Made by a program: the position numbers and the translations under genes. A DNA stretch of 64,000 bases, taken from IMG/VR virus record IMGVR_UViG_3300049793_000366, positions 372,001 through 436,000 of that record, one strand, 5' to 3'. The notes under the pieces are model-generated. The model made no database searches. It had not been told where the DNA came from and saw only the letters and a list, made by a program, of their open reading frames with translations. Shown here one piece after another: positions 1-64,000 of this stretch (position 1 is the first letter of the stretch; every line of letters begins with the position of its first letter).

Positions 1-1578
1 CACAATCGGTGTTTCAGCTTTGAATACCATTTTGTGTTCAAATAATTCTGGCCAATATTTATATAAGAAATTAACTAATAGAGCTACGATTGAATAACCA
101 TCATAATCCTGGTCACAATAGAATAAAATTCTACCATACCTTAGCGTACCTGGTATAACCTTCTGTCCTAATTTTAATCCCAACGCACCCATTAAGTTTA
201 CAACTTCATTATTAGCAACAAGCTTAACGTTAGTCATCTCTGTTGCGTTTACGAATTTACCGCGTAAAGAAAAGGCACCTTGGTATTGTGGGTCTCTGTA
301 TTTTCTAAATGCTGATGATGCTGAATCACCCTCGAATAAAGCTAAACTACATTTCCATCTATCTTTAGCTTTAGCATCAATTAACTTATCTACTTTTATT
401 TTAGATAAATTTTTATTAAGTTCTCTTGCCAATTTATTATCATCAGCCGCTTTCTTTTGTTGAATCCAATCTAAAATTAAATCTACAATTTCGGATTTTA
501 AAATATCCTTAATCATTTTATCAGTAACTTCGAATTGATATCCGAAATCTTTTATCTCTGTGATTAATTTCTCTTTAGTCTGTGAAGAGAATGCCGGGTT
601 GACAACCGTAGCATTTAAGAAAATAAATAAATGGTTCTTCAATTCAGATGGCTTAACATCAACTTTATGTTTCTTCTGAAAGTATTCTCTTAGCTTGGTT
701 AATATTTGGTTTAAAACATAATCAGTATGTGTACCACCGTCATATGTATCAGTAGAGTTAACAAAACTTATTTGTCTGAATCCATCATCAGATGGAGCAA
801 CCGCTAAAGACCATGATTTATCTTTTGTTGTTTCAAAGAAATACTTTGGTGTGTAATACTTAACGTAATCCTCAAATGTTTTAATCTGAATTAATTTATC
901 ATTGAAATATACTTTTATACTTGGATTACAACCAGCGATATCAAGTACACGCTTATGCAACAAACGCATATGTGATTCATCTATACCATTCATACCGAAT
1001 TTTTCATAATCAGGTGTGTATGATATTTGTGTGAAATTCTTAGTTGCCTTTTTAACCTTAGGTTGAGTCCTGTCTCTCATATTATTAGAGAACGCCTGAC
1101 TGTACTGGTTCTCACCATCACAGGTATCAATGATGAATTGTTTAGAATAGATATTAGTTAATGTAGAACCTACACCATTTGTACCAGCACCAGTCCTAGA
1201 TTCATCATCATTAAAGTTTGAACCAGCTTTCAGATTTGAAAATATCATTTCTGGAATCCACTCTTTATGTTCTTTATGTTTTACTACTGGTATACCACCA
1301 TTATCCCAAATAACAATAGTACCATTATTTATTGATACTTTAATTGTATTCAATTTTGAACCAGAACGTTTGTGTTCATCGACTGAGTTTGTAATAATTT
1401 CGTCGAATACTTTTAAAAATCCTGGATTATAAGTAATTGTAGTTAGCTCCATTTTACTTTCCTTGTTAGGAAGGTATTTGTTAGCCGTGTGTGGCTTAAT
1501 AGACCCGATATACATTCCTGGTCTCTTCAATACGTGTTCTATATCATCTAACTTCTTAAATTTGCTCTCAATGCTCAT
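1..1578 (-). CDS. DNA topoisomerase II large (ATPase/TOPRIM) subunit, T4 gp39+60/GyrB-like; runs off the window edge, so absent from the ORF track
   Basis: Manual translation of the minus strand from ATG at 1578 gives MSIESKFKKLDDIEHVLKRPGMYIGS (GHKL start) and later LFEGDSASSAFRK...FSLRGKFVNA (TOPRIM). Confidence 0.93.
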   Translation of the reverse strand, partial: MSIESKFKKLDDIEHVLKRPGMYIGSIKPHTANKYLPNKESKMELTTITYNPGFLKVFDEIITNSVDEHKRSGSKLNTIKVSINNGTIVIWDNGGIPVVKHKEHKEWIPEMIFSNLKAGSNFNDDESRTGAGTNGVGSTLTNIYSKQFIIDTCDGENQYSQAFSNNMRDRTQPKVKKATKNFTQISYTPDYEKFGMNGIDESHMRLLHKRVLDIAGCNPSIKVYFNDKLIQIKTFEDYVKYYTPKYFFETTKDKSWSLAVAPSDDGFRQISFVNSTDTYDGGTHTDYVLNQILTKLREYFQKKHKVDVKPSELKNHLFIFLNATVVNPAFSSQTKEKLITEIKDFGYQFEVTDKMIKDILKSEIVDLILDWIQQKKAADDNKLARELNKNLSKIKVDKLIDAKAKDRWKCSLALFEGDSASSAFRKYRDPQYQGAFSLRGKFVNATEMTNVKLVANNEVVNLMGALGLKLGQKVIPGTLRYGRILFYCDQDYDGYSIVALLVNFLYKYWPELFEHKMVFKAETPIV

Positions 1579-1697
1579 ATAATTGGTGAAGTGTCTTTTT
1601 TATTATATATGCCATTACGCATTTTACCTTTCTAAACTTTTGTCGGGAAAGGGAATAAAAGTGTAAAAGTTATATTTTTAAAAAATAAAAAGTTTGA

Positions 1698-3047
1698 ATG
1701 TTAGAATCCAAGAGTATTTCACAGTTTTTAGCGGATGAGTATAAAGAGTTTTCTCTCTACACAATAGAATCGAGAGCTATTCCATCAGTAATTGATGGAT
1801 TTAAACCAACGCAAAGAAAAATCATACACGTATCAAGTGGTATATGGAAAACCGGATCTGAGAAGACCCTTAAAGTGTTTCAATTAGCCGGTAAAGTAGC
1901 CTCAGATGCATTCTATCATCACGGTAATGCTTCACTTGAGAGTTCAATAATAACAATGGCTCAGAAGTTTAAAAACAATATGCCATTATTAGAAGAAGAC
2001 GGACAGTTTGGTTCTCTTCGCGCCCCTGAGCCTGGTGCGCCACGTTATATTGGTACTAAATTAAATAAAAACTTCCGATTACTTTATAAGGATTTCGAAT
2101 TACTTAAATTCAAAGAAGAAGAGGGTGAAGTAATTGAACCAAGATATTTCTTACCAATTATTCCAACCGTTTTATTAAATGGTTCTTCTGGAATTGCGGT
2201 AGGGTTTTCATCAAACGTATTGAATAGAAATCCTAAGGACATCATCGAAGCTTGTCAAAATGTATTGAGAGATAAAAAAGTAGGTAGTATAAAACCATTT
2301 ATACCTGACTTCAAAGGAACATACATACAAGATACTGATAACCCGAAGCGTTGGATTATCAGAGGTATTTACGAAATTGTTAATACATCAACGGTTAAAA
2401 TATCAGAACTTCCACCATCAATGACATATGAAAAGTATGAAGAGATATTGGATGAATTAGTTGAGAAGAAAGCAATTGCTGGTTACGATGATAACAGTAA
2501 AGATAAAGTTGATTACACTATTAAGTTCAACAGAGAATCTTTAGCTAAATATCTTGAAGAAGATAGACTATGGAAATTACTAAGATTAGAAGAAGCAGAA
2601 ACAGAAATCTACACAACATTGGATGAGTTTGGTAAATTAAAAATATTTGACTCACCTGACCAAATAGTAAAATACTTTGTTGACTTTAGATTAATATACT
2701 ATCACAAGAGAAAGAAATTTATGTTGGATAAATTACAACATGAAGTAAATGTTTTATCGAATAGAGGTAAATTTATAAAAGCAATTTTAGATGGTAAGTT
2801 AGAAATAAAGAATAGAAAGAAGGAAGAACTTATTAATGATATTGCTAGTTTAGAATTAGCAAAGATTGATGATTCATTTGATTACCTTTTACGTATGCCA
2901 CTTTGGTCTTTAACTAAAGAGTTATTTGATAAATTAAGAGAAGACTTCAAGATAAAGAAGGAAGAAATTAATGAATTAAAGGCAACGGATCCGAAGGATA
3001 TGTACAACTTAGACCTATCTGAATTGAAGAAGAAAGTCGTAGGATAG
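1698..3047 (+). CDS. DNA topoisomerase II breakage-reunion subunit, T4 gp52/GyrA-like
   Basis: RAIPSVIDGFKPTQRK, YHHGNASL, GQFGSL...PRYI (catalytic Tyr), IPTVLLNGSSGIAVGFSS. Confidence 0.93.
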   Translation: MLESKSISQFLADEYKEFSLYTIESRAIPSVIDGFKPTQRKIIHVSSGIWKTGSEKTLKVFQLAGKVASDAFYHHGNASLESSIITMAQKFKNNMPLLEEDGQFGSLRAPEPGAPRYIGTKLNKNFRLLYKDFELLKFKEEEGEVIEPRYFLPIIPTVLLNGSSGIAVGFSSNVLNRNPKDIIEACQNVLRDKKVGSIKPFIPDFKGTYIQDTDNPKRWIIRGIYEIVNTSTVKISELPPSMTYEKYEEILDELVEKKAIAGYDDNSKDKVDYTIKFNRESLAKYLEEDRLWKLLRLEEAETEIYTTLDEFGKLKIFDSPDQIVKYFVDFRLIYYHKRKKFMLDKLQHEVNVLSNRGKFIKAILDGKLEIKNRKKEELINDIASLELAKIDDSFDYLLRMPLWSLTKELFDKLREDFKIKKEEINELKATDPKDMYNLDLSELKKKVVG

Positions 3048-3065
3048 TAAATATTTTAATATATA

Positions 3066-3097
3066 TTTGGATATTGTCCGGAAATTAATTATATTTG
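3066..3097 (+). promoter_or_regulatory. Bacteroidota-type housekeeping promoter
   Basis: TTTG at 3066-3069 and TATATTTG at 3090-3097, 20 nt apart, just before the RNA ligase ATG. Confidence 0.75.
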
Positions 3098-3102
3098 TAT
3101 AA

Positions 3103-4446
3103 ATGAAGTGGCTTAAAGAAAGAGATAAATTTAGTATGAACGAATCAGTCGTGGTAAAACACAACATACCAACATATGATGAGTGCGTTGAAATGTGCGC
3201 TCAGGAATCACCATGTTTCTATGAGACTAAGCTGGTTTTAGATGGATATAATATATCTGTCTTTAACTATCGTCTTGCTATGTATAGCGATTTCGTTAAA
3301 CCAATCGCAGATAAGCCACAAATCAAAGCATATGAAATGAGAGGATTAACTTTCGTCTTCAATGAAGATGGAACAATCTTTAATCGTTTCCTTTTACTTG
3401 AGAAGTTCTTTAACTTAAATCAAGTTCCAGAGTCTATGTATTCTATTGTTAAGAACTACAAAATAAAGTATGTTAATAACAAAGAAGATGGTTCTATTGC
3501 TTCATTTATCAAATTACCGAATGGTAAAATATACGGTAAGTCAAAGATGTCATTTGATAATGACCAAGCTGATGGTATCAACAGAGTTTACAAAACTAAT
3601 AAGCAAATCAAATCACTTGTTGATTGGTGCTTAGATAACGATATCGCGCCTATTTTTGAATATGTTGCACCACATAATAGAATAGTTCTTAGATACACAA
3701 CTGAGGACTTAATATTATTGCGTCTAAGAGACAATAAGACTGGTAGGCACATTGACTTAAAGGATCATTTAGATAAGATTGGTGAGATTAAAATCGCACC
3801 ATTTGAAGATGATTTCGATGGTCTTGACCACCTAATTGAATTAGTTGCAAAGCAAACTGATAAAGAGGGTTGTATTGTACAAGCTGTTGACGAAAATGGT
3901 CACGACTTCTTATTTAAGCTTAAAACACCATGGTATTGTGAGAGACACGGTTTATTGACTGAGGACTTATACCGTGAGCATATTATTATTGGTTATATCT
4001 TACAAGACAAAATTGATGATATTCTTGGACAAATCCCAGAAGAAGAGAAAGAGGCGCACGAAAGAATCAATAAAATCATCAAGATAGCCAAAAAAGCTAT
4101 TGCTGATAAAGAAGCTGAAATACTTGGTTTCTATCAAGTTTATTTAGATATGAATGATAGAAAAGCATTTGCATTAAAGTATCACAGACACCCGTTATTT
4201 GCTATGACTATGGCTTATGTTAAAGGTGTATATATGAAAACTCTTTCAAAAGAAGAGATTGCTGAAATGTACGAAGGTGACTTTGACCGTTTCGCTATGA
4301 TTCTTAATCAGTGCGAATCATATGAAATAGCTAAAGAATGGCTTAGAGAACAAACTAAGTGGTTGATGATGGCAAGAGATTGGCTTCAAGACAAAGACCC
4401 TACTTTATTTTTCATAGATCCTATCGAAAGTGATGAAGATAACTAA
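3103..4446 (+). CDS. RNA ligase, T4 Rnl1-like
   Basis: Motif I KEDGS, FEYVAPHNRIV, EGCIV, FKLKTPWY. Confidence 0.85.
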   Translation: MKWLKERDKFSMNESVVVKHNIPTYDECVEMCAQESPCFYETKLVLDGYNISVFNYRLAMYSDFVKPIADKPQIKAYEMRGLTFVFNEDGTIFNRFLLLEKFFNLNQVPESMYSIVKNYKIKYVNNKEDGSIASFIKLPNGKIYGKSKMSFDNDQADGINRVYKTNKQIKSLVDWCLDNDIAPIFEYVAPHNRIVLRYTTEDLILLRLRDNKTGRHIDLKDHLDKIGEIKIAPFEDDFDGLDHLIELVAKQTDKEGCIVQAVDENGHDFLFKLKTPWYCERHGLLTEDLYREHIIIGYILQDKIDDILGQIPEEEKEAHERINKIIKIAKKAIADKEAEILGFYQVYLDMNDRKAFALKYHRHPLFAMTMAYVKGVYMKTLSKEEIAEMYEGDFDRFAMILNQCESYEIAKEWLREQTKWLMMARDWLQDKDPTLFFIDPIESDEDN

Positions 4447-4473
4447 CCCTGAACTAAAGTTCAGGGTTTTTTA
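4446..4473 (+). terminator. Intrinsic terminator
   Basis: aaccctgaac-taaa-gttcagggtt followed by a T tract. Confidence 0.8.
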
Positions 4474-4513
4474 TTTTGGCTTTTTAATATATAATAAAAA
4501 GCAAATAATTCAT

Positions 4514-5680
4514 ATGTCATGTTGTGGTGGTAGTAATAGACTTCTTGGTAATAACAATAACGTAATCAAGTATTATGGCTCAGACCTAATAGCGGTTGAG
4601 GGTTCAAACACTGTTGCGAAATTGCCATTGGGATTCATCAGAATACCATATAAACAAGTATTAACAAGTCGTATCATATTAAAACCTGGTCAATCAAACT
4701 ACTTACTTAACTTTTTAGGTATGGGTGACAATGCTAATTTACTATGTCTTACTGCTAAATATGAACTTAAAGCTAAAATAGAAACAGAAAACTACGTTCA
4801 GTACAATTATTTTGATGATTTCTCAAGAATGTATGCTTTCAATACTGTTTTAACTCTTTCTGGTAACTCTACAAACAGAGTTAAACAGATATACTTACAC
4901 AATCCAAATCAAGACTATTCAGTTACGATAGAAGTTATGTGTGCTGTTATTGATGAGACTTATTCATTCTTTAACTCTACGAGTGGTCAGGATATGGCTT
5001 TCTCTGGATTAGCATATACAGACATCGTTACATGGGTTCCGGGTGAATCTATTGCGATTTTAAATAGTACAAACGCAGTTCCACCATTAGGTGGTGTGCC
5101 GATGGCATATATTCAATTACAGAATATTTCTTCTATTGAGAGAGTTGGTAAGATTTTAATTATCGATGATACATCTTTAGGTTATATCTACCTTGATTTT
5201 ACTGACGAATTTAATGCTGAACAAGCACAATCATTAATATCATGGGCTACTGAAGGTACTGATAGAGTTATTCAAGACCTTGACCCAAGAGCCGATTTAT
5301 TGGATCCTATAATTTATTTTACATCGGATATCACATTGGTTGGTGCTACTGTTGCTGGTCCTTATAACTCAGACCAAGGTGACTACTTTGACTCTGCTAC
5401 TATATCACTTGGTACATACAGTGGTGCTATCACTAAGCTTGATATCATCAACTACACAATTGATTATGTATATGATAACAGAGGTGGTCTTACTGGTAGT
5501 ACAGCAGGTGATGGTTTAATCACACTTACAGCATCAAACATTATTGTTACTGGAACTGCAAATACACCACTTACTTATATCACAGTACCAGGAACATATT
5601 CTGTTACGTTTGATATTACCGACATTGCTGCTAACACAGTTGACCTTACTAACTATGTTATATTAAATGTAACGTCTTAA
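4514..5680 (+). CDS. Probable virion structural protein (start moved to ATG 4514)
   Basis: Thr/Ser/Gly/Asp-rich beta-type sequence, preceded by the AATATATA motif, next to other virion-like genes. Confidence 0.5.
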   Translation: MSCCGGSNRLLGNNNNVIKYYGSDLIAVEGSNTVAKLPLGFIRIPYKQVLTSRIILKPGQSNYLLNFLGMGDNANLLCLTAKYELKAKIETENYVQYNYFDDFSRMYAFNTVLTLSGNSTNRVKQIYLHNPNQDYSVTIEVMCAVIDETYSFFNSTSGQDMAFSGLAYTDIVTWVPGESIAILNSTNAVPPLGGVPMAYIQLQNISSIERVGKILIIDDTSLGYIYLDFTDEFNAEQAQSLISWATEGTDRVIQDLDPRADLLDPIIYFTSDITLVGATVAGPYNSDQGDYFDSATISLGTYSGAITKLDIINYTIDYVYDNRGGLTGSTAGDGLITLTASNIIVTGTANTPLTYITVPGTYSVTFDITDIAANTVDLTNYVILNVTS

Positions 5681-5682
5681 CA

Positions 5683-6192
5683 ATGGCTAACTTTATAAGA
5701 ACAAACTTCCTTGTACAACCATCAACTGGTGATACTGCTGTTTTCTTCAAAGATAAAAACGGTAATATTGTTCATGAGATTTTTGTTAAAACTATAACAG
5801 CTATATGGCACGATGGTCCAACTGTTAAGATTAAAAAGGACTCATCATCAAAGCCAACCATATTAGATTTCTCAACGTCACAAGAAGCATCAGTAGCTCT
5901 ACAAATAGCTAATAAAGCTATTGAAGATATTAAAGCTACATTACCATCTGGTGATATAAATCAGGATATTATAGATTATATTGATTTGAGATTTTCACAA
6001 TCATCTTTTCAGTATCATCAATTAACACCAATAACAAATTGGTTGATAACACATAACTTAGATAAGTTTCCAAGCGTAACAGTAACAGATAACTCATTAT
6101 ACGAAATAGAAGGATTAGTTAGATATTTAGATTCTAACACTGTTATGGTTTTATTTAACCAGGCTGTTGAGGGTTGGGTTTATATCAATTAA
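5683..6192 (+). CDS. Probable virion protein
   Basis: C-terminal W.I.HNL..FPSV.V.D...G.V.Y.D.N...V.F pattern, typical of phage tail/virion protein termini. Confidence 0.55.
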   Translation: MANFIRTNFLVQPSTGDTAVFFKDKNGNIVHEIFVKTITAIWHDGPTVKIKKDSSSKPTILDFSTSQEASVALQIANKAIEDIKATLPSGDINQDIIDYIDLRFSQSSFQYHQLTPITNWLITHNLDKFPSVTVTDNSLYEIEGLVRYLDSNTVMVLFNQAVEGWVYIN

Positions 6193-6762
6193 TTATTTAC
6201 CAGCTAAATAAACTCTTAACTTAGCTAATAACAATTCAGTTATTAAATCACTTGGATTCAAATGGTCTCTATATTTAATATCAACCTTAACTGACTTACT
6301 GATACTTTCATTTTTAGTACCATCACCTCTCGCGATTACTTCGTGGTAGTCATTTTCAGTAAGAGGCACTAAACAATAATAAAATTGTGATGTAGTTGTT
6401 TTACAAGCAAACACGGGTCTTTCAAATTCAAATTGATATCCTTCTCTAAGAACAATACCAGCTTCTTCTTCAAGTTCTCTTTTCAAAGCTTGCTCAGGAG
6501 ATTCACCAGTTTCAATTCTACCAGCAACAACAGTTAGGAAATAGTCATTACCTTCTACTTTTTTGAAAGTAGGTATATATTCTTGTCTAACAATAATTTG
6601 ATTCTCTTCAATTAAATATGGTAAACAAGCAACAACATTAGGTTCTTCTACCACTACCCAATCCTCAAAGTTAGTTACTTTTAAAAAGTCATTCTCAAAT
6701 ATAACTGGTTCGTCAGTTGGTGACGCTGGTTTTTTCTTTATAATTTTGCTGAATTTGTCCAT
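6193..6762 (-). CDS. NUDIX hydrolase
   Basis: Nudix box GRIETGESPEQALKRELEEEAG. Confidence 0.9.
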   Translation of the reverse strand: MDKFSKIIKKKPASPTDEPVIFENDFLKVTNFEDWVVVEEPNVVACLPYLIEENQIIVRQEYIPTFKKVEGNDYFLTVVAGRIETGESPEQALKRELEEEAGIVLREGYQFEFERPVFACKTTTSQFYYCLVPLTENDYHEVIARGDGTKNESISKSVKVDIKYRDHLNPSDLITELLLAKLRVYLAGK

Positions 6763-6779
6763 AGTTTATATATTAAAAT

Positions 6780-9041
6780 TTATATGTCGAATGACGGAAG
6801 AATTAAAGTTGAGTTTGCATTATCTCCGAATATCAACGCTGATGAGTCTCTTATGATTGTTTGATTCAATACTTTGTTATGAGTATCTTCTGCTATAACA
6901 TCATTGAATAATCTAATGTTGGTCATATTAGAATCAGAACCTAACACTGACATTTCAACATTTTCCAATGCGAATTCAAACGGTGTGATATCTGCTTCAT
7001 ATGTACTAACTAATAACAACTTAGATGAACCAAGATTACCAGCATCACTTTCTATTGATACATTACGTTTGTATATGTAATGAGTTATTTTACCTTGTCT
7101 TTGGTCAAGATTTAATAGGTAGCAATACCAAACATCTTCGCTTAATTCCGTAGCGGTTGATGCAGTAGAACCAGATAAGTTATATTGCGATACAGTACCA
7201 TTGTAAGTAAAGTTAATGTTATCAGCTTCTAAATCTATTCTATAACCAACCTCATTCACATCATCATAATTATTGATGAAATTATATTTCTCATTGATAA
7301 CATAGTTATTCAATTTAAACCATAACATAAACGCTCTGTTATCACCCTTCTGTAATAAAGAATCAGCAGATGTGTATGTAACAGCAGGAGTATCATAAGT
7401 AACTGAATTCATATCATAGTTTGATTTGCTTAATACAAGAGTTGAGTTCTCAATAAGTTCTTTATTTATCTTAGCTAAAACTTTATGTCTTACAACATCT
7501 CTTGTAAGAGTTCTATATTGGTCTTTGTTAGCAACATCTTTTAAATCATTAGTTGCTTCTAATCCAAATAATTCATCAATAGTTGAATTCTTAGTAAGTT
7601 CTTTAACCTTATTAGAAATTTCAACATCAGTGATTTGAACATTCGCAAGCTGGCTCCATTTCTTAAGCATTACTTTATAGTAAATAGATGCATTATTAAA
7701 CTGTCTGAATGGTTGTGCGTGTTCAACTCTAAACATTCTACTTATTTCCGGAAAATATAAGAAGTCATCTTTGTGTGGTCTACGTTGAACACCGAAGATA
7801 CTCTTAAAGTTTTCTTTAGTAATATGTATTTCAAATGTATCGAATAATGATAAATCAAATTGATTCATTACTATCTGATTATCAGGGAAGTTATTCTGGT
7901 CAACAGAAACTTTAACTACACCATCACAAGCAACATTTAATAATTGATACTCGTGGAACGTGTGGTCAATACCATTTGAATCAGCATCAGTAGCAAAGTA
8001 CACAACATCGAATCCAAGAATACTTGTTGCTTGATTTGCTAATACGTTTAACAAATCAGTTGCTTGATTCAAAGCATATGGTTTAAATAATTGACTCTTC
8101 TGTGCATCATTCAACGGCTTTATTAAATCTGTTAAAGGCCCACAATATTTAGACACGTCTAAAAATCCACCATCAGACGGTGGTAAATCACTATCATTCG
8201 CTGTGTTTGAGAATGATGCAATTATACTCTGAGCATTATCTCTTATTCCAAATAAATTAGATTTTAAATAATCCAATGAAACATTTTGAAAGTCACCGAT
8301 GATATTGAAATCATAAATATAAACATCACTTGTTGTTTTGTTTGTAAATTGATATTCAACCTCAAAGAATCTTATTGGATTAATACGTGCGCTAATAGCA
8401 TTATCTTTATTAAGTGGTTCCCACTTCGTCCAGTTTCTTTTATTATCTTGTGTATATCTCCATTCAGTTTTAATTGAATCGTTATTTGATGATAGTAATT
8501 CTATATCATCTATTCTAAATACTTTATAAACATAAGGTGGTGAGTAAATAACAGACTGTGTTGCTGATAACTTAATAGTAGGTTCAGTTGTCTCAAGTCT
8601 TTCTATATCACCTTCGATACTATATTCTTTTATTGAAATGATTCCAGATAATGAAATACCTTTTCTAACCCATTTTATTTGAATAGCTGATGTAGCAGAA
8701 GGGTCAAGATTAGGAAAATCGCTTATATCAAAGTAATTCTTCTTATATACAATTGAAGTAGTTGCTCCTGTAACAGTTTCTTCACTTTTCTTAGTGGTAA
8801 TTTGATACCATTCAGAATAGTTCACACCGTTATCAACGGATGCTCTCCACCATCTCTCTAAATATCGATTTTCTGTCTCATTGGTGGTCATATCATACAA
8901 TTCACAGAATTTAATCACATCAGTTAGTCCACTACCGGACACTATCTGTTGTTGATTAACGAGTGAAAAATCAAGGGTAGTACTGAACTGATCCTCAATG
9001 ATTACTGTACCATTCTGGGTATTGTAGTTAATTTCTTGCAT
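6780..9041 (-). CDS. Virion protein with a central T4 gp14-like neck domain
   Basis: FDLSLFDTFEIHITKENF...PHKDDFLYFPEISRMFRVEH resembles gp14 (EGDLIYFP..LFEI..VE), with long N- and C-terminal extensions. Confidence 0.55.
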   Translation of the reverse strand: MQEINYNTQNGTVIIEDQFSTTLDFSLVNQQQIVSGSGLTDVIKFCELYDMTTNETENRYLERWWRASVDNGVNYSEWYQITTKKSEETVTGATTSIVYKKNYFDISDFPNLDPSATSAIQIKWVRKGISLSGIISIKEYSIEGDIERLETTEPTIKLSATQSVIYSPPYVYKVFRIDDIELLSSNNDSIKTEWRYTQDNKRNWTKWEPLNKDNAISARINPIRFFEVEYQFTNKTTSDVYIYDFNIIGDFQNVSLDYLKSNLFGIRDNAQSIIASFSNTANDSDLPPSDGGFLDVSKYCGPLTDLIKPLNDAQKSQLFKPYALNQATDLLNVLANQATSILGFDVVYFATDADSNGIDHTFHEYQLLNVACDGVVKVSVDQNNFPDNQIVMNQFDLSLFDTFEIHITKENFKSIFGVQRRPHKDDFLYFPEISRMFRVEHAQPFRQFNNASIYYKVMLKKWSQLANVQITDVEISNKVKELTKNSTIDELFGLEATNDLKDVANKDQYRTLTRDVVRHKVLAKINKELIENSTLVLSKSNYDMNSVTYDTPAVTYTSADSLLQKGDNRAFMLWFKLNNYVINEKYNFINNYDDVNEVGYRIDLEADNINFTYNGTVSQYNLSGSTASTATELSEDVWYCYLLNLDQRQGKITHYIYKRNVSIESDAGNLGSSKLLLVSTYEADITPFEFALENVEMSVLGSDSNMTNIRLFNDVIAEDTHNKVLNQTIIRDSSALIFGDNANSTLILPSFDI

Positions 9042-9100
9042 ATGACTTATATATTAAAATTATAGCGTTGGAATTCAGATTTAACATTTATAGATAAATG

Positions 9101-9132
9101 TTTGGTTATTGTATAGAATGTCCTTATATTTG
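9101..9132 (+). promoter_or_regulatory. Bacteroidota-type promoter
   Basis: TTTG 9101-9104, TATATTTG 9125-9132. Confidence 0.7.
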
Positions 9133-9163
9133 TGTAGGATTTATAAAAATATCCAGTTGAAAG

Positions 9164-10321
9164 ATGAACATTAAACAAACATTCCTTAAACTGACAAGTC
9201 ACACTTACCCACATGGGACTGAGAGTGCGGTGTTGCCACTACTACCTAAGGAATTGAATACGGATGAATTTGGTAATCTTTACATAGAGATTGGAACTAC
9301 AACAACAATGTTCGCTTCTCATTTAGATACAGCCACTAAGGCTGATTGCCCTGTAAAACACGTATTTGATAATAATATTATCAAAACTGATGGTACTTCT
9401 ATTCTTGGTGCTGACGATAAAGCTGGTGTAACCATCATGCTTCATATGATTGAGAAGAAAATACCTGGTTTATACTATTTTTTCTTAGGTGAAGAAGTCG
9501 GTTGTGTCGGCTCTAAAAAATTAGCAGAAAAGCTAAAAACAACAAACATTTACCCACATATCAAAAAATGTATATCATTCGATAGACGCGGTACTAAATC
9601 GGTAATTAGCTTTCAATTCGGCACTCGATGCTGTTCTGATAACTTCGCTAAAGACCTTTCTTCTAAGATAAACTCAGTTAGTACATTAAAGCTTGAACCA
9701 GACCCAACTGGTCTTTATACTGACTCAGCACAATTTATTAAAATATTTCCTGAGTGTACAAATATCTCAGTTGGTTACCAAAATGAGCATACATTCAATG
9801 AGCTTCAAGATATTGTATACCTTGAACAACTTGCTGATGCCGTTATTAAAATTGACTGGGAAAAGCTTGTTGTAGAAAGAGATCCATCTGTTACTGAATA
9901 CGACTATAACGATGATTACTACGGTACTCAGTATGGTCAATACAGGAACAATTATAAGTCTTGGAACTATGGTAATAGAAACTACAACAATAGTGGTTTC
10001 TATGGTAGTGGTAGCAAAACAAAGGAAAAACCAGTAACTAAGAAGCAACACTTCTATGATGAAAAGTGGGAACACGTTACTACCATTGAGTCTGAGCTTG
10101 GTGAGATTACTAAAATAAATCTTCACCCAGAGAGATTGAAAGCAGAGTCTAACCTAATTCAGGATTTGTTTGACATACTTGAGATTAAAGCAGAGACTTA
10201 TACATGGGATGGGCTTGAATTGGTTGTAAATTACAGAAATAATGGTAAGACTGTATTCACTCGAAAGAAGTTAATGGATTTCTTACCTGAGATAGATTAC
10301 ACAGACTTCGTTGCAAAATGA
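9164..10321 (+). CDS. M28/M20-clan metallopeptidase with Tyr/Gly/Asn-rich linker
   Basis: ASHLDT, LGADDKAG, GEEVGCVGS, SFDRRG zinc-binding motifs. Confidence 0.8.
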   Translation: MNIKQTFLKLTSHTYPHGTESAVLPLLPKELNTDEFGNLYIEIGTTTTMFASHLDTATKADCPVKHVFDNNIIKTDGTSILGADDKAGVTIMLHMIEKKIPGLYYFFLGEEVGCVGSKKLAEKLKTTNIYPHIKKCISFDRRGTKSVISFQFGTRCCSDNFAKDLSSKINSVSTLKLEPDPTGLYTDSAQFIKIFPECTNISVGYQNEHTFNELQDIVYLEQLADAVIKIDWEKLVVERDPSVTEYDYNDDYYGTQYGQYRNNYKSWNYGNRNYNNSGFYGSGSKTKEKPVTKKQHFYDEKWEHVTTIESELGEITKINLHPERLKAESNLIQDLFDILEIKAETYTWDGLELVVNYRNNGKTVFTRKKLMDFLPEIDYTDFVAK

Positions 10322-10411
10322 AATTAGTAGACTTTGAATATTACGCGATACTCACCGTAGCAGGCTGTGCCTTTCTATATTGGGTTTTCACTAAACTAAA
10401 GAAACGATAAT

Positions 10412-10906
10412 ATGAAAACAATTGCTATTTACCCAGGTTCATTTAATCCATTTCATATTGGACATTTGAATATACTTGAAAAAGCAGAAAGAATGTTTGA
10501 TGAAGTTATAGTGGCTGTTGGGCAAAACCCAACCAAACCACAAACAGAAACGTATATCTCGCTTAGTGGTGTGGTTACAATCGTGAGCGATAAACCAAGA
10601 CATGAAGTTTTATCTTCTGTTTTAAATCGTAAAGTAGAGAGCTATGTTGGTTATCTAAGTGAATACATTAAGAATAAGATTGATAAAGACACCAGAATCG
10701 TTTTGGTGCGTGGTTTACGCAATGGTGATGATTTGGACTACGAGATTAACCAATTGCGTGTAATCGAGGATTTGATGGGTAAGGATAGGCTTAATGTTGT
10801 ATTCATTGCTTGTGATAAAGAATATGAACACATATCATCTACTGTGTGCCGTCAAATGGAAGTAATTGAGAAAAATTCAAGTTTAATATATTATCCTAAA
10901 ATCTAA
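10412..10906 (+). CDS. coaD: Phosphopantetheine adenylyltransferase-like nucleotidyltransferase
   Basis: YPGSFNPFHIGH, VRGLR..DLDYE, HISST. Confidence 0.8.
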   Translation: MKTIAIYPGSFNPFHIGHLNILEKAERMFDEVIVAVGQNPTKPQTETYISLSGVVTIVSDKPRHEVLSSVLNRKVESYVGYLSEYIKNKIDKDTRIVLVRGLRNGDDLDYEINQLRVIEDLMGKDRLNVVFIACDKEYEHISSTVCRQMEVIEKNSSLIYYPKI

Positions 10907-11367
10907 TGGACTTAAAAGAAGCTAAAAAGAATGTTGCATTTTTGAGAAGGCAACTTATATCATCAATAAAAAATGATGCGTGGTCTATGTCATTCGAAAG
11001 ATATAGTAATTCATCTGACGAGAGTAAAGGTAAGCGTTTTTGGGAGAACGAGAAATTCAAAATTTGCTTTGATACATCGTATAAAGAAAGCGGTGAATAT
11101 GAAATAAAAGCACATATTAAATCTCAGAACAATAACAGACCGAGTCTAAGCACTGTTGACTGGGAGGTATTAGATATATCCAGATTCAGAATGTGGTTCC
11201 TTAGAAGATTCTACCTAATGGTTAAGGGTACAACCTTTGAAGAAGAAAAAAGAAGAAAGAATTTTGAATCACGTATAATATCGGTTGCACATGAAGCACA
11301 AGCATTTATGAATACACATAAAGGTGTTGTTCGTGATGAAAAAATAAACGACCTTTTACAAAAGTGA
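10906..11367 (+). CDS. Hypothetical protein
   Basis: Coupled ORF with C-terminal RDEKINDLL motif. Confidence 0.6.
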   Translation: MDLKEAKKNVAFLRRQLISSIKNDAWSMSFERYSNSSDESKGKRFWENEKFKICFDTSYKESGEYEIKAHIKSQNNNRPSLSTVDWEVLDISRFRMWFLRRFYLMVKGTTFEEEKRRKNFESRIISVAHEAQAFMNTHKGVVRDEKINDLLQK

Positions 11368-11555
11368 GAGTACTCTGTGTAAATCAAGTAGACATCTATA
11401 AGTTAAAACAGTTCAATTGGTATACATCTACCAAAACTGTGAATGATTTATATGATATACAAGGCATTGGTTTAGTACCGTGTAGCAAGTTCATCACAGA
11501 AGAAGAGTATACCGAAAGGAAAAGACAAGAAAAGATAGAATTGGTTCTTAGTTAA
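11364..11555 (+). CDS. Small hypothetical protein
   Basis: Overlapping start/stop; C-terminal RQEKIELVL motif. Confidence 0.5.
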   Translation: MRVLCVNQVDIYKLKQFNWYTSTKTVNDLYDIQGIGLVPCSKFITEEEYTERKRQEKIELVLS

Positions 11556-13407
11556 TTCTATAAATGAAATAATAAGTACCATCGTAGTTTATTTCATTCT
11601 CGGTACCATCATATCCTGACAACATATGCCCTCTACCATCAGTATCTATACAATCTTCGATATAGGCATCTTTGTCAATAAATTCCAATAGTTTCTTACC
11701 ACCATTTTCATCAGCAATTCTACCGTTCTTATCGAATGATATAAGTCCCATTTCTTCTAACTTATCTAAAGGATCATCTTTTATATCCTGATTAAGTTCT
11801 TCTACTTTAGAGTTGATATCATCATCGGAATATTCCCAATAGTAATCATTATCTTCATCTTCAATCTGAGATATGATTTCTTCTAATTCTTCTATCTTCG
11901 CAAGAGTTTCTTTGTATAGCTTAGTACCTTTCTTCAAAGTTTCTAACTTCTCATATAGAGTATCTTTATCTGCGGTAACAGTATCTAATTTTTCCTGGGC
12001 GCCTTCTTTCATTGACTTCTCAATTCCCCAATTATCTGGTTCTTCTGCAATATAATCATAGTCGTAACCATAATAATCAGCAACCTTATCACCATCTATA
12101 TGTTTACCAATTAACCATCTATCACCACCAATCCCAATATCATCTAATAGATTATCCAAATCTTCCTTAGCTGCTTCAGTTGCTTCATCATCATTACCAA
12201 TAGCCCATTCTTTACCATCATCACCAACACTGAATATTCTTAAACCATAGTGTGTGTGGTCTTGCTCTTCTAATACATAAACAGACTCACCCTCTTCTAA
12301 TTCACCCTGTTCGATTAAGAATTCCTTCATAGCATTTGGATATGGATCATCATCCCATTCACCATCTTCTTGACGTTCAGCCGCTCTGTGCGCCCTTATC
12401 TTTGCTTTCTCTGCTTTTAATTTAGCTTCGAATTCTGCCAATTTTCTTTCTCTTTCTGCTTTCTGAACTTCTTTCTCTTTTAATTCTTTCTTATTAAGAG
12501 GTCTGAATACCTTACTTGGTATTTTACAAGTTTTAATAAAATCTTCAAATATTTCTGGTCTGTTTTGTGAGTCTTGGCATTCTCTTACTGTACCATCCTT
12601 TTTGATAGTAACACCCACAATATGTAGAGATTCATGTTTTTCGTAATTTAAGTTCCAAGCGAAGTATTGAGCATTGTTTTCATTCTCAACATAGTTATTC
12701 CATTGTGACATACCAGTTTCGTTACTGATACACCATTTAAAACTACCTAATTTATAAGAGTCAACGTAGTCAGCGATTCTAGCAACAATAACTTTATTCT
12801 TCTCATTTTTATATACCACTTTACTATTATCAGTCTCTTCGATTTTGCTAATAAGCTTTTCAAAAGATTCTTTATCTTTCATCTTATTAACAAATAATTG
12901 CATATCCACCATTAAATCATCAAGGTCTTTAACTCTACTTAATGATGATGTAAATACTTTAACATCAGCTTCAGTGAATTCATTCATAATTCGCGATGCT
13001 AAGTCAATATATGGTTTTTGCTTATCTTTATCCAATTCAAATAATTCACGTCTGATATCACCCTTAATTTCATTTAAAAGCTTCTTGGCTTTTCTTTCAT
13101 ATTCAAGCTCTTCAACATCATCATTTAACTCATTAAAGTCACTATATTCGTGAACAGCTTTAGGTAGTTTATTTAATATATCCTTATTGACTTTTAATAG
13201 GCGTAGAAGTCTTCTAATATCATCAATTGATATATTATCTTCTACTAAGAATTTAGTGAACATACCCAATAGGTTTGGTGTACGACTCATTAAGTTCTTA
13301 AGTTCAATATATTCTGGGCTATTTGCATCATAGTTAGAGTCGATGATAATTTTCTTAGCTAACTGTGCGTTTTCGTTTATGTCTTTAAAACTGATTAAGT
13401 GCTTCAT
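11548..13407 (-). CDS. Hypothetical protein, possibly capsid-internal
   Basis: 619 aa; N-terminal MKHLISFKDINEN; AATATATA upstream; LGSFKWCI segment and acidic C-terminal half. Confidence 0.65.
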   Translation of the reverse strand: MKHLISFKDINENAQLAKKIIIDSNYDANSPEYIELKNLMSRTPNLLGMFTKFLVEDNISIDDIRRLLRLLKVNKDILNKLPKAVHEYSDFNELNDDVEELEYERKAKKLLNEIKGDIRRELFELDKDKQKPYIDLASRIMNEFTEADVKVFTSSLSRVKDLDDLMVDMQLFVNKMKDKESFEKLISKIEETDNSKVVYKNEKNKVIVARIADYVDSYKLGSFKWCISNETGMSQWNNYVENENNAQYFAWNLNYEKHESLHIVGVTIKKDGTVRECQDSQNRPEIFEDFIKTCKIPSKVFRPLNKKELKEKEVQKAERERKLAEFEAKLKAEKAKIRAHRAAERQEDGEWDDDPYPNAMKEFLIEQGELEEGESVYVLEEQDHTHYGLRIFSVGDDGKEWAIGNDDEATEAAKEDLDNLLDDIGIGGDRWLIGKHIDGDKVADYYGYDYDYIAEEPDNWGIEKSMKEGAQEKLDTVTADKDTLYEKLETLKKGTKLYKETLAKIEELEEIISQIEDEDNDYYWEYSDDDINSKVEELNQDIKDDPLDKLEEMGLISFDKNGRIADENGGKKLLEFIDKDAYIEDCIDTDGRGHMLSGYDGTENEINYDGTYYFIYRIN

Positions 13408-13448
13408 ATTCTATATATATTAATAAAACTTGGCTTAAAAACCAGAAA

Positions 13449-13480
13449 TTTGGATTATATGAATTTAATCCGTATATTTG
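13449..13480 (+). promoter_or_regulatory. Bacteroidota-type promoter for the RNase P RNA
   Basis: TTTG 13449-13452, TATATTTG 13473-13480. Confidence 0.75.
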
Positions 13481-13493
13481 TTATGTTAAATTA

Positions 13494-13692
13494 TGATAGA
13501 CCGAAGGACGCATAGCACTACGGTGAGGAAGTTCAACACACCGACCTTCATGTAGGAGACCTAATCAGTCGCTTTGACTACACGGTGAAACTCAAAACAG
13601 GTTAGCGCAAGACAGGTCGCAATGATACCGAGGTGGAGGACAATAGACAAATTATGTGATAAAACAAAAAGTTGACTACACTTGGTTTATCA
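13494..13692 (+). ncRNA. rnpB: Minimal RNase P RNA (about 200 nt)
   Basis: P1 TGATAGACCGAAG/CTTGGTTTATCA; CR-I-like GAGGAAGTTCAAC; CR-V-like ACAAAAAGTTGACTAC. These form P4 AGU[U]CAAC/GUUGACU with the bulged U. CACGGTGAAACTC and GCAAGAC also resemble conserved regions. Confidence 0.8.
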
Positions 13693-13722
13693 GATTTAAC
13701 TTAACATTTAAAACAAAAAAGA

Positions 13723-14136
13723 ATGACATTAAAAGAGAAAATTGCCCAGGACTACATCGTTGCTTTTAAAGCAAGAGAGCCAAAGAAGAATACTTTAGGC
13801 TTCATTAAATCGGCTATCGATACTGCTGAGAAAAATGGTGGTAAATCAACAGATGAAGAAGTACTTGAAATCTTAATTAAGATGGAGAAAAACTTGAAAG
13901 ATGTTTTAGTGAATGAAGCTAAAGCTGGTGTATCATCTGATGCTACAAATGCTGAGATTGAAGTAATTCAATCTTATTTGCCTAAGAAATTATCAGAAGA
14001 TGAAATCAAGGCAGAAATTCAAAATGCTATCAATGGTGGTGCTAATAACATTGGTGCTATTATGGCTTTGTTTAAAGACAAACCAGTAGATAGAAAAGTA
14101 GTTTCAACTATTGCTAATTCAATGCTTGCTAAATAA
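13723..14136 (+). CDS. GatB/YqeY domain protein
   Basis: LKEKIAQDYIVAFKARE...EIEVIQSYLPKKLSEDEI...IGAIM. Confidence 0.85.
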   Translation: MTLKEKIAQDYIVAFKAREPKKNTLGFIKSAIDTAEKNGGKSTDEEVLEILIKMEKNLKDVLVNEAKAGVSSDATNAEIEVIQSYLPKKLSEDEIKAEIQNAINGGANNIGAIMALFKDKPVDRKVVSTIANSMLAK

Positions 14137-14144
14137 ATTATATC

Positions 14145-14519
14145 ATGGAGCTAACAACAGATAATGTTTCAAAGATTCTAAAAGATTCTTTATTCAAAGA
14201 TGGTGTGGACACCACTAACGCAGTAATTGTTGAGGGTGTGAGAGGTAAATTTGGATTTGACCCTACCCAATTAGAGAAAAATAAGCAACACATTGTAGAT
14301 ATGCTTTCCCAGCTACCAAATGAGTTTAAATCAACTGGTGGTGGCGGTTGGAGCTTTCTACAAGCTTGTATGCGAAGTGATGATGTACAGTGGGGAGACC
14401 ACACCAGCATTGATGAATTGATATGTTTAGGACTTGCAGTTGGTGAGGTATCTTTCTTAATGCCTCGTGATATGTGGTCTATGTTTCCTGGTGGAATGCC
14501 CTATTTTGCGATTAAATAA
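14145..14519 (+). CDS. Conserved-looking hypothetical protein
   Basis: GGGWSFLQAC...QWG...WSMFPGGMPY. Confidence 0.6.
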   Translation: MELTTDNVSKILKDSLFKDGVDTTNAVIVEGVRGKFGFDPTQLEKNKQHIVDMLSQLPNEFKSTGGGGWSFLQACMRSDDVQWGDHTSIDELICLGLAVGEVSFLMPRDMWSMFPGGMPYFAIK

Positions 14520-14847
14520 TGCTTTGGACTGATTATTGTTTATCAATATAAAATTGGTCACAGACGATAATCCAGCCCAAAAAGAGAATAAAATCTCAAG
14601 AATTAAGCAATTTTGAATAAAATAAATGTTAAATTAATCAATATGGTAATTATGTAACATTCAGTGGACGCGAGAGATAGAAAGGCTTCCAAGTATTTTT
14701 AGTCCAGTTTTAAACAACTATATGTTGAAAACTTAAAAAAATCCTTGATTATTGTAAAATTAGCCGTATCTTTACATCCAAGAATTTACAAATCGTAAAA
14801 GGAGAAGGTTGATGCCTATAAGTTTAACCAGAATTAAAAAAAAGAAA

Positions 14848-15783
14848 ATGAGTAAAGTAAAAGAGTCGCCAGATAAAAATGGCAACGGAAAACACGGTAA
14901 CGACAACGCTAACGGGCATCATAAAGCCGAAGGCCACTCGACTGCTGAAGCATCATCTTCATCATCAAAAACCGAAAAAGAAAAGTCACCCGCAAAACAA
15001 CATAGGAAAACAGAGGTGACTTCGAAGCTTAAAGAGCGTAAGCCAAGCTCTGATAAGTTAGGCAGTTTTTCCGTTAAGGATTTAGAATCCATGACACCAC
15101 AGCAAAGATGGCATCTTAGAAAACGTCTTGAAGCTCTAACGGGTAGCAAGAAGTCAACAAGCAAAGCCAAGGCTACAACCGGAAACGGTAAAAGAGGTCG
15201 CCCTGCTATCGGTGATGGTATGACACCACAACAAAGATGGCACCTGAAAAAGAAACAGGAAAAGGTAGCACTTCAAAAGAAGACAGGTCAGCCTGCTCCT
15301 AAAAGAGGTCGTCCTGCCGCTCCAATCAAAAGTGCCGCTGACTTAACACGTCAGAAAAGATGGCATCTTAAGCAGAAGCTTGAGAAATTGGAGAAAATGA
15401 AGAAAAAAGGCGCAATCTCTAAAGAAGTCAGAGCCGACATTCGCAACATCCGCGCATTACTTGACGAAAGCTACAAATCAGCTAAGACAGTAAAGGCTAA
15501 CAAAGCTAACAAAAGGATCTCTAATAAAGACCTTGCTTCAATGACACCTCAGAAACGTTGGTATCACAAGCACAAAGCTGACTTAGCTAAGACCAGAAAA
15601 ACAGGTAAGAAAACTACCAAAGTTCACAAGGTAACTGCTAAAGTTGCTTCTGGTAAGCGAATCTCAAACAGTGACTTAAAAACTGTTACTACTAAAAAAG
15701 TTAAAACAACTAAGAAACCAACAGCAAGGCTTTCCAACAAACAGTTGAAAAACATGAGCAAATTGGACAAAGTTTTATCTTAA
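14848..15783 (+). CDS. Highly basic nucleoid-like protein with AT-hook-like motifs and MTPQQRWH repeats (start moved to ATG 14848)
   Basis: Lys-rich; two KRGRPA motifs; four (M/L)T(P/R)Q(Q/K)RW(H/Y) repeats. Confidence 0.65.
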   Translation: MSKVKESPDKNGNGKHGNDNANGHHKAEGHSTAEASSSSSKTEKEKSPAKQHRKTEVTSKLKERKPSSDKLGSFSVKDLESMTPQQRWHLRKRLEALTGSKKSTSKAKATTGNGKRGRPAIGDGMTPQQRWHLKKKQEKVALQKKTGQPAPKRGRPAAPIKSAADLTRQKRWHLKQKLEKLEKMKKKGAISKEVRADIRNIRALLDESYKSAKTVKANKANKRISNKDLASMTPQKRWYHKHKADLAKTRKTGKKTTKVHKVTAKVASGKRISNSDLKTVTTKKVKTTKKPTARLSNKQLKNMSKLDKVLS

Positions 15784-15802
15784 TGGTAGAAACATCCATC
15801 AT

Positions 15803-15838
15803 AAAAAGAGCTATCATAATCATGGTAGCTCTTTTTTA
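15803..15838 (+). terminator. Intrinsic terminator
   Basis: aaaaagagctatca...tggtagctctttttt. Confidence 0.75.
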
Positions 15839-15848
15839 TTAAAACAAA

Positions 15849-15880
15849 TTTGGATATTAACGTATAATGTATTACATTTG
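15849..15880 (+). promoter_or_regulatory. Bacteroidota-type promoter
   Basis: TTTG 15849-15852, TACATTTG 15873-15880. Confidence 0.75.
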
Positions 15881-15911
15881 TATCAAACAATTATAAACAA
15901 ACAAAACAATT

Positions 15912-16103
15912 ATGAAAAACGGAGTAGTAAAATTCTTCAATGAAACTAAAGGTTTCGGCTTTATTAAAGCAGAAGATGGTCAAGAAATTTTTGTTCACGT
16001 AAGTGGATGTAAAGAAGAAATACAAGAAAACGACAATGTAGTTTTCGATGTACAAGAAGGAAAAAAAGGATTAAATGCGGTTAACGTAAAGTTAGCTGAC
16101 TAA
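15912..16103 (+). CDS. cspA: Cold-shock protein
   Basis: GVVKFFNETKGFGFI, IFVHVS, GKKGLNAVNV. Confidence 0.95.
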   Translation: MKNGVVKFFNETKGFGFIKAEDGQEIFVHVSGCKEEIQENDNVVFDVQEGKKGLNAVNVKLAD

Positions 16104-16116
16104 TATATACCTACCT

Positions 16117-16179
16117 ATGACTATTAAAAGAATTAAATTAGCTGATGATTGCCTAACCTGTCTAACTGTGACGGATTAG
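16117..16179 (+). CDS. Asp leader peptide MTIKRIKLADDCLTCLTVTD
   Basis: Short ORF after AATATATA, tandem GAT GAT codons, directly before a terminator and aspS. Confidence 0.75.
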   Translation: MTIKRIKLADDCLTCLTVTD

Positions 16180-16236
16180 TAATCTATTGACTATATAATT
16201 CGAAACCCAGTTAGACACGTTCTAACTGGGTTTTTT
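16159..16236 (+). promoter_or_regulatory. Attenuator (antiterminator/terminator) of aspS
   Basis: Terminator aaacccagttaga/tctaactgggttt + T tract (16203-16236); leader tgtctaactg (16159-16168) is the exact complement of cagttagaca (16208-16217). Confidence 0.8.
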
Positions 16237-16278
16237 ATTTGCACTAAAAATTATAAACTAAAAACAAAAACAATTATT

Positions 16279-17556
16279 ATGAAAAGAACAAACATCAATG
16301 AACTGAATGCCCATGTAGGTGAGACAGTTCTAATTAAAGGTTGGGTATCACAATTTAGAAAATTAAGTAAGATATCCTTTATTATTCTACGCGAGAGAAC
16401 AGGATATTGTCAAGTGATAGTACCAAAAGAAGTATTTTTCGAAACAATACATTCTGAATCAGTAGTAGAAATAGTTGGTACGGTTAAAGCTGAACCACAA
16501 TCTAAGTATAACGGTCTTGAGATTGTAGTAGAGAAGATAACTATTGTATCAAGCGCAGAAGTATTACCATTCCCAATCAGTAGAGAAGAAGGTGTACCAT
16601 TCAATACACTAAACACTTATCGACCATTGACACTGAGAAAAGAACAAGAGCGATGTATATTTAAAATACAGTCTGAAATTATTTGGGCATATAGAGAATA
16701 TCTTCGTTCACAAGGCTTCACTGAAATACAATCTACAAAACTATCTGCCGCTGGTTTAGAAGGTGGTTCAGAAATGTTTGAGATAAACTATTTTGGAGAG
16801 AAGATGTATCTAACACAAAGCCCGCAGTTCTATAAACAGATGATGGTTGGTGTATATGAACGAGTGTTTGAAGTTGGTAAAGTTTACAGAGCAGAAGGTT
16901 CTAATACAAACAAGCACTTAACAGAATTTGTTGGGTTTGAATTTGAAATGGGATTCATTGAATCAGTTGAAGAAGTAATGCAAATGGAAGAGAATGTACT
17001 TGAACACATATTCAATCATTTGAATGTAGTTTGTAAGTCTGAGCTATCACATTTATCAATTGAGTTGAAGTTTAATCCAATACCAAGAGTTACTTATTCA
17101 GAAGCTATTGAAATAATTAAACGTGAACATGGTATCACTTATGAGAAAGTAGGACTGAGTACCGAAGCTGAGAGATTGATTGGTGAATATATTCTGAAGA
17201 CACAAGGTTCAGAGTTTGTATTCATCACTAAATATCCATTATCAGAAAGACCATTCTATGCGATGCCATCACCAGAAGAAGGTATGTCTGAAACATTTGA
17301 ATTGCTTTATAAGGGGATGGAAATTACTTCTGGTGGTCAGCGCATTCATAACTATGAACAATTAGTTAAATCAATAGAAGCTAAGGGATTAAACCCAGAA
17401 GCATTTGAGAGCTACCTAATGGCATTTAAGTATGGTATGCCTACTCACGGAGGTATGGGTATCGGTGTAGAGCGAGTGCTTAAGCAAATGCTAAATTTGA
17501 ATACCGCAGAGGAAGCATCATTGATACCAAGAACTAAAGAGAGATACAGTCATTAA
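16279..17556 (+). CDS. aspS: Aspartyl-tRNA synthetase, short archaeal-type
   Basis: OB-fold N-terminus, QSPQFYKQ, YRAE, EITSGGQRIH, GMPTHGGMGIGVER. QSPQ favours AspRS over AsnRS. Confidence 0.88.
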   Translation: MKRTNINELNAHVGETVLIKGWVSQFRKLSKISFIILRERTGYCQVIVPKEVFFETIHSESVVEIVGTVKAEPQSKYNGLEIVVEKITIVSSAEVLPFPISREEGVPFNTLNTYRPLTLRKEQERCIFKIQSEIIWAYREYLRSQGFTEIQSTKLSAAGLEGGSEMFEINYFGEKMYLTQSPQFYKQMMVGVYERVFEVGKVYRAEGSNTNKHLTEFVGFEFEMGFIESVEEVMQMEENVLEHIFNHLNVVCKSELSHLSIELKFNPIPRVTYSEAIEIIKREHGITYEKVGLSTEAERLIGEYILKTQGSEFVFITKYPLSERPFYAMPSPEEGMSETFELLYKGMEITSGGQRIHNYEQLVKSIEAKGLNPEAFESYLMAFKYGMPTHGGMGIGVERVLKQMLNLNTAEEASLIPRTKERYSH

Positions 17557-17591
17557 TTGCAAATTAGGATTTTATTCCGTATATTTGGACA

Positions 17592-17984
17592 ATGACTGTA
17601 TCTGATTGTAATTTAATTGTACATCCTATTGGTGAGAGTTTCAGAATGTTTAAAAGAAACTCTCACCTTAATATAGATGATGTCGTGTTTTACTTAGATG
17701 GTTCACCAATTGGTGAATATCGAATGGTTGGTCCTTATAGAGTCGTAAAACATCACTCTGACTTAACAGATGCGAAAACTGGATATAAAATAACAAAGTT
17801 TGAATGTTACGATATAGAAAGAGGTGGGTTTGATTATTTAAATGTAGATAAAACATTCACTATGGGTCCAGAGATACCCAAAACTCACATTTATAAAAAA
17901 TATACATTCGCTTACAAACCATCTATTGATTTAGTAAGATGGTATAAGCTACATGAACTAACTGAGAATGGATCTGATTTATAA
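17592..17984 (+). CDS. Hypothetical protein
   Basis: Follows a TATATTTG promoter; first of a coupled gene run. Confidence 0.55.
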   Translation: MTVSDCNLIVHPIGESFRMFKRNSHLNIDDVVFYLDGSPIGEYRMVGPYRVVKHHSDLTDAKTGYKITKFECYDIERGGFDYLNVDKTFTMGPEIPKTHIYKKYTFAYKPSIDLVRWYKLHELTENGSDL

Positions 17985-18357
17985 AATAGAAGATTGGTAT
18001 ATTTATGATAATATGTTTAACCTAAAGTGTAGGTTTGTAGCTTCTATTGTACCAAAAGATTTTAGAATAACAGATTTATATCACATTATAAAATATAACG
18101 AGTCTATTGTTATTGATGATGTTAATACGAATGATTTGATATATGAACTTTTAGAAGGTACACATCAACCAAATTATAATGCTTATTCTATGAAGTGGAA
18201 TGAGACTAAGTTTGGTATTGATTTGACTAAATACAATACATTCTACATACAACCAATAGGTGAAGATGGTAAACTACAAGCTTATACATCATTCAATATT
18301 TGTAAGGTGAGTAGAGCTAAGGCTATGCGTGAGTATCAATTAAATAAATTAGTATGA
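17968..18357 (+). CDS. Hypothetical protein
   Basis: Coupled ORF; C-terminal REYQLNKLV. Confidence 0.55.
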   Translation: MDLIYKIEDWYIYDNMFNLKCRFVASIVPKDFRITDLYHIIKYNESIVIDDVNTNDLIYELLEGTHQPNYNAYSMKWNETKFGIDLTKYNTFYIQPIGEDGKLQAYTSFNICKVSRAKAMREYQLNKLV

Positions 18358-18605
18358 TATCATTGAAGGAAAATATAGATAAGGCAAAGAATCTTATCAA
18401 CGCAATTGATAGTTTGACAAATCCTGATGTGTATTTAAACACACGTACACGATATGCAAATGAGAAACAGCTTAGAAAAACTATGAAGAATTTTAGACGT
18501 TTATCTGTTGTTATTGATAAGCAAGTCAAAGAGGGTTCTCGTAATAAGTTTAAGGAATCTACTAGTCAAACACGCAGTAGAAAATTAAATACAATCTTTA
18601 AATAA
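18354..18605 (+). CDS. Hypothetical protein
   Basis: ATGA overlap with the upstream gene. Confidence 0.5.
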   Translation: MISLKENIDKAKNLINAIDSLTNPDVYLNTRTRYANEKQLRKTMKNFRRLSVVIDKQVKEGSRNKFKESTSQTRSRKLNTIFK

Positions 18606-18904
18606 TGTACGTATATAGTAAACGAACCATAGAGTATGTATTTAACGAGCGCAATGCACCAAAAGATGTTTGGTGTAATCTTAAGGGTACACTGAGACCT
18701 TTTGTAAATTTTAGTGTTCTACATAATGTTAGGTTCTACGGATATTTTGACCTGACAGAATATCAAATTACAGTTGACTACACTGAATATAATGAACGCA
18801 AATCAATTAGTGACTCAAAAGATACCTATGGTATCATTAAGACTATCACACCATGTATAAAACACATGGAGAGAGAAACTAATATAAATAACATCTTGAA
18901 ATGA
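18605..18904 (+). CDS. Hypothetical protein
   Basis: Coupled ORF; C-terminal RETNINNIL. Confidence 0.55.
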   Translation: MYVYSKRTIEYVFNERNAPKDVWCNLKGTLRPFVNFSVLHNVRFYGYFDLTEYQITVDYTEYNERKSISDSKDTYGIIKTITPCIKHMERETNINNILK

Positions 18905-19185
18905 ATATAATAAATCACACAACCACTGTATCTACGGAAGATATGCTTGATATAATATCAGACATCGATAAGAGAATTGGTGTTGAATTTTATGTTAGAA
19001 AAATAACTTCAATTGAATATGTTGAAAAGGCTGATTCGGGTATAACTACCTGGAAAAAACCAGAACATTTATTAGTTTCATATACTTGGTATAGTGATAA
19101 GATTAAAGATGGTAATGGTCACTGTGAAGTATATGAACCATTTACGAGAATAAGAGAAATAAAATTAAAGGCTATTACTCAATGA
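18901..19185 (+). CDS. Hypothetical protein
   Basis: Coupled ORF; C-terminal REIKLKAI. Confidence 0.55.
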   Translation: MNIINHTTTVSTEDMLDIISDIDKRIGVEFYVRKITSIEYVEKADSGITTWKKPEHLLVSYTWYSDKIKDGNGHCEVYEPFTRIREIKLKAITQ

Positions 19186-19517
19186 ACGTTTTATTTGTCT
19201 GTTCTGCTAATAAGCAAAGGTCAAGAACTGCTGAAGACCACTTCACATCTAAGTATAGTGATATAAAATTTCTCAGTGCTGGTACTAATATAAAAATTTG
19301 TAATCAAGAAGGAACTACACCACTCACAGAAGATTTATTAGAATGGGCTGATGTAGTTTACGTGATGGAAAACAAACATCTGAATCAAATAAAACAACAC
19401 ACTGGTTCGAAGTATAATAAGAAGATTAAGGTATTAAATATACCGGATATTTATAAGTACGGTGAAACTAAACTCATTGATATACTGGAAGATAAGATAA
19501 ATTTTGAAAATAATTGA
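19182..19517 (+). CDS. Low-molecular-weight protein tyrosine phosphatase family protein
   Basis: VLFVCSANKQRSRTAE P-loop; LNIPDIY. Confidence 0.88.
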   Translation: MNVLFVCSANKQRSRTAEDHFTSKYSDIKFLSAGTNIKICNQEGTTPLTEDLLEWADVVYVMENKHLNQIKQHTGSKYNKKIKVLNIPDIYKYGETKLIDILEDKINFENN

Positions 19518-19524
19518 AAATAAA

Positions 19525-19607
19525 TTTGCAAATTGAAAACTTTCACCTTACATTTGTATAAAATTAATAAGAAAAATAAAAAGGGAGCGAAAGCTTTATA
19601 ATATATA
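19525..19607 (+). promoter_or_regulatory. Dual promoter cassette (host-type promoter plus AATATATA)
   Basis: TTTG 19525, TACATTTG 19549-19556, AATATATA 19600-19607; near-identical copy at 47332-47414. Confidence 0.75.
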
Positions 19608-19612
19608 ACAAC

Positions 19613-19690
19613 ATGAAAACATTAATAAACATACAAGTTCAACCCGATCCGCAAGTGTCGTCTGCTGGCTGTATGTTTCATATGAGTTGA
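19613..19690 (+). CDS. Gln/Val/Pro/Asp leader peptide MKTLINIQVQPDPQVSSAGCMFHMS
   Basis: Short ORF between promoter and terminator; core QVQPDPQV. Confidence 0.75.
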   Translation: MKTLINIQVQPDPQVSSAGCMFHMS

Positions 19691-19714
19691 AAATAACTAT
19701 TTCAAATAATATCG

Positions 19715-19749
19715 AAAACCCTCAGTTAGCAATGACTGAGGGTTTTTTT
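19715..19749 (+). terminator. Attenuator terminator before the Asp/Pro tRNA-proS operon
   Basis: aaaaccctcagt/actgagggtttt + T tract; leader tgctggctg can pair with cagttagca. Confidence 0.8.
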
Positions 19750-19759
19750 ATGCCTAAAC

Positions 19760-19832
19760 GGAGCCATGGTTGAATGGTTACAATGCCACCCTGTCACGGT
19801 GAGCGATGCCGGTTCGAATCCGGTTGGTTCCG
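19760..19832 (+). tRNA. tRNA-Asp(GUC)
   Basis: Cloverleaf GGAGCCA/TGGTTCC, loop CTGTCAC, G73. Confidence 0.92.
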
Positions 19833-19910
19833 CAAAGTATCATAATCCAATCAAGAGTGTGGAGGATGAAGAGACCAATGCTTCTGTGGTTCTTATGATA
19901 CTAAAAATAC

Positions 19911-19984
19911 GACTCTGTAGCTCAGTTGGTTAGAGTGCCTGTTTGTCAAGCAGGAGGTCGCCGGTTCGAACCCGGTCATTGTCG
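19911..19984 (+). tRNA. tRNA-Asp(GUC), atypical body with two acceptor mismatches
   Basis: GACTCTG/CATTGTC, anticodon arm CCTGT-TTGTCAA-GCAGG. Confidence 0.75.
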
Positions 19985-19989
19985 CAAAA

Positions 19990-20063
19990 GGATCGTTAGT
20001 AGAGTTGGTTACAATGTCGCCCTGTCACGGCGAAGGTCACGGGTTCGAGTCCCGTACGGTCCG
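19990..20063 (+). tRNA. tRNA-Asp(GUC)
   Basis: GGATCGT/ACGGTCC, TCGCC-CTGTCAC-GGCGA. Confidence 0.92.
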
Positions 20064-20068
20064 CAAAT

Positions 20069-20139
20069 GTTTCGGTAGTTTAACTGGCTAGAATGGCCCC
20101 ATTCGGGGGTTGGTAGAGGTTCGAATCCTCTCTGAAACG
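20069..20139 (+). tRNA. tRNA-like RNA with a 5-nt anticodon loop (ATTCG); identity unassigned
   Basis: Intact acceptor GTTTCGG/CTGAAAC and T arm AGAGG-TTCGAAT-CCTCT; anticodon arm GCCCC-ATTCG-GGGGT. Confidence 0.55.
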
Positions 20140-20142
20140 CAA

Positions 20143-20393
20143 GAAAGTAGATGAGGTCATAGTGAGAGTGTACACTACTGTTATCTGGATGATAGCACTT
20201 CTGTATTAAAAAGACTCCGCTCTGAGTGGTTAGGTACCGTGTAGTATCTTCGCGTGTTCTCTGCTCGACAAAAGCAATGCCCAGTTGAAAGACTGTAAAA
20301 AAGCTGAGTCAGTGTATAAAGGGGAACGGGATATTAAAAGGTGTTAAACCTAAACTAAGTGGCTACACCGCACGGCTCAGCTCTCTACACTTC
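20143..20393 (+). ncRNA. Unidentified structured RNA, about 250 nt, between tRNAs
   Basis: Terminal pairing GAAAGTAGATGAG/CTCTCTACACTTC; GCTGAGTC/GGCTCAGC; several local hairpins; no ORF. Confidence 0.55.
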
Positions 20394-20466
20394 GGGATAT
20401 AGCGTAGTCCGGTATCGCGCCTGCTTTGGGAGCAGGAGGTCGTCAGTTCGAATCTGGCTATCCCGA
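20393..20466 (+). tRNA. tRNA-Pro(UGG)
   Basis: CGGGATA/TATCCCG, CCTGC-TTTGGGA-GCAGG. Confidence 0.92.
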
Positions 20467-20516
20467 CTGGAGCTTAGTTGTCAGTAGACTCGCGTTGGAA
20501 AGAGGAATTGTCAAAA

Positions 20517-20590
20517 CGAGATATAGCGTAGCCCGGTATCGCGCTTGCTTTGGGAGCAAGAGGCCGCAGGTTCGAATCCTGCTATCTCGA
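20517..20590 (+). tRNA. tRNA-Pro(UGG)
   Basis: CGAGATA/TATCTCG, CTTGC-TTTGGGA-GCAAG. Confidence 0.92.
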
Positions 20591-20594
20591 CAAA

Positions 20595-20813
20595 ATGAAA
20601 GTAGTTTGTGTAAATAATGGAAAAGAAACTAGAAGCGTCAATAATGACGTTACGGTTAATGATGTGTATGATGTTATATATGAACACACATCAGATTATT
20701 ACTTAACTAATGATAATAAAAAGAGACTCATGTACCCCAAAGATATGTTTATTACTTTGGATGAATTTAAAAAAGAAATTAGAAATAAAAAATTATTAAA
20801 TATAGGGTTATGA
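20595..20813 (+). CDS. Small hypothetical protein (true start ATG 20595; the ORF-track start lies in tRNA-Pro)
   Basis: MKVVCVNN...RNKKLLNIGL. Confidence 0.55.
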   Translation: MKVVCVNNGKETRSVNNDVTVNDVYDVIYEHTSDYYLTNDNKKRLMYPKDMFITLDEFKKEIRNKKLLNIGL

Positions 20814-21916
20814 GATTATCAGAAACAAAAATTTATAATATGTCAAGAGTTGGGAAAGATATTCTCTCAACATCTGAGTTGCTTGAGAAAGCAGGCTACA
20901 TTAAACAAGTTCAATCAGGATTATTTGTTCAGATGAATTTAATGAAACGTGTAGTGAACAACATTGAACGAATTGTAAAAGAAGAACTTGAAAAAATAAG
21001 TTGCTTAGAGATTGGATTAAACCAATTACAGAGCGCAGAAATTTGGAAACAAACAGGAAGATACGAAACATACGGATCTGAAATGTTTAAGTTGAAAGAC
21101 CGTTCAGATAAAGAAATGGTATTCACTGGTACGAATGAAGAGCTTGTAACCTTAGTGGCTAAGAATTATGTGAAGTCATATAGAGATTTATCTTTTACAT
21201 TCTATCAGATAAATAATAAGTTCCGTGATGAGATTAGATGCAACACTGGATTGATTAGATGTAAAGAGTTCTCAATGATGGATGCGTATTCATTTCACGA
21301 ATCAAAAGAACACTTACAAGCTTACTATGATAAGATGAGAGAATGTTACGTTAGAATCTTTGACAGACTTGGTTTGAAATACAGAATAGAATCTACTGAC
21401 TCAGGTGAGATTGGTGGTTCAGTATCAGAAGAGTTTGTAGTAACAACAAGTGATGGTGAAATAGAAGTTGGTCACATCTTCCAATTAGATACAAAGTATT
21501 CATCTAAGATGGAAGCAAGATTTGATGATAGAGAAGGTAAGAGTCAAGACATTGTTATGGGTTGTTACGGAATAGGTATCACTCGATTAGCACAAGTGTT
21601 AGCTGATGTTGGTAGAAGTGGTAACAACTTTAACTTTAGTGATGAAGTATCTGCTTATAAGTATGGTGTTGTAATCGCGAATGTTAATGACGAGAAACAA
21701 AAAGAAATTGGAGAAAAGATATACAAAAATTTGGTAGCTCAAGGATTATCCGTATATTTGGATGACCGAAACATAAGAATAGGTGAAAAGCTAAATGAAA
21801 TAGATGCTCTCGGTATTGCGAATAAAATATTAGTAGGTAAAAACATTGAAGAAAATATTTACGAAAAGAAAAAACTTTCCAGTGAGAATTGGATAAAAGA
21901 AGAAATAACATTATAA
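20810..21916 (+). CDS. proS: Prolyl-tRNA synthetase lacking the INS editing domain
   Basis: FRDEIR..GLIRCKEF.MMDAYSF; GEIGGSVSEEF joins IEVGHIFQL almost directly; MGCYGIGITR; C-terminal anticodon-binding domain. Confidence 0.92.
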   Translation: MRLSETKIYNMSRVGKDILSTSELLEKAGYIKQVQSGLFVQMNLMKRVVNNIERIVKEELEKISCLEIGLNQLQSAEIWKQTGRYETYGSEMFKLKDRSDKEMVFTGTNEELVTLVAKNYVKSYRDLSFTFYQINNKFRDEIRCNTGLIRCKEFSMMDAYSFHESKEHLQAYYDKMRECYVRIFDRLGLKYRIESTDSGEIGGSVSEEFVVTTSDGEIEVGHIFQLDTKYSSKMEARFDDREGKSQDIVMGCYGIGITRLAQVLADVGRSGNNFNFSDEVSAYKYGVVIANVNDEKQKEIGEKIYKNLVAQGLSVYLDDRNIRIGEKLNEIDALGIANKILVGKNIEENIYEKKKLSSENWIKEEITL

Positions 21917-21927
21917 TATATACAGCT

Positions 21928-21999
21928 ATGAACAATTTAGTACAACAAGTCCAGCAACAACAAATCAATCTGATGATTGACTGGACTCGTATTGGCTAA
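21928..21999 (+). CDS. Gln leader peptide MNNLVQQVQQQQINLMIDWTRIG
   Basis: Six Gln codons (5 CAA, 1 CAG) ahead of a terminator, four tRNA-Gln genes and glnS. Confidence 0.88.
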   Translation: MNNLVQQVQQQQINLMIDWTRIG

Positions 22000-22022
22000 A
22001 ATGTAATTAGTTCCAAATTTCG

Positions 22023-22057
22023 AAAACCCGTTAATCTGTGTGATTAACGGGTTTTTT
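22023..22057 (+). terminator. Attenuator terminator of the Gln operon
   Basis: aaaacccgttaatc/gattaacgggtttt + T tract; leader gattgac pairs with gttaatc. Confidence 0.85.
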
Positions 22058-22070
22058 GTTTGCCTAAAAT

Positions 22071-22151
22071 TGTCTGGTGGTGAAATGGCAGCCACATCCG
22101 CCTTTGAAGCGGATGCCGAAAGGCGTGTAGGTTCGACCCCTACCCAGACAG
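22071..22151 (+). tRNA. tRNA-Gln(UUG) with a long variable arm (type II body)
   Basis: TGTCTGG/CCAGACA, G73, TCCGC-CTTTGAA-GCGGA, variable arm GCC-GAAA-GGC. Confidence 0.8.
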
Positions 22152-22157
22152 CAACAT

Positions 22158-22230
22158 TGCGGAATCGTCTAACGGTTAGGATAACACCCTCTGAAGGTGT
22201 CTGGTGTGGGTTCGAATCCTACTTCCGCAA
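22158..22230 (+). tRNA. tRNA-Gln(CUG)
   Basis: TGCGGAA/TTCCGCA, ACACC-CTCTGAA-GGTGT. Confidence 0.88.
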
Positions 22231-22235
22231 CAAAT

Positions 22236-22309
22236 TGTTCTATGGTGTAACTGGTTAACACGTCCGACTTTGACTCGGAAGACTCTAGGTTCGAATCCTA
22301 GTAGAACAG
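22236..22309 (+). tRNA. tRNA-Gln(UUG)
   Basis: TGTTCTA/TAGAACA, TCCGA-CTTTGAC-TCGGA. Confidence 0.9.
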
Positions 22310-22318
22310 CTAAAATAT

Positions 22319-22389
22319 TCCTCTTTGGTCTAATGGTATGACGTTGGGTTTTGGTCCCAAAGGTGGTGGTTCGATTCCATCAAGAGGGA
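22319..22389 (+). tRNA. tRNA-Gln(UUG)
   Basis: TCCTCTT/AAGAGGG, TTGGG-TTTTGGT-CCCAA. Confidence 0.88.
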
Positions 22390-22420
22390 CAACAAATAGT
22401 AATAATTAAATACAAACAAT

Positions 22421-24040
22421 ATGAATTTCATTGAAGACAAAATAACAGAAAGGGGAATAATTGAAAGTTTTAAACTTCGTTTTCCACCAGAAAATAATGG
22501 CTTTTTACATATCGGTCATGCGAAATCTATATGCCTTAACTTTGGTTTAGCTGAAAAATATAACAGACCATGTAATTTAAGATTCGATGATACTAATCCA
22601 TCAAATGAATCAAATGAATTCACAGAGGCTATTAAGAGAGACATAGCATGGTTGGGTTATAGACCAGCTAATATTCATCACACATCAGACTACTTCGCAT
22701 TCCTATATGATTGTGCTAAGACATTAATCAGAAAAGGATTAGCATACGTTGATGATTCAACATCAGAAGAGATTGCGGCACTTAAAGGTACAACAACTTT
22801 AGCTGGTAGACCATCGCCTTATTACTCAAGAACAATCGAAGAGAATCTTGATTTGTTCGAGAGAATGAAGAACGGTGAATTCAATGAAGGTTCTAAAATA
22901 TTAAGAGCTAAGATTGACATGGCTTCTCCTAATATGATTTTGAGAGATCCTGTTTTATATCGTATCATCAACAAGACACACCACCACGTTGGTGATGCTT
23001 GGAAGATTTATCCAATGTATGACTTCGCTCACCCATTGTCTGACTTCATTGAAGGTATCACTGATTCACTTTGCACTTTAGAGTTCGAAGTACACAGACC
23101 ATTATATATGTGGGTACTTGAGAATTGTGATTTGAATGGTACATTACCAGAAGAAACAGAGTTCGCTCGTTTGAACATTGACTACACAGTTATGTCAAAG
23201 AGAAAGCTTAAGAGATTAGTTGAAGAGGGATTTGTTTCTGGTTGGGATGATCCAAGACTTCCAACAATTTCAGGTTTGAGAAGAAGAGGATATACACCAG
23301 CATCTATTAAAGATTTCTGTGATAGAATTGGTGTTACTCGTAAAGAGTCTGTTGTATCACACTTGTTACTTGAAGAGTGTTTAAGAAATGATTTAAACAA
23401 AGTAGCTAATCGTGTGATGGGTATAATGGATCCTGTTAAGTTAGTTATTACCAATTGGGATAACGGTACTGAAATGGTTGAGATTGAAAACAACCCAGAA
23501 GATGAAAGTGCTGGTAAGAGAATGGTTCCATTCAGTGGTGAAATATACATTGAACGTGAAGACTTCAGAGAAGAAGCTGATAACAAGTTTTTCCGATTGA
23601 AGCCAGGTTGTGAAGTAAGATTGAAGGGTGCTTGTGTAATCATGGCTAATGAAATTATCAAAGATTCAAATGGTAACATCATTGAAATCAGATGTACTTA
23701 TGACCCTAACAGTCGGTCAGGTATGACACTTGATAGAAAAGTTAAGGGTACTATTCACTGGGTATCAGTTGAACACGCTATTAAAGGAGAAGTTAAAGAG
23801 TACAGTAACTTATTCAATGTGGCTAATCCTGATGAGTTAGAAGACTTCGTAGAAGGATTGAACAAAGAGTCATTGATAGTTAATACGAATGCTTACTTTG
23901 AACCAGAAGCTTTGAATTGTTCAATCGATAAGCCAGTTCAAATGGTAAGAAAAGGTTACTATGTGATGGATAAAGATTCAACAACTAATTGCTTGATTTT
24001 CAATAAAACAGTTAATTTAAAAGAAGACCGTAATAAATGA
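22421..24040 (+). CDS. glnS: Glutaminyl-tRNA synthetase
   Basis: RFPPENNGFLHIGHAK, RFDDTNP, VMSKRKL, VKGTIHWVS. Confidence 0.95.
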   Translation: MNFIEDKITERGIIESFKLRFPPENNGFLHIGHAKSICLNFGLAEKYNRPCNLRFDDTNPSNESNEFTEAIKRDIAWLGYRPANIHHTSDYFAFLYDCAKTLIRKGLAYVDDSTSEEIAALKGTTTLAGRPSPYYSRTIEENLDLFERMKNGEFNEGSKILRAKIDMASPNMILRDPVLYRIINKTHHHVGDAWKIYPMYDFAHPLSDFIEGITDSLCTLEFEVHRPLYMWVLENCDLNGTLPEETEFARLNIDYTVMSKRKLKRLVEEGFVSGWDDPRLPTISGLRRRGYTPASIKDFCDRIGVTRKESVVSHLLLEECLRNDLNKVANRVMGIMDPVKLVITNWDNGTEMVEIENNPEDESAGKRMVPFSGEIYIEREDFREEADNKFFRLKPGCEVRLKGACVIMANEIIKDSNGNIIEIRCTYDPNSRSGMTLDRKVKGTIHWVSVEHAIKGEVKEYSNLFNVANPDELEDFVEGLNKESLIVNTNAYFEPEALNCSIDKPVQMVRKGYYVMDKDSTTNCLIFNKTVNLKEDRNK

Positions 24041-24543
24041 GTAATATATTAGATAAAATGTTTGATATGAATTTATCAGACTGTTTAGCAGCGTTAGTTA
24101 TCATAATAACATTCCTTACATTTATTATTAAAAAAACAAGGATAGGTTTTTTAAATTTTTGTTTATTTCTTTATAGAAAGGTTAAGTCTGTAATAGTTTT
24201 TATTCGTAGAAGTATAATATTATTTAGACTTCATAGGCTATTATCAAATTTGGATATTAATAGTGAATTTATAATTGATAAGGTTAAAATTAAAAAACAA
24301 ACACTCACAATATATAATGGTAAAAACAACATTGATATACATATTTCTAATAGTGACTTAGAAATGTTTTCTAAATATAAATTAAGTAAGTGGAAAAAAT
24401 CACTTCCACTTAGTATTTCACTATATATAGTAGATGGTATATTATTTAGAAATGAAGATGTATCTAAATTTACCAGAGAACATAGGCTATCTAAATATTT
24501 ACATGATTATATAAATGGAATAAAAACACCAAGTATTAATTAG
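24037..24543 (+). CDS. Hypothetical protein with N-terminal hydrophobic segment
   Basis: ATGA overlap with glnS. Confidence 0.5.
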   Translation: MSNILDKMFDMNLSDCLAALVIIITFLTFIIKKTRIGFLNFCLFLYRKVKSVIVFIRRSIILFRLHRLLSNLDINSEFIIDKVKIKKQTLTIYNGKNNIDIHISNSDLEMFSKYKLSKWKKSLPLSISLYIVDGILFRNEDVSKFTREHRLSKYLHDYINGIKTPSIN

Positions 24544-24544
24544 A

Positions 24545-24601
24545 ATGAAACACATTAACTCAAATAACGTAGTCGTAGTCAACAGGAATCCCGTCTGTTA
24601 G
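24545..24601 (+). CDS. Val leader peptide MKHINSNNVVVVNRNPVC
   Basis: Four consecutive Val codons (GTA GTC GTA GTC) ahead of a terminator and valS. Confidence 0.88.
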   Translation: MKHINSNNVVVVNRNPVC

Positions 24602-24623
24602 GCTACGCTATATCTATTATACT

Positions 24624-24655
24624 AACCCATCAGACAATCTCTGATGGGTTTTTTT
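24624..24655 (+). terminator. Attenuator terminator of valS
   Basis: aacccatcag/ctgatgggtt + T tract; leader gtctg pairs with cagac. Confidence 0.82.
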
Positions 24656-24694
24656 ATACCAAAAAATTACTAAAAAATTAAAACTAAAAATATT

Positions 24695-26224
24695 ATGAAA
24701 ACGAAATACACACCCGAAATTGAAAATGAAATCAACCAAGAATGGTTAGAAAATAAAACATACAAATCAACACCTGATGAGAGAGAAGCATTCACTATCA
24801 TCATGCCACCACCAAACATCACTGGTATACTTCACCTTGGACACATCTTGAATAACACAATACAAGATATTTTCATTAGAAGAAAGAAACAACTTGGTTA
24901 CAACACTTGTTGGATTCCTGGTATCGACCATGCTTCAATCGCAACAGAAGCTAAAATCATTCACTGGTTGAAAGAACAGAACATCGAGAAGAATGATCTG
25001 ACTAAAGAACAATTTCTTGAGTATGCTTGGCAATGGAAAGATAAATATGGTAACATAATCATCGACCAACTTAAACGATGTGGCTTTGCTTGTGATTGGG
25101 ATAGACTTACATTCACAATGGATAAACATCACTCTGATAGAATCTATGAAATGTATGACAGACTTAAAGCTGGCAACATCATATATCGCGGTACTAAAAC
25201 AATGGCTTATGACCCATTAGCTAAAACATACTTATCAGACTCGGAAACGTTTGAGAAGAATGGTAAACTATTCTCTGAGAGAACAGGCGCTAAGATTGAA
25301 ATGAAAGACACTGAGCAGATATTTATCGATATGAATAAGATTGCTCAACCCGCACTTGATAGTATCGGAGAACGCATTAAAATGATTCCTGATACAGCAT
25401 TCCCATCTTATAAGAATTGGTTTGATAACTTACAAGATTGGTGTATCTCAAGACAGTTAACATGGGGTCACTCTATACCAGATGATGAAGGAACTTTTGA
25501 TACTTGGTTCTCTTCTTGGTTATGTGCTATCACAGCATTTAAATCACAAGAAGAAATAGATTACTATATGCCATCAGACTTCATCATTACTGGTCAAGAC
25601 ATCGCTTTCTTTTGGATTGCTAAGATGATAATGGCGAATGATTACTGGGATAAATCTATACCGTTTCATAACATCTACTTCACTGGTATTATGAGAGATA
25701 AAGACGGTAAGAAGTTTGCGAAGCAGTTTAATAATTCACCAGACATTATGAATTTGATGGAAGAGCATGGCGCTGACTCATTGCGATTCTCAACTATCAT
25801 TAACCATCACGCTGGTATGGATTCTAAATGGACTATGGATCAATTGTTACAGGGTAAAAGATTCTGTAATAAGATTTGGAATATCAACAAGCTAATGTCT
25901 TCGTGGCAACCATCTGATATAGAAATGTCAGACAAACAAAGAGAATCATTGAATACTTGGAAGATGCAGTTTGCTTCTGCTAAGAATAGCTACAAGCAAC
26001 TATTTGATGATGAGCTTAGATTCTCAGAAGCTTTGATATTAACCTACAATCTTATTTGGGAAGACTTTTCATCTGGGTTACTTGAAGCCATAAAGCCTGA
26101 ACAGGGCATTTGGCCAAATTTAAACCGTGAGCTGTATGATTGTTTAATGAGTGATTTCAGAGAATTGATGCTAATGTTGGAGCCATTTATGCCATTCATA
26201 AGCAATTATATGTTGAATAAGTAA
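24695..26224 (+). CDS. valS: Valyl-tRNA synthetase, 509 aa, CP1 editing domain deleted
   Basis: PPPNITGILHLGH, PGIDHASIAT, DWCISRQLTWGH, FDTWFSS; KMSKS equivalent is KFAKQ. Confidence 0.9.
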   Translation: MKTKYTPEIENEINQEWLENKTYKSTPDEREAFTIIMPPPNITGILHLGHILNNTIQDIFIRRKKQLGYNTCWIPGIDHASIATEAKIIHWLKEQNIEKNDLTKEQFLEYAWQWKDKYGNIIIDQLKRCGFACDWDRLTFTMDKHHSDRIYEMYDRLKAGNIIYRGTKTMAYDPLAKTYLSDSETFEKNGKLFSERTGAKIEMKDTEQIFIDMNKIAQPALDSIGERIKMIPDTAFPSYKNWFDNLQDWCISRQLTWGHSIPDDEGTFDTWFSSWLCAITAFKSQEEIDYYMPSDFIITGQDIAFFWIAKMIMANDYWDKSIPFHNIYFTGIMRDKDGKKFAKQFNNSPDIMNLMEEHGADSLRFSTIINHHAGMDSKWTMDQLLQGKRFCNKIWNINKLMSSWQPSDIEMSDKQRESLNTWKMQFASAKNSYKQLFDDELRFSEALILTYNLIWEDFSSGLLEAIKPEQGIWPNLNRELYDCLMSDFRELMLMLEPFMPFISNYMLNK

Positions 26225-26234
26225 TATATAGAGT

Positions 26235-26615
26235 ATGAAACATCTTAAGAAGTTTAACGAGAATATATTCTCTGATAGAGGCGAATACATAAGAGCTACA
26301 TTAACTGAGCTTGTAGATGATATTGATGCTGAATTAACTTACTCTGATAAGGGTAGTGATGAGTATTATAAGGTTACTTATAAGATACCAACTGATGGGA
26401 TAAACTTCACAGGTAGTATGCTTGTTCCAGATATAAACAAGATTATTGAGTTTAATAATCTAAACAATAGAATAGCTATTGCTTTTAAGAAAGCATTATT
26501 GAAATTAAATGCTGATAATATTTTAGGGTTATTTGATATTACTCATCATCATACACATTATGAATATGATTTATGTGCTTATGTTAAAGTAAAAGAAGAA
26601 AATGAAGTATCTTAG
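26235..26615 (+). CDS. Hypothetical protein, MKHLKKFNE N-terminus
   Basis: AATATATA upstream. Confidence 0.6.
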   Translation: MKHLKKFNENIFSDRGEYIRATLTELVDDIDAELTYSDKGSDEYYKVTYKIPTDGINFTGSMLVPDINKIIEFNNLNNRIAIAFKKALLKLNADNILGLFDITHHHTHYEYDLCAYVKVKEENEVS

Positions 26616-27471
26616 ATTATACGAAGCATCACATAGAGACGCTAAATTACAAGAGCTTATAAGTGCTTTTGAGTATAACCGTAATTGGGAACCAGTAAGT
26701 GGTGCCGAATATCCAGATACCGTAAAAGCATTCGTTCATAAGTTAAATAGTAATTTCATAGTAAAGGTTTTATTCAGAAAGAGTAGTCAGGATTTAACAA
26801 CGGTGAATTGTTATTTATATGATGTGAAGGATGATTCTATGTCGTACTTGGATAATGTTGAAGACCCACATATCACAGCAAATAGATATCTAAGAGGTAT
26901 TGGTAATTCATATGGTAGAGAATCTTATAATCCTCTTGAAATACCAGATTGGTGCGTCAAGATAGCTGAGAAGCAAATGGAATACTATAAAGTATTAAAT
27001 AAGTTTCCATCAGAAGAAGAGATGAATAGCTTCATTGAAGAGCTTATTGATTTTAGATTTGCTAAACCATTAAATGAGTTTGATTTGATTGACTTGAAGT
27101 TTGGTTATATTGATTATAGTTTTCCTAAAGATATATGGGATGATAATGTTTATTATCACAAAGACAATAAATCAACAAGAGAGCCGCTTTATGTCGCTTA
27201 TTTGGAATCAAGTACAGCCGCGTATGATATCTATGTGAAATACAGAGATGAGTTTAAATCTGGTAAAGACTATTGTGATAAAGTGAAGCAGTGCTTAACT
27301 GAATGCTTTGAAATTGCTAAGAAGAAAATATCTGCTATTTATGGGTTTGAAGCCAATATATTTACATCAACTGATTTTGATGAGCATAATCTTGAACAGC
27401 TACAAAGATTAATGGATAGTGGTGAGTATGGTAGAAATTACAGAATAATTATTACATTCAAATTAAAATAA
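26602..27471 (+). CDS. Hypothetical protein, MKYLRLYEA N-terminus
   Basis: 289 aa coupled ORF. Confidence 0.6.
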   Translation: MKYLRLYEASHRDAKLQELISAFEYNRNWEPVSGAEYPDTVKAFVHKLNSNFIVKVLFRKSSQDLTTVNCYLYDVKDDSMSYLDNVEDPHITANRYLRGIGNSYGRESYNPLEIPDWCVKIAEKQMEYYKVLNKFPSEEEMNSFIEELIDFRFAKPLNEFDLIDLKFGYIDYSFPKDIWDDNVYYHKDNKSTREPLYVAYLESSTAAYDIYVKYRDEFKSGKDYCDKVKQCLTECFEIAKKKISAIYGFEANIFTSTDFDEHNLEQLQRLMDSGEYGRNYRIIITFKLK

Positions 27472-27499
27472 AAAGAGCGAGATAATTCTCGCTCTTTTA
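27471..27499. terminator. Bidirectional intrinsic terminator
   Basis: aaaaagagcgaga-taat-tctcgctctttt between convergent genes. Confidence 0.8.
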
Positions 27500-27877
27500 C
27501 TATCTTGGAAAACCAATTCCTCTATTACCAGTTGATATTTTAAAATTACCTGGTTTGAATAGTTCTAAGATATACTTCTGACACAATTCGGTATCAAAAG
27601 GTTTACAGGAGAACACGTCAATGAAAGTCCAACCCTTATCTTCAAATGAATGTACAGAAATATGGCTCTCTGCGATGATAACTATACCAGTTATCCCTTT
27701 GTCTTCTGGAACTAACCCAGCATACGGAAACACATAAGGTTGTGTGATTGGTGTCATACCAATCATCTCAGGCATCTCTTTTAGAAATTTAAAGTGCAAA
27801 TCATAGTTTGCTAAGACTTCCTTAGGGCAATCCCATAGGTCAATCATAATGTGAGGTCCAAATACTTCTTCGTTCAT
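27500..27877 (-). CDS. speD: S-adenosylmethionine decarboxylase proenzyme
   Basis: GPHIMIDLWDC; IIAESHISVH (E-S autocleavage site); IDVFSCKPFD. Confidence 0.9.
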   Translation of the reverse strand: MNEEVFGPHIMIDLWDCPKEVLANYDLHFKFLKEMPEMIGMTPITQPYVFPYAGLVPEDKGITGIVIIAESHISVHSFEDKGWTFIDVFSCKPFDTELCQKYILELFKPGNFKISTGNRGIGFPR

Positions 27878-27947
27878 TATTTTGATTATTTTTGAGATTA
27901 TATATAAAATAAGGTACTCGGTATTGAAAATTAATATATACTTTTAT

Positions 27948-28367
27948 ATGAAGTATTTAATTCTATTCGAAGCATATGTCAGTACGACAGTAAATCCGGT
28001 TACTAAGCTATTAAGAAGCTATAATAACTGGACTGTTAAATGGAATCATAATACAACATATAACCACGATATCTTAGCCAGGATTCAAAAGAGAACTGGT
28101 CTCAGCATTGATGAGATAAATGAGAAGCTTAAGAAAGTAATCGACAGGATTGAAGTATTGGTATATTCCGGACATATTAAGGAAGATGGTGATTATGCGT
28201 TCAAAATGAAGAATTCTGACTTTACCTTCCTAATTAACATCGATACTTATGATACAGCTAACTCACTGTATATCAGAACTATACTGGATAAAGGGATGAA
28301 GATTTACTCGACAGAGGGTGAATTTACCCTGTTTGAAGGAAAAAAGTACGAAAATATCGAATTTTAA
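27948..28367 (+). CDS. Hypothetical protein, MKYLILFEA N-terminus (start moved to 27948)
   Basis: AATATATA just upstream of ATG 27948. Confidence 0.6.
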   Translation: MKYLILFEAYVSTTVNPVTKLLRSYNNWTVKWNHNTTYNHDILARIQKRTGLSIDEINEKLKKVIDRIEVLVYSGHIKEDGDYAFKMKNSDFTFLINIDTYDTANSLYIRTILDKGMKIYSTEGEFTLFEGKKYENIEF

Positions 28368-28428
28368 CATAATTTTCGGACGAAATTATTTGCAAATCCG
28401 GATCATTTGCCTTATATTTGTATTATAA

Positions 28429-28671
28429 ATGACAGATATGACAAACACAACTAACATAAAGAAAAAGTTCACTCAAGTATTATTTCAAAATGATGCTAAC
28501 GTTTGGATGATAGATCCAGTTATGTTAGAGAAAATCACTAATAGATTTCCTGAGTTAAATTCTGCTGAAAATCAGAAGTTTCTTAATGAGTTTGTTGATT
28601 TCTTAAACTTAAGTCAAATCAATGAAGATTTCGAAAAGACTTTCGAAATTTTTGAAACTATCTACGGTTAG
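28429..28671 (+). CDS. Hypothetical protein
   Basis: Preceded by TTTG/TATATTTG promoter. Confidence 0.5.
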   Translation: MTDMTNTTNIKKKFTQVLFQNDANVWMIDPVMLEKITNRFPELNSAENQKFLNEFVDFLNLSQINEDFEKTFEIFETIYG

Positions 28672-29501
28672 TCTTCAAGAACTACCTTCGTATCAAAGTC
28701 AACTATAATTTCAAATCCCGGAACTTTGTGGGAGTATTCACCCTCTGGTTTCACGATAGCATAACCAAAGTGGTTTAGTTTCTTACAAAGCTTTTCAATT
28801 AGTTGATTTACTTCCTCAGCCATTGGTCTATCACTTACAACAGATATAACATCACGTAGACTAAGTTTACCATCTTGAATTGCTTTCTTTACTTCTCTTT
28901 TATCATCAATGGTGAACATTTTTCTAACAACTAATTCATCTTTGTCGTGTGACTTACCAGCCATAACAATTAGATGGTCAAAGTGACGTTCAGCGTGTAT
29001 TATCTTACGAGATAAGCTGATATGAACATCATGTTCCATTAGTTCATTTAATAGATAATTGTACTCATCAATTGTAATTGGATATTGAAGTGCTATCTTA
29101 GAATTAAGAGCATCCACACCAAGAAAAGATTCGTGTAATTTACTTGCGTCATAGATAATGAAATTGTCTTCGTTTCTATGTGCTTTATATTTATGACCAT
29201 CAATGCCTAATCCAAGTAAGAACTCAGATGCTTTGCTATCACCACCTAATTTAGTAGATAGTAATCTATATGTAGTCGAAAACTTATTTGAATGTAATTC
29301 TGGTTCAATCTTAGACAATAAAGAATTTGATGGTTTCTCATCCCAATCTTCAAGCTTTAAATGTGATAACAATGTTGAATCGTGTACCCATTTATTTAAA
29401 CCAGATGTATAGTACTTAGCCAACTCAGTATTTGATTTAAGATGTAAACCCCAACCATAAGTATTATGTGTAAATTCTTCGAATAGTCTTAAGTGTTTCA
29501 T
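28668..29501 (-). CDS. Putative ADP-ribosyltransferase-like (ART-PolyVal-type) protein, MKHLRLFEE N-terminus
   Basis: YGWGLHL...AKYY and ASEFLLGLGIDGHKY...NFIIYD resemble ART-PolyVal-type motifs (recalled, not searched). Confidence 0.5.
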   Translation of the reverse strand: MKHLRLFEEFTHNTYGWGLHLKSNTELAKYYTSGLNKWVHDSTLLSHLKLEDWDEKPSNSLLSKIEPELHSNKFSTTYRLLSTKLGGDSKASEFLLGLGIDGHKYKAHRNEDNFIIYDASKLHESFLGVDALNSKIALQYPITIDEYNYLLNELMEHDVHISLSRKIIHAERHFDHLIVMAGKSHDKDELVVRKMFTIDDKREVKKAIQDGKLSLRDVISVVSDRPMAEEVNQLIEKLCKKLNHFGYAIVKPEGEYSHKVPGFEIIVDFDTKVVLED

Positions 29502-30052
29502 TCCCAAATAAAATATGTTTTCTTATCATCTTGTTCTTCAATATAACCATCTGGTTTAAATTGTTCATCAGGCATATTGTATGTATATAACGCAGTTGAA
29601 TATGTAGCTTTCAATCCAGGATAAGACATAGACATCTTAGTTTTCTCATGTGTCTTCTCGAATATTAATTTTGATGTGTCTACCACATCTAATCCCAATT
29701 CTTCTTCTAAACATCTAATTGCTGATTGTTCTGATGTTTCACCAGCAATACATTTCTCACCACATCTTTTAGTACCTCTTCTTCTAACTCTACCATCATT
29801 AAATTCTTGTCTATCTTCAACCAATCGCTTACCGTTATTCTCAACGGCTACTGCTACAACACTAACAAATCTAATTAATTCACCATCTATTTCTTTAAGT
29901 ACGGTTTCTTTATCATCAATTTCTTTTTGTAGATGTTTAATATTTTTAGCGGATCCTTTACCCCACTCAGATAATGGAATACCAAAACTTAAAAGCTTTT
30001 CTTCAAGCGATTGTTCTTGGTTGAAATTCTCATAAATCTTTAAATATCTCAT
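29498..30052 (-). CDS. NUDIX-like protein, MRYLKIYEN N-terminus
   Basis: Degenerate Nudix box GEKCIAGETSEQSAIRCLEEELG. Confidence 0.7.
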   Translation of the reverse strand: MRYLKIYENFNQEQSLEEKLLSFGIPLSEWGKGSAKNIKHLQKEIDDKETVLKEIDGELIRFVSVVAVAVENNGKRLVEDRQEFNDGRVRRRGTKRCGEKCIAGETSEQSAIRCLEEELGLDVVDTSKLIFEKTHEKTKMSMSYPGLKATYSTALYTYNMPDEQFKPDGYIEEQDDKKTYFIWE

Positions 30053-30630
30053 CTGTGTACTTTATATTTTTCGGTATCAGTGTTTAAAACTTTATCAAGT
30101 GTTAAAGCACCATTGCTTTGATAAGTATCAAACATGAGTTTTATTACATCAAGTGGTACACCGTGTGTATTTCTTTGAGCTAGTTCTTCTGGACTTAATC
30201 CTGATGTACCAACATCTTCGAAATGTATATTTTCATCAGCATAACCTATTGATAAGGCATAGAGAATATATTCTCTAGGGTCAGAGACTCTTATATTTGT
30301 GTTATCAATAATTACTGGTGAAATACCAGCATTCATCGATTCTTTAGCATTTTCTAAATTCTTCTTGTGAAAATTTGATAATTGACTGAAATCATTCTCA
30401 GCTTTCATTTTATCAAAAAAATCTCTATAATTACCAGTTTCATCAATTAATGAATCGGTAGAGTGAATAACACCATTCTCAATAAGTGATTTAGCTCTGG
30501 TTGATTTACCAGAACCAGGTAACCCACGCATGATTATTAATACATCATTTGGTCTTGTTACGGGTACACCCAAAGCATTATTCGGTACTTCAATGTTTTC
30601 GAAATTTTCATAAAGCTTTATATACTTCAT
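30049..30630 (-). CDS. P-loop kinase of the polynucleotide kinase/AAA_33 type, MKYIKLYEN N-terminus
   Basis: LIIMRGLPGSGKST, VIIDNTN, RNTHGVP. Confidence 0.85.
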   Translation of the reverse strand: MKYIKLYENFENIEVPNNALGVPVTRPNDVLIIMRGLPGSGKSTRAKSLIENGVIHSTDSLIDETGNYRDFFDKMKAENDFSQLSNFHKKNLENAKESMNAGISPVIIDNTNIRVSDPREYILYALSIGYADENIHFEDVGTSGLSPEELAQRNTHGVPLDVIKLMFDTYQSNGALTLDKVLNTDTEKYKVHR

Positions 30631-30631
30631 A

Positions 30632-31108
30632 TTAGATATAGAATGTTCTTGATGAAAGTTTTAATTGAGCAGGCGTTAAATTCATCTCACCTAACATACC
30701 AACGAAATTTGGTTGATAGCTACCCAATATTCTAAGAATTGTAAGGAAATTGTTTACTGATTTTCTATCAGCAAATTTATTATAATCTCTCCAAGAAATA
30801 GTACCATCTTGTGCTATTGTTGCACAAACTCTATGAGCATTATTAGGCTCAGAGTGGAAATTACAAACAATTGAATATGCTGTCTTTTCTCTTAATATAT
30901 CCAATGATTTAAATGTAGCATCGCTGAATGTTCTAACTTCACCAACAAGTATATTAAATTTATACTCATCTATCTTTTTGCGTTCCATTTCAGCACCGTG
31001 TTCACGTACTTTTTTGGCTCTCTCCTTCTGCCCTAAATCTTGAAATTTATTAGCTGCTGATGTGTAAGTATCATAGTCCAATTCTTCAAATTTTTTAAGA
31101 TGTTTCAT
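30632..31108 (-). CDS. Hypothetical protein, MKHLKKFEE N-terminus
   Basis: First gene of a three-to-four gene minus-strand run after AATATATA. Confidence 0.6.
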   Translation of the reverse strand: MKHLKKFEELDYDTYTSAANKFQDLGQKERAKKVREHGAEMERKKIDEYKFNILVGEVRTFSDATFKSLDILREKTAYSIVCNFHSEPNNAHRVCATIAQDGTISWRDYNKFADRKSVNNFLTILRILGSYQPNFVGMLGEMNLTPAQLKLSSRTFYI

Positions 31109-31158
31109 TTAATCAAGTGGTATTTTTTAATATATATTAAAAACACAATCTCAATATA

Positions 31159-31617
31159 ATGAAGCGTATCTGGAGATTTGACTTTAAGGTAAACACAGAA
31201 AAGCTCAATCGTGCATATGAGCAGATTACAAACGACGATAAGGATTATTTAGCAACAGCTAGTATCTATGGTTCGTTTGATATTGAGTTGAAGAATAAAT
31301 GCCAATCCTTCCTAATTGCCGCGATAAGTGACATCGAAATCTACAAAGAGATGTTCAATAAATACAAAATAAAGTGTAAAATCGCTGATATTACACCAGA
31401 TTGTATAGATGGTAAGTTAGACATAGAAATGGATATCATTGATTTTATGGGTGTCAGAAACGATTTGAGTGACTATTTCATAGAGCAAGTTGAGATAATT
31501 GTCTATGAGAACTTAACTATGGATAGGGTATTGGATAAGATATCTATGTCCGGAATAAAGTCTCTTGGTAGAATTGAGCGTAAATTTATGGACGACCTGA
31601 GCCATACTATCGAATAA
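31159..31617 (+). CDS. Hypothetical protein with C-terminal DUF6576-like helix pair
   Basis: LTMDRVLDKISMSGIKSLGRIERKFMDDLS. Confidence 0.55.
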   Translation: MKRIWRFDFKVNTEKLNRAYEQITNDDKDYLATASIYGSFDIELKNKCQSFLIAAISDIEIYKEMFNKYKIKCKIADITPDCIDGKLDIEMDIIDFMGVRNDLSDYFIEQVEIIVYENLTMDRVLDKISMSGIKSLGRIERKFMDDLSHTIE

Positions 31618-31665
31618 GTTCAAACTTTACTTGTTTTTTACGAATAATATCCTTACTTTTGTACT

Positions 31666-32091
31666 ATGTGGTTATATTTAGACGATAAGCGTAAGGATCC
31701 TACCGTTTCTCATAATGATGAGAGAGGTCTTGGTTTACCAATTGGTAAGTCCAGAGAGTGGATTATTGCCCGAAATTATCAAGAATTCGTTGATTTACTA
31801 ACCGCTAACTTCGAAATAATCGAGTTTATAAGCTTTGACCACGATATTTCATCTTATGATATTGATGAAAATGAATTGACTGGTAAGGATGCCGCAGACT
31901 TTCTAATCAATATGTGCTTGGATAACAACAGAACATTACCAGATTGGTTTGTTCATTCTGATAACACTGGTGGTAACAAAAATATTAGACAGCTACTTGC
32001 TAATTATATGTTCAGAGTTGAGGGAAGAGTTGATAGAATGATACTAGATGCTTACGGATTTTACAAAGATAAATTTTATTATAGACCATGA
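31666..32091 (+). CDS. Receiver-fold protein of the predicted cyclic-phosphate-processing type
   Basis: LYLDDKR, ISFDHDI, TGKDAADFL, VHSDN. Confidence 0.7.
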   Translation: MWLYLDDKRKDPTVSHNDERGLGLPIGKSREWIIARNYQEFVDLLTANFEIIEFISFDHDISSYDIDENELTGKDAADFLINMCLDNNRTLPDWFVHSDNTGGNKNIRQLLANYMFRVEGRVDRMILDAYGFYKDKFYYRP

Positions 32092-32759
32092 ACTATCACG
32101 CATTAACAGTACAAAGAGGTAAAGGATTCGGTAAGTCTGTATTGGGATTCCCAACAGCTAATGCTACTGCTTATATTGGAAACAATGTATCAAATGATTT
32201 AGTTGGTGCATGGGTGGTTATTGTTTCTGTTCATGGTCTTAACGGTGAATTTAAAGGATTCGCTGGTGTTTCTAAAACAGGTTCTAGTAAAAGTACCAAT
32301 CTGGTATTTGAGACGCATATATTAGACTTCTCTGCTGATTTATATGATAAGAAAATAAATATCACACTTATTAAAAAAATAAGGGATGCTATCACTTTTA
32401 AATCACTTGAAGAGTCGAAAGAACAAATTAAAAAAGACTTTGAGGTTGCTTCTAATTGGGATTTAAAAAGAACTTGTGATAACTGTAAATTCTTCGTTAA
32501 AAAAGACTATGGGTACTCAAACTATACTGTTGAGGGTACTGATGGTTATTGCTCAGTAAAGAAGCATCCAATTGATTCATTTGAGGTTAGTAGTGGTCAT
32601 ATGCAAGAGTATGAACAAGCTAAAGAATGCTCATACTTTTATGAAGGTGAATGTTGGAGTTGTGATGTTGATGGTGATGAACCTTATCCAACAGACGAGT
32701 GGATTAAATCAGAATTACGAGATTTTACGATTAAATATATTACCGATGATAAAATATAG
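32088..32759 (+). CDS. Riboflavin kinase domain with a Cys-rich C-terminal extension
   Basis: RGKGFGKSVLGFPTAN, FETHILDFSADLYDKKI, F.SLEE.KEQI..D. Confidence 0.8.
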   Translation: MNYHALTVQRGKGFGKSVLGFPTANATAYIGNNVSNDLVGAWVVIVSVHGLNGEFKGFAGVSKTGSSKSTNLVFETHILDFSADLYDKKINITLIKKIRDAITFKSLEESKEQIKKDFEVASNWDLKRTCDNCKFFVKKDYGYSNYTVEGTDGYCSVKKHPIDSFEVSSGHMQEYEQAKECSYFYEGECWSCDVDGDEPYPTDEWIKSELRDFTIKYITDDKI

Positions 32760-33078
32760 ATTATCCGAATATGGAAAACATACCGACTTCACCGAACTAA
32801 GCGAAGCTGTTAAACACTGTGAGAGTAAAAACATTACTGATGGTGAGCATGGTCGTCTTTGGTTAATGGTTAAGAATAGAGGCGCTGGCTATGAGTGGTT
32901 AAAAGCAAACAGAGAATTATACATAGATAAATATATGATTCTTTCATATACACGTAGAGGAAATATCTATATCTGGGATGAAGATTCTAATAACTGGTAC
33001 GAGTCTGAAATGTACTGGGAACTGTGTAGAAGAATGGGTGAGATATTGACTGAAGTAGCAAACAATATAGAAATATGA
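32746..33078 (+). CDS. Hypothetical protein (start moved to 32746)
   Basis: In-frame ATG overlapping the upstream stop. Confidence 0.5.
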   Translation: MIKYRLSEYGKHTDFTELSEAVKHCESKNITDGEHGRLWLMVKNRGAGYEWLKANRELYIDKYMILSYTRRGNIYIWDEDSNNWYESEMYWELCRRMGEILTEVANNIEI

Positions 33079-33644
33079 ATCCATATTTAATATTAGATAA
33101 TTTTCTTTCTAAAGAAAAATGTGACGAGTTAGTTAACCTATCTGAGTCTATCGGATATAGTGAAGCTGATTTATCATTACCGGGTGGTCCAAAGATGATT
33201 AAGAATTATAGAAACAATTCTCGCGTCTTATATCGTAGTGAAGAATTACGAAAAGAATTAGAATATATGATTCTACCATTCGCACCAAAAACACTCACCT
33301 TCATAAAAGAAGGTGGTATATTAGAATATAAAGAATTTCTCAAATTATCTGGCAATTTCAGATTTTATAAATATCAACCAGGTGAAGAATTCAAAATGCA
33401 CAGAGACGGCAATAACCTTGAAGAAGGTGGTGTTTCGTTAGTGACAATACTTCTGTATTTAAATGATGCTGAGTTGGGTGGTGAGACAAATCTGTGTGAT
33501 AATTTTCTATTGGAAGAACCAATATTAGTCAAGCCCGAAACTGGTAAGCTACTTATGTTTGAGCATACCGTTATGCACTCAGGTCTGAAATTAGAAGCTG
33601 GTGTTAAATACATTCTTAGAACAGATTTAATATACAATGCTTGA
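33075..33644 (+). CDS. 2OG-Fe(II) oxygenase, prolyl-4-hydroxylase-like
   Basis: FRFYKY, HRD, LYLND..GGET, HSG, KYILR. Confidence 0.88.
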   Translation: MNPYLILDNFLSKEKCDELVNLSESIGYSEADLSLPGGPKMIKNYRNNSRVLYRSEELRKELEYMILPFAPKTLTFIKEGGILEYKEFLKLSGNFRFYKYQPGEEFKMHRDGNNLEEGGVSLVTILLYLNDAELGGETNLCDNFLLEEPILVKPETGKLLMFEHTVMHSGLKLEAGVKYILRTDLIYNA

Positions 33645-34116
33645 TAAGATACACAACATAATTATCTACGCTCATTTCGCGTGTAATCATTTTAGAAATA
33701 AAAGTTTAGGGTTTGTAACGAAAGATATTGACTTCAATAAACTATTAGAACACGAACACGAGTATCTACAAGAGAAGGTAGATAAATATCTCAGTAAAGA
33801 AATTTCGGTAACTGAGTTAAATCACAATGAAATTGTTATAATGTGGTTTAACAAACCAAGTGTTAATTCATTGGGTGCATTGATTGAATATTTTATGCCA
33901 CTCATTGATAAAATAAAAACAACAACTAATTTACTACCCAAAACCGAACTGATAGATAGTAGTGGTAGCCTAACGGGTATCACCGACCAATTTTTCACAG
34001 TACATGGTGCCGACTACTCAGTTATACGCGAAATAGAATCTTATATGCACTCTTATAGCGAAGAAGTTTGGGAAGAAGTCATAAGAGATTCTAAAATTCA
34101 AAACATTATACAGTAA
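33637..34116 (+). CDS. Hypothetical protein
   Basis: C-terminal RDSKIQNII. Confidence 0.55.
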   Translation: MLDKIHNIIIYAHFACNHFRNKSLGFVTKDIDFNKLLEHEHEYLQEKVDKYLSKEISVTELNHNEIVIMWFNKPSVNSLGALIEYFMPLIDKIKTTTNLLPKTELIDSSGSLTGITDQFFTVHGADYSVIREIESYMHSYSEEVWEEVIRDSKIQNIIQ

Positions 34117-34132
34117 TACGCATACAATAGGT

Positions 34133-34603
34133 ATGAAATCTGATTTATTGAAAACAATAGATGAAACATACCTGTTAACATATTTTGGTAGCAGAGTTTT
34201 AGTCGCTACATTCTGTGGTCTTGTAATAGGCTGGGAGCGTGAGTTAAAGAGTAAAATAGCAGGCATTAGAACAAATGTACTTGTTTGTGTTGGTGCTTGT
34301 TTAATGACCAGTATGTCCTTTCTGGTAGCTGATTACTACACAGACTTAGATCCAATGAGAGTAGTTGGTCAAATCGTCACTGGTGTTGGTTTTCTTGGCG
34401 CTGGTGTAATCTTCAAATCAAATGATAACAAAGTCACTGGTGTAACGACTGCCGCCTTTATATGGGTAATGTGTGCGCTTGGGATATTATCTGGTTGTGG
34501 GTTTGTTTTACTACCAATAATATTAACAGTGGGTTTATTAGTGATATCGTTTATCTTCAAGCATCTTGAAGACAGAATTGATAAGTATAAGAAAGAAAAC
34601 TAA
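34133..34603 (+). CDS. MgtC/SapB family membrane protein
   Basis: GLVIGWERE...AGIRTN.LV, QIVTGVGFLGAGVI, G.TTAA.IW. Confidence 0.9.
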   Translation: MKSDLLKTIDETYLLTYFGSRVLVATFCGLVIGWERELKSKIAGIRTNVLVCVGACLMTSMSFLVADYYTDLDPMRVVGQIVTGVGFLGAGVIFKSNDNKVTGVTTAAFIWVMCALGILSGCGFVLLPIILTVGLLVISFIFKHLEDRIDKYKKEN

Positions 34604-34624
34604 TATATAACTAAAATTAGTAAC

Positions 34625-34825
34625 ATGAATATGAAATGTGAAAGATGTTTTGTCCCAGGTAATGTATCAAAGATGTCAATCTTCAATACACAAATGATTT
34701 GCCCTGAGTGTCAAAAGAAAGAAGAAGCTCATCCAGAATATAACACAGCGAAGGAAGCTGAGTTAAATGCTGTTCAAAATGGTGACTATAATTTCCCAGG
34801 CATAGGTTTACCAAGTGATTTATAA
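34625..34825 (+). CDS. Small Cys-pair (zinc-finger-like) protein
   Basis: CERC...ICPEC. Confidence 0.6.
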   Translation: MNMKCERCFVPGNVSKMSIFNTQMICPECQKKEEAHPEYNTAKEAELNAVQNGDYNFPGIGLPSDL

Positions 34826-34836
34826 AAAACTATATT

Positions 34837-35094
34837 ATGAAATTTACAACTGTTACATTCGATGGTGATGAAGAAAGTGTTATGGCTCTCTATATAGATG
34901 GTGAACTACACGATTACGGTGATTGGTACCATGATAAGATAAATGTGAAGATATCCTCATTTATAGATGGTGTACGGTTCTCAATGGTTGATGTCGATGA
35001 AGAAAAGATTGAGTGTAAGAATAAAGAACTAATAACACAAACTACTGAGTTAGGTTATAGTCCACCAATGAAATTAAGCGATATTACCGATTAG
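34837..35094 (+). CDS. Hypothetical protein
   Basis: 85 aa acidic ORF. Confidence 0.5.
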   Translation: MKFTTVTFDGDEESVMALYIDGELHDYGDWYHDKINVKISSFIDGVRFSMVDVDEEKIECKNKELITQTTELGYSPPMKLSDITD

Positions 35095-35169
35095 TGAGGA
35101 TTTAATTTAAACTTTAATAGTCTGATATAGAGTAAATTAAGAGAAAATTTGAAAATAATTGAAAATAAA

Positions 35170-35252
35170 TTTGGAAATTGAAAACTTTTAACCTTATCTT
35201 TGTATAAATAATAATCAAATACTCAAAAGAGAGAAAACAATTTTAATATATA
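35170..35252 (+). promoter_or_regulatory. Dual promoter cassette
   Basis: TTTG 35170, TATCTTTG 35195-35202, AATATATA 35245-35252. Confidence 0.75.
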
Positions 35253-35256
35253 AGTC

Positions 35257-35361
35257 ATGTTAGTTATCAGTTCACATAAACATTTTAGTAAATCTAATAA
35301 GTGGTTTAGCCACTCTGGTTCGTGCTATGGCGTTTGTGTAAACTCTACTACAATGATGTAA
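35257..35361 (+). CDS. His/Lys/Phe/Trp/Ser leader peptide MLVISSHKHFSKSNKWFSHSGSCYGVCVNSTTMM
   Basis: Core HKHFSKSNKWFSHS ahead of a terminator and the His/Lys/Trp/Phe/Ser tRNA array. Confidence 0.8.
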   Translation: MLVISSHKHFSKSNKWFSHSGSCYGVCVNSTTMM

Positions 35362-35383
35362 AGAATTTAAATCACAATACTCG

Positions 35384-35416
35384 AAGCTCGAACCGTAAAA
35401 AGTTCGAGCTTTTTTT
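35384..35416 (+). terminator. Attenuator terminator
   Basis: aagctcgaac/gttcgagctt + T tract; leader tggttcgtgct pairs with agctcgaaccg. Confidence 0.82.
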
Positions 35417-35441
35417 GTGCCTAAATTTTAAAAATTTATAT

Positions 35442-35514
35442 GGTGATTATCGTCCAATGGTTAGGACATACGTTTGTGAAGCGTAGGATATGGGTTCGAG
35501 TCCCATTAGTCACA
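35442..35514 (+). tRNA. tRNA-His(GUG)
   Basis: G-1, GTGATTA/TAGTCAC, TACGT-TTGTGAA-GCGTA; A73 rather than C73. Confidence 0.85.
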
Positions 35515-35527
35515 CAAGAAATAAAAT

Positions 35528-35615
35528 GCATCTGTATCCGTAGTTGGCCGAACGGTCCTGACTCTTAATCAGATGAACGAAAGTTCCACCACAGGTTCGA
35601 ATCCTGTCAGATGCA
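35528..35615 (+). tRNA. tRNA-Lys(CUU) with a long variable arm (type II body)
   Basis: GCATCTG/CAGATGC, CTGA-CTCTTAA-TCAG, variable arm GAAC-GAAA-GTTC. Confidence 0.78.
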
Positions 35616-35619
35616 CAAA

Positions 35620-35690
35620 GGGGGTTTAGCTCAATGGGAGCAGACGTATTATTAATATACGTAAGGAGAAGTTCGAATCTTAAGCCTCCG
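35620..35690 (+). pseudogene. Degenerate tRNA-like element
   Basis: Acceptor GGGGGTT/AGCCTCC and D arm present; T stem only 3 bp; extended anticodon arm with loop TATTAAT. Confidence 0.45.
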
Positions 35691-35697
35691 CAATATT

Positions 35698-35771
35698 TGA
35701 GGGGTAGCTCAGTGGTAAGAGCGCCGGGACGGAAAACCCGGAGGTCGTTGGTTCGAATCTAACCCCCTCTA
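35698..35771 (+). tRNA. Initiator-like tRNA body with an 8-nt anticodon loop ACGGAAAA
   Basis: U1-U72 mismatch, GAGGGG/CCCCTC, CCGGG/CCCGG stem, AGGTC variable loop. Confidence 0.6.
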
Positions 35772-35779
35772 CAAAGAAT

Positions 35780-35851
35780 ACATCTGTGGTGTAACTGGCA
35801 ACATGACGGTCTCCAAAACCGTTGTTATAGGTTCGAATCCTATCAGATGTG
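35780..35851 (+). tRNA. tRNA-Trp(CCA)
   Basis: ACATCTG/CAGATGT, ACGGT-CTCCAAA-ACCGT. Confidence 0.92.
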
Positions 35852-35856
35852 CAAAT

Positions 35857-35929
<73 letters not shown>

Positions 35930-35934
35930 CAAAT

Positions 35935-36007
35935 GGTGATTGTAGCTCAGTGGTAGAGCGTTGGTTTGTGGAACCAAATGTCGCGGGTTCGATACCCGTC
36001 TTTCACC
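35935..36007 (+). tRNA. tRNA-His(GUG)
   Basis: G-1:C73, TTGGT-TTGTGGA-ACCAA; two U-U mismatches in the acceptor. Confidence 0.82.
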
Positions 36008-36014
36008 CAAATAT

Positions 36015-36087
36015 GGAGCCTAAGCTAACTAGGTAGAAGCGCAAGACTGAAAATCTTGAGGATCCGGTTCGATACCGGAAGGCTCCA
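36015..36087 (+). tRNA. tRNA-Phe(GAA)
   Basis: GGAGCCT/AGGCTCC, CAAGA-CTGAAAA-TCTTG. Confidence 0.9.
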
Positions 36088-36131
36088 CAATATTTCGAAT
36101 CTTTTTTAGATGTTTCGAACTTAATATATAA

Positions 36132-36698
36132 ATGAAACGCATTTTATATATGAAAGAGGAAATATTAAAACTAAGGAGCGAAGGCAAAACATTCAATGAG
36201 ATTAAAACAATATTGAACTGTTCAAAATCTACAATATCATATTATTGTAGTGATGGACAAAAAGAAAAAACTATAAAAAGAACAAAAAAAAGAAGAGAAA
36301 ATTTAATACTTAGTAAACTTGAAAAATTCAAAAGCAGAAAAATAAAAAATACTAAAGAATCTGTTAGAAAATTTCAAAAAAGAGATAATGATATAAAGAA
36401 GAGAGGTAAAGTAAATAACAATTTAAATACTACATTTAGCTGGACTGACGTTATTGAAAAATTTGGTGAAAATACTAATTGTTATTTATCTGGTGAGAAA
36501 ATAAATTTATATGAAAAAGGTTATAGCTTTGACCATATAATACCAGTAAGCTTGGGTGGAGATAATAGCTTAGATAACCTTGGTGTATCAAACGAAAAGG
36601 TTAATAGAATGAAAACTGATATGATACCAGATGAATTTATAAACTGGTGTAGAAAAATATTAGAATTCAATGGATATAAAGTTGAAAAATTCAATTAA
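36132..36698 (+). mobile_element. Free-standing HNH homing endonuclease with N-terminal HTH
   Basis: CYLSGE...SFDHIIPVSLGGDNSLDNL...N.MK; inserted in a tRNA array. Confidence 0.82.
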
Positions 36699-36699
36699 A

Positions 36700-36738
36700 A
36701 TGAAAACAATGAAAACTGAAATAAAACGAAAACGATAG
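36700..36738 (+). CDS. Lys-rich mini-ORF MKTMKTEIKRKR
   Basis: ATG..TAG directly abutting a hairpin before tRNA-Lys. Confidence 0.5.
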   Translation: MKTMKTEIKRKR

Positions 36739-36767
36739 TTCCGTAGTTGAATGCTACGGACGAATAT

Positions 36768-36840
36768 AATTCCGTAGCTCAATTGGTGGAGCGTCTGACT
36801 TTTAATCAGAAGGTTGTGGGTTCAAGTCCCATCGGGATTA
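36768..36840 (+). tRNA. tRNA-Lys(UUU)
   Basis: AATTCCG/CGGGATT, TCTGA-CTTTTAA-TCAGA. Confidence 0.9.
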
Positions 36841-36870
36841 CAAAAAAATAAAATATTAAAAATAAAAACG

Positions 36871-36903
36871 ATGAAAACTATAAAACGAAAATATAAACGG
36901 TAA
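36871..36903 (+). CDS. Lys-rich mini-ORF MKTIKRKYKR
   Basis: ATG..TAA directly abutting a hairpin before tRNA-Lys. Confidence 0.5.
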   Translation: MKTIKRKYKR

Positions 36904-36937
36904 GACGTGGTTCGCCTTGAGCTACGTCACCGAAAAT

Positions 36938-37012
36938 GACTCTGTAGCTTAATGGCGAAGCACTCGGCTTTTAACCGAGGGATTGTGGGTTCGAGTCCCA
37001 CCAGGGTCACCA
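36938..37012 (+). tRNA. tRNA-Lys(UUU), CCA encoded
   Basis: GACTCTG/CAGGGTC, CTCGG-CTTTTAA-CCGAG. Confidence 0.92.
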
Positions 37013-37014
37013 AA

Positions 37015-37098
37015 GCGTCTGTCGCTCAGTGGCCGAGAGCATCAGTCTTTTAAACTGAAGGAGCAATCCCATCGTTGGTTCGAATCCAACCAGACGCA
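37015..37098 (+). tRNA. tRNA-Lys(UUU) with a long variable arm (type II body)
   Basis: GCGTCTG/CAGACGC, TCAGT-CTTTTAA-ACTGA, variable arm GGA-GCAA-TCC. Confidence 0.8.
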
Positions 37099-37121
37099 CT
37101 AAACTAAAAAAGAAAGTGCAA

Positions 37122-38324
37122 ATGGAAACAGTAAATTGTAGAATACTAAACAGAAGACTTCACGGAAAGTCTGCGTTCTTAGATGTGTTAGCGAATGGTC
37201 AACATTTACAAACATATCTTAACATAAATGAAGTTGAGAACTTCACTGAGTTGACAGAATTACCAATAGGTTCTTTCATTAGAATTAACGGGGAATACTT
37301 CACAACCAGAACTGGTCACTACACGTTGAGAATAGATAATGCTCATGTATTATTTATACCTAACAGAATACTACCAGTAGTTCAAGACGATGGTGAGAAT
37401 AGATTCAATGAAGTAACAAACGTTGAATCTATTAGAAGAAGAAGATACCTTCAAACGATATTGAATGCTGAGGAAAGGCAAACATTCGTTACAAGGTCAA
37501 GAGTTATAAATACAATAAGGAATTTCTTTATACAAAGAGATTACTTAGAAGTAGAAACTCCAATCTTACAACCAGTTTACGGTGGTGCTGAAGCTACACC
37601 ATTCGTAACAAGATTCGAATCACTTGATTCAGACTTCTATCTAAGGATAGCACCTGAATTATATTTGAGAAGAATGATAATTGGTGGGTATGATAGGGTG
37701 TTTGAGATTGGTAGAAACTTTAGAAATGAAGGACTATCTAACAGACATAACCCGGAGTTTACTTTCATTGAGGTGTATACCGCATTTGAAAATTATAACT
37801 TTAGTATGGATGTAGTAACTGAATTGTTTACAGAAATATTCAATCAGTTCGGTGAAGTTGAGTATCAGGGTAACAGAATTAATTTCTCTAACATAGAGAG
37901 AAGAAGTTACACTGAGTTAGTAGCTCAACACTGTAATGTTGATACCACAACATTAACAGATAATGAATTGGTAGCGTTGTTTGAAAATGAAGTTGAAGGT
38001 AATTTAATTAACCCAACTATTGTATATGATTACCCAGCTAGTGTAAGTCCTTTAGCGCAAGTTAGAGAAGATAACCCAAGCATAGCTGAACGTTTTGAAA
38101 TATATGTTGGTGGAATGGAAATTGGAAATGCATACTCTGAGTTGAACGATGTGAATAGACACATCGAGAACATTGGAACAGAAGATGCAGACTTCGTAGA
38201 GGCACTCGAATATGGAATGCCACCTACAACAGGAATAGGACTCGGTATAGATAGAATTGTAATGATTCTTACAAACCGAGCAATAAGAGACGTTATATTC
38301 TTCCCAGCGATGAGAAGAGCATAA
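37122..38324 (+). CDS. lysS: Lysyl-tRNA synthetase class II, shortened
   Basis: YGGAEATPF, YLRIAPELYL, FRNEG..RHNPEF, RFEIYVGGMEIGNAYSELND, YGMPPTTGIGLGIDR. Confidence 0.93.
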   Translation: METVNCRILNRRLHGKSAFLDVLANGQHLQTYLNINEVENFTELTELPIGSFIRINGEYFTTRTGHYTLRIDNAHVLFIPNRILPVVQDDGENRFNEVTNVESIRRRRYLQTILNAEERQTFVTRSRVINTIRNFFIQRDYLEVETPILQPVYGGAEATPFVTRFESLDSDFYLRIAPELYLRRMIIGGYDRVFEIGRNFRNEGLSNRHNPEFTFIEVYTAFENYNFSMDVVTELFTEIFNQFGEVEYQGNRINFSNIERRSYTELVAQHCNVDTTTLTDNELVALFENEVEGNLINPTIVYDYPASVSPLAQVREDNPSIAERFEIYVGGMEIGNAYSELNDVNRHIENIGTEDADFVEALEYGMPPTTGIGLGIDRIVMILTNRAIRDVIFFPAMRRA

Positions 38325-38331
38325 CAAAGAT

Positions 38332-38413
38332 ACATTCGCTCATTGGCGTGACCAGCCGGCTCCAACCCGGTAATGCGTAAGCGTGGTTGAGGGTTCGAAT
38401 CCCTACGAGTGTA
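38332..38413 (+). tRNA. tRNA-Trp(CCA)-like with long variable arm and reduced D arm
   Basis: ACATTCG/CGAGTGT, GCCGG-CTCCAAC-CCGGT, variable arm ATGC-GTAA-GCGT. Confidence 0.6.
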
Positions 38414-38493
38414 CAAAACCCGGAAACACAGGTTCGAATCCTGGGGCTTCATTGAAAGATGCGGCATAGTATAGTGGTAGTGCGCCGGGACTT
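38414..38493 (+). other. tRNA 3' half followed by a tRNA 5' half (permuted-tRNA-like)
   Basis: AAAACCCGG-AAAC-ACAGG-TTCGAAT-CCTG first, then TA-GTAT-AGTGGTA-GTGC-G-CCGGG-ACTT. Confidence 0.4.
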
Positions 38494-38578
38494 GGAAGAT
38501 TGGCAGAGTGGTTTATCGTCTTTGTTTGCTAAACAAATGGGTGTAACAGCCCCACAGGTTCGAATCCTGTATCTTCCG
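38494..38578 (+). tRNA. tRNA-Ser(GCU)
   Basis: GGAAGAT/ATCTTCC, G73, TTTGT-TTGCTAA-ACAAA, long variable arm. Confidence 0.9.
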
Positions 38579-38642
38579 CAAGCAATCAGTGTGGTAACGT
38601 ACTGATATAATTTTTATATATACTATAAAATGTATTATAAAA

Positions 38643-39383
38643 ATGGAATGTAATGTGTGTAGTAAATCTTTTAAAACCGAAAGTGGTTTTAAGAGCCATA
38701 CTAAGAAGTCATGTGATAAACATATAAATAAATGTAGAAATAAAAATTGCCCAAAGTGTGGTTTTAAGATAGCAAATAAAATAGAAAGTCACATAAACAT
38801 ATGTGATGGGTCTGGACCAAGAAGATTAAAAAAAAGAAGAGAAGGTGGGCATCAGTGGGCGAAGGGTAAAACATATGAAGAGCTTTTTGGAAAAGAGAAA
38901 GCACAAGAACGTATAGAAGAGCTTAAATTAAATTATAAAGAAAACCCAATCATTATAGATGATGATGTGGAACAAGAGAGAAGGAATAAGATAAGAATAA
39001 AGATAATTGAACGCTATGCTAATGGTTGGGAATCTACTGCTGGTCGATGTAAGAAGATTTCATATTTTAGTAATGTAGCAGGTAACATTAAAGTAGATGG
39101 TACTTGGGAATTATCAGTAGCAAAATACTTAGATAGCTTAGGTGTAAATTGGATTAGAAATAAAAAACGATTTAAATATTTCAACTCTATTAAAAATAGA
39201 ACATCAACTTATTGTCCTGATTTTTATGTAGAAGAATGGGGTTGTTTTATAGAAGTGAAGGGATATAAAACAGAACTCGATGATATAAAATGGGCAAACT
39301 TTAAAGACAAATTGGAAATTTGGGATAAAGATAAGTTAACGAGTTTAGGAATAGATATAAGATATAAAAAGAAAAGAGTATGA
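38643..39383 (+). mobile_element. Putative homing endonuclease, PD-(D/E)xK type with zinc-finger N-terminus
   Basis: YCPDFYV..WGCFIEVKGY; KGKTYEELFG repeat-like segment. Confidence 0.72.
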
Positions 39384-40102
39384 AAAAGTATTTAATAGGA
39401 ATTCAACCAACAGGAAAGATACATATTGGTAATTATCTTGGTTGCTTGAAGAAAGGGCTTGAGTTACAAGAGAAAGGTAACGATGTAACTTTTCTTATAG
39501 CTAACTATCATTCACTAACGACTGATAGCTATACTGATGAAACTGAGAAGGAATTGGTAAGACTTGGTTGTAAAAATGTGAAAAGACAAACACCTGAGTA
39601 CACTGAATTGTTTTTCAAACTATGTTGTAATATGAACTTAGGTACTCTTACTAAGATGCCTCAGTACAAAGACAAGAAAGAAACAGCTAAGTATGACATG
39701 GGTATATTACTATATCCAGTTCTTATGACGGCAGATATTATGATGAATGATCCTGACGTTGTAATTGTTGGTAAAGACCAAGTACCACATTTAGAATTGT
39801 GTAATGATATTTCTAAAAGAGTAGGTGGTAGAGAATATGCTTATGAGTTTGGTGATGTAGATAAGATTATGTCACTATCAGATCCAACTAAGAAGATGTC
39901 AAAATCTTTGGGTGATAATCATGTGATGTATGTATTCGATGATGATTACGAAAAGAAAATGAAGAAAGCCAATGCTAATGAAGATGGCTTAAATAATCTT
40001 AGAAAAATAGCTACGTGCCTTGATTTACCAGTAGATTCATACATAATGAACATTGATTTGAAAATGGCAATTGCTGATAAAATGAAAAAATTATTTAATT
40101 AA
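39380..40102 (+). CDS. trpS: Tryptophanyl-tRNA synthetase, 240 aa
   Basis: GIQPTGKIHIGNYLG, YPVLMTADI, VGKDQVPHLE, KMSKS. Confidence 0.92.
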   Translation: MKKYLIGIQPTGKIHIGNYLGCLKKGLELQEKGNDVTFLIANYHSLTTDSYTDETEKELVRLGCKNVKRQTPEYTELFFKLCCNMNLGTLTKMPQYKDKKETAKYDMGILLYPVLMTADIMMNDPDVVIVGKDQVPHLELCNDISKRVGGREYAYEFGDVDKIMSLSDPTKKMSKSLGDNHVMYVFDDDYEKKMKKANANEDGLNNLRKIATCLDLPVDSYIMNIDLKMAIADKMKKLFN

Positions 40103-40145
40103 TTTGCATAATAGACAAAACATAACTATATTTGCTTAATATATA
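40103..40145 (+). promoter_or_regulatory. Dual promoter
   Basis: TTTG 40103, TATATTTG 40127-40134, AATATATA 40138-40145. Confidence 0.75.
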
Positions 40146-40150
40146 ACAAT

Positions 40151-40219
40151 ATGAAAACAACAATGACAATAACAATTTCTCGCTCGCGTTCATCGCGTTC
40201 ACTACCTCTGGTGGTCTGA
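40151..40219 (+). CDS. Ser/Arg leader peptide MKTTMTITISRSRSSRSLPLVV
   Basis: SRSRSSRS core; all Ser codons TCN, all Arg codons CGY. Confidence 0.85.
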   Translation: MKTTMTITISRSRSSRSLPLVV

Positions 40220-40246
40220 GATTGTATTGTCTAATAAATAATACTT

Positions 40247-40278
40247 AACCCTTGGACTTCACTGTTCAAGGGTTTTTT
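40247..40278 (+). terminator. Attenuator terminator
   Basis: aacccttgga/ttcaagggtt + T tract; leader-end ggtctgag pairs with cttggact. Confidence 0.8.
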
Positions 40279-40292
40279 GTTATGTGTAAATT

Positions 40293-40379
40293 GGAAGAGT
40301 AAAGCGTAATTGGTATCGCCCCAGTCTTGAAAACTGGTATCGGGAAACTGGTGTGCAGGTTCGAGTCCTGTCTCTTCCG
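40293..40379 (+). tRNA. tRNA-Ser(UGA)
   Basis: GGAAGAG/CTCTTCC, CCAGT-CTTGAAA-ACTGG, long variable arm. Confidence 0.92.
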
Positions 40380-40384
40380 CAAAT

Positions 40385-40456
40385 GGTCGCATCGTCCAAC
40401 GGATAGGATAACATCTTGCGAAGGTGTTGATGAAGGTTCGAATCCTTCTGCGACTA
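40385..40456 (+). tRNA. tRNA-Arg(GCG)
   Basis: GGTCGCA/TGCGACT, ACATC-TTGCGAA-GGTGT. Confidence 0.85.
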
Positions 40457-40462
40457 CAATAA

Positions 40463-40552
40463 GAGTGGGTGACTGAGATAGGTTTAAGGTGACCGGGCAT
40501 GAAACCCCGGTGTCCCGTGAAGGGACCGTAGGTTCGAATCCTACTCCACTTT
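40463..40552 (+). tRNA. Ser-like type II tRNA with an 8-nt anticodon loop CATGAAAC
   Basis: GAGTGGG/TCCACTT, ACCGGG/CCCGGT stem, variable arm GTCCC-GTGAA-GGGAC. Confidence 0.6.
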
Positions 40553-40561
40553 TATTAATTA

Positions 40562-40646
40562 GGAAGTTTGGTAGAGTGGCCGATTGCGGTAGTCTTGAAA
40601 ACTACTGAGGGTAATACCTCCGAGAGTTCGAATCTCTCAGCTTCCT
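40562..40646 (+). tRNA. tRNA-Ser(UGA)
   Basis: GGAAGTT/AGCTTCC, GTAGT-CTTGAAA-ACTAC; U73. Confidence 0.88.
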
Positions 40647-40651
40647 CAAAT

Positions 40652-40725
40652 GCACACGTAGCTCAACTGGATAGAGTATCTGACTACGAATCAGAAGGTT
40701 GTAGGTTCGAATCCTACCGAGTGTA
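40652..40725 (+). tRNA. tRNA-Arg(ACG)
   Basis: TCTGA-CTACGAA-TCAGA. Confidence 0.9.
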
Positions 40726-40730
40726 CTAAT

Positions 40731-40807
40731 GCCTTAGTAATGGCCACCGCTTCGAACGGTGAGACGCATAACGGATGAAAATGCAGGTTCGAATCCTGTC
40801 TAAGGCT
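40731..40807 (+). tRNA. D-armless tRNA-Arg(UCG)-like RNA with long variable region
   Basis: Perfect GCCTTAG/CTAAGGC, only TA-ATGGC before CACCG-CTTCGAA-CGGTG, canonical T arm. Confidence 0.6.
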
Positions 40808-40812
40808 CAACT

Positions 40813-40898
40813 GGAAAGGTACCCAAGTGGACTAAGGGGACTGCTTGGAAAGCAGTTAGGATGTAACAGTCGCAAGAGTTCGAATCTCTTTCTTTCCG
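40813..40898 (+). tRNA. tRNA-Ser(GGA)
   Basis: GGAAAGG/TCTTTCC, ACTGC-TTGGAAA-GCAGT, long variable arm. Confidence 0.9.
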
Positions 40899-41010
40899 CA
40901 CTGGGCGCAAGCGGGTTCAAACACCGCCTTTGGAGATAGCTACCAATGAAGCATTTGTGGTGATGCGGCTCAATTTATTTATTATTTAAAATTTATCCGT
41001 ATATTTAACT

Positions 41011-42282
41011 ATGCTACAACTAAACTACATTCGAGAAAATAAAGACGAAGTTATTAAACGTCTTGCTATTAAAAATTTAATAGATGCTGATGTCACAATC
41101 AATACACTTATTGATAAAGACAATGAGCGAAAAAGAATTAAGAAGGAAGGTGATGATACCAGAGGTGAACTTAATGCAATCACTGATACTATTCGTGATT
41201 TAGTAAAAGCTGGTAGGAAAGATGAAATAGCAAATGAGAAAGAGAAGACCACTAAGCTTAAACTAAAATTAGAAATGCTTGATGAAGCATTTAAGTTAAT
41301 AGATAGTGATATCTATGAAACACTAATTCGCCTACCAAACATTGCACACGAAAGTGTACCGAAAGGAAAAACACCAGAGGATAATGATATTATTTATGAG
41401 TATGGTGAAAAGCCAACTCTATACGATGGTGCTAAACCACATTGGGATTTAACTACAAAGTATAATCTGATTGACTTCGAATTAGGTGTTAAGATAGCTG
41501 GTGCTGGATTCCCTGTTTATAAAGACAAAGGAGCAAAATTACAAAGAGCTTTGATAAATTATTTTCTTGATAAAGCAACAGAGAATGGTTACATCGAAGT
41601 ACAACCACCAATTGTAGTAAATGAACAAAGTGGTTTTGGTACTGGTCAACTACCAGACAAAGAAGGTCAGATGTATCACATTGGTGAAGATAAGTTATAT
41701 TTAATACCAACTGCTGAAGTTCCTATTACAAATATCTATCGCGATGTTATATTAAACGAAGATGAATTACCAATTAAGAATTGTGGTTATACACCATGTT
41801 TCAGAAGAGAAGCGGGTAGTTATGGTAAAGATGTAAGAGGGTTAAATCGTTTACATCAATTTGATAAAGTAGAAATTGTACAAGTAGTTAAGCCAGAAAA
41901 TAGCTATCTTGCACTAGAAGAAATGCGCGAGTATGTAGCTCAGTTATTGAGAGAATTAGAACTACCATTTAGAACATTGAAATTATGTGGTGGTGACATG
42001 AGCTTCGCGAGTGCATTGACATATGATATGGAAGTATGGAGTGCGGCACAAGAAAAATGGTTAGAAGTAAGTAGTGTGAGTAACTTTGAAACATTTCAAA
42101 CAAATAGATTGAAGTGTAGATATAGAACAACAGATGGTAATAAATTACCACATACGTTAAATGGTAGTGCGTTAGCCTTACCAAGAATCGTAGCCGCTAT
42201 ACTTGAGAATAACCAAACAGAAGCGGGTATAAAAGTACCCAAAGTGCTAATACCATATACCAGATTTGAACTTATAAACTAA
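41011..42282 (+). CDS. serS: Seryl-tRNA synthetase, Bacteroidota-like
   Basis: GTGQLPDKEGQMY, LIPTAEVP, CFRREAGS, HQFDKVE, EVSSVSN, HTLNGSALALPR. Confidence 0.96.
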   Translation: MLQLNYIRENKDEVIKRLAIKNLIDADVTINTLIDKDNERKRIKKEGDDTRGELNAITDTIRDLVKAGRKDEIANEKEKTTKLKLKLEMLDEAFKLIDSDIYETLIRLPNIAHESVPKGKTPEDNDIIYEYGEKPTLYDGAKPHWDLTTKYNLIDFELGVKIAGAGFPVYKDKGAKLQRALINYFLDKATENGYIEVQPPIVVNEQSGFGTGQLPDKEGQMYHIGEDKLYLIPTAEVPITNIYRDVILNEDELPIKNCGYTPCFRREAGSYGKDVRGLNRLHQFDKVEIVQVVKPENSYLALEEMREYVAQLLRELELPFRTLKLCGGDMSFASALTYDMEVWSAAQEKWLEVSSVSNFETFQTNRLKCRYRTTDGNKLPHTLNGSALALPRIVAAILENNQTEAGIKVPKVLIPYTRFELIN

Positions 42283-42308
42283 GGTATAAACTTTGTATTA
42301 TTTTTAAA

Positions 42309-42770
42309 ATGGATATAGTAACTGATAATCTTTTACTGGTTGATGATAGTGAATCAGACCAAGAGCTAATAAGAAGGGCTTTTGAAACGCTGGAAATTTC
42401 AAATGAACTTATCATAATAGGTAATGCTCCTGATGCGCTAAAATATCTAAGAAGAACAAGTGTTCAACCAATGTTAATAATATGTGACATGGATATGCCA
42501 GGTATGTCTGGTTTAGACTTAAAGAGAGAAATACACAATGACTTAGAATTAAGAAAGAAGTGTATACCATTTATATTTATAACTGGTGGTGAGTCAGAAG
42601 AAACTATTAATAATGCCTTCTTTGAGTACTGTGTTCAGGGATATTTTCCAAAGTGTAATAATTTCGAAGACACTGTTAAAATGTTAGAGCTTATTATAAA
42701 TTATTGGTCAGCCTGTAGATTCCCACATAATACTTTCAATTTGATTAAGAGGGGAAAACAACATAGGTAG
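42309..42770 (+). CDS. Stand-alone response regulator receiver
   Basis: LLVDDSE, IICDMDMPGMSG (phospho-Asp), FIT, conserved Lys in YFPK. Confidence 0.88.
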   Translation: MDIVTDNLLLVDDSESDQELIRRAFETLEISNELIIIGNAPDALKYLRRTSVQPMLIICDMDMPGMSGLDLKREIHNDLELRKKCIPFIFITGGESEETINNAFFEYCVQGYFPKCNNFEDTVKMLELIINYWSACRFPHNTFNLIKRGKQHR

Positions 42771-42787
42771 TTTTATATATAACCTAT

Positions 42788-43015
42788 ATGAAAACATTTA
42801 CAGATAAGCTAAACGAATCTATATCACTACCAGAGAAAAATGGTTGGTATTGGGTATTAATAAATGGGTATGAACAACCAACACCTTGTTGGTATTCACA
42901 TGATGAAGATGGTGGTTACTTTCTTCCTGGTGGAATGGGTGACTCAAGTAGTATGGGCTTATTTGTTGATGATATAGCTAAAGTTGGTCCAGAGATAATC
43001 GTACCTGAATTTTAA
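42788..43015 (+). CDS. Small hypothetical protein, MKTFTDKLNES N-terminus
   Basis: TATATA upstream. Confidence 0.55.
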   Translation: MKTFTDKLNESISLPEKNGWYWVLINGYEQPTPCWYSHDEDGGYFLPGGMGDSSSMGLFVDDIAKVGPEIIVPEF

Positions 43016-43019
43016 ACTA

Positions 43020-43051
43020 TTTGCAAATTAGAAATATAATCCGTATCATTG
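43020..43051 (+). promoter_or_regulatory. Bacteroidota-type promoter
   Basis: TTTG 43020-43023, TATCATTG 43044-43051. Confidence 0.6.
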
Positions 43052-43055
43052 CACT

Positions 43056-43124
43056 ATGAAAACATTAAACATCAATACTCATTTTCACTTTCACTTCGAA
43101 AACCTCGAACTGGGAGTCCATTGA
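43056..43124 (+). CDS. His/Phe leader peptide MKTLNINTHFHFHFENLELGVH
   Basis: HFHFHF directly before a terminator, hisS and pheS. Confidence 0.9.
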   Translation: MKTLNINTHFHFHFENLELGVH

Positions 43125-43151
43125 TATTGATATAACTATATAATCATTATG

Positions 43152-43179
43152 AAGCCCAGACGAGAATCTGGGCTTTTTT
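43152..43179 (+). terminator. Attenuator terminator of hisS-pheS
   Basis: aagcccaga/tctgggctt + T tract; leader ctcgaactggg pairs with cccagacgag. Confidence 0.85.
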
Positions 43180-43216
43180 ATTTGCAAAAATTTAAACAAA
43201 ATAAAACAAAGAAATC

Positions 43217-43852
43217 ATGGAAATTAAATTAGAATCAACTTACAAAGGAACAAGAATACTATTCGCTGAAACTGCGAAAACAAAAAGAACAATCATTAAC
43301 AAGATGATTGAAATACTTGAATCATATGGCTATCAAGAAATGATGATACCAATTATTCAAAAGCAAGATACTTTTAAATCTAAAGTAGGTGCTGAAAACC
43401 AAAAGATGATGTACACCTTCAAAGATATGGGTGACAGAGATTTGTGTTTAGCACCAGAGTATACCGCGGTTATTCAACAACTTGCTAAAGAAAAGTTTAA
43501 ATTCAACAAAGATGTTAAGCTATTTTATGTAGCTGAGTGTTTCAGAGGTGAGAACACACAAGCTGGTCGATTTAGACAGTTCACTCAATTTGGTGTTGAG
43601 GTGATAAACCCAAGAGAAGACTACTCTGATGAAATGTTAGAGATAGCAAAAAAGTTAATTGAAATATGTACTGATAACTATGAAGTGAATACTGACGCGA
43701 CCAGAGGCTTAGACTACTATAAAGGTGGTAAGGGCTTCGAGATTGGTTGCCCAGAGTTGGGATCCTCTAAGCAAGTATGTGGTGGTGGTTCTTATGAAGG
43801 TGGTATCGGATTCGCTATCGGTGTTGACCGAATACTAATACTTAAAAAATAA
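43217..43852 (+). CDS. hisS: Histidyl-tRNA synthetase, catalytic domain only (211 aa)
   Basis: LCLAPEYT, FRGENTQAGRFRQFTQFGVE, RGLDYY, GGGSY, GFAIGVDR, then stop. Confidence 0.88.
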   Translation: MEIKLESTYKGTRILFAETAKTKRTIINKMIEILESYGYQEMMIPIIQKQDTFKSKVGAENQKMMYTFKDMGDRDLCLAPEYTAVIQQLAKEKFKFNKDVKLFYVAECFRGENTQAGRFRQFTQFGVEVINPREDYSDEMLEIAKKLIEICTDNYEVNTDATRGLDYYKGGKGFEIGCPELGSSKQVCGGGSYEGGIGFAIGVDRILILKK

Positions 43853-43860
43853 AACAGTTT

Positions 43861-44961
43861 ATGAAATATTTAAATAAAGAAGAAATAGAAAAAACTCTTT
43901 CTCTTAAAGACTTAACAGAAGATACACATCACGCCATCGGTATGATGGTAAGTGAAATAAAAAATGCTTTAGAATCCAAATATGGATTAGAAGCTAATGA
44001 AATAAGAACATCACCTATTGTTGATGTTAAAGATAACTATGATAGATTGTATTATCCACAAGACACGATTACCAAATCAAGTAGGTATACTCGTTGGATT
44101 GATGATAATACAATTCTACGTACACAAATGACTGCTTGTATACCAAATGCTTTGAGTAAGTTAAATACAAATGATTCTCTCATGTTGTGTCCTGGTATGG
44201 TATATCGTCGTGATGTTGTAGATAAAACTCACGTTGGTGAACCGCATCAAATGGATGTATGGCGAGTAACAAAAGACAAAGTGTATAACAGGCAGGATCT
44301 ACTTGAATTGGTAGAAACTATTATAAATGTTGTATTACCTGGTGTTCAGTGGCGCTATAATGAAACTTCGCACTACTACACCAAAGATGGTATTGAAGTA
44401 GAAGTTTATGTAAATGATAACTGGTTAGAGATTCTTGAGTGTGGTTTAGCTCTACCTGAGCTTTTAAGCGACTCTGGGTTAAATCCTGATACTTGGTCAG
44501 GCTTAGCGTTAGGAATTGGCTTAGATAGAGCTGTAATGCTTAGAAAGGGTATAGCTGATATTCGGATATTAAGAAGTGATAATCCGAAAATATCTAAGCA
44601 AATGTCCACATTATTAAATTATATTTCCGTATCTTCACAACCACAAATAAAAAGAGACTTATCGATTGCGGTTGATAGTGATGTTAATAATGAAGATTTG
44701 GGTGATATTATACGAAATTTGATGGGTGATGAAGTAAAAATCATCGAACAAGTGGTTATTATATCTGAAACCAAATATGAAGATTTATTAGAACACGTAA
44801 GAGAAAGACTTGGTATGACTGACAATATGAAAAATATACTACTTAGAGTTATAATATGCCCTCTCGATAAAGCTATGACTAAGACTGAAGCTAATGAGAT
44901 TTATACTCATTTATATAGTAAATTACATCAGGGAAATATTGGGTACACAATTAATATATAG
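43861..44961 (+). CDS. pheS: Monomeric phenylalanyl-tRNA synthetase (alpha catalytic domain fused to anticodon-binding FDX-ACB domain)
   Basis: LRTQMT, YRRDVVDKTH...HQMD, WLEILECG, ALGIGLDRAVML..GIADIR; C-terminal RDLSIAV. Confidence 0.88.
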   Translation: MKYLNKEEIEKTLSLKDLTEDTHHAIGMMVSEIKNALESKYGLEANEIRTSPIVDVKDNYDRLYYPQDTITKSSRYTRWIDDNTILRTQMTACIPNALSKLNTNDSLMLCPGMVYRRDVVDKTHVGEPHQMDVWRVTKDKVYNRQDLLELVETIINVVLPGVQWRYNETSHYYTKDGIEVEVYVNDNWLEILECGLALPELLSDSGLNPDTWSGLALGIGLDRAVMLRKGIADIRILRSDNPKISKQMSTLLNYISVSSQPQIKRDLSIAVDSDVNNEDLGDIIRNLMGDEVKIIEQVVIISETKYEDLLEHVRERLGMTDNMKNILLRVIICPLDKAMTKTEANEIYTHLYSKLHQGNIGYTINI

Positions 44962-44964
44962 TAA

Positions 44965-45828
44965 ATGAAACATCTTAAGAAATTTGAAGCACATCAGAGA
45001 AAGTATGATACAATACAAGGTAAAGACATCGCTGAATGTTTTTATGAATTTATAGAAGATTTCGGTGGTTCAATAGACACAAGAAGGAGTGATCCTTTCG
45101 GTGATACTGGTTACTTCGATAACGCATCTATATATGGTGCTAAAAATTGTCAAATAGATATTAATAAAACATGGTTTGCTAACACCTACTGCTATCATTT
45201 TTCATATAGAAATTCTGGTAGTAGTTATAGAGGTGATTTACCTAATGGCTATTATAAAAATTTTGATGGTGTTAATGGTGAATATAAAACAGCTCTTGAG
45301 AAAGGTACAAAAAGAGCAATGTCACTACTTGATATCGATGCATCAAGAGTACATATCGGTTCATTCTCAGCACATGGTGGACAGTTAGATATAATGTTCT
45401 TCCCAAATGAAAGCAATCCATCATTCAAAGAATACAAAGATGTTGAATTATACGGATGTAATGCTATTGTTGAGTTAGATAAGCTGGGATATTATTTACA
45501 GTGTAATCTTATTAGACACAATAATATGTTCCAGGTTTATAATTTAAATCATCAGATACAATCTATGCCATGTATCATTGGTTATATTGATTGTTATTAT
45601 GCTTACTTCAATTCACTGTTTGCTTTTGATGATGAAGAGAAATTAGCAAGTAAGAAACCATTTGAGAAATGGATGATGAAATTATGGGAAGATGTTTGTA
45701 AGAAGGTTGGTATTACTAAGAATTTTCAAAGGATATTTAAACACTACAAAATAACAACGCCACAATTTATGCGTTATATAGCAGACCATCAAGATACATT
45801 TGATGCTAAACAATTTTCAGGCAAATAA
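44965..45828 (+). CDS. Hypothetical protein, MKHLKKFEA N-terminus
   Basis: AATATATA upstream. Confidence 0.6.
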   Translation: MKHLKKFEAHQRKYDTIQGKDIAECFYEFIEDFGGSIDTRRSDPFGDTGYFDNASIYGAKNCQIDINKTWFANTYCYHFSYRNSGSSYRGDLPNGYYKNFDGVNGEYKTALEKGTKRAMSLLDIDASRVHIGSFSAHGGQLDIMFFPNESNPSFKEYKDVELYGCNAIVELDKLGYYLQCNLIRHNNMFQVYNLNHQIQSMPCIIGYIDCYYAYFNSLFAFDDEEKLASKKPFEKWMMKLWEDVCKKVGITKNFQRIFKHYKITTPQFMRYIADHQDTFDAKQFSGK

Positions 45829-46201
45829 ACTTAATAGTTACTTTACTGTTTTGAATTGTTGTTTTGAAATATTTTAGTAATTCAGTTAGCGAAACACCTA
45901 TTTCGGATGGCTTACCAGATAAATCTGGGTAATGTATATAAACTGTATCAGATGAATCCTTTTCAAAGGCTAATGCATTACCATTCCACTTAACCACATT
46001 TAGTCCATGTCCACACGCTAATACTTTTTTAATAGATGATTCAATTTCAGCTATAACATCAGAATCAATTGTTAGTTCACCTTCATAGAATAATCTACCT
46101 TCTTCTTCCCAGAATGAAAATCCGATATCAACTAGATTCTGAATCGATGATTCGATATCAGTATTACTTTCAAACTTTTCAAACTTCTTTAAATATTTCA
46201 T
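45806..46201 (-). CDS. Hypothetical protein, MKYLKKFEK N-terminus
   Basis: 131 aa. Confidence 0.6.
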   Translation of the reverse strand: MKYLKKFEKFESNTDIESSIQNLVDIGFSFWEEEGRLFYEGELTIDSDVIAEIESSIKKVLACGHGLNVVKWNGNALAFEKDSSDTVYIHYPDLSGKPSEIGVSLTELLKYFKTTIQNSKVTIKFICLKIV

Positions 46202-46207
46202 TAAATA

Positions 46208-47221
46208 TTATGTGTAAAATTCTATTTCAACTACAGTATCTACTAATAATGAATCTTGTGTATTTCCTGTCATTGCTGAACCAGTGTAAATCTCAGCAAC
46301 ACCATCATTTCTAAAATTCAAATGAAAGGATTGGTCCGGATGATTTGAATTTGGTGTAATTCTATAAACTATTTTAGTATATGGAAACCCCAACGATGAA
46401 AAATCACATTTATAATATCCTTGTGAATCTCTAGACCAGTTAAAATTACCAGCATTATTTGAAACATCAGTTTTGCTAGGATTACCAGTACCAGATTGGC
46501 TTATTAATACTCTATACCATTTTGTTGGTAGACCAAAGTCTGATGCTGTTGGTATAACAGGTGGAGTTGGTGCAGTACTCATCGTAGAACCATCAGGGAA
46601 ATGTATTAAACCATCACCAGTAAATATTATAGGAGTTCTATAATAAGAAAATGAACCACCACTACCACTTTGCCAAGAAGTGAATGCTATTTTATAATAT
46701 TTATCGTTAGTTGTATCGTGCATTATAAGAACCTCACCAGGTAGTGATAAGAAATCACCAATTTCATTCAATACTGTGTTTCTTAATGTATCATATGTTC
46801 TACTTTTAGCAGTAGAGAAATCATCACCTTCACTACTATATGCCCATTCAGTATTTGTTGGATATGGGTCAGTGCCACTAGCACTACTTTCGAATAATGG
46901 ATTATATAAAAACCCACTATTATTTCTTGTAATTTGAACATCGGTATCAATTATATCAACTATCGTATTACCTGAACCTGCGGTGTGATTAAATGAAATC
47001 GTAGAACCCATAGAGAAAAACGATAGATTTAGTGAGCTGAATGTTGGACTAGTTGGTAGTTCAGGTATTTCCGGTGACACAATAGTTAATACACCTAAGT
47101 AATCCATTTTTTTAAAAAGCCCATCTGCGATATCAATTCCTATTATATAAGATCCTGATTCTGGATATTGTTCAGATGTTATTGTAGAAAAATTTAATGG
47201 TCCTGTTATGATTTTTGACAT
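46208..47221 (-). CDS. Probable virion/fibre-associated protein
   Basis: Ser/Thr/Gly/Pro-rich; AATATATA upstream. Confidence 0.5.
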   Translation of the reverse strand: MSKIITGPLNFSTITSEQYPESGSYIIGIDIADGLFKKMDYLGVLTIVSPEIPELPTSPTFSSLNLSFFSMGSTISFNHTAGSGNTIVDIIDTDVQITRNNSGFLYNPLFESSASGTDPYPTNTEWAYSSEGDDFSTAKSRTYDTLRNTVLNEIGDFLSLPGEVLIMHDTTNDKYYKIAFTSWQSGSGGSFSYYRTPIIFTGDGLIHFPDGSTMSTAPTPPVIPTASDFGLPTKWYRVLISQSGTGNPSKTDVSNNAGNFNWSRDSQGYYKCDFSSLGFPYTKIVYRITPNSNHPDQSFHLNFRNDGVAEIYTGSAMTGNTQDSLLVDTVVEIEFYT

Positions 47222-47331
47222 ACGTTTTTAGTTTTTTATTATTATTCTATATATTAAAATGATAAATAATAATTTTAATAGTCTGAAAGGTAGGTAGTTA
47301 CTGCGTTTTTGAAAAATATTTTAATATTATA

Positions 47332-47414
47332 CTTGCAAATCGAAAACTTTCACCTTACATTTGTATAAAATTAATCAGAAATAGAAAAAGGGAGCATTAG
47401 CTTCTTAATATATA
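47332..47414 (+). promoter_or_regulatory. Dual promoter cassette
   Basis: TACATTTG 47356-47363, AATATATA 47407-47414; near copy of 19525-19607. Confidence 0.75.
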
Positions 47415-47436
47415 AAAAAGATAAAAAACTAAAACA

Positions 47437-47532
47437 ATGAACACTTTAATCTACATAGGGTATATAGCGGAAGGCGGTTATGAAGCGGGGAGCTTCGTGA
47501 ATGGCTTGGTTTTACCTATGCGTAAAGTGTGA
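47437..47532 (+). CDS. Tyr/Ile/Gly/Ala/Glu leader peptide MNTLIYIGYIAEGGYEAGSFVNGLVLPMRKV
   Basis: Core YIGYIAEGGYEAG with two ATA codons. Confidence 0.85.
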   Translation: MNTLIYIGYIAEGGYEAGSFVNGLVLPMRKV

Positions 47533-47558
47533 TGATATAAACATACTTAACAAATTCG

Positions 47559-47590
47559 AAACCCAGTCATTCAAATGACTGGGTTTTTTT
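47559..47590 (+). terminator. Attenuator terminator
   Basis: aaacccagtcatt/aatgactgggttt + T tract; leader tgaatggcttggttt (47498-47512) pairs with aaacccagtcattca. Confidence 0.85.
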
Positions 47591-47600
47591 ATGCCTTAAT

Positions 47601-47673
47601 GGTCCTATCGGCAAGTTGGTTAAGCCGCCACCCTTTCAAGGTGGAGTCACGGGTTCAAGTCCCGTTGGGACTA
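47601..47673 (+). tRNA. tRNA-Glu(UUC)
   Basis: CCACC-CTTTCAA-GGTGG. Confidence 0.92.
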
Positions 47674-47688
47674 CAAAAGATAATAGAT

Positions 47689-47762
47689 GGTCCGTTCGTC
47701 TATGCGGTCTAGGACATCGCCCTTTCACGGCGAGAACACGGGTTCGAATCCCGTACGGATCA
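47689..47762 (+). tRNA. tRNA-Glu(UUC)
   Basis: TCGCC-CTTTCAC-GGCGA. Confidence 0.92.
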
Positions 47763-47830
47763 CGAAGCAATTAAGCGCGGGAGGTTGCGCCTCCGATGAT
47801 AGAGATATCAGGGTTTTCTACCGCGTATAT

Positions 47831-47902
47831 GTTCTTATCGACTAAGGGTTAGGTCACCATCCTCTCAAGATGGAGATACGGGTTCGAATCCCGTTGAGAA
47901 TA
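47831..47902 (+). tRNA. tRNA-Glu(CUC)
   Basis: CCATC-CTCTCAA-GATGG. Confidence 0.88.
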
Positions 47903-47907
47903 CAAAT

Positions 47908-47989
47908 GGGTCAGTCGTCTAGCGGCAATGGCTGGAGACTGTAAATCTCCTCTCTTCGGAGTTCGTAGGTTCGAGTCCTACCTGGCCCA
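47908..47989 (+). tRNA. tRNA-Tyr(GUA)
   Basis: GGAGA-CTGTAAA-TCTCC, variable arm. Confidence 0.92.
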
Positions 47990-48001
47990 CACGAATAAAA
48001 T

Positions 48002-48083
48002 GGATCGTTAGCAAAGCGGCAAAGTCGGGAGACTGTAAATCTCCTCCCTTCGGGGTTCGTAGGTTCGAGTCCTACACGGTCCA
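48002..48083 (+). tRNA. tRNA-Tyr(GUA)
   Basis: GGAGA-CTGTAAA-TCTCC, variable arm. Confidence 0.9.
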
Positions 48084-48088
48084 CAAAA

Positions 48089-48170
48089 GCGAGTATAGTA
48101 TAATGGATGCTATGCTGGATTATACCGCACTTCCAATGCGGTGATGAGAGTTCGATTCTCTCTACTCGCT
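48089..48170 (+). tRNA. tRNA-Gly(UCC) with a 12-nt D-loop insertion
   Basis: GCGAGTA/TACTCGC, U73, CCGCA-CTTCCAA-TGCGG; extra TGCTATGCTGGA. Confidence 0.75.
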
Positions 48171-48403
48171 CTAAAAAATAAAATTAAAATGAACAATTGA
48201 ATTAATTGAATAGGTTAGCTGATATACAAAGTGTTAATTGTATTCTCAGTAATGTATGCCTTACAAAACAAAAACATGAAATGTCGTATCTACGAAGATG
48301 ATTATGAAACATCGGTATATGACTTCAACAACAACATACGAAGAAGAAGTATGTTGACAAACATAACAAACTATTACTCAAACGTAGATGAGTAATAGTA
48401 GAT

Positions 48404-48476
48404 GCGAAAGTAGCTCAGTTGGTAGAGCGTAACCTTGCCAAGGTTAAGGTCGCGGGTTCGAGACCCGTCTTTCGCT
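48404..48476 (+). tRNA. tRNA-Gly(GCC)
   Basis: GCGAAAG/CTTTCGC, TAACC-TTGCCAA-GGTTA. Confidence 0.93.
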
Positions 48477-48572
48477 CAAATGCCGAGTTGAAAGGGAACG
48501 CACAGTCGGCGGACTGCCCCTCGGCTCCAACTTGATGGAAAACAATAAACCCGTCCAACCAGACGTAAAATC

Positions 48573-48645
48573 GCGAAAGTAGCTCAACTGGTAGAGCGAT
48601 AGCCTTCCAAGCTATAGGTTGCGGGTTCGAAACCCGTCTTTCGCT
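48573..48645 (+). tRNA. tRNA-Gly(UCC)
   Basis: GCGAAAG/CTTTCGC, ATAGC-CTTCCAA-GCTAT. Confidence 0.93.
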
Positions 48646-48766
48646 CACTGAAAGGTATAAAGGTTGCAAACTTTATATTGAGTAGTAGCGTTGCTGACCG
48701 CTTAATAAAGAATGGCAATTGTTTCAATAACGTTTATGAAATAATTGTTTAGTTCAGCGAACATTT

Positions 48767-48859
48767 GCGAAGATAACAGCACTGGCACGTTCAGCCAGCC
48801 CACGTAAAAATATGCTGTATTGGATAGTGGTGAGTATGGTTCGAATCCTACTCTTCGCA
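48767..48859 (+). ncRNA. tRNA-like RNA with intact acceptor and T arm but remodelled core
   Basis: GCGAAGA/TCTTCGC, T arm GTA[T]GG-TTCGAAT-CCTAC; ACAGC/GCTGT encloses CTGGC-ACGTTCA-GCCAG. Confidence 0.5.
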
Positions 48860-48870
48860 CAAAATAAAAT

Positions 48871-48943
48871 GCTGGTGTAGCTCAATGGTCAGAGCAGGAC
48901 GCTTATATCGTCAAGGTTGTGGGTTCGAGTCCCGCCATCAGTA
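48871..48943 (+). tRNA. tRNA-Ile(UAU)
   Basis: GCTGGTG/CATCAGT, GACG-CTTATAT-CGTC. Confidence 0.85.
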
Positions 48944-48964
48944 CAAAAAATAAAAAAGAATTAA

Positions 48965-49153
48965 ATGAGTTCTAATACATTAACATCACACCACGGTGAA
49001 AGTAATGCTTCACGAGCGGATAAAATGTCTGGTTGGATTTCTCGCTATAAAAAAGAAACTAAAGCAAGAGGTAAAATGAGCATAGCGAAGAAATTGGCGG
49101 CCAGAAAAAGAAGAATGTTTTTAAAGAATCCTAAATTTTGGGATAAGATATAA
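48965..49153 (+). CDS. Small basic hypothetical protein inside the tRNA array
   Basis: 62 aa, Lys/Arg-rich, A-rich translation initiation region. Confidence 0.5.
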   Translation: MSSNTLTSHHGESNASRADKMSGWISRYKKETKARGKMSIAKKLAARKRRMFLKNPKFWDKI

Positions 49154-49161
49154 AACGACAA

Positions 49162-49235
49162 GGGGAATTAGCTCAGTTGGCTAGAGCGTCTGTCTTGCAC
49201 ACAGAAGGCCATCGGTTCGAATCCGATATTCTCCA
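49162..49235 (+). tRNA. tRNA-Ala(UGC)
   Basis: G3-U70, TCTGT-CTTGCAC-ACAGA. Confidence 0.93.
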
Positions 49236-49239
49236 CAAT

Positions 49240-49313
49240 GGGCGATTGGTGAAACTGGCTATCACACCTGATTTGCACTCAGGAATTACGGACTCGGATT
49301 CCGTATCTGTCCA
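49240..49313 (+). tRNA. tRNA-Ala(UGC), degenerate
   Basis: CCTGA-TTTGCAC-TCAGG; bulged acceptor; atypical T loop CTCGGAT. Confidence 0.55.
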
Positions 49314-49367
49314 CAGTTCAATATGTAAACACTCCACTTTTATATATACTATAAAAGGTAATATAAA

Positions 49368-50144
49368 ATGGATTGCAAAAACATAGAATGTGAAAATAAA
49401 GTAATTGATAATAGAAAATACTGCTCATTAAAATGTAGGAATGTTTATGTCAATAAGTATTTAAGAAATTATAATAAACTAGCAACTACTTTAAAGGTAA
49501 AAGGTAATAAGAGAAAAGAAGAATATAATCATAATCCTAAAAAATGTAAAAACTGTGATTCTATTATTACTTTTGAAAAAAGAAGAAATGAATATTGTGG
49601 GCATTCATGTCATGCAACAAAGAGTAATAGTGAGAGAGAATTTAATTGGGGTGATAAAATAAGTAGTGGTATAAGAGAGTACTTAGTTAGCAATGGTAAA
49701 CCATATAAAGCTGAATATACATTAAGCTGTAAGTATTGTAGTAATGTTTTTATAAACAAGCGAAAGGAAATTAAATATTGCTCAATTGAATGTAGAAAAA
49801 GTAAAAGAAGAGAAAATATGAATGAGCTTCAAAAGTATAAACAAAATGCATCGTTTAAGTTTAATTTAAAAACCTACTCTGATGAATTTGATTTTACTTT
49901 GATAGAAAAATACGGATGGTACTCACCATCAAATAAATCTAATAATTTGGATGGCGTGAGTAGAGACCACATGATTTCAATTGTAGAAGGATTCGAAATG
50001 GGAGTTGATCCAAGTATAATTGCTCATCCAGCCAATTGTAGGCTTATGAGACACAGTGAGAATATCGGTAAAAATAAAACCTCATCTATTACATTAGATG
50101 AATTGCTTGAAAGAATTAAAATGTTTAACGAAAAATACAATTAA
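49368..50144 (+). mobile_element. Putative homing endonuclease with zinc-finger repeats and an HNH-like C-terminus
   Basis: Three C..C...(K/E)YC...C repeats; SRDHMISI..G...HPANC. Confidence 0.7.
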
Positions 50145-50145
50145 A

Positions 50146-50898
50146 ATGGAAAATAGTTTATATAGTATAAATAGTTTGGTATTCTGGACTGAAAAGGAAT
50201 TACGAATACGTAGATTTATAGAGCAAACTTTCTGTGAAGAAATTAAAACAATTCTTCTTAAAGAAAATCAAGCTTGGAAATTTACACAAATCGAAGCACC
50301 GTGTCTAATACCACACGAGTTAGTTAATCAGAATTATACAAAAGAAGATATCTTCTTTATTGAGAAGACATCAGCGGATGAACCACAGATGGTTTTGAAG
50401 CCAGAGACAACACCGAGTTCATATGTGTATGCTCAGTATCTTTTGAATAATCATATGGTACAACCACCATTTGTTATCTGGCAAACCTCAAAGTCATTCA
50501 GACGAGAGCAAGACCAAGTAATAAAGAATATGAGGTTGAAAGAGTTTTATCAACAAGAGTTTCAATGTATCTATACAAAAGAAACACTTAATGATTATCA
50601 AGAAAAAGTATTGGAACCAATAAGGAAAATGTTTCAAGACTTGATAGCTCTACCAACAAGAATAGTAGAAAGTGATAGACTTCCTTCATATAGTATGAGA
50701 ACTATGGACATAGAAGTTTATAATGAAGATAAATGGATGGAAGTTTGTTCAATATCAAAGAGAACAGATTTTCCTGACAAAGCAAAATTCACTGTTAAGA
50801 ATAACGTAGTAGAAAAAGAACTTATCGTACTTGAAATAGCAATCGGTGTTGATAGATGTCTTTACAACTATGTTAAGAGAACAGAATTAGAAAAATAA
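50146..50898 (+). CDS. glyS: Glycyl-tRNA synthetase, dimeric (eukaryote/archaeal) type, catalytic core only (start moved to 50146)
   Basis: LKPETT, WQTSKSFRRE...RLKEFYQQEFQ, WMEVCSIS.RTDF, EIAIGVDR, then stop. Confidence 0.8.
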   Translation: MENSLYSINSLVFWTEKELRIRRFIEQTFCEEIKTILLKENQAWKFTQIEAPCLIPHELVNQNYTKEDIFFIEKTSADEPQMVLKPETTPSSYVYAQYLLNNHMVQPPFVIWQTSKSFRREQDQVIKNMRLKEFYQQEFQCIYTKETLNDYQEKVLEPIRKMFQDLIALPTRIVESDRLPSYSMRTMDIEVYNEDKWMEVCSISKRTDFPDKAKFTVKNNVVEKELIVLEIAIGVDRCLYNYVKRTELEK

Positions 50899-50937
50899 AA
50901 ATACAGAAAAAAGGAGGACCCAGGCTGTGGACGCAAT

Positions 50938-51768
50938 TTAATAATAAACGAATACGAATCTTTTTGTAAGAGTAGAGGAATACACTTTCAATTAGACGAT
51001 AAAGTTAACCCTTATGACGAAACAACTTTATTTTGTCCTGCTGGAATGCAGCAGTTCAAATCTAAGTTTAAGGGTGATGAGATTGGAACATTAAGTAATG
51101 TACAATCTTGTATTAGACTTAATGATATTGATGAGATTGGTGATGGAACTCACCTCTTATATTTTAATATGATTGGTCTATTTTCGTTTAGAGAGCTTAC
51201 AGTTAAACAATCAATTGATTTTTGGCTTGAGTTTTTAAACAGACTGGGACTTAAACCAGATTACATCACGATTCATCCCGATAAAATGGATGAATGGTCA
51301 ATCTTCTATAAAGAGTATGATGTAGAGATTAAACCTGATACTGAATGTATTTGGAGTGATGGTGAGATTGGTGGTTACTGTACTGAATTCTACATAGACG
51401 GTGTTGAGATTGGTAACATAGTTAATCCTCTCGGTACTTGTATAGATGTTGGATTTGGATTAGAACGATTACAGATGTTCACTGAACAAAGAACACACGA
51501 CAACAAGGATAGTATTTTAATAGAAACAATTAACAAAATAATTCAAAGTGGATATGAACCATCAAATATTAAACAAGGGTATGTATTACGTAAGTTATTG
51601 AGGCAGTTATATAAGAACGGTGGCTCAATGGAGCATACCTTCTATGAACAAGAGGTCAAGAGACAACAAAAGATTCTTGAACGATACAATAAACTTAAAG
51701 ATAAACATAAAGATAAACCCAAAGACTGGTGGTGGGAAACAATGGGCATTGACTTAGATTTACTTTAG
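50938..51768 (+). CDS. alaS: Alanyl-tRNA synthetase, aminoacylation domain only; no in-frame ATG at the expected N-terminus
   Basis: Upstream of track ATG 51046 the frame continues LIINEYESFCKSRGIH...PYDETTLFCPAG, matching the AlaRS start. Also QSCIR, IDVGFGLER, GYVLRKLLR. Confidence 0.85.
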   Translation, partial: LIINEYESFCKSRGIHFQLDDKVNPYDETTLFCPAGMQQFKSKFKGDEIGTLSNVQSCIRLNDIDEIGDGTHLLYFNMIGLFSFRELTVKQSIDFWLEFLNRLGLKPDYITIHPDKMDEWSIFYKEYDVEIKPDTECIWSDGEIGGYCTEFYIDGVEIGNIVNPLGTCIDVGFGLERLQMFTEQRTHDNKDSILIETINKIIQSGYEPSNIKQGYVLRKLLRQLYKNGGSMEHTFYEQEVKRQQKILERYNKLKDKHKDKPKDWWWETMGIDLDLL

Positions 51769-51805
51769 GTGGTAAATCACACATGGAGATTCTAATATAT
51801 AGGAT

Positions 51806-52426
51806 ATGTGTAAAGTTAAAATAGACCTTAATTCTAAAAGTTTTTGTTATTATTTAGGATTTTTGTGGGCAGATGGGTATATCTCAAAAGATAAGCACTA
51901 TAAAATTTATCTAACTCTTAAAGAGGAAGATGGTAGAGCTATTGAGAAGTATATAAAATCAGTTGGTGATATTAAAATGAAGTATAAAAAGTCAACTGGT
52001 CAAATATCGCATTATATAGGTGATAAGGAATTACACTCATTTTTGAAAAGCAATGGATATTATACTAAATCAACTGATAGTCCATCAACTTTACTAAATA
52101 TTATACCAGATAATATGAAGCCATATTTCTTCTTAGGGTTAATAGATGGTGATGGTGGATTCTACTTCTACAAAAAGGGATATTTAAGAAATTTTACAGT
52201 AACATCATCAGAACACCAAGATTGGTCTCATATGATTAAGCTGTCTGAATATTTGGATATTAATAAGTATGATATTATCAAGAGAAATACTGGAAAGGGA
52301 ATGAACTCTGTTTATAGAATAAACAACAAAAAGGACATAGAAAAAATACACAACTATATTTATAGTGATATTAATTTTATACCTTTGACTAGAAAATATT
52401 TAATTAGTACTGAAATCATTAAATGA
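51806..52426 (+). mobile_element. LAGLIDADG homing endonuclease
   Basis: YYLGFLWADG and FFLGLIDGDG. Confidence 0.85.
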
Positions 52427-52432
52427 TAAATT

Positions 52433-53512
52433 ATGAAATTTGAAAAATTCCCACATACATTTACACTAACCAACGATAGAAAGTTACGTGTGAAATTCGG
52501 TATAGATCCTACATCAGATAAACTGCACTTAGGACATTTAATTCCTTTACAGCTCGTGAAAGAGTTCAAAGATGATGGTCACCAAATAGATATCATCTTA
52601 GGAACTTTCACGGCTCAAATGGGAGACCCGTCTGGTAAAGATACCATGCGACCTATACTAACACCAGAACAAACAAAAGCCAATGCTGAGTCAATCATTT
52701 CACAGTTGAGTAGAATATTAGGCGAAGGATTTAACATACACTTTAATCACACATGGTTTGAGTCTATGTCAATGCCACAAATGATGTCTATCATTTCTAA
52801 ATTCTCTGTTGGTAATTTACTAAGTCGAGATTCATTTCAGAATAGAATGGAAAATAATAACCCAATTGGTATGCACGAACTAATCGTACCTATCTTACAG
52901 GGATTTGATTCAGTTCAATTAAATTCTGATGTAGAGATTGGTGGCTCTGACCAACTATTCAATTTCAAAGTGAGTAGACAAATGCAAGAAGTATCTGGTC
53001 AAGCACCTGAGAATTGTTTTCTTATGCCAATTATAAATGGTACTGATGGTCGTAAGATGTCTAAGTCATTCAATAATTGTATATTCATAAACGATTCACC
53101 AGAAGATGTTTTTGGTAAAGCTATGTCTATATCAGATTCAACTATGTTTGAATGGTTGCCATTATTCTTTGAGACTATTGAGAAGCAACATCCGTTGAAG
53201 TTAAAAAAGATGTTAGCATTTAAGATAACAGAACTTATTTGGGGTAGTGAATCAGCAGAGAAGGGTAGAGAACACTTCGAATCTGTTATACAAGGTGATT
53301 CAATTCCGGATGATATTACAGAGATAAACAATAAGTTAATACTAGAAGTAGTACAAACTATGCGTAAGTCTTCTCGTTCTGAGGCACGTAGATTACTATT
53401 AGCAAATGCGGTTAAGGTAAATGGTCAAGTTGTTAATAGTGAAGAAACACAATTGAACACTGGTGATATTGTTAAAGTTGGTAAGAGAGATTTTGCTAAG
53501 ATTGCTTCGTAA
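52433..53512 (+). CDS. tyrS: Tyrosyl-tRNA synthetase
   Basis: GIDPTSDKLHLGH, LQGFDS, EIGGSDQLFN, KMSKS, C-terminal S4-like domain. Confidence 0.94.
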   Translation: MKFEKFPHTFTLTNDRKLRVKFGIDPTSDKLHLGHLIPLQLVKEFKDDGHQIDIILGTFTAQMGDPSGKDTMRPILTPEQTKANAESIISQLSRILGEGFNIHFNHTWFESMSMPQMMSIISKFSVGNLLSRDSFQNRMENNNPIGMHELIVPILQGFDSVQLNSDVEIGGSDQLFNFKVSRQMQEVSGQAPENCFLMPIINGTDGRKMSKSFNNCIFINDSPEDVFGKAMSISDSTMFEWLPLFFETIEKQHPLKLKKMLAFKITELIWGSESAEKGREHFESVIQGDSIPDDITEINNKLILEVVQTMRKSSRSEARRLLLANAVKVNGQVVNSEETQLNTGDIVKVGKRDFAKIAS

Positions 53513-53897
53513 AGTTTGACACTTGTTGTTTATATCTCTCCTTAAGTTTGTTTAATCTTGGTAGAAATATAGACTTACCTTCATCTGTAAGATACTTATC
53601 GAGTCTTGGTTCTATGTATATTAAACTCTCACGAATATAGTTTAGTAATTTACTTATTACTTCCGGATTTCTTACTTGTGATAGGTTATTACTAATATAA
53701 TCCGAATATTTCTGACCAAATATCTTAGGGCTTCTGAATTCTTTTAGAATATTACTAAGTTCTGTGCTTGAATCTGATGAGTTACCATATGATGCTAACT
53801 TACTTATATTCAATGTTATAAAGAACCCAAAGTCTGATAGGAAGTCTTCCCAATCACTTATTTTATTGTTTTCATTGAAGCTCTTAATAAATCTCAT
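53496..53897 (-). CDS. Hypothetical protein, MRFIKSFNEN N-terminus
   Basis: AATATATA upstream on the minus strand. Confidence 0.6.
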   Translation of the reverse strand: MRFIKSFNENNKISDWEDFLSDFGFFITLNISKLASYGNSSDSSTELSNILKEFRSPKIFGQKYSDYISNNLSQVRNPEVISKLLNYIRESLIYIEPRLDKYLTDEGKSIFLPRLNKLKERYKQQVSNFTKQS

Positions 53898-53963
53898 TAG
53901 TTATATATTAAAATATTTGGATAGAAGCAGAAAAATCCATATATTTGGACGAAATTAACCCGG

Positions 53964-54392
53964 ATGTATCAGATAACTAAAAGTAGTAATTCAGGCTCAA
54001 CAAAGGTGGTAGATAGAATCTATTTTGAGATATCTTCATCAAAGACGCTGGCATCGTACATTCGGTTAAAAGAAGACCTGAGGATGCAGGATGAAGACTT
54101 TCTACTGGTGTACGGTGAATCATTGAAGCGCATACAGTTTAGTAGAGATTATTTAACCAAGAGGAAAGAAGAATGTGGGTCACTAACGTGTACATATTGT
54201 CAGGCTGAGAATTTAGTGATAGAGTACGAGGGAATGAGAGTGTCTAATAAAATTAAAGCTACGATAGACCATGTTTTAGCTTTATCGAAGGGTGGTGATA
54301 TGTATGATTTGAAGAATATAGTTGTTGCTTGTGGTAAGTGCAATAGTAAGAAATCAGATAAATCAGTGGAGGAATTTTTATGTATTGGATAA
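53964..54392 (+). CDS. HNH endonuclease
   Basis: CTYC...TIDHVLALSKGG...ACGKCNSKK. Confidence 0.85.
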   Translation: MYQITKSSNSGSTKVVDRIYFEISSSKTLASYIRLKEDLRMQDEDFLLVYGESLKRIQFSRDYLTKRKEECGSLTCTYCQAENLVIEYEGMRVSNKIKATIDHVLALSKGGDMYDLKNIVVACGKCNSKKSDKSVEEFLCIG

Positions 54393-54700
54393 ATTCAAAT
54401 AACGGAGATTATGTAAGTCTTGATAGAGTACCACAAGGTACACCACAGACATATACGCTTCATTTGATTGATAGAACGTGTGATGGTGTCAGGTTACTTT
54501 ATGAGAAGCATACATTGAATGAAAAGGAGTTTAAACTATTGAAAGGATTCTTACCAATTAAAGCTAAGAAGTTTCACAATAGAGATACCACTAAGTATAA
54601 AACCTTTGGTAAAGGTGGTGTTATAACTGACTCTAAAAGAACAGATGTACCGAATATGCGTGATATAAGAAATGAAATTTTAGATGGACTATTGAAATAA
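54380..54700 (+). CDS. Hypothetical protein
   Basis: C-terminal RNEILDGLL. Confidence 0.55.
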   Translation: MYWINSNNGDYVSLDRVPQGTPQTYTLHLIDRTCDGVRLLYEKHTLNEKEFKLLKGFLPIKAKKFHNRDTTKYKTFGKGGVITDSKRTDVPNMRDIRNEILDGLLK

Positions 54701-55353
54701 TGTTTAGAAAGTATTATCATATAAAAATCAATCTTCAACTTGACAAGCTGAAAGAAATTGGTATTGAATACACTAAGCAAGAGCTTGATGGAAATTTAGC
54801 ACCTGATAAATTATTTGAATTGTATATTACTTTCTTTCCACGCGGTGACGATAGAATATTAGCCAATGAGGAATTACGCGATAAAGGAGTGTTTAAGATA
54901 GAGAAAACATTCTCGACATCAAACTCAGCTTTGAGAAGTGTTGGAAATGTTTACACACCATATTGTATGCTTGAGGATATAATGCTTAAGACATTAGAGC
55001 GTTTAAAGTTTTTAATTGATGCTGGTATGTTAAGCTATACAACGAGTGATGAACCATTGTATCTATGTTCTATTTCATTATCGAATAAGATAACTGGTTC
55101 TAAATTAGAATTAGTTAAATTCATTAAAGATGCTACTGGTCTTGGTTTAAAAGAATCAAAAGATATAGTTGATGCCGCAATAGATATAGAAACAAAAACG
55201 AATAAGAGTGTGATTAATTTTAATTTAACTGAGAGTGAGATTGTAAACTTCAATCAAGTAGTTATTGATAGGAATGTTTCACCACTTAATTTTCATTTTG
55301 ATGGTCACTTAGTTTTAAGAAATAACAAATTAGAAAAATTATTAAATGATTAA
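54700..55353 (+). CDS. Protein containing a ribosomal protein bL12 C-terminal-like domain
   Basis: KLELVKFIKDATGLGLKESKDIVD. Confidence 0.7.
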   Translation: MFRKYYHIKINLQLDKLKEIGIEYTKQELDGNLAPDKLFELYITFFPRGDDRILANEELRDKGVFKIEKTFSTSNSALRSVGNVYTPYCMLEDIMLKTLERLKFLIDAGMLSYTTSDEPLYLCSISLSNKITGSKLELVKFIKDATGLGLKESKDIVDAAIDIETKTNKSVINFNLTESEIVNFNQVVIDRNVSPLNFHFDGHLVLRNNKLEKLLND

Positions 55354-55726
55354 TTCCTGCGAAGAAATAAAACTTGAAGTAGTTAACACTAACCGCTATC
55401 GTGATGGTGGAACTGTCGGTATTGACGTGATGATGGTTGATAGAGAAGTATCTGGTGATTTAATGATATCACCAGATTACCGAGTGCTATTCATTTCAGA
55501 ACGAATTGAGTTCAGATTACCTTACTCATTTAGTAAAGGTAGAGAAGAAGGTGTTTATATAAACTATCAAGGAAGACAACAACCTGGTAGGTTTTATAAT
55601 GTAACCATACTTAGACTATTGTTACAAGCAGTTACCGAAATGTCTGATGTTCATATCAGAGACTTATTTATGAACGAGATTAAAAAGGAATTAAGAGAGC
55701 AAGGAATAAACGAATTAACAAAGTGA
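55346..55726 (+). CDS. Hypothetical protein
   Basis: C-terminal REQGINEL. Confidence 0.55.
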   Translation: MINSCEEIKLEVVNTNRYRDGGTVGIDVMMVDREVSGDLMISPDYRVLFISERIEFRLPYSFSKGREEGVYINYQGRQQPGRFYNVTILRLLLQAVTEMSDVHIRDLFMNEIKKELREQGINELTK

Positions 55727-56328
55727 TAGACTACAACGACATATTAAAAAGAGCTGGGTTATCAGACAATGATGTGATAAGTGCATATCAGTATGGATCT
55801 CGTGTATATGGAAATTTCACAAACGCATCTGATTGGGATTTTATATTCATTGTTAAGAATAAAGTGAATGAACAATTTTCTGATAACAAGATTAATATAA
55901 ACTTTTTTGATGAAGTTGGTCACAAGACACGTATTCTAAACCATGAGATATCAGCATTAGAAACATTATACCTTGATGATGAATTCATATTGAAGGAATC
56001 GTATAAAGTACCGTTTAAACTTGATTTAAGTATGCTTAGACACTCTTTATCAAGTAAGTCTTCTAACTCATGGGTTAAAGCAAAGAAGAAGCTTACAATC
56101 AAAGAGGACTATGATTTAGATGTTGGACGTAAATCATTGTGGCACTCTATAAGAATTATAGACTTTGGTATTCAGATAGCAACAACTGGTAAGATTTATA
56201 ACTACGGTTCTTGTAACTCAATGTACAGAGATATAATTCAATCTTATGATTGGACTACTCTATTCGAAAGATATAAAGATGATTACAATAAGATATTAAC
56301 TGAATTTAGAAAGGTAGCACCGAAATGA
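55723..56328 (+). CDS. Pol-beta superfamily nucleotidyltransferase
   Basis: YGSRVYG...SDWDF. Confidence 0.8.
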   Translation: MIDYNDILKRAGLSDNDVISAYQYGSRVYGNFTNASDWDFIFIVKNKVNEQFSDNKININFFDEVGHKTRILNHEISALETLYLDDEFILKESYKVPFKLDLSMLRHSLSSKSSNSWVKAKKKLTIKEDYDLDVGRKSLWHSIRIIDFGIQIATTGKIYNYGSCNSMYRDIIQSYDWTTLFERYKDDYNKILTEFRKVAPK

Positions 56329-56705
56329 TGGACTTACGATTGTTTCAAAATATAATCTATTCAGTATTCAGAGGTAAAGAGTTGAGTATCTATCCTATAA
56401 ATCCAAATACGAATAAGGGAGCCGCTGCTATTGATAGACACAGCCTTAAGGGTGAGACACCAATACCATTTCAACTTGCTAGGTTATTAATAGATAGAAA
56501 TATAATGATTGAAGAGTCTGGTAACTTTGAAACACGCGAGAGACATTTTGTTTTAGATATGGATGTATTCAAAGAGAAGTCTATTGAATTACATAGCTTC
56601 ATGTCAACATTTGGTGATTGGTCGCATTTTGAACCATTAGTTACAATATATCGTGATAATAAAATTAATAAAATATTAGATGGAGGAAAAAAAACTAACA
56701 TATAA
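56325..56705 (+). CDS. Hypothetical protein
   Basis: C-terminal RDNKINKIL. Confidence 0.55.
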   Translation: MMDLRLFQNIIYSVFRGKELSIYPINPNTNKGAAAIDRHSLKGETPIPFQLARLLIDRNIMIEESGNFETRERHFVLDMDVFKEKSIELHSFMSTFGDWSHFEPLVTIYRDNKINKILDGGKKTNI

Positions 56706-56958
56706 AGATTTTGACATAGGACAATATGTTGTGTGTGTTTCTATTTTCGAAAAAGAGAAACCACATATGGATTTTTGGGAACAACACCTGACTGTTGGTA
56801 AGTCATATAGGATTGAAGACCTTGAGTGGCGATTTGGTGATAAGATTTGTGTGAAGTCTGACAATGGTAAGACATCTATGTTCGTACCAATTGAGTTGTT
56901 TGATGATAAACAAGTATTGCGAGATTTGAAAATCGACAAAATAATAAATGAAGAATAA
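56680..56958 (+). CDS. Hypothetical protein
   Basis: C-terminal RDLKIDKII. Confidence 0.55.
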   Translation: MEEKKLTYKDFDIGQYVVCVSIFEKEKPHMDFWEQHLTVGKSYRIEDLEWRFGDKICVKSDNGKTSMFVPIELFDDKQVLRDLKIDKIINEE

Positions 56959-57280
56959 AAGAGACATACGCAAGAATTTTAAAATATCCGTTCTTAAGAG
57001 AGACAGGTATACTTGTCGCGTATGTGATACTGTGTACAAAGTAGGTGAAGCAGATGATATGCTTGATGCACATCATATCACAGATAGGAATGAAATGCCT
57101 AATGGTGGTTATGTAGTTGAGAATGGTATATCAGTATGTAAGAAAGACTGTCATTTTAAAGTAGAGAAGTTTCACATCTTTGAAGGTAAAGATTGGGAAC
57201 CAGGTTTACATCCTACTGACTTATATAAAATGATTGGTTCATCAAAAGAGAAAGCAATATTAGCCAGTGAGAAGTTATGA
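56948..57280 (+). CDS. HNH endonuclease
   Basis: VLKRDRYTCRVC...LDAHHI...N.ISVC..CH. Confidence 0.8.
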   Translation: MKNKRDIRKNFKISVLKRDRYTCRVCDTVYKVGEADDMLDAHHITDRNEMPNGGYVVENGISVCKKDCHFKVEKFHIFEGKDWEPGLHPTDLYKMIGSSKEKAILASEKL

Positions 57281-57624
57281 GTTATATAGATCCAAATAGT
57301 AAAAGTAGTGAGATACAACCCACATCGATGGTTTATGTGAGTATTAACCCAATGAGTGGTGGTAAGCACATGAAATATGAATCAACAATCGTGATGAAGC
57401 TTGGTGGTATTGATAATGCTACCAACCTAAGTGAAATGGTTGATGAATACATATCAGTTTGTGAAATACAAAATGGGTTCTATGAAGACTATCATCGCAA
57501 TAGTTTAAGTGAACTACATAAAGCTTATGTTGCTAATAGCACAAGCAGAGCAATCGCACTAGAGAAGATGCGAGTTTTTTTAAAGGAACAAATAAGAAGA
57601 GAACAACTAAGAAAAATATTATGA
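57277..57624 (+). CDS. Hypothetical protein
   Basis: C-terminal RREQLRKIL. Confidence 0.55.
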   Translation: MSYIDPNSKSSEIQPTSMVYVSINPMSGGKHMKYESTIVMKLGGIDNATNLSEMVDEYISVCEIQNGFYEDYHRNSLSELHKAYVANSTSRAIALEKMRVFLKEQIRREQLRKIL

Positions 57625-58328
57625 AAACATTAAATAACTGGAGAGTAGCTCCTGATTATCCAAGAATACCACATCTATCTAAAGACATTTCAAATATGTC
57701 GAATGATGATATTGTGTTAGATACTGCTACATTTCCATTCACAGCAGACTATCAAGAAAAAGTAGATGGTGCCAACTTAGGTATCTCTTGGAACAATGAT
57801 GGTCCCGTTGTACGAAATAGAAACTTCGTATTGAATAAAGGCTATACTAAAACCAAAACACCATCTAAAAGACAATTCGTTAATACATGGCAGTGGATTC
57901 ACAAACACGAAGATGATATCAAAGAAGTCATTGATAGATGGATGGCACCACTGACAATCTATGGTGAGTGGATGTGGGCTAAACATTCGATAGAATATAA
58001 TAAGCTACCAGACTTATTCTTAGCTTATGATATTTGGTCTCCATTAGATAATAAATTCGTATCTGTTAGTAAGATGGAAGAATTGCTTGATGGTACAAAC
58101 ATTAGGTATATCCCATCAATCAGAAAAGAGTTTAAAACTATTAGCGATGTTAAGCAAACATCAGAGTTGAAGTCTAAATATACGGATGATTATGCAGAGG
58201 GTATAGTAATCAAAATTTGCTCAGAAAGATGGGTTGAGAAAACATACAAGGTTGTCAATCAGTTCTACAACAGAAGAGACGATTTCAATGATGTAGATAT
58301 TATCCGGAATAAGGTGCTTGATATTTAA
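57621..58328 (+). CDS. Second ATP-dependent RNA ligase (Rnl2/Rnl3-like nucleotidyltransferase domain)
   Basis: YPRIPHL, QEKVDGANLGI, YGEW, AYDI, EGIVIK, YKVV. Confidence 0.82.
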   Translation: MKTLNNWRVAPDYPRIPHLSKDISNMSNDDIVLDTATFPFTADYQEKVDGANLGISWNNDGPVVRNRNFVLNKGYTKTKTPSKRQFVNTWQWIHKHEDDIKEVIDRWMAPLTIYGEWMWAKHSIEYNKLPDLFLAYDIWSPLDNKFVSVSKMEELLDGTNIRYIPSIRKEFKTISDVKQTSELKSKYTDDYAEGIVIKICSERWVEKTYKVVNQFYNRRDDFNDVDIIRNKVLDI

Positions 58329-58384
58329 TACAACTATTTGCTTTTTTGATATAAAATTAAAAAATAGTATTATATCAAATCAGC

Positions 58385-58909
58385 ATGAGAAAGCAGAAAC
58401 AGCAACTACATAGACTCAACAATCAAATCACACACGAAACAGTGAGAGTGATATCTGATGAGAATGGACAGAGGTTATCAACTGTAATGTCAATAAATGA
58501 GGCACTGCAATTAGCAGATAGTCTTGCTGTTGATTTAGTAGAGGTAACACCTAATGCTAACCCACCTATTTGTAGAGTTGTGGAGTATGGTAAATTCCTT
58601 TATGAGTTAAAGAAAAAGGAAAAAGAAAACTCTAAGAAATCTCAACAACAAGAAGTTAAAGAGTTAAGACTAACCCCTCACACTGATGAACATGACTTCG
58701 AGTTTAAGCTAAAACACGCAGAGGCTTGGCTTAAGAAAGGAGATAAAGTAAAAGCTACTGTCTTCTTCAAAGGAAGAGAAATAGTTTACCAGGATCAAGG
58801 TAGAGTACTTTTGCTTAAATTAGCTGATACATTAAAGGATATTTCAAAGGCTGAGAGTTTACCTATTCTGATGGGTAAACGAATGTCGATAACGATATCA
58901 CCTAAATAA
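58385..58909 (+). CDS. infC: Translation initiation factor IF-3
   Basis: DLVEVTPNANPPICRVVEYGKFLYE, KELRL, GDKVK, GRE. Confidence 0.95.
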   Translation: MRKQKQQLHRLNNQITHETVRVISDENGQRLSTVMSINEALQLADSLAVDLVEVTPNANPPICRVVEYGKFLYELKKKEKENSKKSQQQEVKELRLTPHTDEHDFEFKLKHAEAWLKKGDKVKATVFFKGREIVYQDQGRVLLLKLADTLKDISKAESLPILMGKRMSITISPK

Positions 58910-58978
58910 ATATTATTATGAACACATTATATACACCGCGCCCAGTAGTCTTTTAAGTTAAAAATAACTTAAACTACT

Positions 58979-59272
58979 ATGAATAATAAGATTTACAACT
59001 TCACTCCAAAACAGCGGAAGAAAGATTTACGTTTCTATAAATTAAGTCTCTATGATGAATCACCACTTCAATTTCTATTAGAAGATGAAGAATGGTGTCA
59101 TATATCCAAGTGGTATAGCTGGACTAGTCATGCTCCTGCTTGGTACAGAAGACAAAAGAATAAAAAACTAAAAGCTAAAGCTAAACAGGCTTTGTATAAA
59201 CAATTAACGTATGGTATAGATGATATTAACTATCCGTTATTCACTAAAAATGCTGGCTATGATTGGTGGTAA
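58979..59272 (+). CDS. Hypothetical basic protein
   Basis: 97 aa. Confidence 0.5.
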   Translation: MNNKIYNFTPKQRKKDLRFYKLSLYDESPLQFLLEDEEWCHISKWYSWTSHAPAWYRRQKNKKLKAKAKQALYKQLTYGIDDINYPLFTKNAGYDWW

Positions 59273-59301
59273 AAAATATTTTAAAAAAAATTAAAAATAA
59301 A

Positions 59302-59332
59302 TTTGCAATATCAAAAAATGTCCATATTTTTG
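59302..59332 (+). promoter_or_regulatory. Bacteroidota-type promoter of the HU/ncRNA operon
   Basis: TTTG 59302-59305, TATTTTTG 59325-59332. Confidence 0.65.
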
Positions 59333-59414
59333 TGACATAAATAAGAAGAATAAATTTTAACAAAAAATATTTAGTTAGAATGTAAACTTTTTAAAACATC
59401 AACATTATAACATC

Positions 59415-59441
59415 TCACTTCGGTGAAAACGTTCTTTAAAA
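59415..59441 (+). promoter_or_regulatory. Putative boxB-boxA antitermination element
   Basis: Hairpin TCAC-TTCG-GTGA followed by GTTCTTTAAAA. Confidence 0.5.
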
Positions 59442-59476
59442 TATTTCATTTTTGTTTTTTAAATACTGAGCTAAAT

Positions 59477-59549
59477 GGCGCTGTCGTCTACTGGAAGGAC
59501 GCTACTTTGTTCAAAGTGGAAACATACGGTTCGAATCCTATCGGCGCTA
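59477..59549 (+). tRNA. Glu-like tRNA-like RNA with extended anticodon arm and bulged T stem
   Basis: GGCGCTG/CGGCGCT; CTACTTT-GTTC-AAAGTGG; ATA[C]GG/CCTAT. Confidence 0.55.
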
Positions 59550-59665
59550 CAAATGTTAAAAGTTAGAAAAATATTTAAACTTCTCTAAACTTTTAAAAAC
59601 TCAAAGATTATAACATATAACTTTGTACAACATAACAAGCAAAGTAAATAAAAAACAAAAGAAAA

Positions 59666-59938
59666 ATGAATAAAGCTGAATTAATTGATGTTATTGCGAA
59701 AGAAGCAAACTTAACAAAAACATCCGCTACACAAGCGTTAGACGCAACTCTTGCTGCTATCACTAGCTCTTTGAGCAATGGCGACAAGGTAACACTTGTA
59801 GGTTTTGGTACATTTTCAGTTTCTAAGAGAGCAGCCCGCAAAGGTCGCAATCCAAAAACTGGTGAAGTAATCCAAATCTCTGCAAAGAATGTTGCAAAGT
59901 TCAAAGCTGGTTCTGAGTTATCTTCTTCAGTGAAGTAA
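59666..59938 (+). CDS. hup: HU family DNA-binding protein
   Basis: [34 protein letters not shown]. Confidence 0.96.
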
Positions 59939-59986
59939 TTTAAAATCACGCGAGAGTTGATTCCAAAAGAGTAAACTCTCGTACAT

Positions 59987-60060
59987 GGCGCAATCGTCTA
60001 CCGGAAGGACGCTACCCCATTTCAGGGTAGAAACGTATGGTTCGAATCCTGCTTGCGCTA
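59987..60060 (+). tRNA. Glu-like tRNA-like RNA with 6-bp anticodon stem and bulged T stem
   Basis: GGCGCAA/TTGCGCT; CTACCC-CATTTCA-GGGTAG; GTA[T]GG/CCTGC. Confidence 0.6.
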
Positions 60061-60069
60061 CAATGTGCC

Positions 60070-60460
60070 AATCTCGGTTGGCTTCTCAGTGAGGTGAACA
60101 CTGTGCTATATATGAGAAGTTGTTGTCAACTTTTATAACTAAAAAACACATTGCGTTCATTTTAATACGGCAAATTTTCACTGGTTAAAAACCGAGCGTA
60201 AATGTCTTGTAACGTAAGAGCTTAATAAATTGGGTGGAAGATACGCCGCCAAGTATTGAGTTAAACACATTAAGTTGTGTGAGTCGATGCGAACAAAAAG
60301 GTCCAGTAGTTAGACTGCCTTTAAGGTTTATGATTCATAATAGAATTATATTCTTTACTGAAAATGAATACACAACTAGGCCTGTGGTTGAGGAAGTTGA
60401 ACATCGATTAGATGTGAGAGTCTCCGAAATGTATTCAACAGTTCAAAAAGCTCTTACTTA
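60070..60460 (+). ncRNA. Unidentified structured RNA, about 400 nt
   Basis: Long-range pairs CTCGGTT/AACCGAG, GTAAGAGCTT/AAGCTCTTAC, GAATAC/GTATTC, GCTTCTCA/TGAGAAGT, plus many hairpins. Confidence 0.55.
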
Positions 60461-60490
60461 GCTTGTTTATAAGTAAAATTATTATAAGTT

Positions 60491-60500
60491 CGTTCTTTGA
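60491..60500 (+). promoter_or_regulatory. Putative boxA
   Basis: CGTTCTTTGA just before the large ncRNA. Confidence 0.45.
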
Positions 60501-60518
60501 TTTAAAAATTTAAAAATA

Positions 60519-61272
60519 TTGGGCAGTATAGTGTCCTACACAAATCTTCGGGTTTGTGTGAAAATAAAGCTGGTAACAGTCTATAAAGCAAACGTAGAGT
60601 TTGCGACTTCTTCACGGGAGTTTAACTATAAAATACTTAGTATGTCTTTGATGGACGAATGTTCAATGAGATATCATCATCCAACTATGGTGATTGCGTC
60701 AGAAATGATTACAAGAAAGGTAGGGTATTATGTGCGAAATGTCCAAACATTAGTGCGTGTGCTATCTGATTAAGTTATACAACGTATAGTTTATATTCGC
60801 AAGGGTATTTATTATACATGGGCGACTGAAGCAGACGTGAGCTGGAAACTCACAGAAGGGCGTTTAGTATTTTGTTCTCAAAAGGAACGAAGCTATACCA
60901 CACAGGCGTCCTTCATACAAATAGTTGTTATCTAACATGATTTTGAAATATCAAAAAAGCAAAATCTGTGTGGCGCTGGAGTCGAAAGGTCTCTAATTCC
61001 ATCCGTTGCGAAACGAAGATGGAGTCTAATATCCCGCAAGGATATGGATTTAGCTAAGAAAAATCTAGTGGGCGCAACCCTTAGTCAGTTCGCAAGACTG
61101 AATAGACAGAGTAGCAGTTGAGTAGACAAACTGGTCAAACAGTTCTAGCGATACGAGTGATTACCGTAAGGAATCGAGACTGACAGAATACTTATCGCAA
61201 GGTGAGTGGATAATGAGAGAACCAATAATGCTCAGAAAGATTTGTCGACCAAAGCTATAATCTCAAGCTTTT
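60519..61272 (+). ncRNA. Large ornate ncRNA, GOLLD-like (about 750 nt)
   Basis: Five CGCAA-loop hairpins, UUCG/GCGA/GAAA loops, long-range helices (GAAGGGCG/CGTCCTTC, CACACAG/CTGTGTG); tRNA-flanked phage context; family call is from memory. Confidence 0.6.
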
Positions 61273-61276
61273 TTAC

Positions 61277-61350
61277 GGCGTGTTCGTCTATCGGAAGGAC
61301 GCTACCCCATTTCAGGGTAGAAACGTATGGTTCGAATCCTGCACACGCTA
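61277..61350 (+). tRNA. Glu-like tRNA-like RNA, near copy of 59987-60060
   Basis: Identical from GGAAGGAC through the T arm; acceptor GGCGTGT/ACACGCT co-varies. Confidence 0.6.
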
Positions 61351-61368
61351 CTGAGTAAAATAAAATAT

Positions 61369-61481
61369 GGCGAGTTCTTCTAGCGGACTAAGCTGAACAA
61401 CGCACTTCTACTGTGTTATTCGCTTAAAGGATGCCGTTCTTTTCAGAATGGAGACAGCAGGTTCGAATCCTCTACTCGCTA
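61369..61481 (+). tRNA. tRNA-like RNA of the same family with a hairpin inserted in the D loop
   Basis: GGCGAGT/ACTCGCT; CCGTTCT-TTTC-AGAATGG; AG[C]AGG/CCTCT; about 35-nt D-loop insert. Confidence 0.5.
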
Positions 61482-61530
61482 CAAACAGTAATGCCAAGTT
61501 TTCCAGACTCTTTTATTGTTTACCATGAAG

Positions 61531-61562
61531 AAGCCGATGTGATTTATCATATCGGTTTTTTT
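61531..61562 (+). terminator. Intrinsic terminator ending the ncRNA operon
   Basis: aagccgatgtga-tt-tatcatatcggtt + T tract. Confidence 0.75.
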
Positions 61563-61563
61563 A

Positions 61564-61595
61564 TTTGGTCATGTCCGGAATTATGATTATATTTG
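61564..61595 (+). promoter_or_regulatory. Bacteroidota-type promoter
   Basis: TTTG 61564-61567, TATATTTG 61588-61595. Confidence 0.72.
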
Positions 61596-61635
61596 TAACT
61601 GAATAATTTTTTTCACTTAAAACCAAAAAACAAAC

Positions 61636-63402
61636 ATGAAAGTATTTGCAATTATCTTATCACTAATCCTTGGTTGGTTATGTTATTATTTCGGAATGCC
61701 AACATTATCATTCGGCTTCATTGGATGGCCATCAACATTAATGGTAATGTCTATTCCACTTATTCTACTTGATGTAGAAGAACGAGAAGGTATGTTTAAA
61801 ACAGGAGTGGGTATAGCAGTCTTTGGTTTGTTTTTCTTAACCATTGTACCGATGCTTACAAGTTGGTCACTATTTCGCTCTGACGCATATAAATCATTAC
61901 TTGGTACAGTAAACGAAAAGAGTATAAACTCCACAATTGAACCTATCAATCCTGAGAATATTGTAATAATTGATGAACAAACAGCACATCGATTAGCTGA
62001 TAAATGCTTAAATGAATATCCGGATGCTCGTGCTATTGGTTCAGAAGTTGAACTTGGTTCACTTACACTACAAAAAGTTGGTGATAAGATGTACTATGTT
62101 GCTCCGCTATTACACCGCTCATTCTTTAAGTGGTCTTCTAACTCACAGGGTACACCAGGTTATGTTATGATTAACACAACGAATGACAAAGATGTTAAGT
62201 TTGTACAAGAAGTAAATGGTAAAAAACTACGCATTAAATATCAAGAGGGTGCCTGCTTTGGTGATAATATAGAACGACACATTTATACATCTGGTTATAA
62301 AACAAAAGGAGTATCAGATTATTCTTTTGAAGTTGATGATAATGGTACACCTTATTACATCGCCACTATATATGAGAAACAAGTTGGATATGCTGGTGAA
62401 GATGCTACTGGTGTTATAACGGTTGATGTTGCCTCTGGTGAGATTACAGAATACTCAGTAAAAGAAACACCTACATGGATTGATAGAATTTACCCAGTTG
62501 ACTTTATTAAGACACAGGTTGATGATTGGGGTTATTTCTCACATGGTTGGTTAAATCCATCTGACAAAGATAGGTTAGAGTCAACTGATGGTATATCGTT
62601 AGTATATGGTAATGATGGTCAGTGCTACTTCTATTGTGGTTTAACATCTGTTGGTAAGGATCAATCATCTATTGGATTTTTAATGATAAACTCTCGAACT
62701 AAGGAAGTTAATTACTATCATCAAGGTGGTGCTACCGAACAAGCCGCTATGGCATCTGCTGAGGGTAAAGTACAAGAGAAAGGTTATGCCGCAAGTCACC
62801 CAAGACCATATAACATTGATGGTATATGGACATATGTTATGGCTCTGAAAGATAAAGAGGGATTAATCAAAATGGTTGCTCTGGTATCAGTTAAGAATTA
62901 TGATATCGTTGGTGTTGGTCAAGACATAAAAGACGCTATACGTCAATACAAATCAGCTTTAAACTCAAGTGGTAACGTCACTACATTTGAAGGTAAGAAG
63001 TCAGACTTTGAAGTAACTGGTAAGATAACCCGATTCTCTGTTGATAATCGAAGTGGTAACTCTTATTACTATTTTATGATTGATACTATTAAAACTAAAA
63101 TATTCGTAGCAACATCCAATATATCTGATGAAGTAGTTTTAACACAGCTTAATGATATAGCAACTGTAACGTTTGCTGATGCTAATTCATATCTTATTGA
63201 TGTAAGAACCTTTGATAATAAGGGACTGAGCTTATCTAAGAGCGAAAGTCAGAATAAAGTTGAAAAATATTTTAAAACAGTTAACGATTCAATTAGTATA
63301 AAGCAAGACGCAAATGATGCAAATGCTTTATGGGACACATTGAGTGAATCTAAAAAAGCTGAAATTTTGAAATCATATCAAAAGACAAACACTAAAAAGT
63401 AA
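61636..63402 (+). CDS. Membrane-anchored hypothetical protein
   Basis: N-terminal hydrophobic helices followed by a large soluble domain. Confidence 0.7.
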   Translation: MKVFAIILSLILGWLCYYFGMPTLSFGFIGWPSTLMVMSIPLILLDVEEREGMFKTGVGIAVFGLFFLTIVPMLTSWSLFRSDAYKSLLGTVNEKSINSTIEPINPENIVIIDEQTAHRLADKCLNEYPDARAIGSEVELGSLTLQKVGDKMYYVAPLLHRSFFKWSSNSQGTPGYVMINTTNDKDVKFVQEVNGKKLRIKYQEGACFGDNIERHIYTSGYKTKGVSDYSFEVDDNGTPYYIATIYEKQVGYAGEDATGVITVDVASGEITEYSVKETPTWIDRIYPVDFIKTQVDDWGYFSHGWLNPSDKDRLESTDGISLVYGNDGQCYFYCGLTSVGKDQSSIGFLMINSRTKEVNYYHQGGATEQAAMASAEGKVQEKGYAASHPRPYNIDGIWTYVMALKDKEGLIKMVALVSVKNYDIVGVGQDIKDAIRQYKSALNSSGNVTTFEGKKSDFEVTGKITRFSVDNRSGNSYYYFMIDTIKTKIFVATSNISDEVVLTQLNDIATVTFADANSYLIDVRTFDNKGLSLSKSESQNKVEKYFKTVNDSISIKQDANDANALWDTLSESKKAEILKSYQKTNTKK

Positions 63403-63408
63403 TATATA

Positions 63409-63915
63409 ATGGGTGATATGCCACAACATCTTGAAATTGAACGTAAGTTTTTGGTTAAAGACTTACCGAATAGAAAACCGTCATGTATAGTACAAATTGA
63501 CCAATACTATTGGAAAAATCCAAAGGGTGTCTGGGAGCGTGTGAGAACATGGCACACTAACACTGGTGAGAGACGATGGATTCACACCGTTAAAAAATAT
63601 CTCAGCAAGGGAGTCAACATCGAAGACGAGAAAGACATCACCGAATCAGAATATAAAAGCTTTATTAAGAAGTGTTCAAGTGTTGGTCAGAGTGGTAAAT
63701 TTATCTCAAAGACAAGACATATATACATTGATGCGAACAAGATGAAGTGGGAGATAGATGTGTTCAATACTGGTGCTAAGATTATTATGGCAGAGGTTGA
63801 ATTACCTAAGAAAAGCTTTAGACTTAAGATACCAAAGTTTGTAAAGGAGATAGTATTATTAGAAGTGACTGAACTAAAGAAGTTCAGCAATCGCAACTTA
63901 GCAAACGAAATATAA
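63409..63915 (+). CDS. CYTH (triphosphate tunnel) domain protein
   Basis: EIERKFLV, ERVR, KTRH, WEIDVF, AEVEL. Confidence 0.88.
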   Translation: MGDMPQHLEIERKFLVKDLPNRKPSCIVQIDQYYWKNPKGVWERVRTWHTNTGERRWIHTVKKYLSKGVNIEDEKDITESEYKSFIKKCSSVGQSGKFISKTRHIYIDANKMKWEIDVFNTGAKIIMAEVELPKKSFRLKIPKFVKEIVLLEVTELKKFSNRNLANEI

Positions 63916-64000
63916 ATGCGCTTTAAAATTATATGCAATGACAAGGAGTTCGAACACGAAGTCTCTGTTAAAAATATTACTTACTTTGGTAAACCAGGTA

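What the first reader, a model, noticed from the sequence alone, without database searches (positions are those of the whole stretch)
47437..53512. Tyr/Ile(ATA)/Gly/Ala/Glu leader matching every tRNA type in its array
The core YIGYIAEGGYEAG uses only the five amino acids whose tRNAs follow (Glu x3, Tyr x2, Gly x3, Ile(UAU), Ala x2), then glyS, alaS and tyrS. Both core Ile codons are ATA, the codon read by the rare tRNA-Ile(UAU) in the array. The antiterminator is 15 nt long with one mismatch (47498-47512 with 47559-47573).
Basis: partly seen in the sequence, partly recalled or inferred. Interest (0 to 1): 0.86.

Follow-up and report, generated by a model that had tools for sequence, protein, structure and literature searches.

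The report
Phage tRNA arrays gated by leader peptides
A huge bacteriophage places a short "test" reading frame and a transcription stop signal in front of each of its tRNA gene arrays and tRNA-charging enzyme genes. Each frame is written in exactly the codons those genes serve, so the phage probably makes a set of tRNAs only when ribosomes run short of it, a use of attenuation I could not find described.

Summary
**Observation confirmed.** A 31-codon ORF (47437-47532) has a 13-residue core made only of Tyr/Ile/Gly/Ala/Glu. It is followed by a strong intrinsic terminator (47559-47592), then 11 tRNAs for exactly those five amino acids, then GlyRS-like, AlaRS-like and TyrRS genes. The 15-nt antiterminator pairing is as described.

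**It is one of at least 8 such units in this window.**
- The window is a 508-kb huge phage related to the 635-735 kb "Mahaphage" genomes.
- Every unit precedes a tRNA array or aaRS gene, and its leader matches them: QQ.QQQQ before tRNA-Gln x4 + GlnRS, VVVV before ValRS, HFHFHF before HisRS + PheS-like, SRSRSSRS before the Ser/Arg array + SerRS.
- The true leader-operon pairing is the unique best of 40,320 permutations.
- In relatives, leaders cover 72/78 array anticodons (permuted mean 37).
- Three blind predictions held: IIII = IleRS, NNRNR = AsnRS, LLLPL = LeuRS.

**Mechanism (in silico only).** Ribosome-masked folding gives a classical three-state switch in 6/8 units (chance about 4% each).

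- ATA is 40% of the phage's Ile codons, so it is not rare for the phage. ATA use in leaders does track tRNA-Ile(UAU) (13/17 vs 7/29).
- The glyS and alaS genes are minimal, diverged forms.

**Verdict.** 77 Flavobacteriia glnS loci and two unrelated tRNA-rich phages lack the design, and I found no prior description. It is a new variant of leader-peptide attenuation, of high interest, and untested experimentally.

The parts
47332..47369 (+). Promoter-like region of the unit. It has TTG at 47333-47335, a 20-nt spacer, then TACATTTG at 47356-47363. It also contains a 28-nt box (47342-47369) shared with two other array promoters.
   Evidence: The box GAAAACTTTCACCTTACATTTGTATAAA occurs at 19535, 35181 (3 mismatches) and 47342, with 0 expected by chance. 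Its resemblance to the Bacteroidota -33 TTTG / -7 TAnnTTTG consensus is from my own knowledge and was not tested. The upstream gene (46208-47221) is on the minus strand, so this is a divergent intergenic region.
47437..47532 (+). Leader ORF, 31 codons plus TGA: MNTLIYIGYIAEGGYEAGSFVNGLVLPMRKV.
   Evidence: The stop codon lies 26 nt before the terminator stem. This gap is 21-27 nt in all 8 window units.
47452..47490 (+). Regulatory codon cluster (codons 6-18, YIGYIAEGGYEAG): TAC ATA GGG TAT ATA GCG GAA GGC GGT TAT GAA GCG GGG.
   Evidence: 13/13 residues are cognate to the array. Every one of these codons is readable by an anticodon of the array. The cluster uses genome-rare codons: GGG 4%, GGC 6%, GCG 9%.
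47441..47530 (+). Leader self-fold (regions 1:2). The regulatory codons (5' strand, about 47454-47486) pair with 47492-47530, which includes region 2. This is the anti-antiterminator or pause structure.
   Evidence: The minimum-free-energy fold of the nascent RNA 47437-47570 is -31.6 kcal/mol, with 0 nt of the terminator 5' arm paired. The z-score of the whole leader fold is -5.0.
47498..47514 (+). Region 2, the 5' strand of the antiterminator.
   Evidence: It pairs with 47557-47573. Reading the sequence gives 13 WC + 1 GU + 1 mismatch over 15 nt. With a ribosome A-site on codon 12, the fold pairs 47501-47513 with 47558-47570.
47557..47573 (+). Region 3: the terminator 5' arm, shared between antiterminator and terminator.
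47559..47592 (+). Intrinsic terminator: 12-13 bp stem, 4-nt loop, T7 run.
   Evidence: -16.7 kcal/mol.
47601..49312 (+). Array of 11 tRNA genes: Glu(UUC) x2, Glu(CUC), Tyr(GUA) x2, Gly(ACC), Gly(GCC), Gly(UCC), Ile(UAU), Ala(UGC) x2.
   Evidence: ARAGORN. Rfam tRNA hits.
49368..50898 (+). Two overlapping ORFs: 49368-50144 (258 aa, no family hit) and 50098-50898 (266 aa, a minimal GlyRS-like class II core).
   Evidence: Pfam tRNA-synt_2b 57 bits. NCBIfam GlyRS 58 bits, below its cutoff. Only GlyRS appears among PDB hits. 49368 has no hit.
51046..52426 (+). 51046-51768 (240 aa, an AlaRS catalytic-core fragment) and 51806-52426 (206 aa, unknown).
   Evidence: Pfam tRNA-synt_2c 67 bits. NCBIfam alaS 68 bits, below its cutoff. 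Only AlaRS appears among PDB hits. 51806 has no hit.
52433..53512 (+). TyrRS (359 aa), the last gene of the unit. The next ORF is convergent.
   Evidence: TIGR00234 tyrS 280 bits against a cutoff of 114. Pfam tRNA-synt_1b + S4.
16117..17556 (+). Unit U1: leader MTIKRIKLADDCLTCLTVTD (16117-16179), terminator 16203-16233, non-discriminating AspRS 16279-17556. It is fed by a cold-shock-domain gene (15912-16103) upstream.
   Evidence: The permissive stall window ends at DD. The orthologue in LR745206 keeps DD. This is the weakest composition match (3/19).
19613..21916 (+). Unit U2: leader MKTLINIQVQPDPQVSSAGCMFHMS, terminator 19716-19745, tRNAs Asp x3, Glu, Pro x2, then a minimal ProRS (20810-21916).
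21928..24040 (+). Unit U3: leader MNNLVQQVQQQQINLMIDWTRIG, terminator 22024-22054, tRNA-Gln x4 (UUG x3, CUG), GlnRS 22421-24040.
   Evidence: The leader has CAA x5 + CAG x1. It shows the switch.
24545..26224 (+). Unit U4: leader MKHINSNNVVVVNRNPVC, terminator 24624-24650, minimal ValRS (509 aa).
   Evidence: The permissive stall window is codons 8-12, which is N + VVVV.
35257..40102 (+). Unit U5: leader MLVISSHKHFSKSNKWFSHSG... (35257-35361), terminator 35383-35412, then tRNAs His, Lys(CUU), Trp, Phe, His, Phe. No further terminator was detected on this strand before Lys(UUU) x3, LysRS (37116), Ser(GCU) and TrpRS-like (39380).
   Evidence: 6/6 anticodons are covered. It shows the switch.
36700..36767 (+). 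Possible degenerate Lys mini-leader MKTMKTEIKRKR (36700-36738) followed by a hairpin without a T-run, just before tRNA-Lys(UUU) x3 and LysRS.
   Evidence: Read. 4 AAA codons in 12. It lacks a canonical terminator, so its status is uncertain.
40151..42282 (+). Unit U6: leader MKTTMTITISRSRSSRSLPLVV, terminator 40247-40274, tRNAs Ser(UGA) x3, Arg(GCG), Arg(ACG), Ser(GGA), SerRS 41011-42282.
   Evidence: The Arg codons are CGC/CGT/CGT although the genome prefers AGA (66%). 4/4 anticodons are covered.
43056..44961 (+). Unit U7: leader MKTLNINTHFHFHFENLELGVH, terminator 43151-43176, HisRS-like (43217-43852) and a PheS-related ligase (43861-44961).
   Evidence: The permissive stall window is codons 7-15, covering HFHFHF.

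Best explanation
The feature is a ribosome-mediated (leader-peptide) transcription attenuator. It gates a phage operon of 11 tRNA genes plus GlyRS-like, AlaRS-like and TyrRS genes. It belongs to a regulon of at least 8 such attenuators in this 64-kb stretch of a roughly 508-kb huge phage that probably infects Bacteroidota.

**Proposed working**
1. Transcription starts about 60-70 nt upstream, and a ribosome begins translating the 31-codon leader.
2. If all aminoacyl-tRNAs sampled by codons 6-18 are plentiful, the ribosome runs on towards the stop codon. These codons are Tyr, Ile-AUA, Gly-GGG/GGC/GGU, Ala-GCG and Glu-GAA.
3. Region 2 (47498-47514) is then either under or behind the ribosome, or is recaptured by region 1. 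The terminator (47559-47592) forms and the transcript ends before the first tRNA.
4. If any sampled isoacceptor is scarce, the ribosome stalls on the cluster. This holds region 1 and frees region 2 to pair with the terminator's 5' arm.
5. RNA polymerase then reads through and makes the very tRNAs and synthetases that relieve the stall.
6. With no translation at all, the leader folds on itself and termination is the default.

The result is a negative-feedback homeostat with OR-logic over several isoacceptors. Because its outputs are tRNAs and charging enzymes rather than biosynthetic enzymes, it reports shortage of tRNA or charging capacity rather than shortage of amino acid.

**Shown from sequence and statistics:** the anatomy, the codon-anticodon matching, the covariation across phages, and the in-silico three-state switch.

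**Inferred:** leader translation, stall-dependent readthrough, promoter use, and the physiological trigger.
For: **Anatomy**
- Promoter-like box, short ORF, 26-nt gap, strong terminator, then tRNAs 15 nt later.

**Repetition within the window**
- 8 leader+terminator units, each with a 21-27 nt stop-to-stem gap, all in front of tRNA arrays or aaRS genes.
- All 12 recognisable aaRS genes and 36 of 39 tRNAs lie downstream of such a unit.

**Matching between leader and operon**
- Leader residues against downstream amino-acid sets: 56 matches, the unique maximum of 40,320 permutations (mean 19.1, sd 7.0).
- 166/176 in-set codons are readable by the array's own anticodons.
- 72/78 distinct array anticodons have a codon in their own leader, against 36.8 +/- 5.4 when permuted (maximum 62 in 20,000).

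**Codon-family covariation**
- Arg CGC/CGT goes with Arg(ACG, GCG), and AGA goes with Arg(UCU).
- ATA goes with Ile(UAU): 13/17 against 7/29, P = 7e-4. ATT goes with Ile(GAU).

**Frame specificity**
- In-set fraction 0.35 in the ORF frame against 0.15 and 0.12 in the other frames; the ORF frame is highest in 22/22 leaders.

**Blind predictions in LR745206, all confirmed**
- IIII leader precedes IleRS (674 bits).
- NNRNR leader precedes AsnRS (414 bits).
- LLLPL leader precedes LeuRS (best hit, 390 bits).

**Evolution**
- In LR745206 and LR756502 the same tRNAs are split under two leaders: a Glu/Tyr-type leader, and an Ile/Gly/Ala leader (ISIAVIGNGAGAI / ISVGVIAIGAGS).
- The 735-kb phage has an Arg/Thr/Val/Ala/Gly/Pro array behind a leader that reads ..TPAPAVAFRRGTGTGTGT...

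**Structure**
- Complementarity between the leader and the terminator arm, against dinucleotide shuffles: Fisher P = 6e-5 for the window and 1e-10 for 24 leaders.
- Compensatory changes between orthologues.
- In ribosome-masked folds the terminator arm is free with no ribosome, sequestered with the A-site on the cognate cluster, and free again past it.
- 6/8 units meet the strict switch criterion, against a 3.6% chance rate per unit (P = 5e-8).
- For this unit the terminator-arm nucleotides paired upstream are 0 (no ribosome), 11 (stalled) and 4 (past the cluster). The permissive codons are 2-18.
Against: - There is no experimental or expression evidence. Translation of the leader and termination at the T-run are both inferred.
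- This particular unit just misses my strict switch cutoff (4 nt paired in the late state; threshold 3).
- Its antiterminator duplex alone is not significant against shuffles (P = 0.07-0.11).
- In the masked fold, a ribosome sitting on the last sense codon or the stop codon again allows 2:3 pairing. The model therefore needs steric exclusion or rapid release plus 1:2 refolding.
- Two window units match weakly by composition: U1 3/19 and U2 3/24.
- Cluster boundaries and the late position were set after seeing the profiles.
- Orthologous leaders are not phylogenetically independent, so the P values across relatives are optimistic.
- Making more tRNA or aaRS cannot relieve a true amino-acid shortage, so the adaptive logic is an inference.
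Confidence: 0.85

Rival explanations
1. The same attenuator hardware serves chiefly as a counter-defence or takeover sensor. It would detect loss of specific host tRNAs, whether cleaved by host anticodon nucleases or decaying after host shut-off, and switch on the matching phage isoacceptors. It would not be tuning supply to phage codon demand during normal growth.
For: - The outputs are tRNAs and synthetases, which cure tRNA or charging shortage but not amino-acid shortage.
- Leaders sample nearly every isoacceptor of their array (72/78), including ones for codons the phage rarely uses: GGG 4%, CGC 5%.
- That phage tRNAs can replace tRNAs cleaved by host defences is from my own knowledge of published work on other phages and was not tested here.
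Against: - Nothing in the window identifies a defence or a nuclease target.
- Rare, G/C-rich codons may be chosen simply to build the 1:2 helix or to raise sensitivity, as discussed for classical attenuators in PMC1183508.
- Ordinary supply-demand feedback explains the same data.
Confidence: 0.3
2. The short ORF and hairpin form a constitutive element. It might be a terminator that insulates the array from upstream transcription, combined with a translated 'starter' ORF that loads ribosomes or protects the 5' end. The codon match would then be a by-product of shared composition or of descent from tRNA-like sequence.
For: - The leaders share a similar N-terminus, MK(T/N)(L/I)N.NI, and a TAATATATA motif also found before ordinary genes. 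This shows common descent and generic start signals.
- This unit's antiterminator is individually only marginally better than shuffles.
Against: - The match is frame-specific in 22/22 leaders.
- It is specific to each unit's own operon and extends to synonymous codon families.
- It predicted synthetase identity three times.
- A terminator placed after the promoter and before the only products of the unit makes no sense without a way to bypass it.
- The gene upstream is on the other strand.
Confidence: 0.04
3. The leader RNA senses uncharged tRNA directly by base pairing, like a T-box or another riboswitch, without being translated.
For: It controls tRNA and synthetase genes through a terminator/antiterminator, as T-boxes do.
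Against: - No T-box or any other Rfam family matches at gathering or permissive thresholds.
- A run of 13 codons for five amino acids inside an ATG-to-stop frame, frame-specific in all leaders, has no counterpart in single-specifier T-boxes.
- The leader is only about 120 nt long.
Confidence: 0.02
4. The ORF encodes a functional small peptide, such as a signalling or modified peptide, and its position is coincidental.
For: The ORF is intact and conserved in position in relatives.
Against: - Orthologous peptides keep their composition but not their sequence: IYIGYIAEGGYEAG, IASYESYYEEG, IETIGYTGYEGAYSE.
- Their composition changes with array content.
- Eight different peptides in one window each mirror their own operon.
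Confidence: 0.01

Closest known systems
Classical leader-peptide attenuators of enterobacterial amino-acid operons (trp, his, leu, thr, ilvGMEDA, pheA)
   Same: - A short translated ORF with clustered regulatory codons.
- Mutually exclusive 1:2, 2:3 and 3:4 helices.
- An intrinsic terminator just before the first structural gene.
- Default termination without translation.
- Multi-amino-acid sensing, which exists in thr (Thr/Ile) and ilv (Leu/Val/Ile).

This comparison rests on established knowledge; the theory is in PMC1183508.
   Different: - The products here are tRNA genes and synthetases, not biosynthetic enzymes.
- Up to 5-7 amino acids and up to about 10 isoacceptors are sampled in one leader.
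- Synonymous codons are spread over the array's isoacceptors rather than concentrated on one sensitive codon.
- The element is encoded by a virus, in many copies per genome.
- There is no sequence homology to Rfam's leader families.
pheST (pheM leader) and other bacterial aaRS genes predicted to be under leader-peptide attenuation (Lopatovskaya, Seliverstov and Lyubetsky 2010, pmid 20198868, cited in PMC4833913)
   Same: A leader peptide rich in the cognate codon gates a synthetase gene. Units U1 (AspRS), U4 (ValRS) and U7 (HisRS/PheS-like) here, and the IleRS, AsnRS and LeuRS units of LR745206, are of this type.
   Different: - In the phage, the same device also gates tRNA arrays and mixed tRNA+aaRS operons.
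- The closest cellular glnS genes (77 Flavobacteriia/Bacteroidota loci) have no Gln leader, so the device was not acquired with the gene.
- I have not read the 2010 paper. It is not in the searchable library.
T-box riboswitches of Firmicutes/Actinobacteria
   Same: Both couple expression of synthetase (and related) genes to the charging state of a specific tRNA through a terminator/antiterminator choice.
   Different: - A T-box binds uncharged tRNA directly through a specifier codon and the T-box sequence, without translation, and senses one tRNA.
- Here there is no T-box match, and the signal is read by a translating ribosome over many codons.
tRNA gene clusters of other large phages (T4-like, Serratia phage BF, Mycobacterium Bixzunavirus)
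   Same: They are phage-encoded tRNA arrays, often interspersed with small ORFs and HNH endonucleases.
   Different: In the two clusters examined with the same pipeline (13 and 26 tRNAs), no leader+terminator unit precedes any tRNA.
Huge 'Mahaphage' genomes of Al-Shayeb et al. 2020 (PMC7162821): LR745206, LR756502, LR756501
   Same: They are the closest sequenced relatives. The paper reports up to 67 tRNAs and 15 synthetases per genome and predicted Bacteroidetes hosts. I found the same attenuator units in all three.
   Different: The paper's main text does not mention attenuation, leaders or terminators (0 occurrences). The regulatory layer appears not to have been described there.

Membership tests
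Ribosome-mediated (leader-peptide) transcription attenuator | A short ORF upstream of the regulated genes with a cluster of codons cognate to what those genes supply. | tested here: met
   The 13/13 core is cognate. The permutation gives a unique maximum of 40,320. Anticodon coverage is 72/78 against 37 when permuted. The match is frame-specific in 22/22 leaders.
Ribosome-mediated (leader-peptide) transcription attenuator | A Rho-independent terminator between the leader ORF and the first regulated gene. | tested here: met
   12-13 bp stem plus T7 run at 47559-47592, -16.7 kcal/mol, 9 nt before the first tRNA. The same holds in all 8 units.
Ribosome-mediated (leader-peptide) transcription attenuator | An antiterminator helix that uses the terminator's 5' arm and a segment downstream of the regulatory codons. 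| tested here: met
   47498-47514 pairs with 47557-47573. As a group this is significant against shuffles: P = 6e-5 in the window and 1e-10 for 24 leaders. There are compensatory changes in orthologues. For this unit alone P is about 0.07-0.11.
Ribosome-mediated (leader-peptide) transcription attenuator | A 1:2 helix that sequesters region 2 when the regulatory codons are not occupied (default termination, pause hairpin). | tested here: met
   The unmasked nascent RNA folds 47441-47530 on itself (-31.6 kcal/mol), leaving region 3 free. Region 3 is free in the no-ribosome state in most units. This evidence is in silico only.
Ribosome-mediated (leader-peptide) transcription attenuator | Stalling at the regulatory codons, and not elsewhere, favours the antiterminator. 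| tested here: met
   In ribosome-masked folding the permissive A-site positions are codons 2-18 in this unit. In other units they coincide with VVVV, HFHFHF and the Q runs. 6/8 units show the strict switch against a 3.6% chance rate. This is a thermodynamic model, not a kinetic one.
Ribosome-mediated (leader-peptide) transcription attenuator | The leader is translated, and readthrough rises when the cognate aminoacyl-tRNA is limiting in vivo. | not testable with these tools
   There are no expression, ribosome-profiling or 3'-end data for this uncultured phage.
T-box riboswitch | A specifier loop, a conserved T-box sequence and Stem I architecture (Rfam model). | tested here: not met
   No T-box hit anywhere in the window at gathering threshold, nor at E <= 10 in 47300-47620.
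Rfam-curated amino-acid operon leader families (His, Leu, Thr, Trp leaders and similar) | Sequence and structure homology to a curated covariance model. | tested here: not met
   No such family matches. The phage leaders work like these families but are not homologous members of them.
Huge-phage (Mahaphage-type) translation island | Dense tRNA arrays plus many aaRS genes in a phage genome above 500 kb, related to LR745206, LR756502 and LR756501. | tested here: met
   39 tRNAs and 12 aaRS-like genes in 64 kb. The source contig is 507,910 bp. The nearest DNA relatives are the 635-735 kb uncultured phages. The closest cellular GlnRS sequences are all Flavobacteriia/Bacteroidota.

The most novel reading that the evidence does not exclude
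A virus carries an isoacceptor-resolved surveillance system for the cell's translation supply. It consists of a dozen or more leader 'checklists', each listing the anticodons of the array behind it. The loss of any single tRNA species triggers transcription of the exact phage replacement tRNAs and their charging enzymes, whether that loss comes from host anticodon nucleases, host shut-off or codon-demand mismatch. This would be the first known case of leader-peptide attenuation controlling tRNA genes, and the first damage-inducible tRNA replacement circuit. It would also be a natural library of multi-input codon sensors. Their codon content can assign specificity to orphan ligases such as the PheS-related 'SrmL' family.
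Probability: 0.3. Interest if true: 0.93.

Novelty: new variant of a known kind. Interest (0 to 1): 0.87.

Why it matters
- **It answers a question about huge phages.** These phages were known to carry dozens of tRNAs and up to about 15 synthetases, but how or whether they regulate them was not described. This finding suggests the supply genes are not simply switched on. Each appears to be governed by feedback from the ribosome, codon class by codon class.
- **It extends a textbook mechanism.** Leader-peptide attenuation would apply to a new class of targets (tRNA genes), a new host (a virus) and a new scale (many inputs per leader, many leaders per genome).
- **It gives testable predictions.** Codon swaps in a reporter can test the model directly.
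- **It offers an annotation tool.** Leader codon content predicted IleRS, AsnRS and LeuRS correctly here. It also suggests Phe specificity for a ligase family NCBI labels a "mystery".
- **It offers compact parts for synthetic biology.** Each part senses the availability of a defined set of aminoacyl-tRNAs.
- **It bears on the phage-host contest over tRNAs.** It opens a way to ask whether these phages respond to tRNA-targeting host defences.

Tried and rejected
1. **ATA as a rare codon.** Rejected for the phage itself: ATA is 40% of Ile codons in the window's ORFs, so two ATA codons alone give P of about 0.16. The link to tRNA-Ile(UAU) survived only through comparison across leaders.
2. **Single-unit significance of the antiterminator.** The 47498-47514 duplex is not significant alone against dinucleotide shuffles (P = 0.07-0.11). 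The claim rests on the ensemble and on the switch behaviour.
3. **Known RNA families.** Rfam gives only tRNAs and GOLLD at gathering threshold and only noise at permissive threshold.
4. **A second, internal leader in the window's array.** LR745206 and LR756502 have one before tRNA-Ile(UAU), but none was found here. The 232-nt spacer holds a 39-codon ORF (48277-48396) and a hairpin without a T-run. I do not count it.
5. **TyrRS as a handle for orthologous loci in IMG/VR.** This returned only the window's own contig. GlnRS worked.
6. **Origin from the host gene.** 77 Flavobacteriia/Bacteroidota glnS loci have no Gln-rich leader, and only 2 have any upstream terminator-like hairpin.
7. **Generality among tRNA-rich phages.** Two unrelated clusters were negative. 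Only two were tested.
8. **The 735-kb phage.** The strict pipeline missed its leader because the stop-to-stem gap is 47 nt. The relaxed scan found one unit in 50 kb, so the design is looser or rarer there.
9. **Literature.** Six full-text searches and a term search in the main text of the huge-phage paper found no description of leader-peptide control of phage or cellular tRNA arrays. Subscription-only papers are not covered.
10. **Covariation counting with the structure tool.** Not done, to avoid typing long dot-bracket strings. Compensatory changes were listed by script instead.

Full report
**What is at the coordinates**

The intergenic region after a minus-strand gene (46208-47221) holds a promoter-like box (47342-47369). 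The same box occurs upstream of two other tRNA arrays in the window, with none expected by chance.

The elements that follow are:
- **Leader ORF.** An ATG at 47437 opens a 31-codon ORF, MNTLIYIGYIAEGGYEAGSFVNGLVLPMRKV, ending with TGA at 47530-47532.
- **Terminator.** Twenty-six nucleotides later comes a 12-13 bp G+C-rich hairpin and a run of seven T (47559-47592; -16.7 kcal/mol).
- **tRNA array.** Nine nucleotides after that the first of 11 tRNA genes begins: Glu x3, Tyr x2, Gly x3, Ile(UAU), Ala x2.
- **Synthetase genes.**
  - 50098-50898 is a minimal GlyRS-like gene.
  - 51046-51768 is an AlaRS catalytic-core fragment.
  - 52433-53512 is a clear TyrRS.
  - Two ORFs without recognisable families lie among them.

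It uses only the five amino acids of the array (P about 3e-6 after allowing for window choice). The stated antiterminator (47498-47512 with 47559-47573) is 13 Watson-Crick pairs, one G-U and one mismatch.

**It is one of a family**

Reading upstream of the other tRNA arrays and large ORFs in the window showed the same design seven more times. In each case the leader stop lies 21-27 nt before the terminator stem.

| Unit | Leader start | Cognate part of the leader | What follows |
|---|---|---|---|
| U1 | 16117 | ..ADDCLTCLTVTD | non-discriminating AspRS |
| U2 | 19613 | ..QVQPDPQ.. | Asp x3, Glu, Pro x2, ProRS |
| U3 | 21928 | ..QQVQQQQ.. | tRNA-Gln x4, GlnRS |
| U4 | 24545 | ..NNVVVVN.. | ValRS |
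| U5 | 35257 | ..HKHFSKSNKWFSH.. | His/Lys/Trp/Phe array; later Lys x3, LysRS, Ser(GCU), TrpRS-like |
| U6 | 40151 | ..SRSRSSRS.. | Ser/Arg array, SerRS |
| U7 | 43056 | ..HFHFHF.. | HisRS-like, PheS-related ligase |
| U8 (the finding) | 47437 | YIGYIAEGGYEAG | Glu/Tyr/Gly/Ile/Ala array, GlyRS-like, AlaRS-like, TyrRS |

Synthetase identities come from Pfam and NCBIfam. All 12 aaRS-like genes and 36 of 39 tRNAs in the window lie behind such a unit. The three plus-strand terminators without a leader (4445, 15805, 61531) simply end ordinary transcription units.

**Statistics of the match**
- I counted leader residues that belong to the amino acids served by the downstream genes. The true pairing of 8 leaders with 8 operons scores 56. 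That is the single best of all 40,320 permutations (mean 19.1, sd 7.0).
- At codon level, 166 of 176 in-set leader codons can be read by anticodons of the array itself under simple wobble rules.
- The Ser/Arg leader uses CGC/CGT/CGT for Arg, although the phage's genes use AGA for 66% of Arg codons. The array carries Arg(GCG) and Arg(ACG). In relatives whose arrays carry Arg(UCU), the leaders use AGA.
- The match is specific to the ORF frame. 35% of residues are in-set in that frame, against 15% and 12% in the other two frames of the same nucleotides. The ORF frame is highest in all 22 leaders tested. This argues for decoding rather than composition or RNA structure.

**Relatives and covariation**

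The window comes from a 507,910-bp IMG/VR contig. Its nearest DNA relatives are the 635-, 642- and 735-kb "uncultured phage" genomes. These belong to the huge-phage study that named the Mahaphage clade and predicted Bacteroidetes hosts for genomes above 634 kb (PMC7162821).

*Homologues of this unit*
- In LR745206 and LR756502 the homologous tRNAs are split under two attenuators.
  - The first is a Glu/Tyr-type leader: ..IASYESYYEEG.. in LR745206 and ..IETIGYTGYEGAYSE.. in LR756502.
  - The second is an Ile/Gly/Ala leader placed just before tRNA-Ile(UAU)..ISIAVIGNGAGAI.. and ..ISVGVIAIGAGS...
- The window's single leader combines both vocabularies.

*Other units in relatives*
- The 735-kb phage has an Arg/Thr/Val/Ala/Gly/Pro array behind ..TPAPAVAFRRGTGTGTGTCVPAGCG...
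- Other contigs show Q-run leaders before Gln arrays.
- ..NPQPQ..DQDP.. precedes Asp/Pro/Gln arrays.
- ..LRQLVLEQLIE.. precedes a Leu/Arg/Glu/Ile array.
- ..NLNMNMNTLTVVNNTLCIR.. precedes an Asn/Arg/Leu/Val/Ile/Thr/Met array.

*Quantitative tests across relatives*
- Over 21 non-redundant units, 72 of 78 distinct array anticodons have a cognate codon in their own leader. Permuted pairings give 36.8 +/- 5.4, with a maximum of 62 in 20,000.
- Three leaders upstream of class I/II synthetase genes of unassigned specificity in LR745206 gave blind predictions, and all three were borne out by NCBIfam. IIII precedes IleRS (674 bits, above cutoff). NNRNR precedes AsnRS (414 bits). LLLPL precedes LeuRS (best hit).

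**The ATA question**

ATA is not rare for this phage: it is 40% of Ile codons in the window's ORFs, so two ATA codons in one leader prove little. Across leaders the picture is clearer.
- Leaders in front of arrays containing tRNA-Ile(UAU) use ATA for 13 of 17 Ile codons.
- All other leaders use ATA for 7 of 29 Ile codons (Fisher P = 7e-4; P = 0.0025 against the genomic 40%).
- The leader before a tRNA-Ile(GAU) uses ATT for both Ile codons.

These leaders include orthologues, so the counts are not fully independent.

**Mechanism**

I folded each nascent leader up to the end of the terminator's 5' arm, with a 30-nt ribosome footprint masked at every possible A-site codon.
- With no ribosome, the arm is unpaired in most units (0 nt paired), so the terminator can form.
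- With the A-site on the cognate cluster, the arm is captured by a segment at the 3' end of the leader ORF.
- With the A-site beyond the cluster, the arm is free again.

The permissive window is sharp. It matches N+VVVV in U4, HFHFHF in U7, and the Q runs. In this unit it spans codons 2-18.

Six of eight units satisfy a strict three-state criterion that about 3.6% of dinucleotide shuffles satisfy (P = 5e-8). This unit gives 0, 11 and 4 paired nucleotides and misses the last threshold by one.

For this unit, in detail:
- The untranslated leader folds on itself from 47441 to 47530 (-31.6 kcal/mol).
- With a ribosome on codon 12, 47501-47513 pairs with 47558-47570.
- The full transcript forms the terminator.

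Complementarity between leader and terminator arm exceeds shuffles as a group (Fisher P = 6e-5 in the window, 1e-10 for 24 leaders). Orthologous units show compensatory changes. In the Gln leaders, for example, the arm CCCGUUAAUC pairs with GAUUGACUGG in one lineage, and GCCUGGAACU pairs with GGUUCCGG in another.

These are thermodynamic models. The kinetics, the RNA polymerase pause and the behaviour of a ribosome at the stop codon are inferred. In the model, a ribosome at the stop codon again permits 2:3 pairing.

**Comparison with what is known**

The device works like the classical trp/his/leu/thr/ilv attenuators and meets every sequence-level criterion of that class. It has no homology to Rfam's curated leader families and is not a T-box.

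Leader-peptide control of synthetase genes is known in bacteria. pheST is one example from my own knowledge. A comparative survey is cited in PMC4833913, but I could not read it.

What I could not find described is leader-peptide control of tRNA genes, its use by a virus, or leaders that sample many isoacceptors. I ran six full-text searches and a term search in the main text of the huge-phage paper. Subscription-only literature is not covered.

The design does not come with the genes. The closest cellular GlnRS genes are all from Flavobacteriia/Bacteroidota (54-58% identity), and none of 77 has a Gln leader. It is also not a general property of phage tRNA clusters: two unrelated clusters with 13 and 26 tRNAs have none.

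**Verdict**

The best explanation is a regulon of ribosome-mediated attenuators that gives a huge phage feedback control over its own tRNA and synthetase supply (confidence 0.85 for the mechanism class).

Because more tRNA or synthetase cannot cure amino-acid starvation, the signal most likely reports shortage of tRNA or charging capacity. Whether the trigger is codon demand, host shut-off or host tRNA-cleaving defences is open.

It is a new variant of a known kind. Interest is high because it gives a textbook mechanism a new kind of target and makes the regulation of viral translation genes directly testable.

Noticed in passing
window 60855-61269 (with 59473-59553, 59987-60061, 61277-61350, 61369-61473): A full-length GOLLD RNA (232 bits, model 1-416) sits among tRNA and tRNA-like genes with odd anticodon loops. 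An HU-family DNA-binding protein gene (59666-59938) lies nearby. A terminator at 61531 closes the block. No leader-peptide unit precedes it.
   Followed up: no
window 43861-44961: This ORF matches NCBIfam 'PheS-related mystery ligase SrmL' (434 bits) and mitochondrial-type PheRS. It lies behind an HFHFHF leader together with a HisRS-like ORF, and no other PheRS is in the window. The leader therefore predicts Phe specificity for this orphan ligase family.
   Followed up: partly
window 24695-26224, 20810-21916, 39380-40102, 43217-43852; L015 39832-41100: Many of the phage synthetases are minimal: ValRS 509 aa, ProRS 368 aa and LeuRS 422 aa (alignments skip the editing domains), TrpRS-like 240 aa, HisRS-like 211 aa. 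Several are followed by ORFs with no family hit, which might be split-off domains.
   Followed up: partly
window 35698-35772: ARAGORN calls a tRNA with a four-base anticodon (ggaa) inside the His/Lys/Trp/Phe array. It may be a Phe-like tRNA with an 8-nt anticodon loop.
   Followed up: no
window 48089-48171 and 48838-48860: The 'tRNA-Gly(ACC)' is 83 nt long, unusual for tRNA-Gly, and may carry an insertion. The spacer before tRNA-Ile(UAU) contains what looks like the 3' half of a decayed tRNA.
   Followed up: no
window, 22 sites, e.g. 47406-47414, 19599-19607, 21914-21922, 35244-35252, 40137-40145, 16101-16109, 34601-34609: TAATATATA occurs 22 times against 3.2 expected. It is always on the strand of the ORF start, and lies a few to about 25 nt upstream of it. 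This holds for leader ORFs and ordinary genes alike. It may be a phage promoter or translation-start element.
   Followed up: partly
window leaders at 19613, 43056, 47437; L006 8786, L010 5110, L013 8259, L015 1082: Leaders for different amino acids share an N-terminus close to MK(T/N)(L/I)N.NI, often with AAC ATA. This suggests that the units arose by duplication, or that A-rich early codons are needed for initiation.
   Followed up: partly
window 36700-36767: A 12-codon ORF MKTMKTEIKRKR (four AAA codons) and a hairpin without a T-run lie directly before tRNA-Lys(UUU) x3 and LysRS. This may be a degenerate or non-canonical Lys unit.
   Followed up: partly
window 36132-36698: An HNH endonuclease gene with an N-terminal HTH is inserted between two tRNA blocks, as in other phage tRNA clusters.
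   Followed up: no
window 15912-16103: A cold-shock-domain protein gene (Pfam CSD, 65 bits) has its own promoter-like site. It lies directly upstream of the Asp leader, so it appears to be co-transcribed into that attenuator.
   Followed up: partly
window 19613-26224 and 35257-44961: Attenuator units are arranged in series on one strand (U2-U3-U4 and U5-U6-U7) with no other terminators between them. Upstream leaders contain codons for tRNAs that lie behind the next attenuator: Gln codons in U2, and Ile/Gly/Ala codons in the first leader of LR756502. This suggests nested control.
   Followed up: partly

What the first reader, a model, noticed from the sequence alone, without database searches (positions are those of the whole stretch)
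59477..61481. Family of four non-decoding tRNA-like RNAs with a bulged T stem flanking HU and the large ncRNAs
59477, 59987, 61277 and 61369 share a Glu-like D arm and a one-base bulge in the T stem, and have 6-7 bp anticodon stems. Two copies are identical from the D loop to the T arm, while their acceptor stems differ by compensatory changes, which indicates selection on structure. They bracket the large RNAs, and this operon has no attenuator but has boxA-like sites. Inference: punctuation marks for RNase P/Z release of the ncRNAs, structural partners of them, or decoys.
Basis: partly seen in the sequence, partly recalled or inferred. Interest (0 to 1): 0.68.

Follow-up and report, generated by a model that had tools for sequence, protein, structure and literature searches.

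The report
tRNA-Glu-like RNAs flanking phage GOLLD
Four real, related tRNA-shaped RNAs derived from tRNA-Glu, whose anticodon arm is one or two bases too long for normal decoding, bracket an HU gene and a GOLLD giant RNA in a 508-kb phage; the family recurs in other huge phages, so it is selected, probably as RNA-processing marks and tRNA-Glu mimics.

Summary
TL1 (59477-59549), TL2 (59987-60060), TL3 (61277-61350) and TL4 (61369-61481) are the only four such elements in the 507,910-bp phage genome. All have a tRNA-Glu-type D arm, a 4-nt variable region and a T-stem bulge. The anticodon arm is 18-19 nt instead of 17: 6-7 bp closing on GUUC, UUUC or CAUUUCA. TL4 also carries a ~40-nt D-loop insert.

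They lie in one apparent transcription unit: promoter-like box, TL1, HU, hairpin, TL2, about 1.2 kb of RNA ending in a GOLLD 3' domain, TL3, TL4, terminator.

New here: the family is conserved, with strong covariation, in other huge phages. The order GOLLD, TL, TL-with-D-insert, terminator recurs in two further phage genomes and several metagenomic lineages. Two complete phages carry stand-alone TL units and have no GOLLD. In other GOLLD loci, ordinary tRNAs occupy the same abutting slots.

Best reading (confidence about 0.5): non-decoding tRNA-Glu derivatives, cut out by RNase P and RNase Z, which sets the ends of GOLLD and the HU mRNA. The released TLs probably have a function of their own as tRNA-Glu mimics. 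Quadruplet (GAAN) decoding is not excluded. No expression data could be obtained.

The parts
59298..59332 (+). Bacteroidota-type promoter-like site: a TTTG about 20 nt upstream of the -7 box TATTTTTG at 59325
   Evidence: Motif scan. Inference only; there is no transcript data.
59477..59549 (+). TL1: tRNA-Glu-like RNA with a 7-bp anticodon stem closing on GUUC and a bulged C in the T stem
   Evidence: Rfam tRNA 41.0 bits; R1 82.7 bits; parse.
59618..59625 (+). Second promoter-like -7 box (TAACTTTG), 40 nt upstream of the HU start codon
59666..59938 (+). HU-family DNA-binding protein gene (90 aa)
   Evidence: PF00216, 115 bits. DNA similarity to the HU genes of Bacillus phage 0305phi8-36 and phage G.
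59950..59982 (+). Stable hairpin between the HU stop codon and TL2, with no U tract after it. It would be the 3' end of the HU mRNA if RNase P cuts at 59986/59987.
   Evidence: Fold at -15.1 kcal/mol, z = -5.75. The role is inferred.
59987..60060 (+). TL2: tRNA-Glu-like RNA with a 6-bp anticodon stem, 7-nt loop CAUUUCA and a bulged U in the T stem
   Evidence: Rfam tRNA 39.6 bits; ARAGORN 'Lys ttt'; R1 83.3 bits.
60061..60854 (+). About 790 nt of non-coding RNA between TL2 and the GOLLD 3' domain. It is presumed to be a divergent or extended GOLLD 5' domain, or an extra RNA.
   Evidence: No PHROG hit for the two internal ORFs. No sequence similarity to the 5' domains of the G002 and G006 GOLLDs. 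200-350 nt longer than the tRNA-to-GOLLD-end distance in other loci.
60855..61269 (+). GOLLD RNA, conserved 3' domain
   Evidence: RF02032, 232.2 bits, model positions 1-416.
61277..61350 (+). TL3: near-copy of TL2 with three compensatory acceptor pairs. It starts 8 nt after the GOLLD 3' end.
   Evidence: Rfam tRNA 39.9 bits; R1 85.4 bits; TL2/TL3 differences.
61369..61481 (+). TL4: tRNA-Glu-like RNA with a ~40-nt hairpin insert in the D loop, a 7-bp anticodon stem closing on UUUC, and a T-stem bulge in a shifted register
   Evidence: R1 63.3 bits; parse. Counterparts with D-loop inserts in the same position relative to GOLLD occur in G002 (L013 4879-4985) and in metagenomes.
61522..61567 (+). 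Intrinsic terminator: a long hairpin followed by a U tract, ending the TL1...TL4 unit
   Evidence: Fold at -30.1 kcal/mol for 61482-61580, z = -4.98. The next promoter-like box is at 61588.

Best explanation
The four elements belong to a conserved family of tRNA-Glu-derived, tRNA-shaped RNAs found in huge phages whose promoter motifs look Bacteroidota-like. They keep the acceptor/T-arm minihelix, the D/T-loop elbow and the tRNA-Glu 'augmented D helix'. Their anticodon arm is one or two bases too long: positions 32-38 form a Watson-Crick pair and an extra base sits 5' of UUC. Many members also carry a T-stem bulge or a D-loop insert. They are therefore most likely not ordinary ribosomal decoders.

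In this window they appear to be transcribed as one unit with HU and the GOLLD RNA. RNase P would cut at each TL 5' end, and RNase Z or an equivalent enzyme after A73. That would release the HU mRNA with its 3' hairpin and a GOLLD RNA with defined ends. These are the same abutting slots that ordinary tRNAs fill in other GOLLD loci.

The excised TLs of 74-113 nt would be stable products. They probably have a role of their own that depends on looking like tRNA-Glu, because they also exist as stand-alone genes.

Shown here: the anatomy, paralogy, covariation, conservation and synteny. Inferred: co-transcription, cleavage, non-decoding and any mimic function.
For: Anatomy and uniqueness in the genome:
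-.

Covariation:
- 15 of 23 pairs show double changes in 11 sequences, with 0 of 500 shuffles reaching the covariation score.
- In 53 distinct sequences the covariation score is 0.668 against 0.173 for shuffles. Pair 32-38 is C-G 43, U-A 5, U.G 2, A-U 1.

Conserved cassette:
- G002 (L013): tRNA-Met, GOLLD, TL, TL with D-insert, terminator.
- G006 (L137): TL, GOLLD, TL, terminator.
- Nine further metagenomic GOLLD-to-TL junctions joined by a U-rich 9-14-nt linker.
- G002 and G006 share syntenic flanking proteins at 30-53% identity. The window shares one flanking protein with G002 at 44%. The arrangement is therefore old.

Ordinary tRNAs in the same slots:
- About 21 of 81 GOLLD-motif loci have a normal tRNA starting 10-28 nt after the GOLLD 3' end.
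- The literature already notes tRNAs next to and inside GOLLD.

One transcription unit:
- Promoter-like boxes lie only at 59325 and 59618. No box lies before TL2, GOLLD, TL3 or TL4, and the next one is at 61588 after the terminator.
- The HU-TL2 hairpin has no U tract.

Own function:
- Stand-alone TL-TL units with their own promoter-like box and terminator exist; one is antisense to its neighbours (L014).
- TLs occur in GOLLD-free complete genomes G001 and G004.

tRNA-Glu identity elements:
- U11-A24, U13.G22, A46 and absence of residue 47 are kept. These are the major E. coli GluRS determinants (PMC9976931).
Against: - Transcription, cleavage and stability are all unverified.
- U33 and a purine at position 37 are kept in most homologues. 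The 33-37 'pair' shows no double changes (U-A 25, U.G 18, unpaired 10). That pattern fits a working expanded anticodon loop as well as a closed hairpin.
- RNase P needs neither the Glu-type D arm nor the NUUC loop, so punctuation alone does not explain what is conserved.
- Most GOLLD-motif loci (about 60 of 81) have no abutting tRNA, so GOLLD does not generally need one.
- The D-stem invariance in the larger alignments is partly built in, because the search patterns fixed it.
Confidence: 0.5

Rival explanations
1. Stand-alone tRNA-Glu mimic as the primary function. One version is a decoy or sponge for a host factor that recognises tRNA-Glu, such as an anticodon nuclease of the RloC/PrrC type, Cas13 collateral cleavage, or GluRS. 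Another is a Glu carrier that is charged but kept off the ribosome. Adjacency to GOLLD would then be ordinary tRNA-island clustering.
For: - TLs occur as independent units and in phages without GOLLD.
- tRNA-Glu identity elements and the central UUC are kept.
- tRNA-Glu is a documented target of RloC (PMC3874168) and of activated Cas13a (PMC11042736).
- An RNA ligase gene (PF09414, 57621-58328) lies 1.1 kb upstream, which suggests a tRNA-repair setting.
- The phage encodes its own GluRS.
- The T-stem bulge lies in the part of the T stem that EF-Tu contacts. That point rests on general knowledge and is an inference.
Against: - No partner gene co-occurs consistently. G004 has TLs but no class Ic synthetase, and neighbouring genes are not conserved.
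- The very tight, conserved abutment to the GOLLD 3' end in at least seven lineages is more than loose clustering.
- No biochemical data exist.
Confidence: 0.2
2. Expanded-anticodon tRNA-Glu that still decodes. The 8-nt loop Y32-U33-N-U-U-C-R37-R38 would read GAAN quadruplets, causing a +1 frameshift, or GAA in an unusual way.
For: - The extra base always lies 5' of an invariant UUC and is the variable one: U 54, A 6, C 4 among 64 distinct metagenomic matches, and G in TL1.
- U33 and R37 are largely kept, without covariation.
- The same genome holds a tRNA-Phe-like gene with an open 8-nt loop at 35698-35772.
- Similar expanded-loop Glu genes with normal T stems sit in other phage tRNA arrays. 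In some Pirellulaceae chromosomes they sit where most sampled relatives carry a tRNA-Glu(CUC) gene.
Against: - TL2 and TL3 have a 9-nt stretch with no U33 (C-A instead). TL1 and TL4 can close to a tetraloop.
- T-stem bulges (12 of 19) and D-loop inserts of 16-111 nt (7 of 19) are hard to reconcile with EF-Tu and ribosome binding.
- Several relatives have degenerate outer anticodon-stem pairs.
- In-frame GAA followed by A is not specifically avoided in this genome: 28.9%, the same as AAA-A at 29.4% and CAA-A at 31.6%.
Confidence: 0.12
3. The TLs are not cut off. They stay covalently attached to GOLLD as tRNA-shaped handles or cargo on the 14-mer nanocage.
For: - The cryo-EM authors propose that covalently linked tRNAs are displayed or enclosed by GOLLD cages.
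- A review suggests 'inhibited storage' of an embedded tRNA-Phe.
- The linker between the GOLLD 3' hairpin and the TL is short, U-rich and conserved.
Against: - TLs keep everything RNase P and RNase Z need.
- TLs exist without GOLLD.
- TL1 is separated from GOLLD by the HU gene.
- The published cage forms without flanking tRNAs.
Confidence: 0.1
4. Decaying tRNA-Glu pseudogenes with no function.
For: - tRNA finders score them poorly.
- A 'pseudo tRNA' inside a mycobacterial GOLLD was not detectably expressed (PMC6582537).
Against: - Compensatory changes keep all four helices across dozens of diverged copies.
- The same odd features recur in phages whose flanking proteins are only 30-50% identical.
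- T-loop and D-loop tertiary bases are invariant.
Confidence: 0.03

Closest known systems
tRNAs adjacent to or embedded in GOLLD RNA (Weinberg 2009 as cited; Kretsch et al. bioRxiv 2024.12.08.627333; Behra et al. PMC6582537; review PMC12990946)
   Same: GOLLD lies in phage tRNA islands. env-38 GOLLD lies downstream of a tRNA-Met, tRNAs or a 'pseudo tRNA' occur inside the linker, and the G002 relative here also has tRNA-Met at its 5' edge.
   Different: Here the flanking elements are a dedicated, conserved family of tRNA-Glu derivatives with an expanded or closed anticodon arm, T-stem bulges and D-loop inserts. They sit at both ends of GOLLD rather than in the linker, and they also exist in GOLLD-free phages. 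I found no description of this in the searchable literature.
tRNA punctuation and tRNA-like processing signals, such as mitochondrial polycistrons and MALAT1 mascRNA (the latter mentioned in PMC9976931; the rest is general knowledge)
   Same: A tRNA-shaped module with a non-functional anticodon region, placed at the boundaries of other RNAs, where RNase P and RNase Z would cut.
   Different: No cleavage data here. This is a bacterial phage setting. The modules keep amino-acid-specific (Glu) identity elements and occur as stand-alone genes.
+1 frameshift-suppressor and quadruplet-decoding tRNAs with 8-nt anticodon loops (SufB2, bioRxiv 2020.12.31.424971; qtRNAs, PMC9094753)
   Same: One extra nucleotide in the anticodon loop next to an otherwise intact anticodon; U33 and R37 mostly retained.
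   Different: Positions 32-38 form a Watson-Crick pair and 33-37 can pair, closing the loop. TL2 and TL3 have two extra bases and no U33. T-stem bulges and D-loop inserts are absent from known suppressors.
Phage tRNAs that counter tRNA-targeting defences, for example the T5 tRNA-Lys variant against PARIS (PMC11455837, listed; otherwise general knowledge)
   Same: Phage-encoded tRNA-type RNAs with altered anticodon loops. tRNA-Glu is a known nuclease target.
   Different: Those tRNAs still decode and replace the cleaved host tRNA. The TLs look unable to decode, so they could only act as decoys.
Ordinary tRNA-Glu(UUC)
   Same: D arm GUCU...GGAC with U11-A24, U13.G22 and A46; 4-nt variable region; UUC; T loop UUCGAAU. 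The nearest ordinary tRNAs in the genome by R1 score are its tRNA-Glu genes.
   Different: Anticodon arm of 18-19 nt rather than 17. A T-stem bulge. 49-55 of 74 identical positions to the genome's own UUC-anticodon tRNA-Glu genes, against 57-67 among TL1-3.

Membership tests
tRNA (Rfam RF00005) | Score above the family gathering threshold of 29 bits | tested here: met
   TL1 41.0, TL2 39.6 and TL3 39.9 bits. TL4 is not reported because of its D-loop insert.
tRNA (functional decoder) | 5-bp anticodon stem with a 7-nt loop, U33 and purine 37 | tested here: not met
   The arms are 18-19 nt. TL1 has 7 bp + GUUC, TL4 has 7 bp + UUUC, and TL2 and TL3 have 6 bp + CAUUUCA, which puts A at loop position 33 and C at 37.
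tRNA (functional decoder) | Regular 5-bp T stem, the EF-Tu contact surface | tested here: not met
   All four have 6 nt opposite 5 nt, a single bulged pyrimidine.
tRNA-Glu | Augmented D helix: U11-A24, U13.G22..A46 and no residue 47 (PMC9976931) | tested here: met
   D stem GUCU/GGAC and variable region AAAC or AGAC in TL1-4; TL4 has UUCU/GGAU.
tRNA-Glu | U34-U35-C36-A37 presented in a normal anticodon loop | tested here: inconclusive
   UUC is present at the centre of every arm, but in an expanded or closable loop. Whether GluRS accepts it cannot be tested with these tools.
tRNA-Glu | Aminoacylation with glutamate | not testable with these tools
   Needs a charging assay with host GluRS and with the phage GluRS (G000:13984-15510).
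GOLLD-associated tRNA(-like) elements | Direct abutment to a GOLLD RNA that passes the Rfam threshold | tested here: met
   TL2 ends at 60060, at the start of the ncRNA block. TL3 starts 8 nt after the GOLLD 3' end at 61269. The same holds in G002, G006 and metagenomes.
RNase P / RNase Z processing signal (punctuation) | Cleavage at the 5' end and after the discriminator base | not testable with these tools
   The acceptor/T minihelix and the elbow are intact. No read data are available.
Quadruplet-decoding / frameshift-suppressor tRNA | Open 8-nt anticodon loop on an otherwise standard tRNA body | tested here: inconclusive
   One extra base lies 5' of UUC, and U33 and R37 are mostly kept in homologues. 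However, 32-38 is a Watson-Crick pair, bulges and inserts are present, and GAA-A is not avoided.
Other described tRNA-like RNAs in Rfam (YrlA/Y RNA-like, tmRNA, viral TLS and others) | Match to a curated model | tested here: not met
   A permissive cmscan of 59250-61650 at E up to 1 returned only tRNA, GOLLD and one chance miRNA hit.

The most novel reading that the evidence does not exclude
These TLs would belong to a widespread, undescribed class of tRNA-Glu paralogues with a one-base-expanded anticodon arm (Y-U-N-UUC-R-R on a 32-38 Watson-Crick pair). The class is found in huge phages, in other phage tRNA arrays and in some Pirellulaceae chromosomes. Its members would have left ordinary translation. 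Either they are charged with Glu but excluded from EF-Tu and the ribosome, acting as a non-ribosomal Glu-tRNA, or as a bait for tRNA-Glu-directed defence nucleases; or they read GAAN quadruplets as a phage-controlled frameshift switch. In GOLLD phages they would be functionally coupled to the RNA nanocage, as its cargo or its processing handles.
Probability: 0.15. Interest if true: 0.85.

Novelty: new variant of a known kind. Interest (0 to 1): 0.62.

Why it matters
GOLLD is one of the largest bacterial and phage non-coding RNAs. It was recently shown to form a 14-mer nanocage, and its function is unknown. Its link to tRNAs is the main functional clue.

This locus and its relatives show that in one GOLLD lineage the flanking positions are held by a dedicated, conserved family of tRNA-Glu look-alikes, not by working tRNAs. 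What is selected at those positions is therefore tRNA shape, and perhaps Glu identity, rather than decoding.

That gives concrete constructs for testing how GOLLD ends are made and whether tRNA-like domains are cage cargo.

Separately, a conserved tRNA-Glu paralogue with an expanded anticodon arm, a T-stem bulge and tolerated D-loop expansions is a candidate for a new non-translational tRNA function, or for natural quadruplet decoding. Annotation pipelines currently miss it or mislabel it: ARAGORN called one of the four, as Lys.

Tried and rejected
- Close relatives in GenBank phages: only HU and one tRNA-like hit were found.
- Scan of bacterial genomes with the first pattern: 95 hits, against about 140 expected by chance by my own estimate. 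Only two were real TL-like genes (Pirellulaceae). Several others were an unrelated element duplicating the 5' half of tRNA-Glu.
- Partner-gene search: class Ic synthetase genes are present in G000, G001, G002 and G006 but not in G004, so there is no strict co-occurrence. Flanking proteins are not conserved beyond one gene of unknown function. The Pirellulaceae copy sits between clpP genes and an FKBP gene, which is uninformative.
- GAAA avoidance test for quadruplet decoding: no GAA-specific signal.
- Looking for undetected tRNA-like elements after GOLLD in loci where ARAGORN found none: a regex plus acceptor-pairing scan added nothing.
- Sequence similarity of 60061-60854 to other GOLLD 5' domains: none.
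- Possible ORFs inside the ncRNA block: no family hits.
- The pseudogene explanation is rejected on covariation.
Full report
**Setting**

The window is bases 372001-436000 of a 507,910-bp virus record, judged 97% complete. The whole genome carries 61 tRNA genes, among them an amber-suppressor-type tRNA, plus a tmRNA. It also encodes a GlnRS (window 22421-24040) and a bacterial-type GluRS. Rfam places a GOLLD 3' domain at 60855-61269 with 232 bits.

Genes just upstream of the finding encode:
- a nucleotidyltransferase-like protein;
- an RNA ligase (57621-58328);
- IF3 (58385-58909).

The gene between the first two elements is an HU protein (59666-59938).

**The observation**

All four elements exist as described. 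Rfam's tRNA model scores TL1, TL2 and TL3 at 40-41 bits. It has to insert one base in the 5' strand of the T stem and one or two bases in the anticodon loop. ARAGORN reports only TL2, as 'Lys UUU'.

A segment-by-segment parse gives each element:
- a 7-bp acceptor stem with G1.U72 and A73;
- U8 and C9;
- a GUCU/GGAC D stem;
- a 4-nt variable region (AAAC or AGAC);
- a UUCGAAU T loop;
- a T stem with six nucleotides opposite five.

The anticodon arm differs between copies:

| Element | Stem | Loop |
|---|---|---|
| TL1 | 7 bp | GUUC |
| TL2, TL3 | 6 bp | CAUUUCA |
| TL4 | 7 bp | UUUC |

TL4 also carries a ~40-nt hairpin in the D loop, after the GG.

TL2 and TL3 are identical over positions 16-66. 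They differ by three fully compensatory acceptor pairs and one D-loop base.

I built a covariance model (R1) from the family. It finds exactly these four in the genome at 63-85 bits. The genome's ordinary tRNA-Glu genes follow at 47-56 bits. The TLs are therefore a distinct tRNA-Glu-derived paralogue group and not chance cloverleaves.

**Layout**

Bacteroidota-style -7 boxes (TAnnTTTG) on the + strand lie at 59325 (before TL1), at 59618 (before HU) and at 61588. The last follows a strong hairpin-plus-U-tract terminator at about 61522-61567. No box lies before TL2, GOLLD, TL3 or TL4.

Between the HU stop codon and TL2 there is a very stable hairpin with no U tract (59950-59982, z = -5.8).

The simplest reading is one transcript: TL1, HU, hairpin, TL2, about 1.2 kb of RNA, TL3, TL4, terminator. 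This is an inference.

**Relatives**

A pattern scan of IMG/VR, followed by R1 searches, found the same design in other large phage genomes.

- **G002** (152-kb fragment, L013) has tRNA-Met, GOLLD, a TL starting 14 nt after the GOLLD end, an ~80-nt spacer, a TL with a D-loop insert, and a terminator.
- **G006** (483 kb, L137) has a TL with a D-insert, GOLLD, a second TL with a D-insert 10 nt after GOLLD, and a terminator.
- **Flanking proteins:** G002 and G006 share syntenic flanking proteins at only 30-53% identity. The window shares one downstream protein with G002 at 44%. The arrangement is therefore old.
- **Metagenomes:** nine further occurrences of the GOLLD-end, U-rich-linker, TL junction were found, representing several distinct lineages. 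Most are followed by the same conserved spacer and a D-insert TL.
- **GOLLD-free phages:** G001 (about 289 kb, the same phage as LR756504) and G004 (348 kb) are rated complete. They carry three and at least seven TLs and have no GOLLD. There the TLs are tandem pairs with their own promoter-like box and terminator. One pair lies antisense to both neighbouring genes (L014). One TL lies 15 nt upstream of an ORF's start codon.

Across 19 phage copies:

| Feature | Count |
|---|---|
| G1.U72 and A73 | 18 of 19 |
| Variable region of 4 nt | 19 of 19 |
| Anticodon arm of 7 positions + NUUC + 7 positions | 16 of 19 |
| T-stem bulge | 12 of 19 |
| D-loop insert of 16-111 nt | 7 of 19 |

**Is the structure selected?**

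Yes. In 11 sequences, 15 of 23 pairs show changes on both sides and no shuffle reaches the observed covariation score.

In 53 distinct sequences the covariation score is 0.668, against 0.173 for shuffles and at most 0.117 for structures slid by 1-3 columns.

Two caveats apply:
- The larger set was collected with a pattern that fixes the D stem, and I filtered it for at least 6 of 7 pairs in the acceptor and anticodon stems. Percent paired and D-stem invariance are therefore partly built in. The number of pair types is not.
- Within the anticodon arm, the 32-38 position behaves as a true pair (C-G 43, U-A 5, U.G 2, A-U 1). The 33-37 position is U-A (25) or U.G (18) or unpaired (10), with no double change.

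That second pattern fits a seventh closing pair. It equally fits retention of U33 and a purine at 37, as in a working but expanded loop.

**What occupies these slots elsewhere**

I collected 81 loci by a conserved GOLLD 3' motif. In about 21 of them an ordinary tRNA starts 10-28 nt after the GOLLD end (Arg-ACG, Ile-UAU, Met-CAU). Many also have a tRNA ending about 860-1000 nt upstream, at the edge of the 5' domain. The rest have none.

The literature already records that GOLLD sits in tRNA islands, that env-38 lies downstream of tRNA-Met, and that tRNAs or a 'pseudo tRNA' can lie inside GOLLD. I found no description of a dedicated tRNA-Glu-like family at the GOLLD flanks.

**Mechanism**

What is common to all occupants of the flanking slots is the tRNA shape, which is the substrate for RNase P and RNase Z. 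The TLs keep an intact acceptor/T minihelix and D/T elbow. The HU gene ends in a hairpin 4 nt before TL2, and the unit has a single terminator.

I therefore favour co-transcription followed by excision of the TLs, which would define the ends of the HU mRNA and of GOLLD.

Punctuation alone does not explain three things:
- the stand-alone TL units;
- the presence of TLs in GOLLD-free phages;
- the retention of the tRNA-Glu 'augmented D helix', the absence of residue 47 and a central UUC. These are the major GluRS determinants in E. coli (PMC9976931).

So the excised TLs probably act as tRNA-Glu mimics in their own right. Candidates are:
- a decoy for defence nucleases aimed at tRNA-Glu. RloC naturally cleaves tRNA-Glu. 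[quoted passage not shown] An RNA ligase gene lies just upstream.
- a Glu carrier kept off the ribosome by the T-stem bulge.

Neither can be tested here.

**The main rival: decoding**

The extra base is always 5' of an invariant UUC and is itself variable (U, A, C or G), as expected for anticodons that read GAAN. Quadruplet readers can be made from every isoacceptor class.

Four observations argue against this for the window's copies:
- TL2 and TL3 have two extra bases and no U33.
- TL1 and TL4 close to tetraloops.
- The bulges and the large D-loop inserts are hard to fit with EF-Tu and the ribosome.
- In-frame GAA-A is no rarer than AAA-A or CAA-A in this genome.

I give this rival about 0.12.

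**Wider occurrence**

Glu-like genes with the same 18-nt arm but normal T stems and different acceptor types occur in other phage tRNA arrays (L010, L241 and L244).

They also occur in Pirellulaceae chromosomes:
- Five of 61 sampled genomes have one, plus G008, which was found separately.
- In four of those five, R1 found only one other tRNA-Glu-type match, the one inspected (G007) being UUC. Most other sampled genomes carry a tRNA-Glu(CUC) gene of the same acceptor type.
- G007 and G008 differ by compensatory changes.

Whether these are homologous to the phage TLs or convergent is open.

**Verdict**

I classify it as a new variant of a known kind: tRNA or tRNA-like elements associated with GOLLD. 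The function remains unverified.

Noticed in passing
window 35698-35772 (+): A tRNA-Phe-like gene with an open 8-nt anticodon loop (ACGGAAAA). ARAGORN reports a 4-base anticodon 'ggaa', and Rfam tRNA scores it at 53.6 bits. It sits next to two normal tRNA-Phe(GAA) genes and is a candidate expanded-anticodon tRNA.
   Followed up: partly
G000:121630-121702, G000:59956-60348 and G000:321617-321693 (outside the window): The phage genome encodes a tRNA with a CUA anticodon (amber-suppressor type; ARAGORN 'Pyl'), a tmRNA, and another odd tRNA with a 6-nt anticodon loop. Stop-codon recoding in this phage was not examined.
   Followed up: no
window 22071-24040 (+) and G000:13984-15510 (-): Four tRNA-Gln genes are followed directly by a phage GlnRS gene (716 bits to the NCBIfam GlnRS/YqeY-fusion model, 676 bits to glnS). 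A bacterial-type GluRS gene lies elsewhere in the genome (431 bits).
   Followed up: partly
L139 663-1511 (-) = G006:128462-129310: The related 483-kb phage encodes a 282-aa GluRS paralogue with the catalytic domain only and no anticodon-binding domain, in addition to a ~500-aa class Ic synthetase (not typed further).
   Followed up: no
L218 1704-2449, L216 3517-3926, also L186, L209, L192 and L177 (bacterial MAGs): The 5' half of tRNA-Glu(UUC), up to the anticodon loop, is duplicated upstream of the intact tRNA-Glu (about 330 nt in L216, and twice at that spacing in L218). Each copy is followed by two hairpins, and in L218 by a small ORF that looks GIY-YIG-like. This looks like a mobile element that inserts into the tRNA-Glu anticodon loop.
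   Followed up: partly
window 60061-60854 (+): The RNA between TL2 and the Rfam GOLLD 3' domain is about 790 nt. That is 200-350 nt longer than in other GOLLD loci, and it has no sequence similarity to the 5' domains of the G002 and G006 GOLLDs. It may hold an extra structured RNA.
   Followed up: partly
L013 4795-4878, L137 3625-3700, and metagenomic loci L284, L290, L309 and L329: A conserved spacer of about 80 nt follows the TL after GOLLD, before the second TL where one is present (core GUUUUCGUAGUGGUUAACUU ... CUCCACAC). It may be a small RNA released by TL processing. It is absent from the window, where TL3 and TL4 are 18 nt apart.
   Followed up: no
L014 (-) 3015-2955 and L008 (-): The stand-alone TL pairs of G003 and G004 are preceded by a conserved leader hairpin of about 65 nt (GGAAGUUUAA ... 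AAACUUCC), downstream of a TAACTTTG promoter-like box.
   Followed up: no
window 57621-58909 (+): RNA ligase (PF09414, 93 bits) and translation initiation factor IF3 genes lie immediately upstream of the TL/HU/GOLLD unit. The neighbourhood is rich in translation and tRNA-repair functions.
   Followed up: partly

Follow-up and report, generated by a model that had tools for sequence, protein, structure and literature searches.

A candidate clade-specific structured RNA of two modules upstream of GOLLD in soil and freshwater megaphages

The locus described here raises the question of what occupies the space between a tRNA-like gene and the GOLLD RNA of a megaphage: a part of GOLLD itself, an RNA of its own, a leader, a small gene or a spacer. 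The window, by which we mean the whole stretch of 64,000 nucleotides that was analysed, corresponds to bases 372001-436000 of a 508-kb IMG/VR virus record and is present in a soil metagenome run. It carries 39 tRNA genes according to ARAGORN and encodes IF3 and HU as well. A first-pass annotation had marked one structured RNA of about 400 nt in this space, starting right after a tRNA-like gene and ending before a boxA-like site. Both borders agree with our reading of the locus: the tRNA-like gene ends at 60061 and the candidate follows directly from 60062, while the boxA-like site begins about 33 nt beyond the end of the candidate. The features of the island are, in window coordinates:

59477-59549, + strand: tRNA, low-scoring and tRNA-like
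59618-59625, + strand: TAACTTTG, a match to the Bacteroidota -7 element TAnnTTTG, 5' of the HU gene (consensus match only)
59666-59938, + strand: gene of an HU-family DNA-binding protein, 90 aa (Pfam PF00216, E 1.7e-33)
59987-60061, + strand: tRNA-like gene just 5' of the candidate (ARAGORN tRNA-Lys(ttt); Rfam tRNA 39.6 bits)
60062-60457, + strand: candidate RNA, domains 1 and 2 (homologues, folding, co-variation)
60458-60519, + strand: A/T-rich spacer, which contains the boxA-like CGTTCTTTGA at 60491-60500
60520-60854, + strand: GOLLD 5' domain of this clade, 335 nt, beginning TGGGCAGTATAG (homology to L136 spans 60520-61271)
60855-61269, + strand: GOLLD 3' domain, Rfam RF02032 (232.2 bits, E 1.4e-64, model positions 1-416 of 416)
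61277-61350, + strand: tRNA-like gene, paralogue of 59987-60061 (Rfam tRNA 39.9 bits)
61368-61483, + strand: tRNA-like gene with a long insertion (its counterpart lies directly 3' of domain 1 in L129)
61534-61562, + strand: intrinsic terminator with a 9-bp stem, a 4-nt loop and seven T (read from the sequence; without a listing in the consensus scan)
61636-63402, + strand: gene of a 588-aa protein without a Pfam domain

The four tRNA-like genes of the island (59477-59549, 59987-60061, 61277-61350 and 61368-61483) score 39-41 bits with Rfam and combine an odd D arm with a canonical T arm; most of them are missed by ARAGORN, in the window and in its relatives. The paralogues at 59987-60061 and 61277-61350 have an identical core and differing acceptor stems, each of which is mutually compensated. 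Elsewhere in the window, the tRNA array holds a tRNA with a four-base anticodon (ggaa) at 35698-35772, as detected by ARAGORN, which might resemble a +1 frameshift suppressor or stem from an artefact of the prediction, and a full-length IF3 (IF3_N and IF3_C) is encoded at 58385-58909, near the tRNA and GOLLD island. The closest cellular relatives of the HU gene are found in Chitinophagaceae, and the 588-aa protein has more than 1700 relatives, many of them in Bacteroidota genomes (Flammeovirga, Bernardetia) and some labelled "cell shape-determining protein". The relatives of these two proteins point to a Bacteroidota host, which probably belongs to the Chitinophagaceae or the Cytophagales.

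We investigated whether the candidate belongs to a known RNA family or encodes a protein. The comparison of 60062-60854 with the 4227 families of Rfam, which the first-pass annotation had proposed as a check, assigned it to no family at E up to 10, apart from chance-level snoRNA matches (E 3-9) within 60062-60460. The first-pass annotation had not recognised the element as tmRNA, 6S RNA, SRP RNA or an intron, and none of these families matched, nor did RNase P, ribozymes or riboswitches; ARAGORN detected neither tRNA nor tmRNA within 60062-60460. The homologues in the loci L132, L145 and L129, which are introduced below, likewise have no Rfam match over the candidate at E up to 0.5, and ROOL (RF03087) was found neither in the window at E up to 10 nor in these three loci at E up to 0.5. 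The candidate sequence occurs only once in the 508-kb phage genome. Folding of 60062-60470 gave -109.5 kcal/mol on the + strand with a z-score of -3.84, a value that none of 100 shuffles equalled, and a z-score of -2.56 on the - strand; by parts, domain 2 alone reaches -6.0 and domain 1 alone -0.9 (range -0.7 to -1.7). An open frame of 75 codons at 60234-60461 might suggest that the candidate encodes a small protein. The predicted 75-aa product has no match in Pfam, its similarity in L132 shifts among three frames, and the longest frame in L145 does not exceed 46 codons; moreover, the insertions and deletions of 10-33 nt between lineages coincide with whole hairpins. Since this frame is broken or absent in the other lineages, we rejected a coding role, which for practical purposes is excluded and to which we give next to no probability.

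The evidence that carries our main finding comes from related loci. Syntenic loci were found by means of the neighbouring proteins, with HU as the anchor together with the 588-aa protein, both of which have close relatives on metagenomic contigs, and the surrounding DNA was compared. The closest lineage (L132-135) has an HU that is 91% identical and is collinear with window positions 59404-61566 at about 79% identity, in the order tRNA-like gene, domain 1, domain 2, boxA, GOLLD (231 bits) and tRNA-like genes. Another lineage (L145-147), with an HU of 80% identity, has diverged forms of both domains in the order tRNA-like gene, 340 nt of extra sequence, domain 1, domain 2, boxA and GOLLD (206 bits). 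L136-139 and L148-150, whose HU is also 80% identical, lack the candidate: the tRNA-like gene is followed by about 98 nt with the same boxA and then by GOLLD (203 bits), which is homologous to window positions 60520-61271 and has a 5' region of about 410 nt. Finally, L129, from a phage recorded as a 709-kb contig with a 588-aa protein of 79% identity, is homologous to window positions 59476-60191 at 73% identity, that is, to the tRNA, HU, the tRNA-like gene and domain 1; the counterpart of the tRNA-like gene 61368-61483 comes straight after domain 1, and domain 2, boxA and GOLLD are all absent from this 11.8-kb locus. L129 also carries the same IF3 gene, where it adjoins an RNA ligase gene.

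Comparison of these loci shows that, at the level of sequence, related megaphages from soil and freshwater have conserved the candidate. The window and L132 are 74.5% identical in domain 1 and 65% in domain 2, compared to 93.7% in the GOLLD 3' domain and 76% at the third codon positions of HU. As the identity of the candidate does not exceed that of the HU third positions, selection acts on the pairing and on a few blocks. Such identical blocks measure 18-23 nt; the window and L145, for instance, agree at 62% of the third codon positions of HU, yet TGTGCCAATCTCGGTTGGCTTCT does not differ between them, and the blocks that the two have in common include one of 23 nt.

Beyond this clade the searches yielded no further copies. 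A blastn search against GenBank phages returned only a tRNA match, a search of IMG/VR with the 588-aa neighbour no related loci, and one with HU only relatives at 63% identity or less. Exact-pattern scans with motifs of domains 1 and 2 over viral, metagenome and genome contigs either came back empty or hit unrelated, partly coding DNA by chance. When 119 GOLLD loci and the 508-kb genome were searched with models of domain 1 (R1) and domain 2 (R2), no additional copy turned up, one 28-bit hit being rejected as it fell within coding sequence, and nhmmer with the candidate or with the GOLLD 5' domain found nothing in the GOLLD loci. The loci L131, L155/156 and L158 were considered as syntenic and rejected, as they are not. 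Within the reach of these data, the candidate is clade-specific. Two further stretches deserve mention: the extra 340 nt before domain 1 in L145 (3319-3655) fold with a z-score of -2.4, and a G+C-richer stretch of 370 nt after the HU position in L155 (3274-3640), which is followed by a tRNA, folds with a z-score of -2.1; neither has a match in Rfam, in the genome of the window or in the other loci.

The first-pass annotation had treated the element as one structured RNA of two closed domains with nested multiloops. That it is structured and conserved holds; the comparison resolves it into two separable modules instead of a single unit. Domain 1 was aligned by MAFFT over its four lineages (alignment A4) and its consensus of 36 pairs was derived with RNAalifold:

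60062-60212, + strand: domain 1, four hairpins, about 150 nt (alignment A4)
60067-60072/60077-60082, + strand: hairpin H1
60087-60091/60099-60103, + strand: hairpin H2
60118-60122/60127-60131, + strand: hairpin H3
60148-60158/60195-60205 (outer) and 60161-60170/60181-60189 (inner), + strand: hairpin H4

In this alignment 93% of the cells are paired, and 13 pairs have changed on both sides, compared to a mean of 6.9 in shuffled alignments; none of 500 shuffles reached the observed score. Controls with slid partners gave 0-4 such pairs with 21-49% of the cells paired. The helix that was said to close domain 1 did not survive the comparison. Its strands, CTCGGTT (60073-60079) and AACCGAG (60190-60196), are present where the first-pass annotation had placed them; the helix itself is absent from the minimum-energy fold and is not kept in relatives. 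CTCGGTT forms the loop and the 3' arm of the local hairpin H1 (60067-60082), which co-varies (A-U to G-C, C-G to U-A), and the relatives L132, L145 and L129 either lack AACCGAG or have it in altered form. Therefore, the long-range helix is unsupported, and domain 1 is best described as a row of four hairpins with no closed multiloop. An analogous closure between CUCGGU and a downstream GUCGAG, judged by eye in A4, can form in L132 and L145, is broken in the window and in L129 and overlaps the co-varying hairpins; it was rejected. The loop of H2, GAGGUGAA, looks like a Shine-Dalgarno sequence, a reading that was dropped since L129 has GAGAUGAA instead. The model R1 scores 138-164 bits on the four lineages and finds nothing convincing elsewhere.

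Domain 2 follows a shared plan into which all three of its lineages fold:

60214-60457, + strand: domain 2, multi-branched fold, 170-250 nt across lineages (shared plan in three lineages)
60214-60223/60448-60457, + strand: closing helix, 10 bp
60233-60237/60246-60250, + strand: S1, with the loop AAGAUACG
about 60253-60290, + strand: hairpin found in this phage only
60298-60301/60319-60322 and 60306-60310/60314-60318, + strand: S3, with the internal loop UCCA and a triloop
about 60323-60359, + strand: S4, variable hairpin
60365-60372/60430-60437, + strand: S5, three-way element
60373-60378/60385-60390, + strand: S5a
60392-60425, + strand: S5b, variable arm

Here the closure claimed by the first-pass annotation is borne out: the strands GTAAGAGCTT (60214-60223) and AAGCTCTTAC (60448-60457) are both in place, their 10-bp helix belongs to the minimum-energy fold, and the two further lineages with domain 2 retain this helix, which reads GUAAGAGCUU/AAGCUCUUAC in the window, CGUAAGGGC/GCUCUUACG in L132 and a helix of 7 bp in L145. 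The loop of S1 is conserved as AAGAnACG in the three lineages, and the S5 element holds a conserved CAACUAGGCnUGUnGUUG hairpin beside its variable arm. Whole hairpins of domain 2 have been gained or lost between lineages around conserved cores, as is typical of structured RNAs. An alignment anchored on conserved blocks that were chosen by the analyst contains 39 pairs, with 92% of the cells paired compared to 33-45% after sliding, and 7 compensated pairs compared to 0-3. When the 3' two-thirds were aligned by MAFFT alone (A6; 25 pairs), 96% of the cells were paired and 5 pairs compensated, a result that 4 of 500 shuffles reach. The first-pass annotation had allowed that the element might lack co-variation; the compensated pairs (13 of 36 in domain 1, 5-7 in domain 2) speak against this, in statistics that are weak and of low power because domain 1 is found in only four lineages and domain 2 in three.

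Is the candidate then simply the variable 5' part of GOLLD, as the first-pass annotation had also considered? GOLLD is among the largest bacterial and phage RNAs and assembles into a 14-mer cage; in the cryo-EM study of GOLLD env-38 the 5' region comprises residues 1-420 and the 3' region residues 421-833, with a disordered linker at 497-538, and the 5' region is less conserved than the 3' region (PMC12286853). Compared with the region lengths of env-38, the Rfam model RF02032, which matches 60855-61269 only, covers just the 3' region of GOLLD. Thus the GOLLD 5' domain is to be expected in the 330-420 nt upstream of 60855, which is downstream of the interval marked by the first-pass annotation. 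In L136-139 and L148-150 GOLLD is complete with a 5' region close in length to the 420 nt of env-38, so that in this clade the 5' domain of GOLLD corresponds to 60520-60854, and the candidate is an addition to it. The candidate fails as an obligate GOLLD 5' domain, as these loci have both GOLLD domains without it. To judge from these lineages it is not part of the GOLLD core: GOLLD occurs without the candidate (L136, L148), domain 1 occurs in an 11.8-kb locus without GOLLD (L129), and where the two occur together a conserved boxA-like site lies between them. The distinction from GOLLD drawn by the first-pass annotation is upheld, and the idea that it is simply a variable 5' part does not hold in view of this independent presence and absence.

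A boxA-like site turned out to be shared by most of the GOLLD loci sampled. Within the window CGTTCTTTGA is found a single time, as it is on the + strand of the 508-kb genome, and it is kept in L132, L145, L136 and L148 between the slot and the GOLLD 5' domain. We collected 119 GOLLD loci (L010-L128) from IMG/VR by a conserved pattern of the 3' domain, of which 103 have at least 700 nt upstream, and searched the 900 nt upstream of the GOLLD 3' domain for G[TC]TCTTT[GA]A. This motif is present on the GOLLD strand in 75 of the 103 loci, compared to 1 of 103 on the opposite strand, and lies mostly 370-520 nt upstream of the 3' domain; 65 distinct sequences give the extended consensus aAAcGTTCTTT[G/A]AAA. 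Several GOLLD loci begin with TGGGCCGT a few bases past boxA, as in the window. The 28 loci without the motif are mostly of a short subtype flanked by tRNA-Gln or tRNA-Met and by tRNA-Arg or tRNA-Ala. The motif is similar to boxA in rRNA operons, the consensus compared being the gamma-proteobacterial one, GYTCTTTAANA (PMC5725501), and in the window it stands at 60491-60500 on the transcribed strand upstream of a long RNA. With boxA as the 5' border of the GOLLD unit, the candidate lies outside this unit. Its position before about three quarters of the sampled loci suggests that GOLLD, like rRNA, may be transcribed by a Nus-factor-modified, Rho-resistant polymerase. In the open literature that we searched, the original GOLLD paper (Weinberg et al. 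2009) being outside this search, GOLLD is not linked with boxA or antitermination in this sense.

The distance between the upstream tRNA and boxA is 430 nt here, compared to 6-339 nt in other GOLLD loci, where the distance between the upstream tRNA and the GOLLD 3' domain forms a continuum of 323-806 nt. Slots of 157-257 nt between tRNA and boxA fold with z-scores of -3.6 to -4.9 (L021, L096, L035, L110, L042, L028). From these lengths and z-scores, a variable and often structured slot before boxA seems to be general to GOLLD loci; the other slots may hold further small structured RNAs or tRNA-like elements that went undetected. In our reading, the candidate occupies this variable slot, between the upstream tRNA-like gene and the boxA-like site, within a unit of HU, tRNA and GOLLD.

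As for the extent of this unit, the -7 promoter element of Bacteroidota is TAnnTTTG. On the + strand of 59300-61700 it has three matches only: at 59325, before HU at 59618, and beyond the terminator at 61588. One unit is therefore enclosed by promoter-like sites and the terminator. Together with L015, where the tRNA ends 6 nt before boxA, the positions of these consensus matches suggest that the upstream tRNA, the slot and GOLLD are co-transcribed. In three metatranscriptome runs from soil and rhizosphere, contigs cover GOLLD, 60732-61246 at about 92% identity and 60815-61003 at 98-99%, which indicates that GOLLD RNA of this or a near-identical megaphage is present in environmental RNA. No contig of the RNA libraries falls on 60062-60460; assembled contigs cannot show absence, strand or ends. 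One DNA run covers the entire region of the candidate and GOLLD; the assembly of this run is interrupted at the two near-identical tRNA-like genes, across which the read depth is even.

The comparison of lineages thus demonstrates, on the sequence level, an element that is conserved, whose pairing appears to be kept by compensatory changes, which is non-coding, belongs to no Rfam family and is present or absent independently of GOLLD. Taken as one joint statement, we consider with moderate confidence that the candidate is a clade-specific, non-coding, structured RNA of two modules, separable from GOLLD, which acts as a free accessory RNA. Transcription would start from the promoter-like site before HU and proceed through HU, the tRNA-like gene, the candidate, boxA, GOLLD and two tRNA-like genes to the terminator. 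The tRNA-like elements would serve as punctuation for RNase P and RNase Z, and the 5' end of the candidate at 60062 would be made by 3' processing of the tRNA-like gene 59987-60061. In L129, domain 1 would be cut on both sides to yield a free RNA of about 185 nt. The candidate would accordingly be a free and stable accessory RNA and not a structural piece of the GOLLD cage.

One could argue that the candidate is instead a lineage-specific accessory extension at the 5' end of GOLLD, to which it remains covalently linked; the mature RNA would then measure about 1.2 kb (60062-61269), and every protomer of the GOLLD cage would bear an extra 400 nt. In the window, we found no terminator, no Bacteroidota-type promoter match and no tRNA-like element that would separate the candidate from GOLLD, so that the mature RNA may remain joined to GOLLD. 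Such an extension would also be in line with the continuum of distances between tRNA and 3' domain and with the slots of other loci, often well folded, and domain 2 was found only beside GOLLD, in three of three lineages. However, the GOLLD of sister lineages does without the candidate, domain 1 occurs in a locus without GOLLD, and boxA and a variable A/T-rich spacer intervene; furthermore, no complementarity between loops of the candidate and of GOLLD is common to the lineages. We regard this extension as the main rival and as unlikely. Improbable to a higher degree is a form in which the candidate is a cargo or adaptor domain tethered to the GOLLD 5' end, each 14-mer nanocage having 14 copies of a swappable accessory RNA.

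Free or attached, an accessory RNA is more likely than the two explanations that deny the candidate a function in trans or any function at all. A fold that directly precedes a conserved boxA-like site and shares the strand and the inferred unit of GOLLD could act in cis, aiding a termination-resistant or folding-competent complex for GOLLD in the way that boxB/boxA leaders, put RNAs or EAR work. This is hard to reconcile with L136 and L148, where boxA and GOLLD do without the candidate, with the other loci, where boxA mostly lies 6-140 nt past the tRNA, and with L129, where domain 1 persists in a locus without boxA or GOLLD; we find such a leader very improbable. The same low probability is assigned to a neutral spacer, for example decayed tRNA genes or an older RNA module, with hairpins that were retained by chance and through common ancestry. 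Its divergence is indeed about that of synonymous sites, its distribution is narrow, the z-score of domain 1 is weak, and with few related sequences shuffle controls can be beaten without structure. A spacer would nevertheless not be expected to keep 92-96% of cells paired at 25-35% divergence, compared to 20-49% after sliding, to change on both sides in 13 pairs of domain 1 and 5-7 of domain 2, or to preserve identical blocks of 18-23 nt where synonymous sites are 62% identical. Additionally, the candidate has no tRNA match at E up to 10.

These findings present GOLLD, in one clade of soil and freshwater megaphages, as part of a modular, tRNA-punctuated non-coding unit, in which the slot before GOLLD may be empty, hold a structured RNA of two domains or hold more. 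Nature has thereby supplied comparisons with and without the candidate for testing accessory RNAs that work with the GOLLD cage. The candidate alone is of moderate interest, given its narrow distribution, and the boxA before about three quarters of the sampled GOLLD loci may outweigh it in importance, being a landmark for the true GOLLD 5' edge. If the candidate were tethered cargo after all, the slot between tRNA and boxA would be a general docking site for payloads and would offer a first functional approach to the load or the display of GOLLD cages.

Among known systems, GOLLD (RF02032) is the closest in setting: both RNAs are phage-encoded, large, structured and non-coding, and the candidate shares the tRNA island, the strand and the inferred unit of GOLLD. 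In contrast to GOLLD, it has no match to the model, lies upstream of boxA and has a domain that is also found in a locus without GOLLD. ROOL (RF03087), a large ornate phage RNA of unknown function found near tRNA genes (PMC12286853), is likewise a structured phage RNA in such a neighbourhood, whereas the candidate does not match its model and consists of 400 nt in two separable modules. The folded RNAs beside boxA in long untranslated transcripts, namely the leaders of rRNA operons and the lambda nut sites (boxB/boxA/boxC), put and EAR, resemble the candidate in this arrangement; the candidate is far larger, is dispensable for the boxA and GOLLD of other lineages, and its domain 1 persists in a locus without boxA. 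The tRNA cluster of phage T4 contains the small stable RNAs species 1 and 2 (rnaC/rnaD), which are matured from a shared precursor by tRNA-processing enzymes. The candidate is larger than these and linked to GOLLD, and the likeness is one of description. In both cases structured RNAs stand among phage tRNA genes, and the order of tRNA-like gene, domain 1 and tRNA-like gene in L129 follows the same logic.
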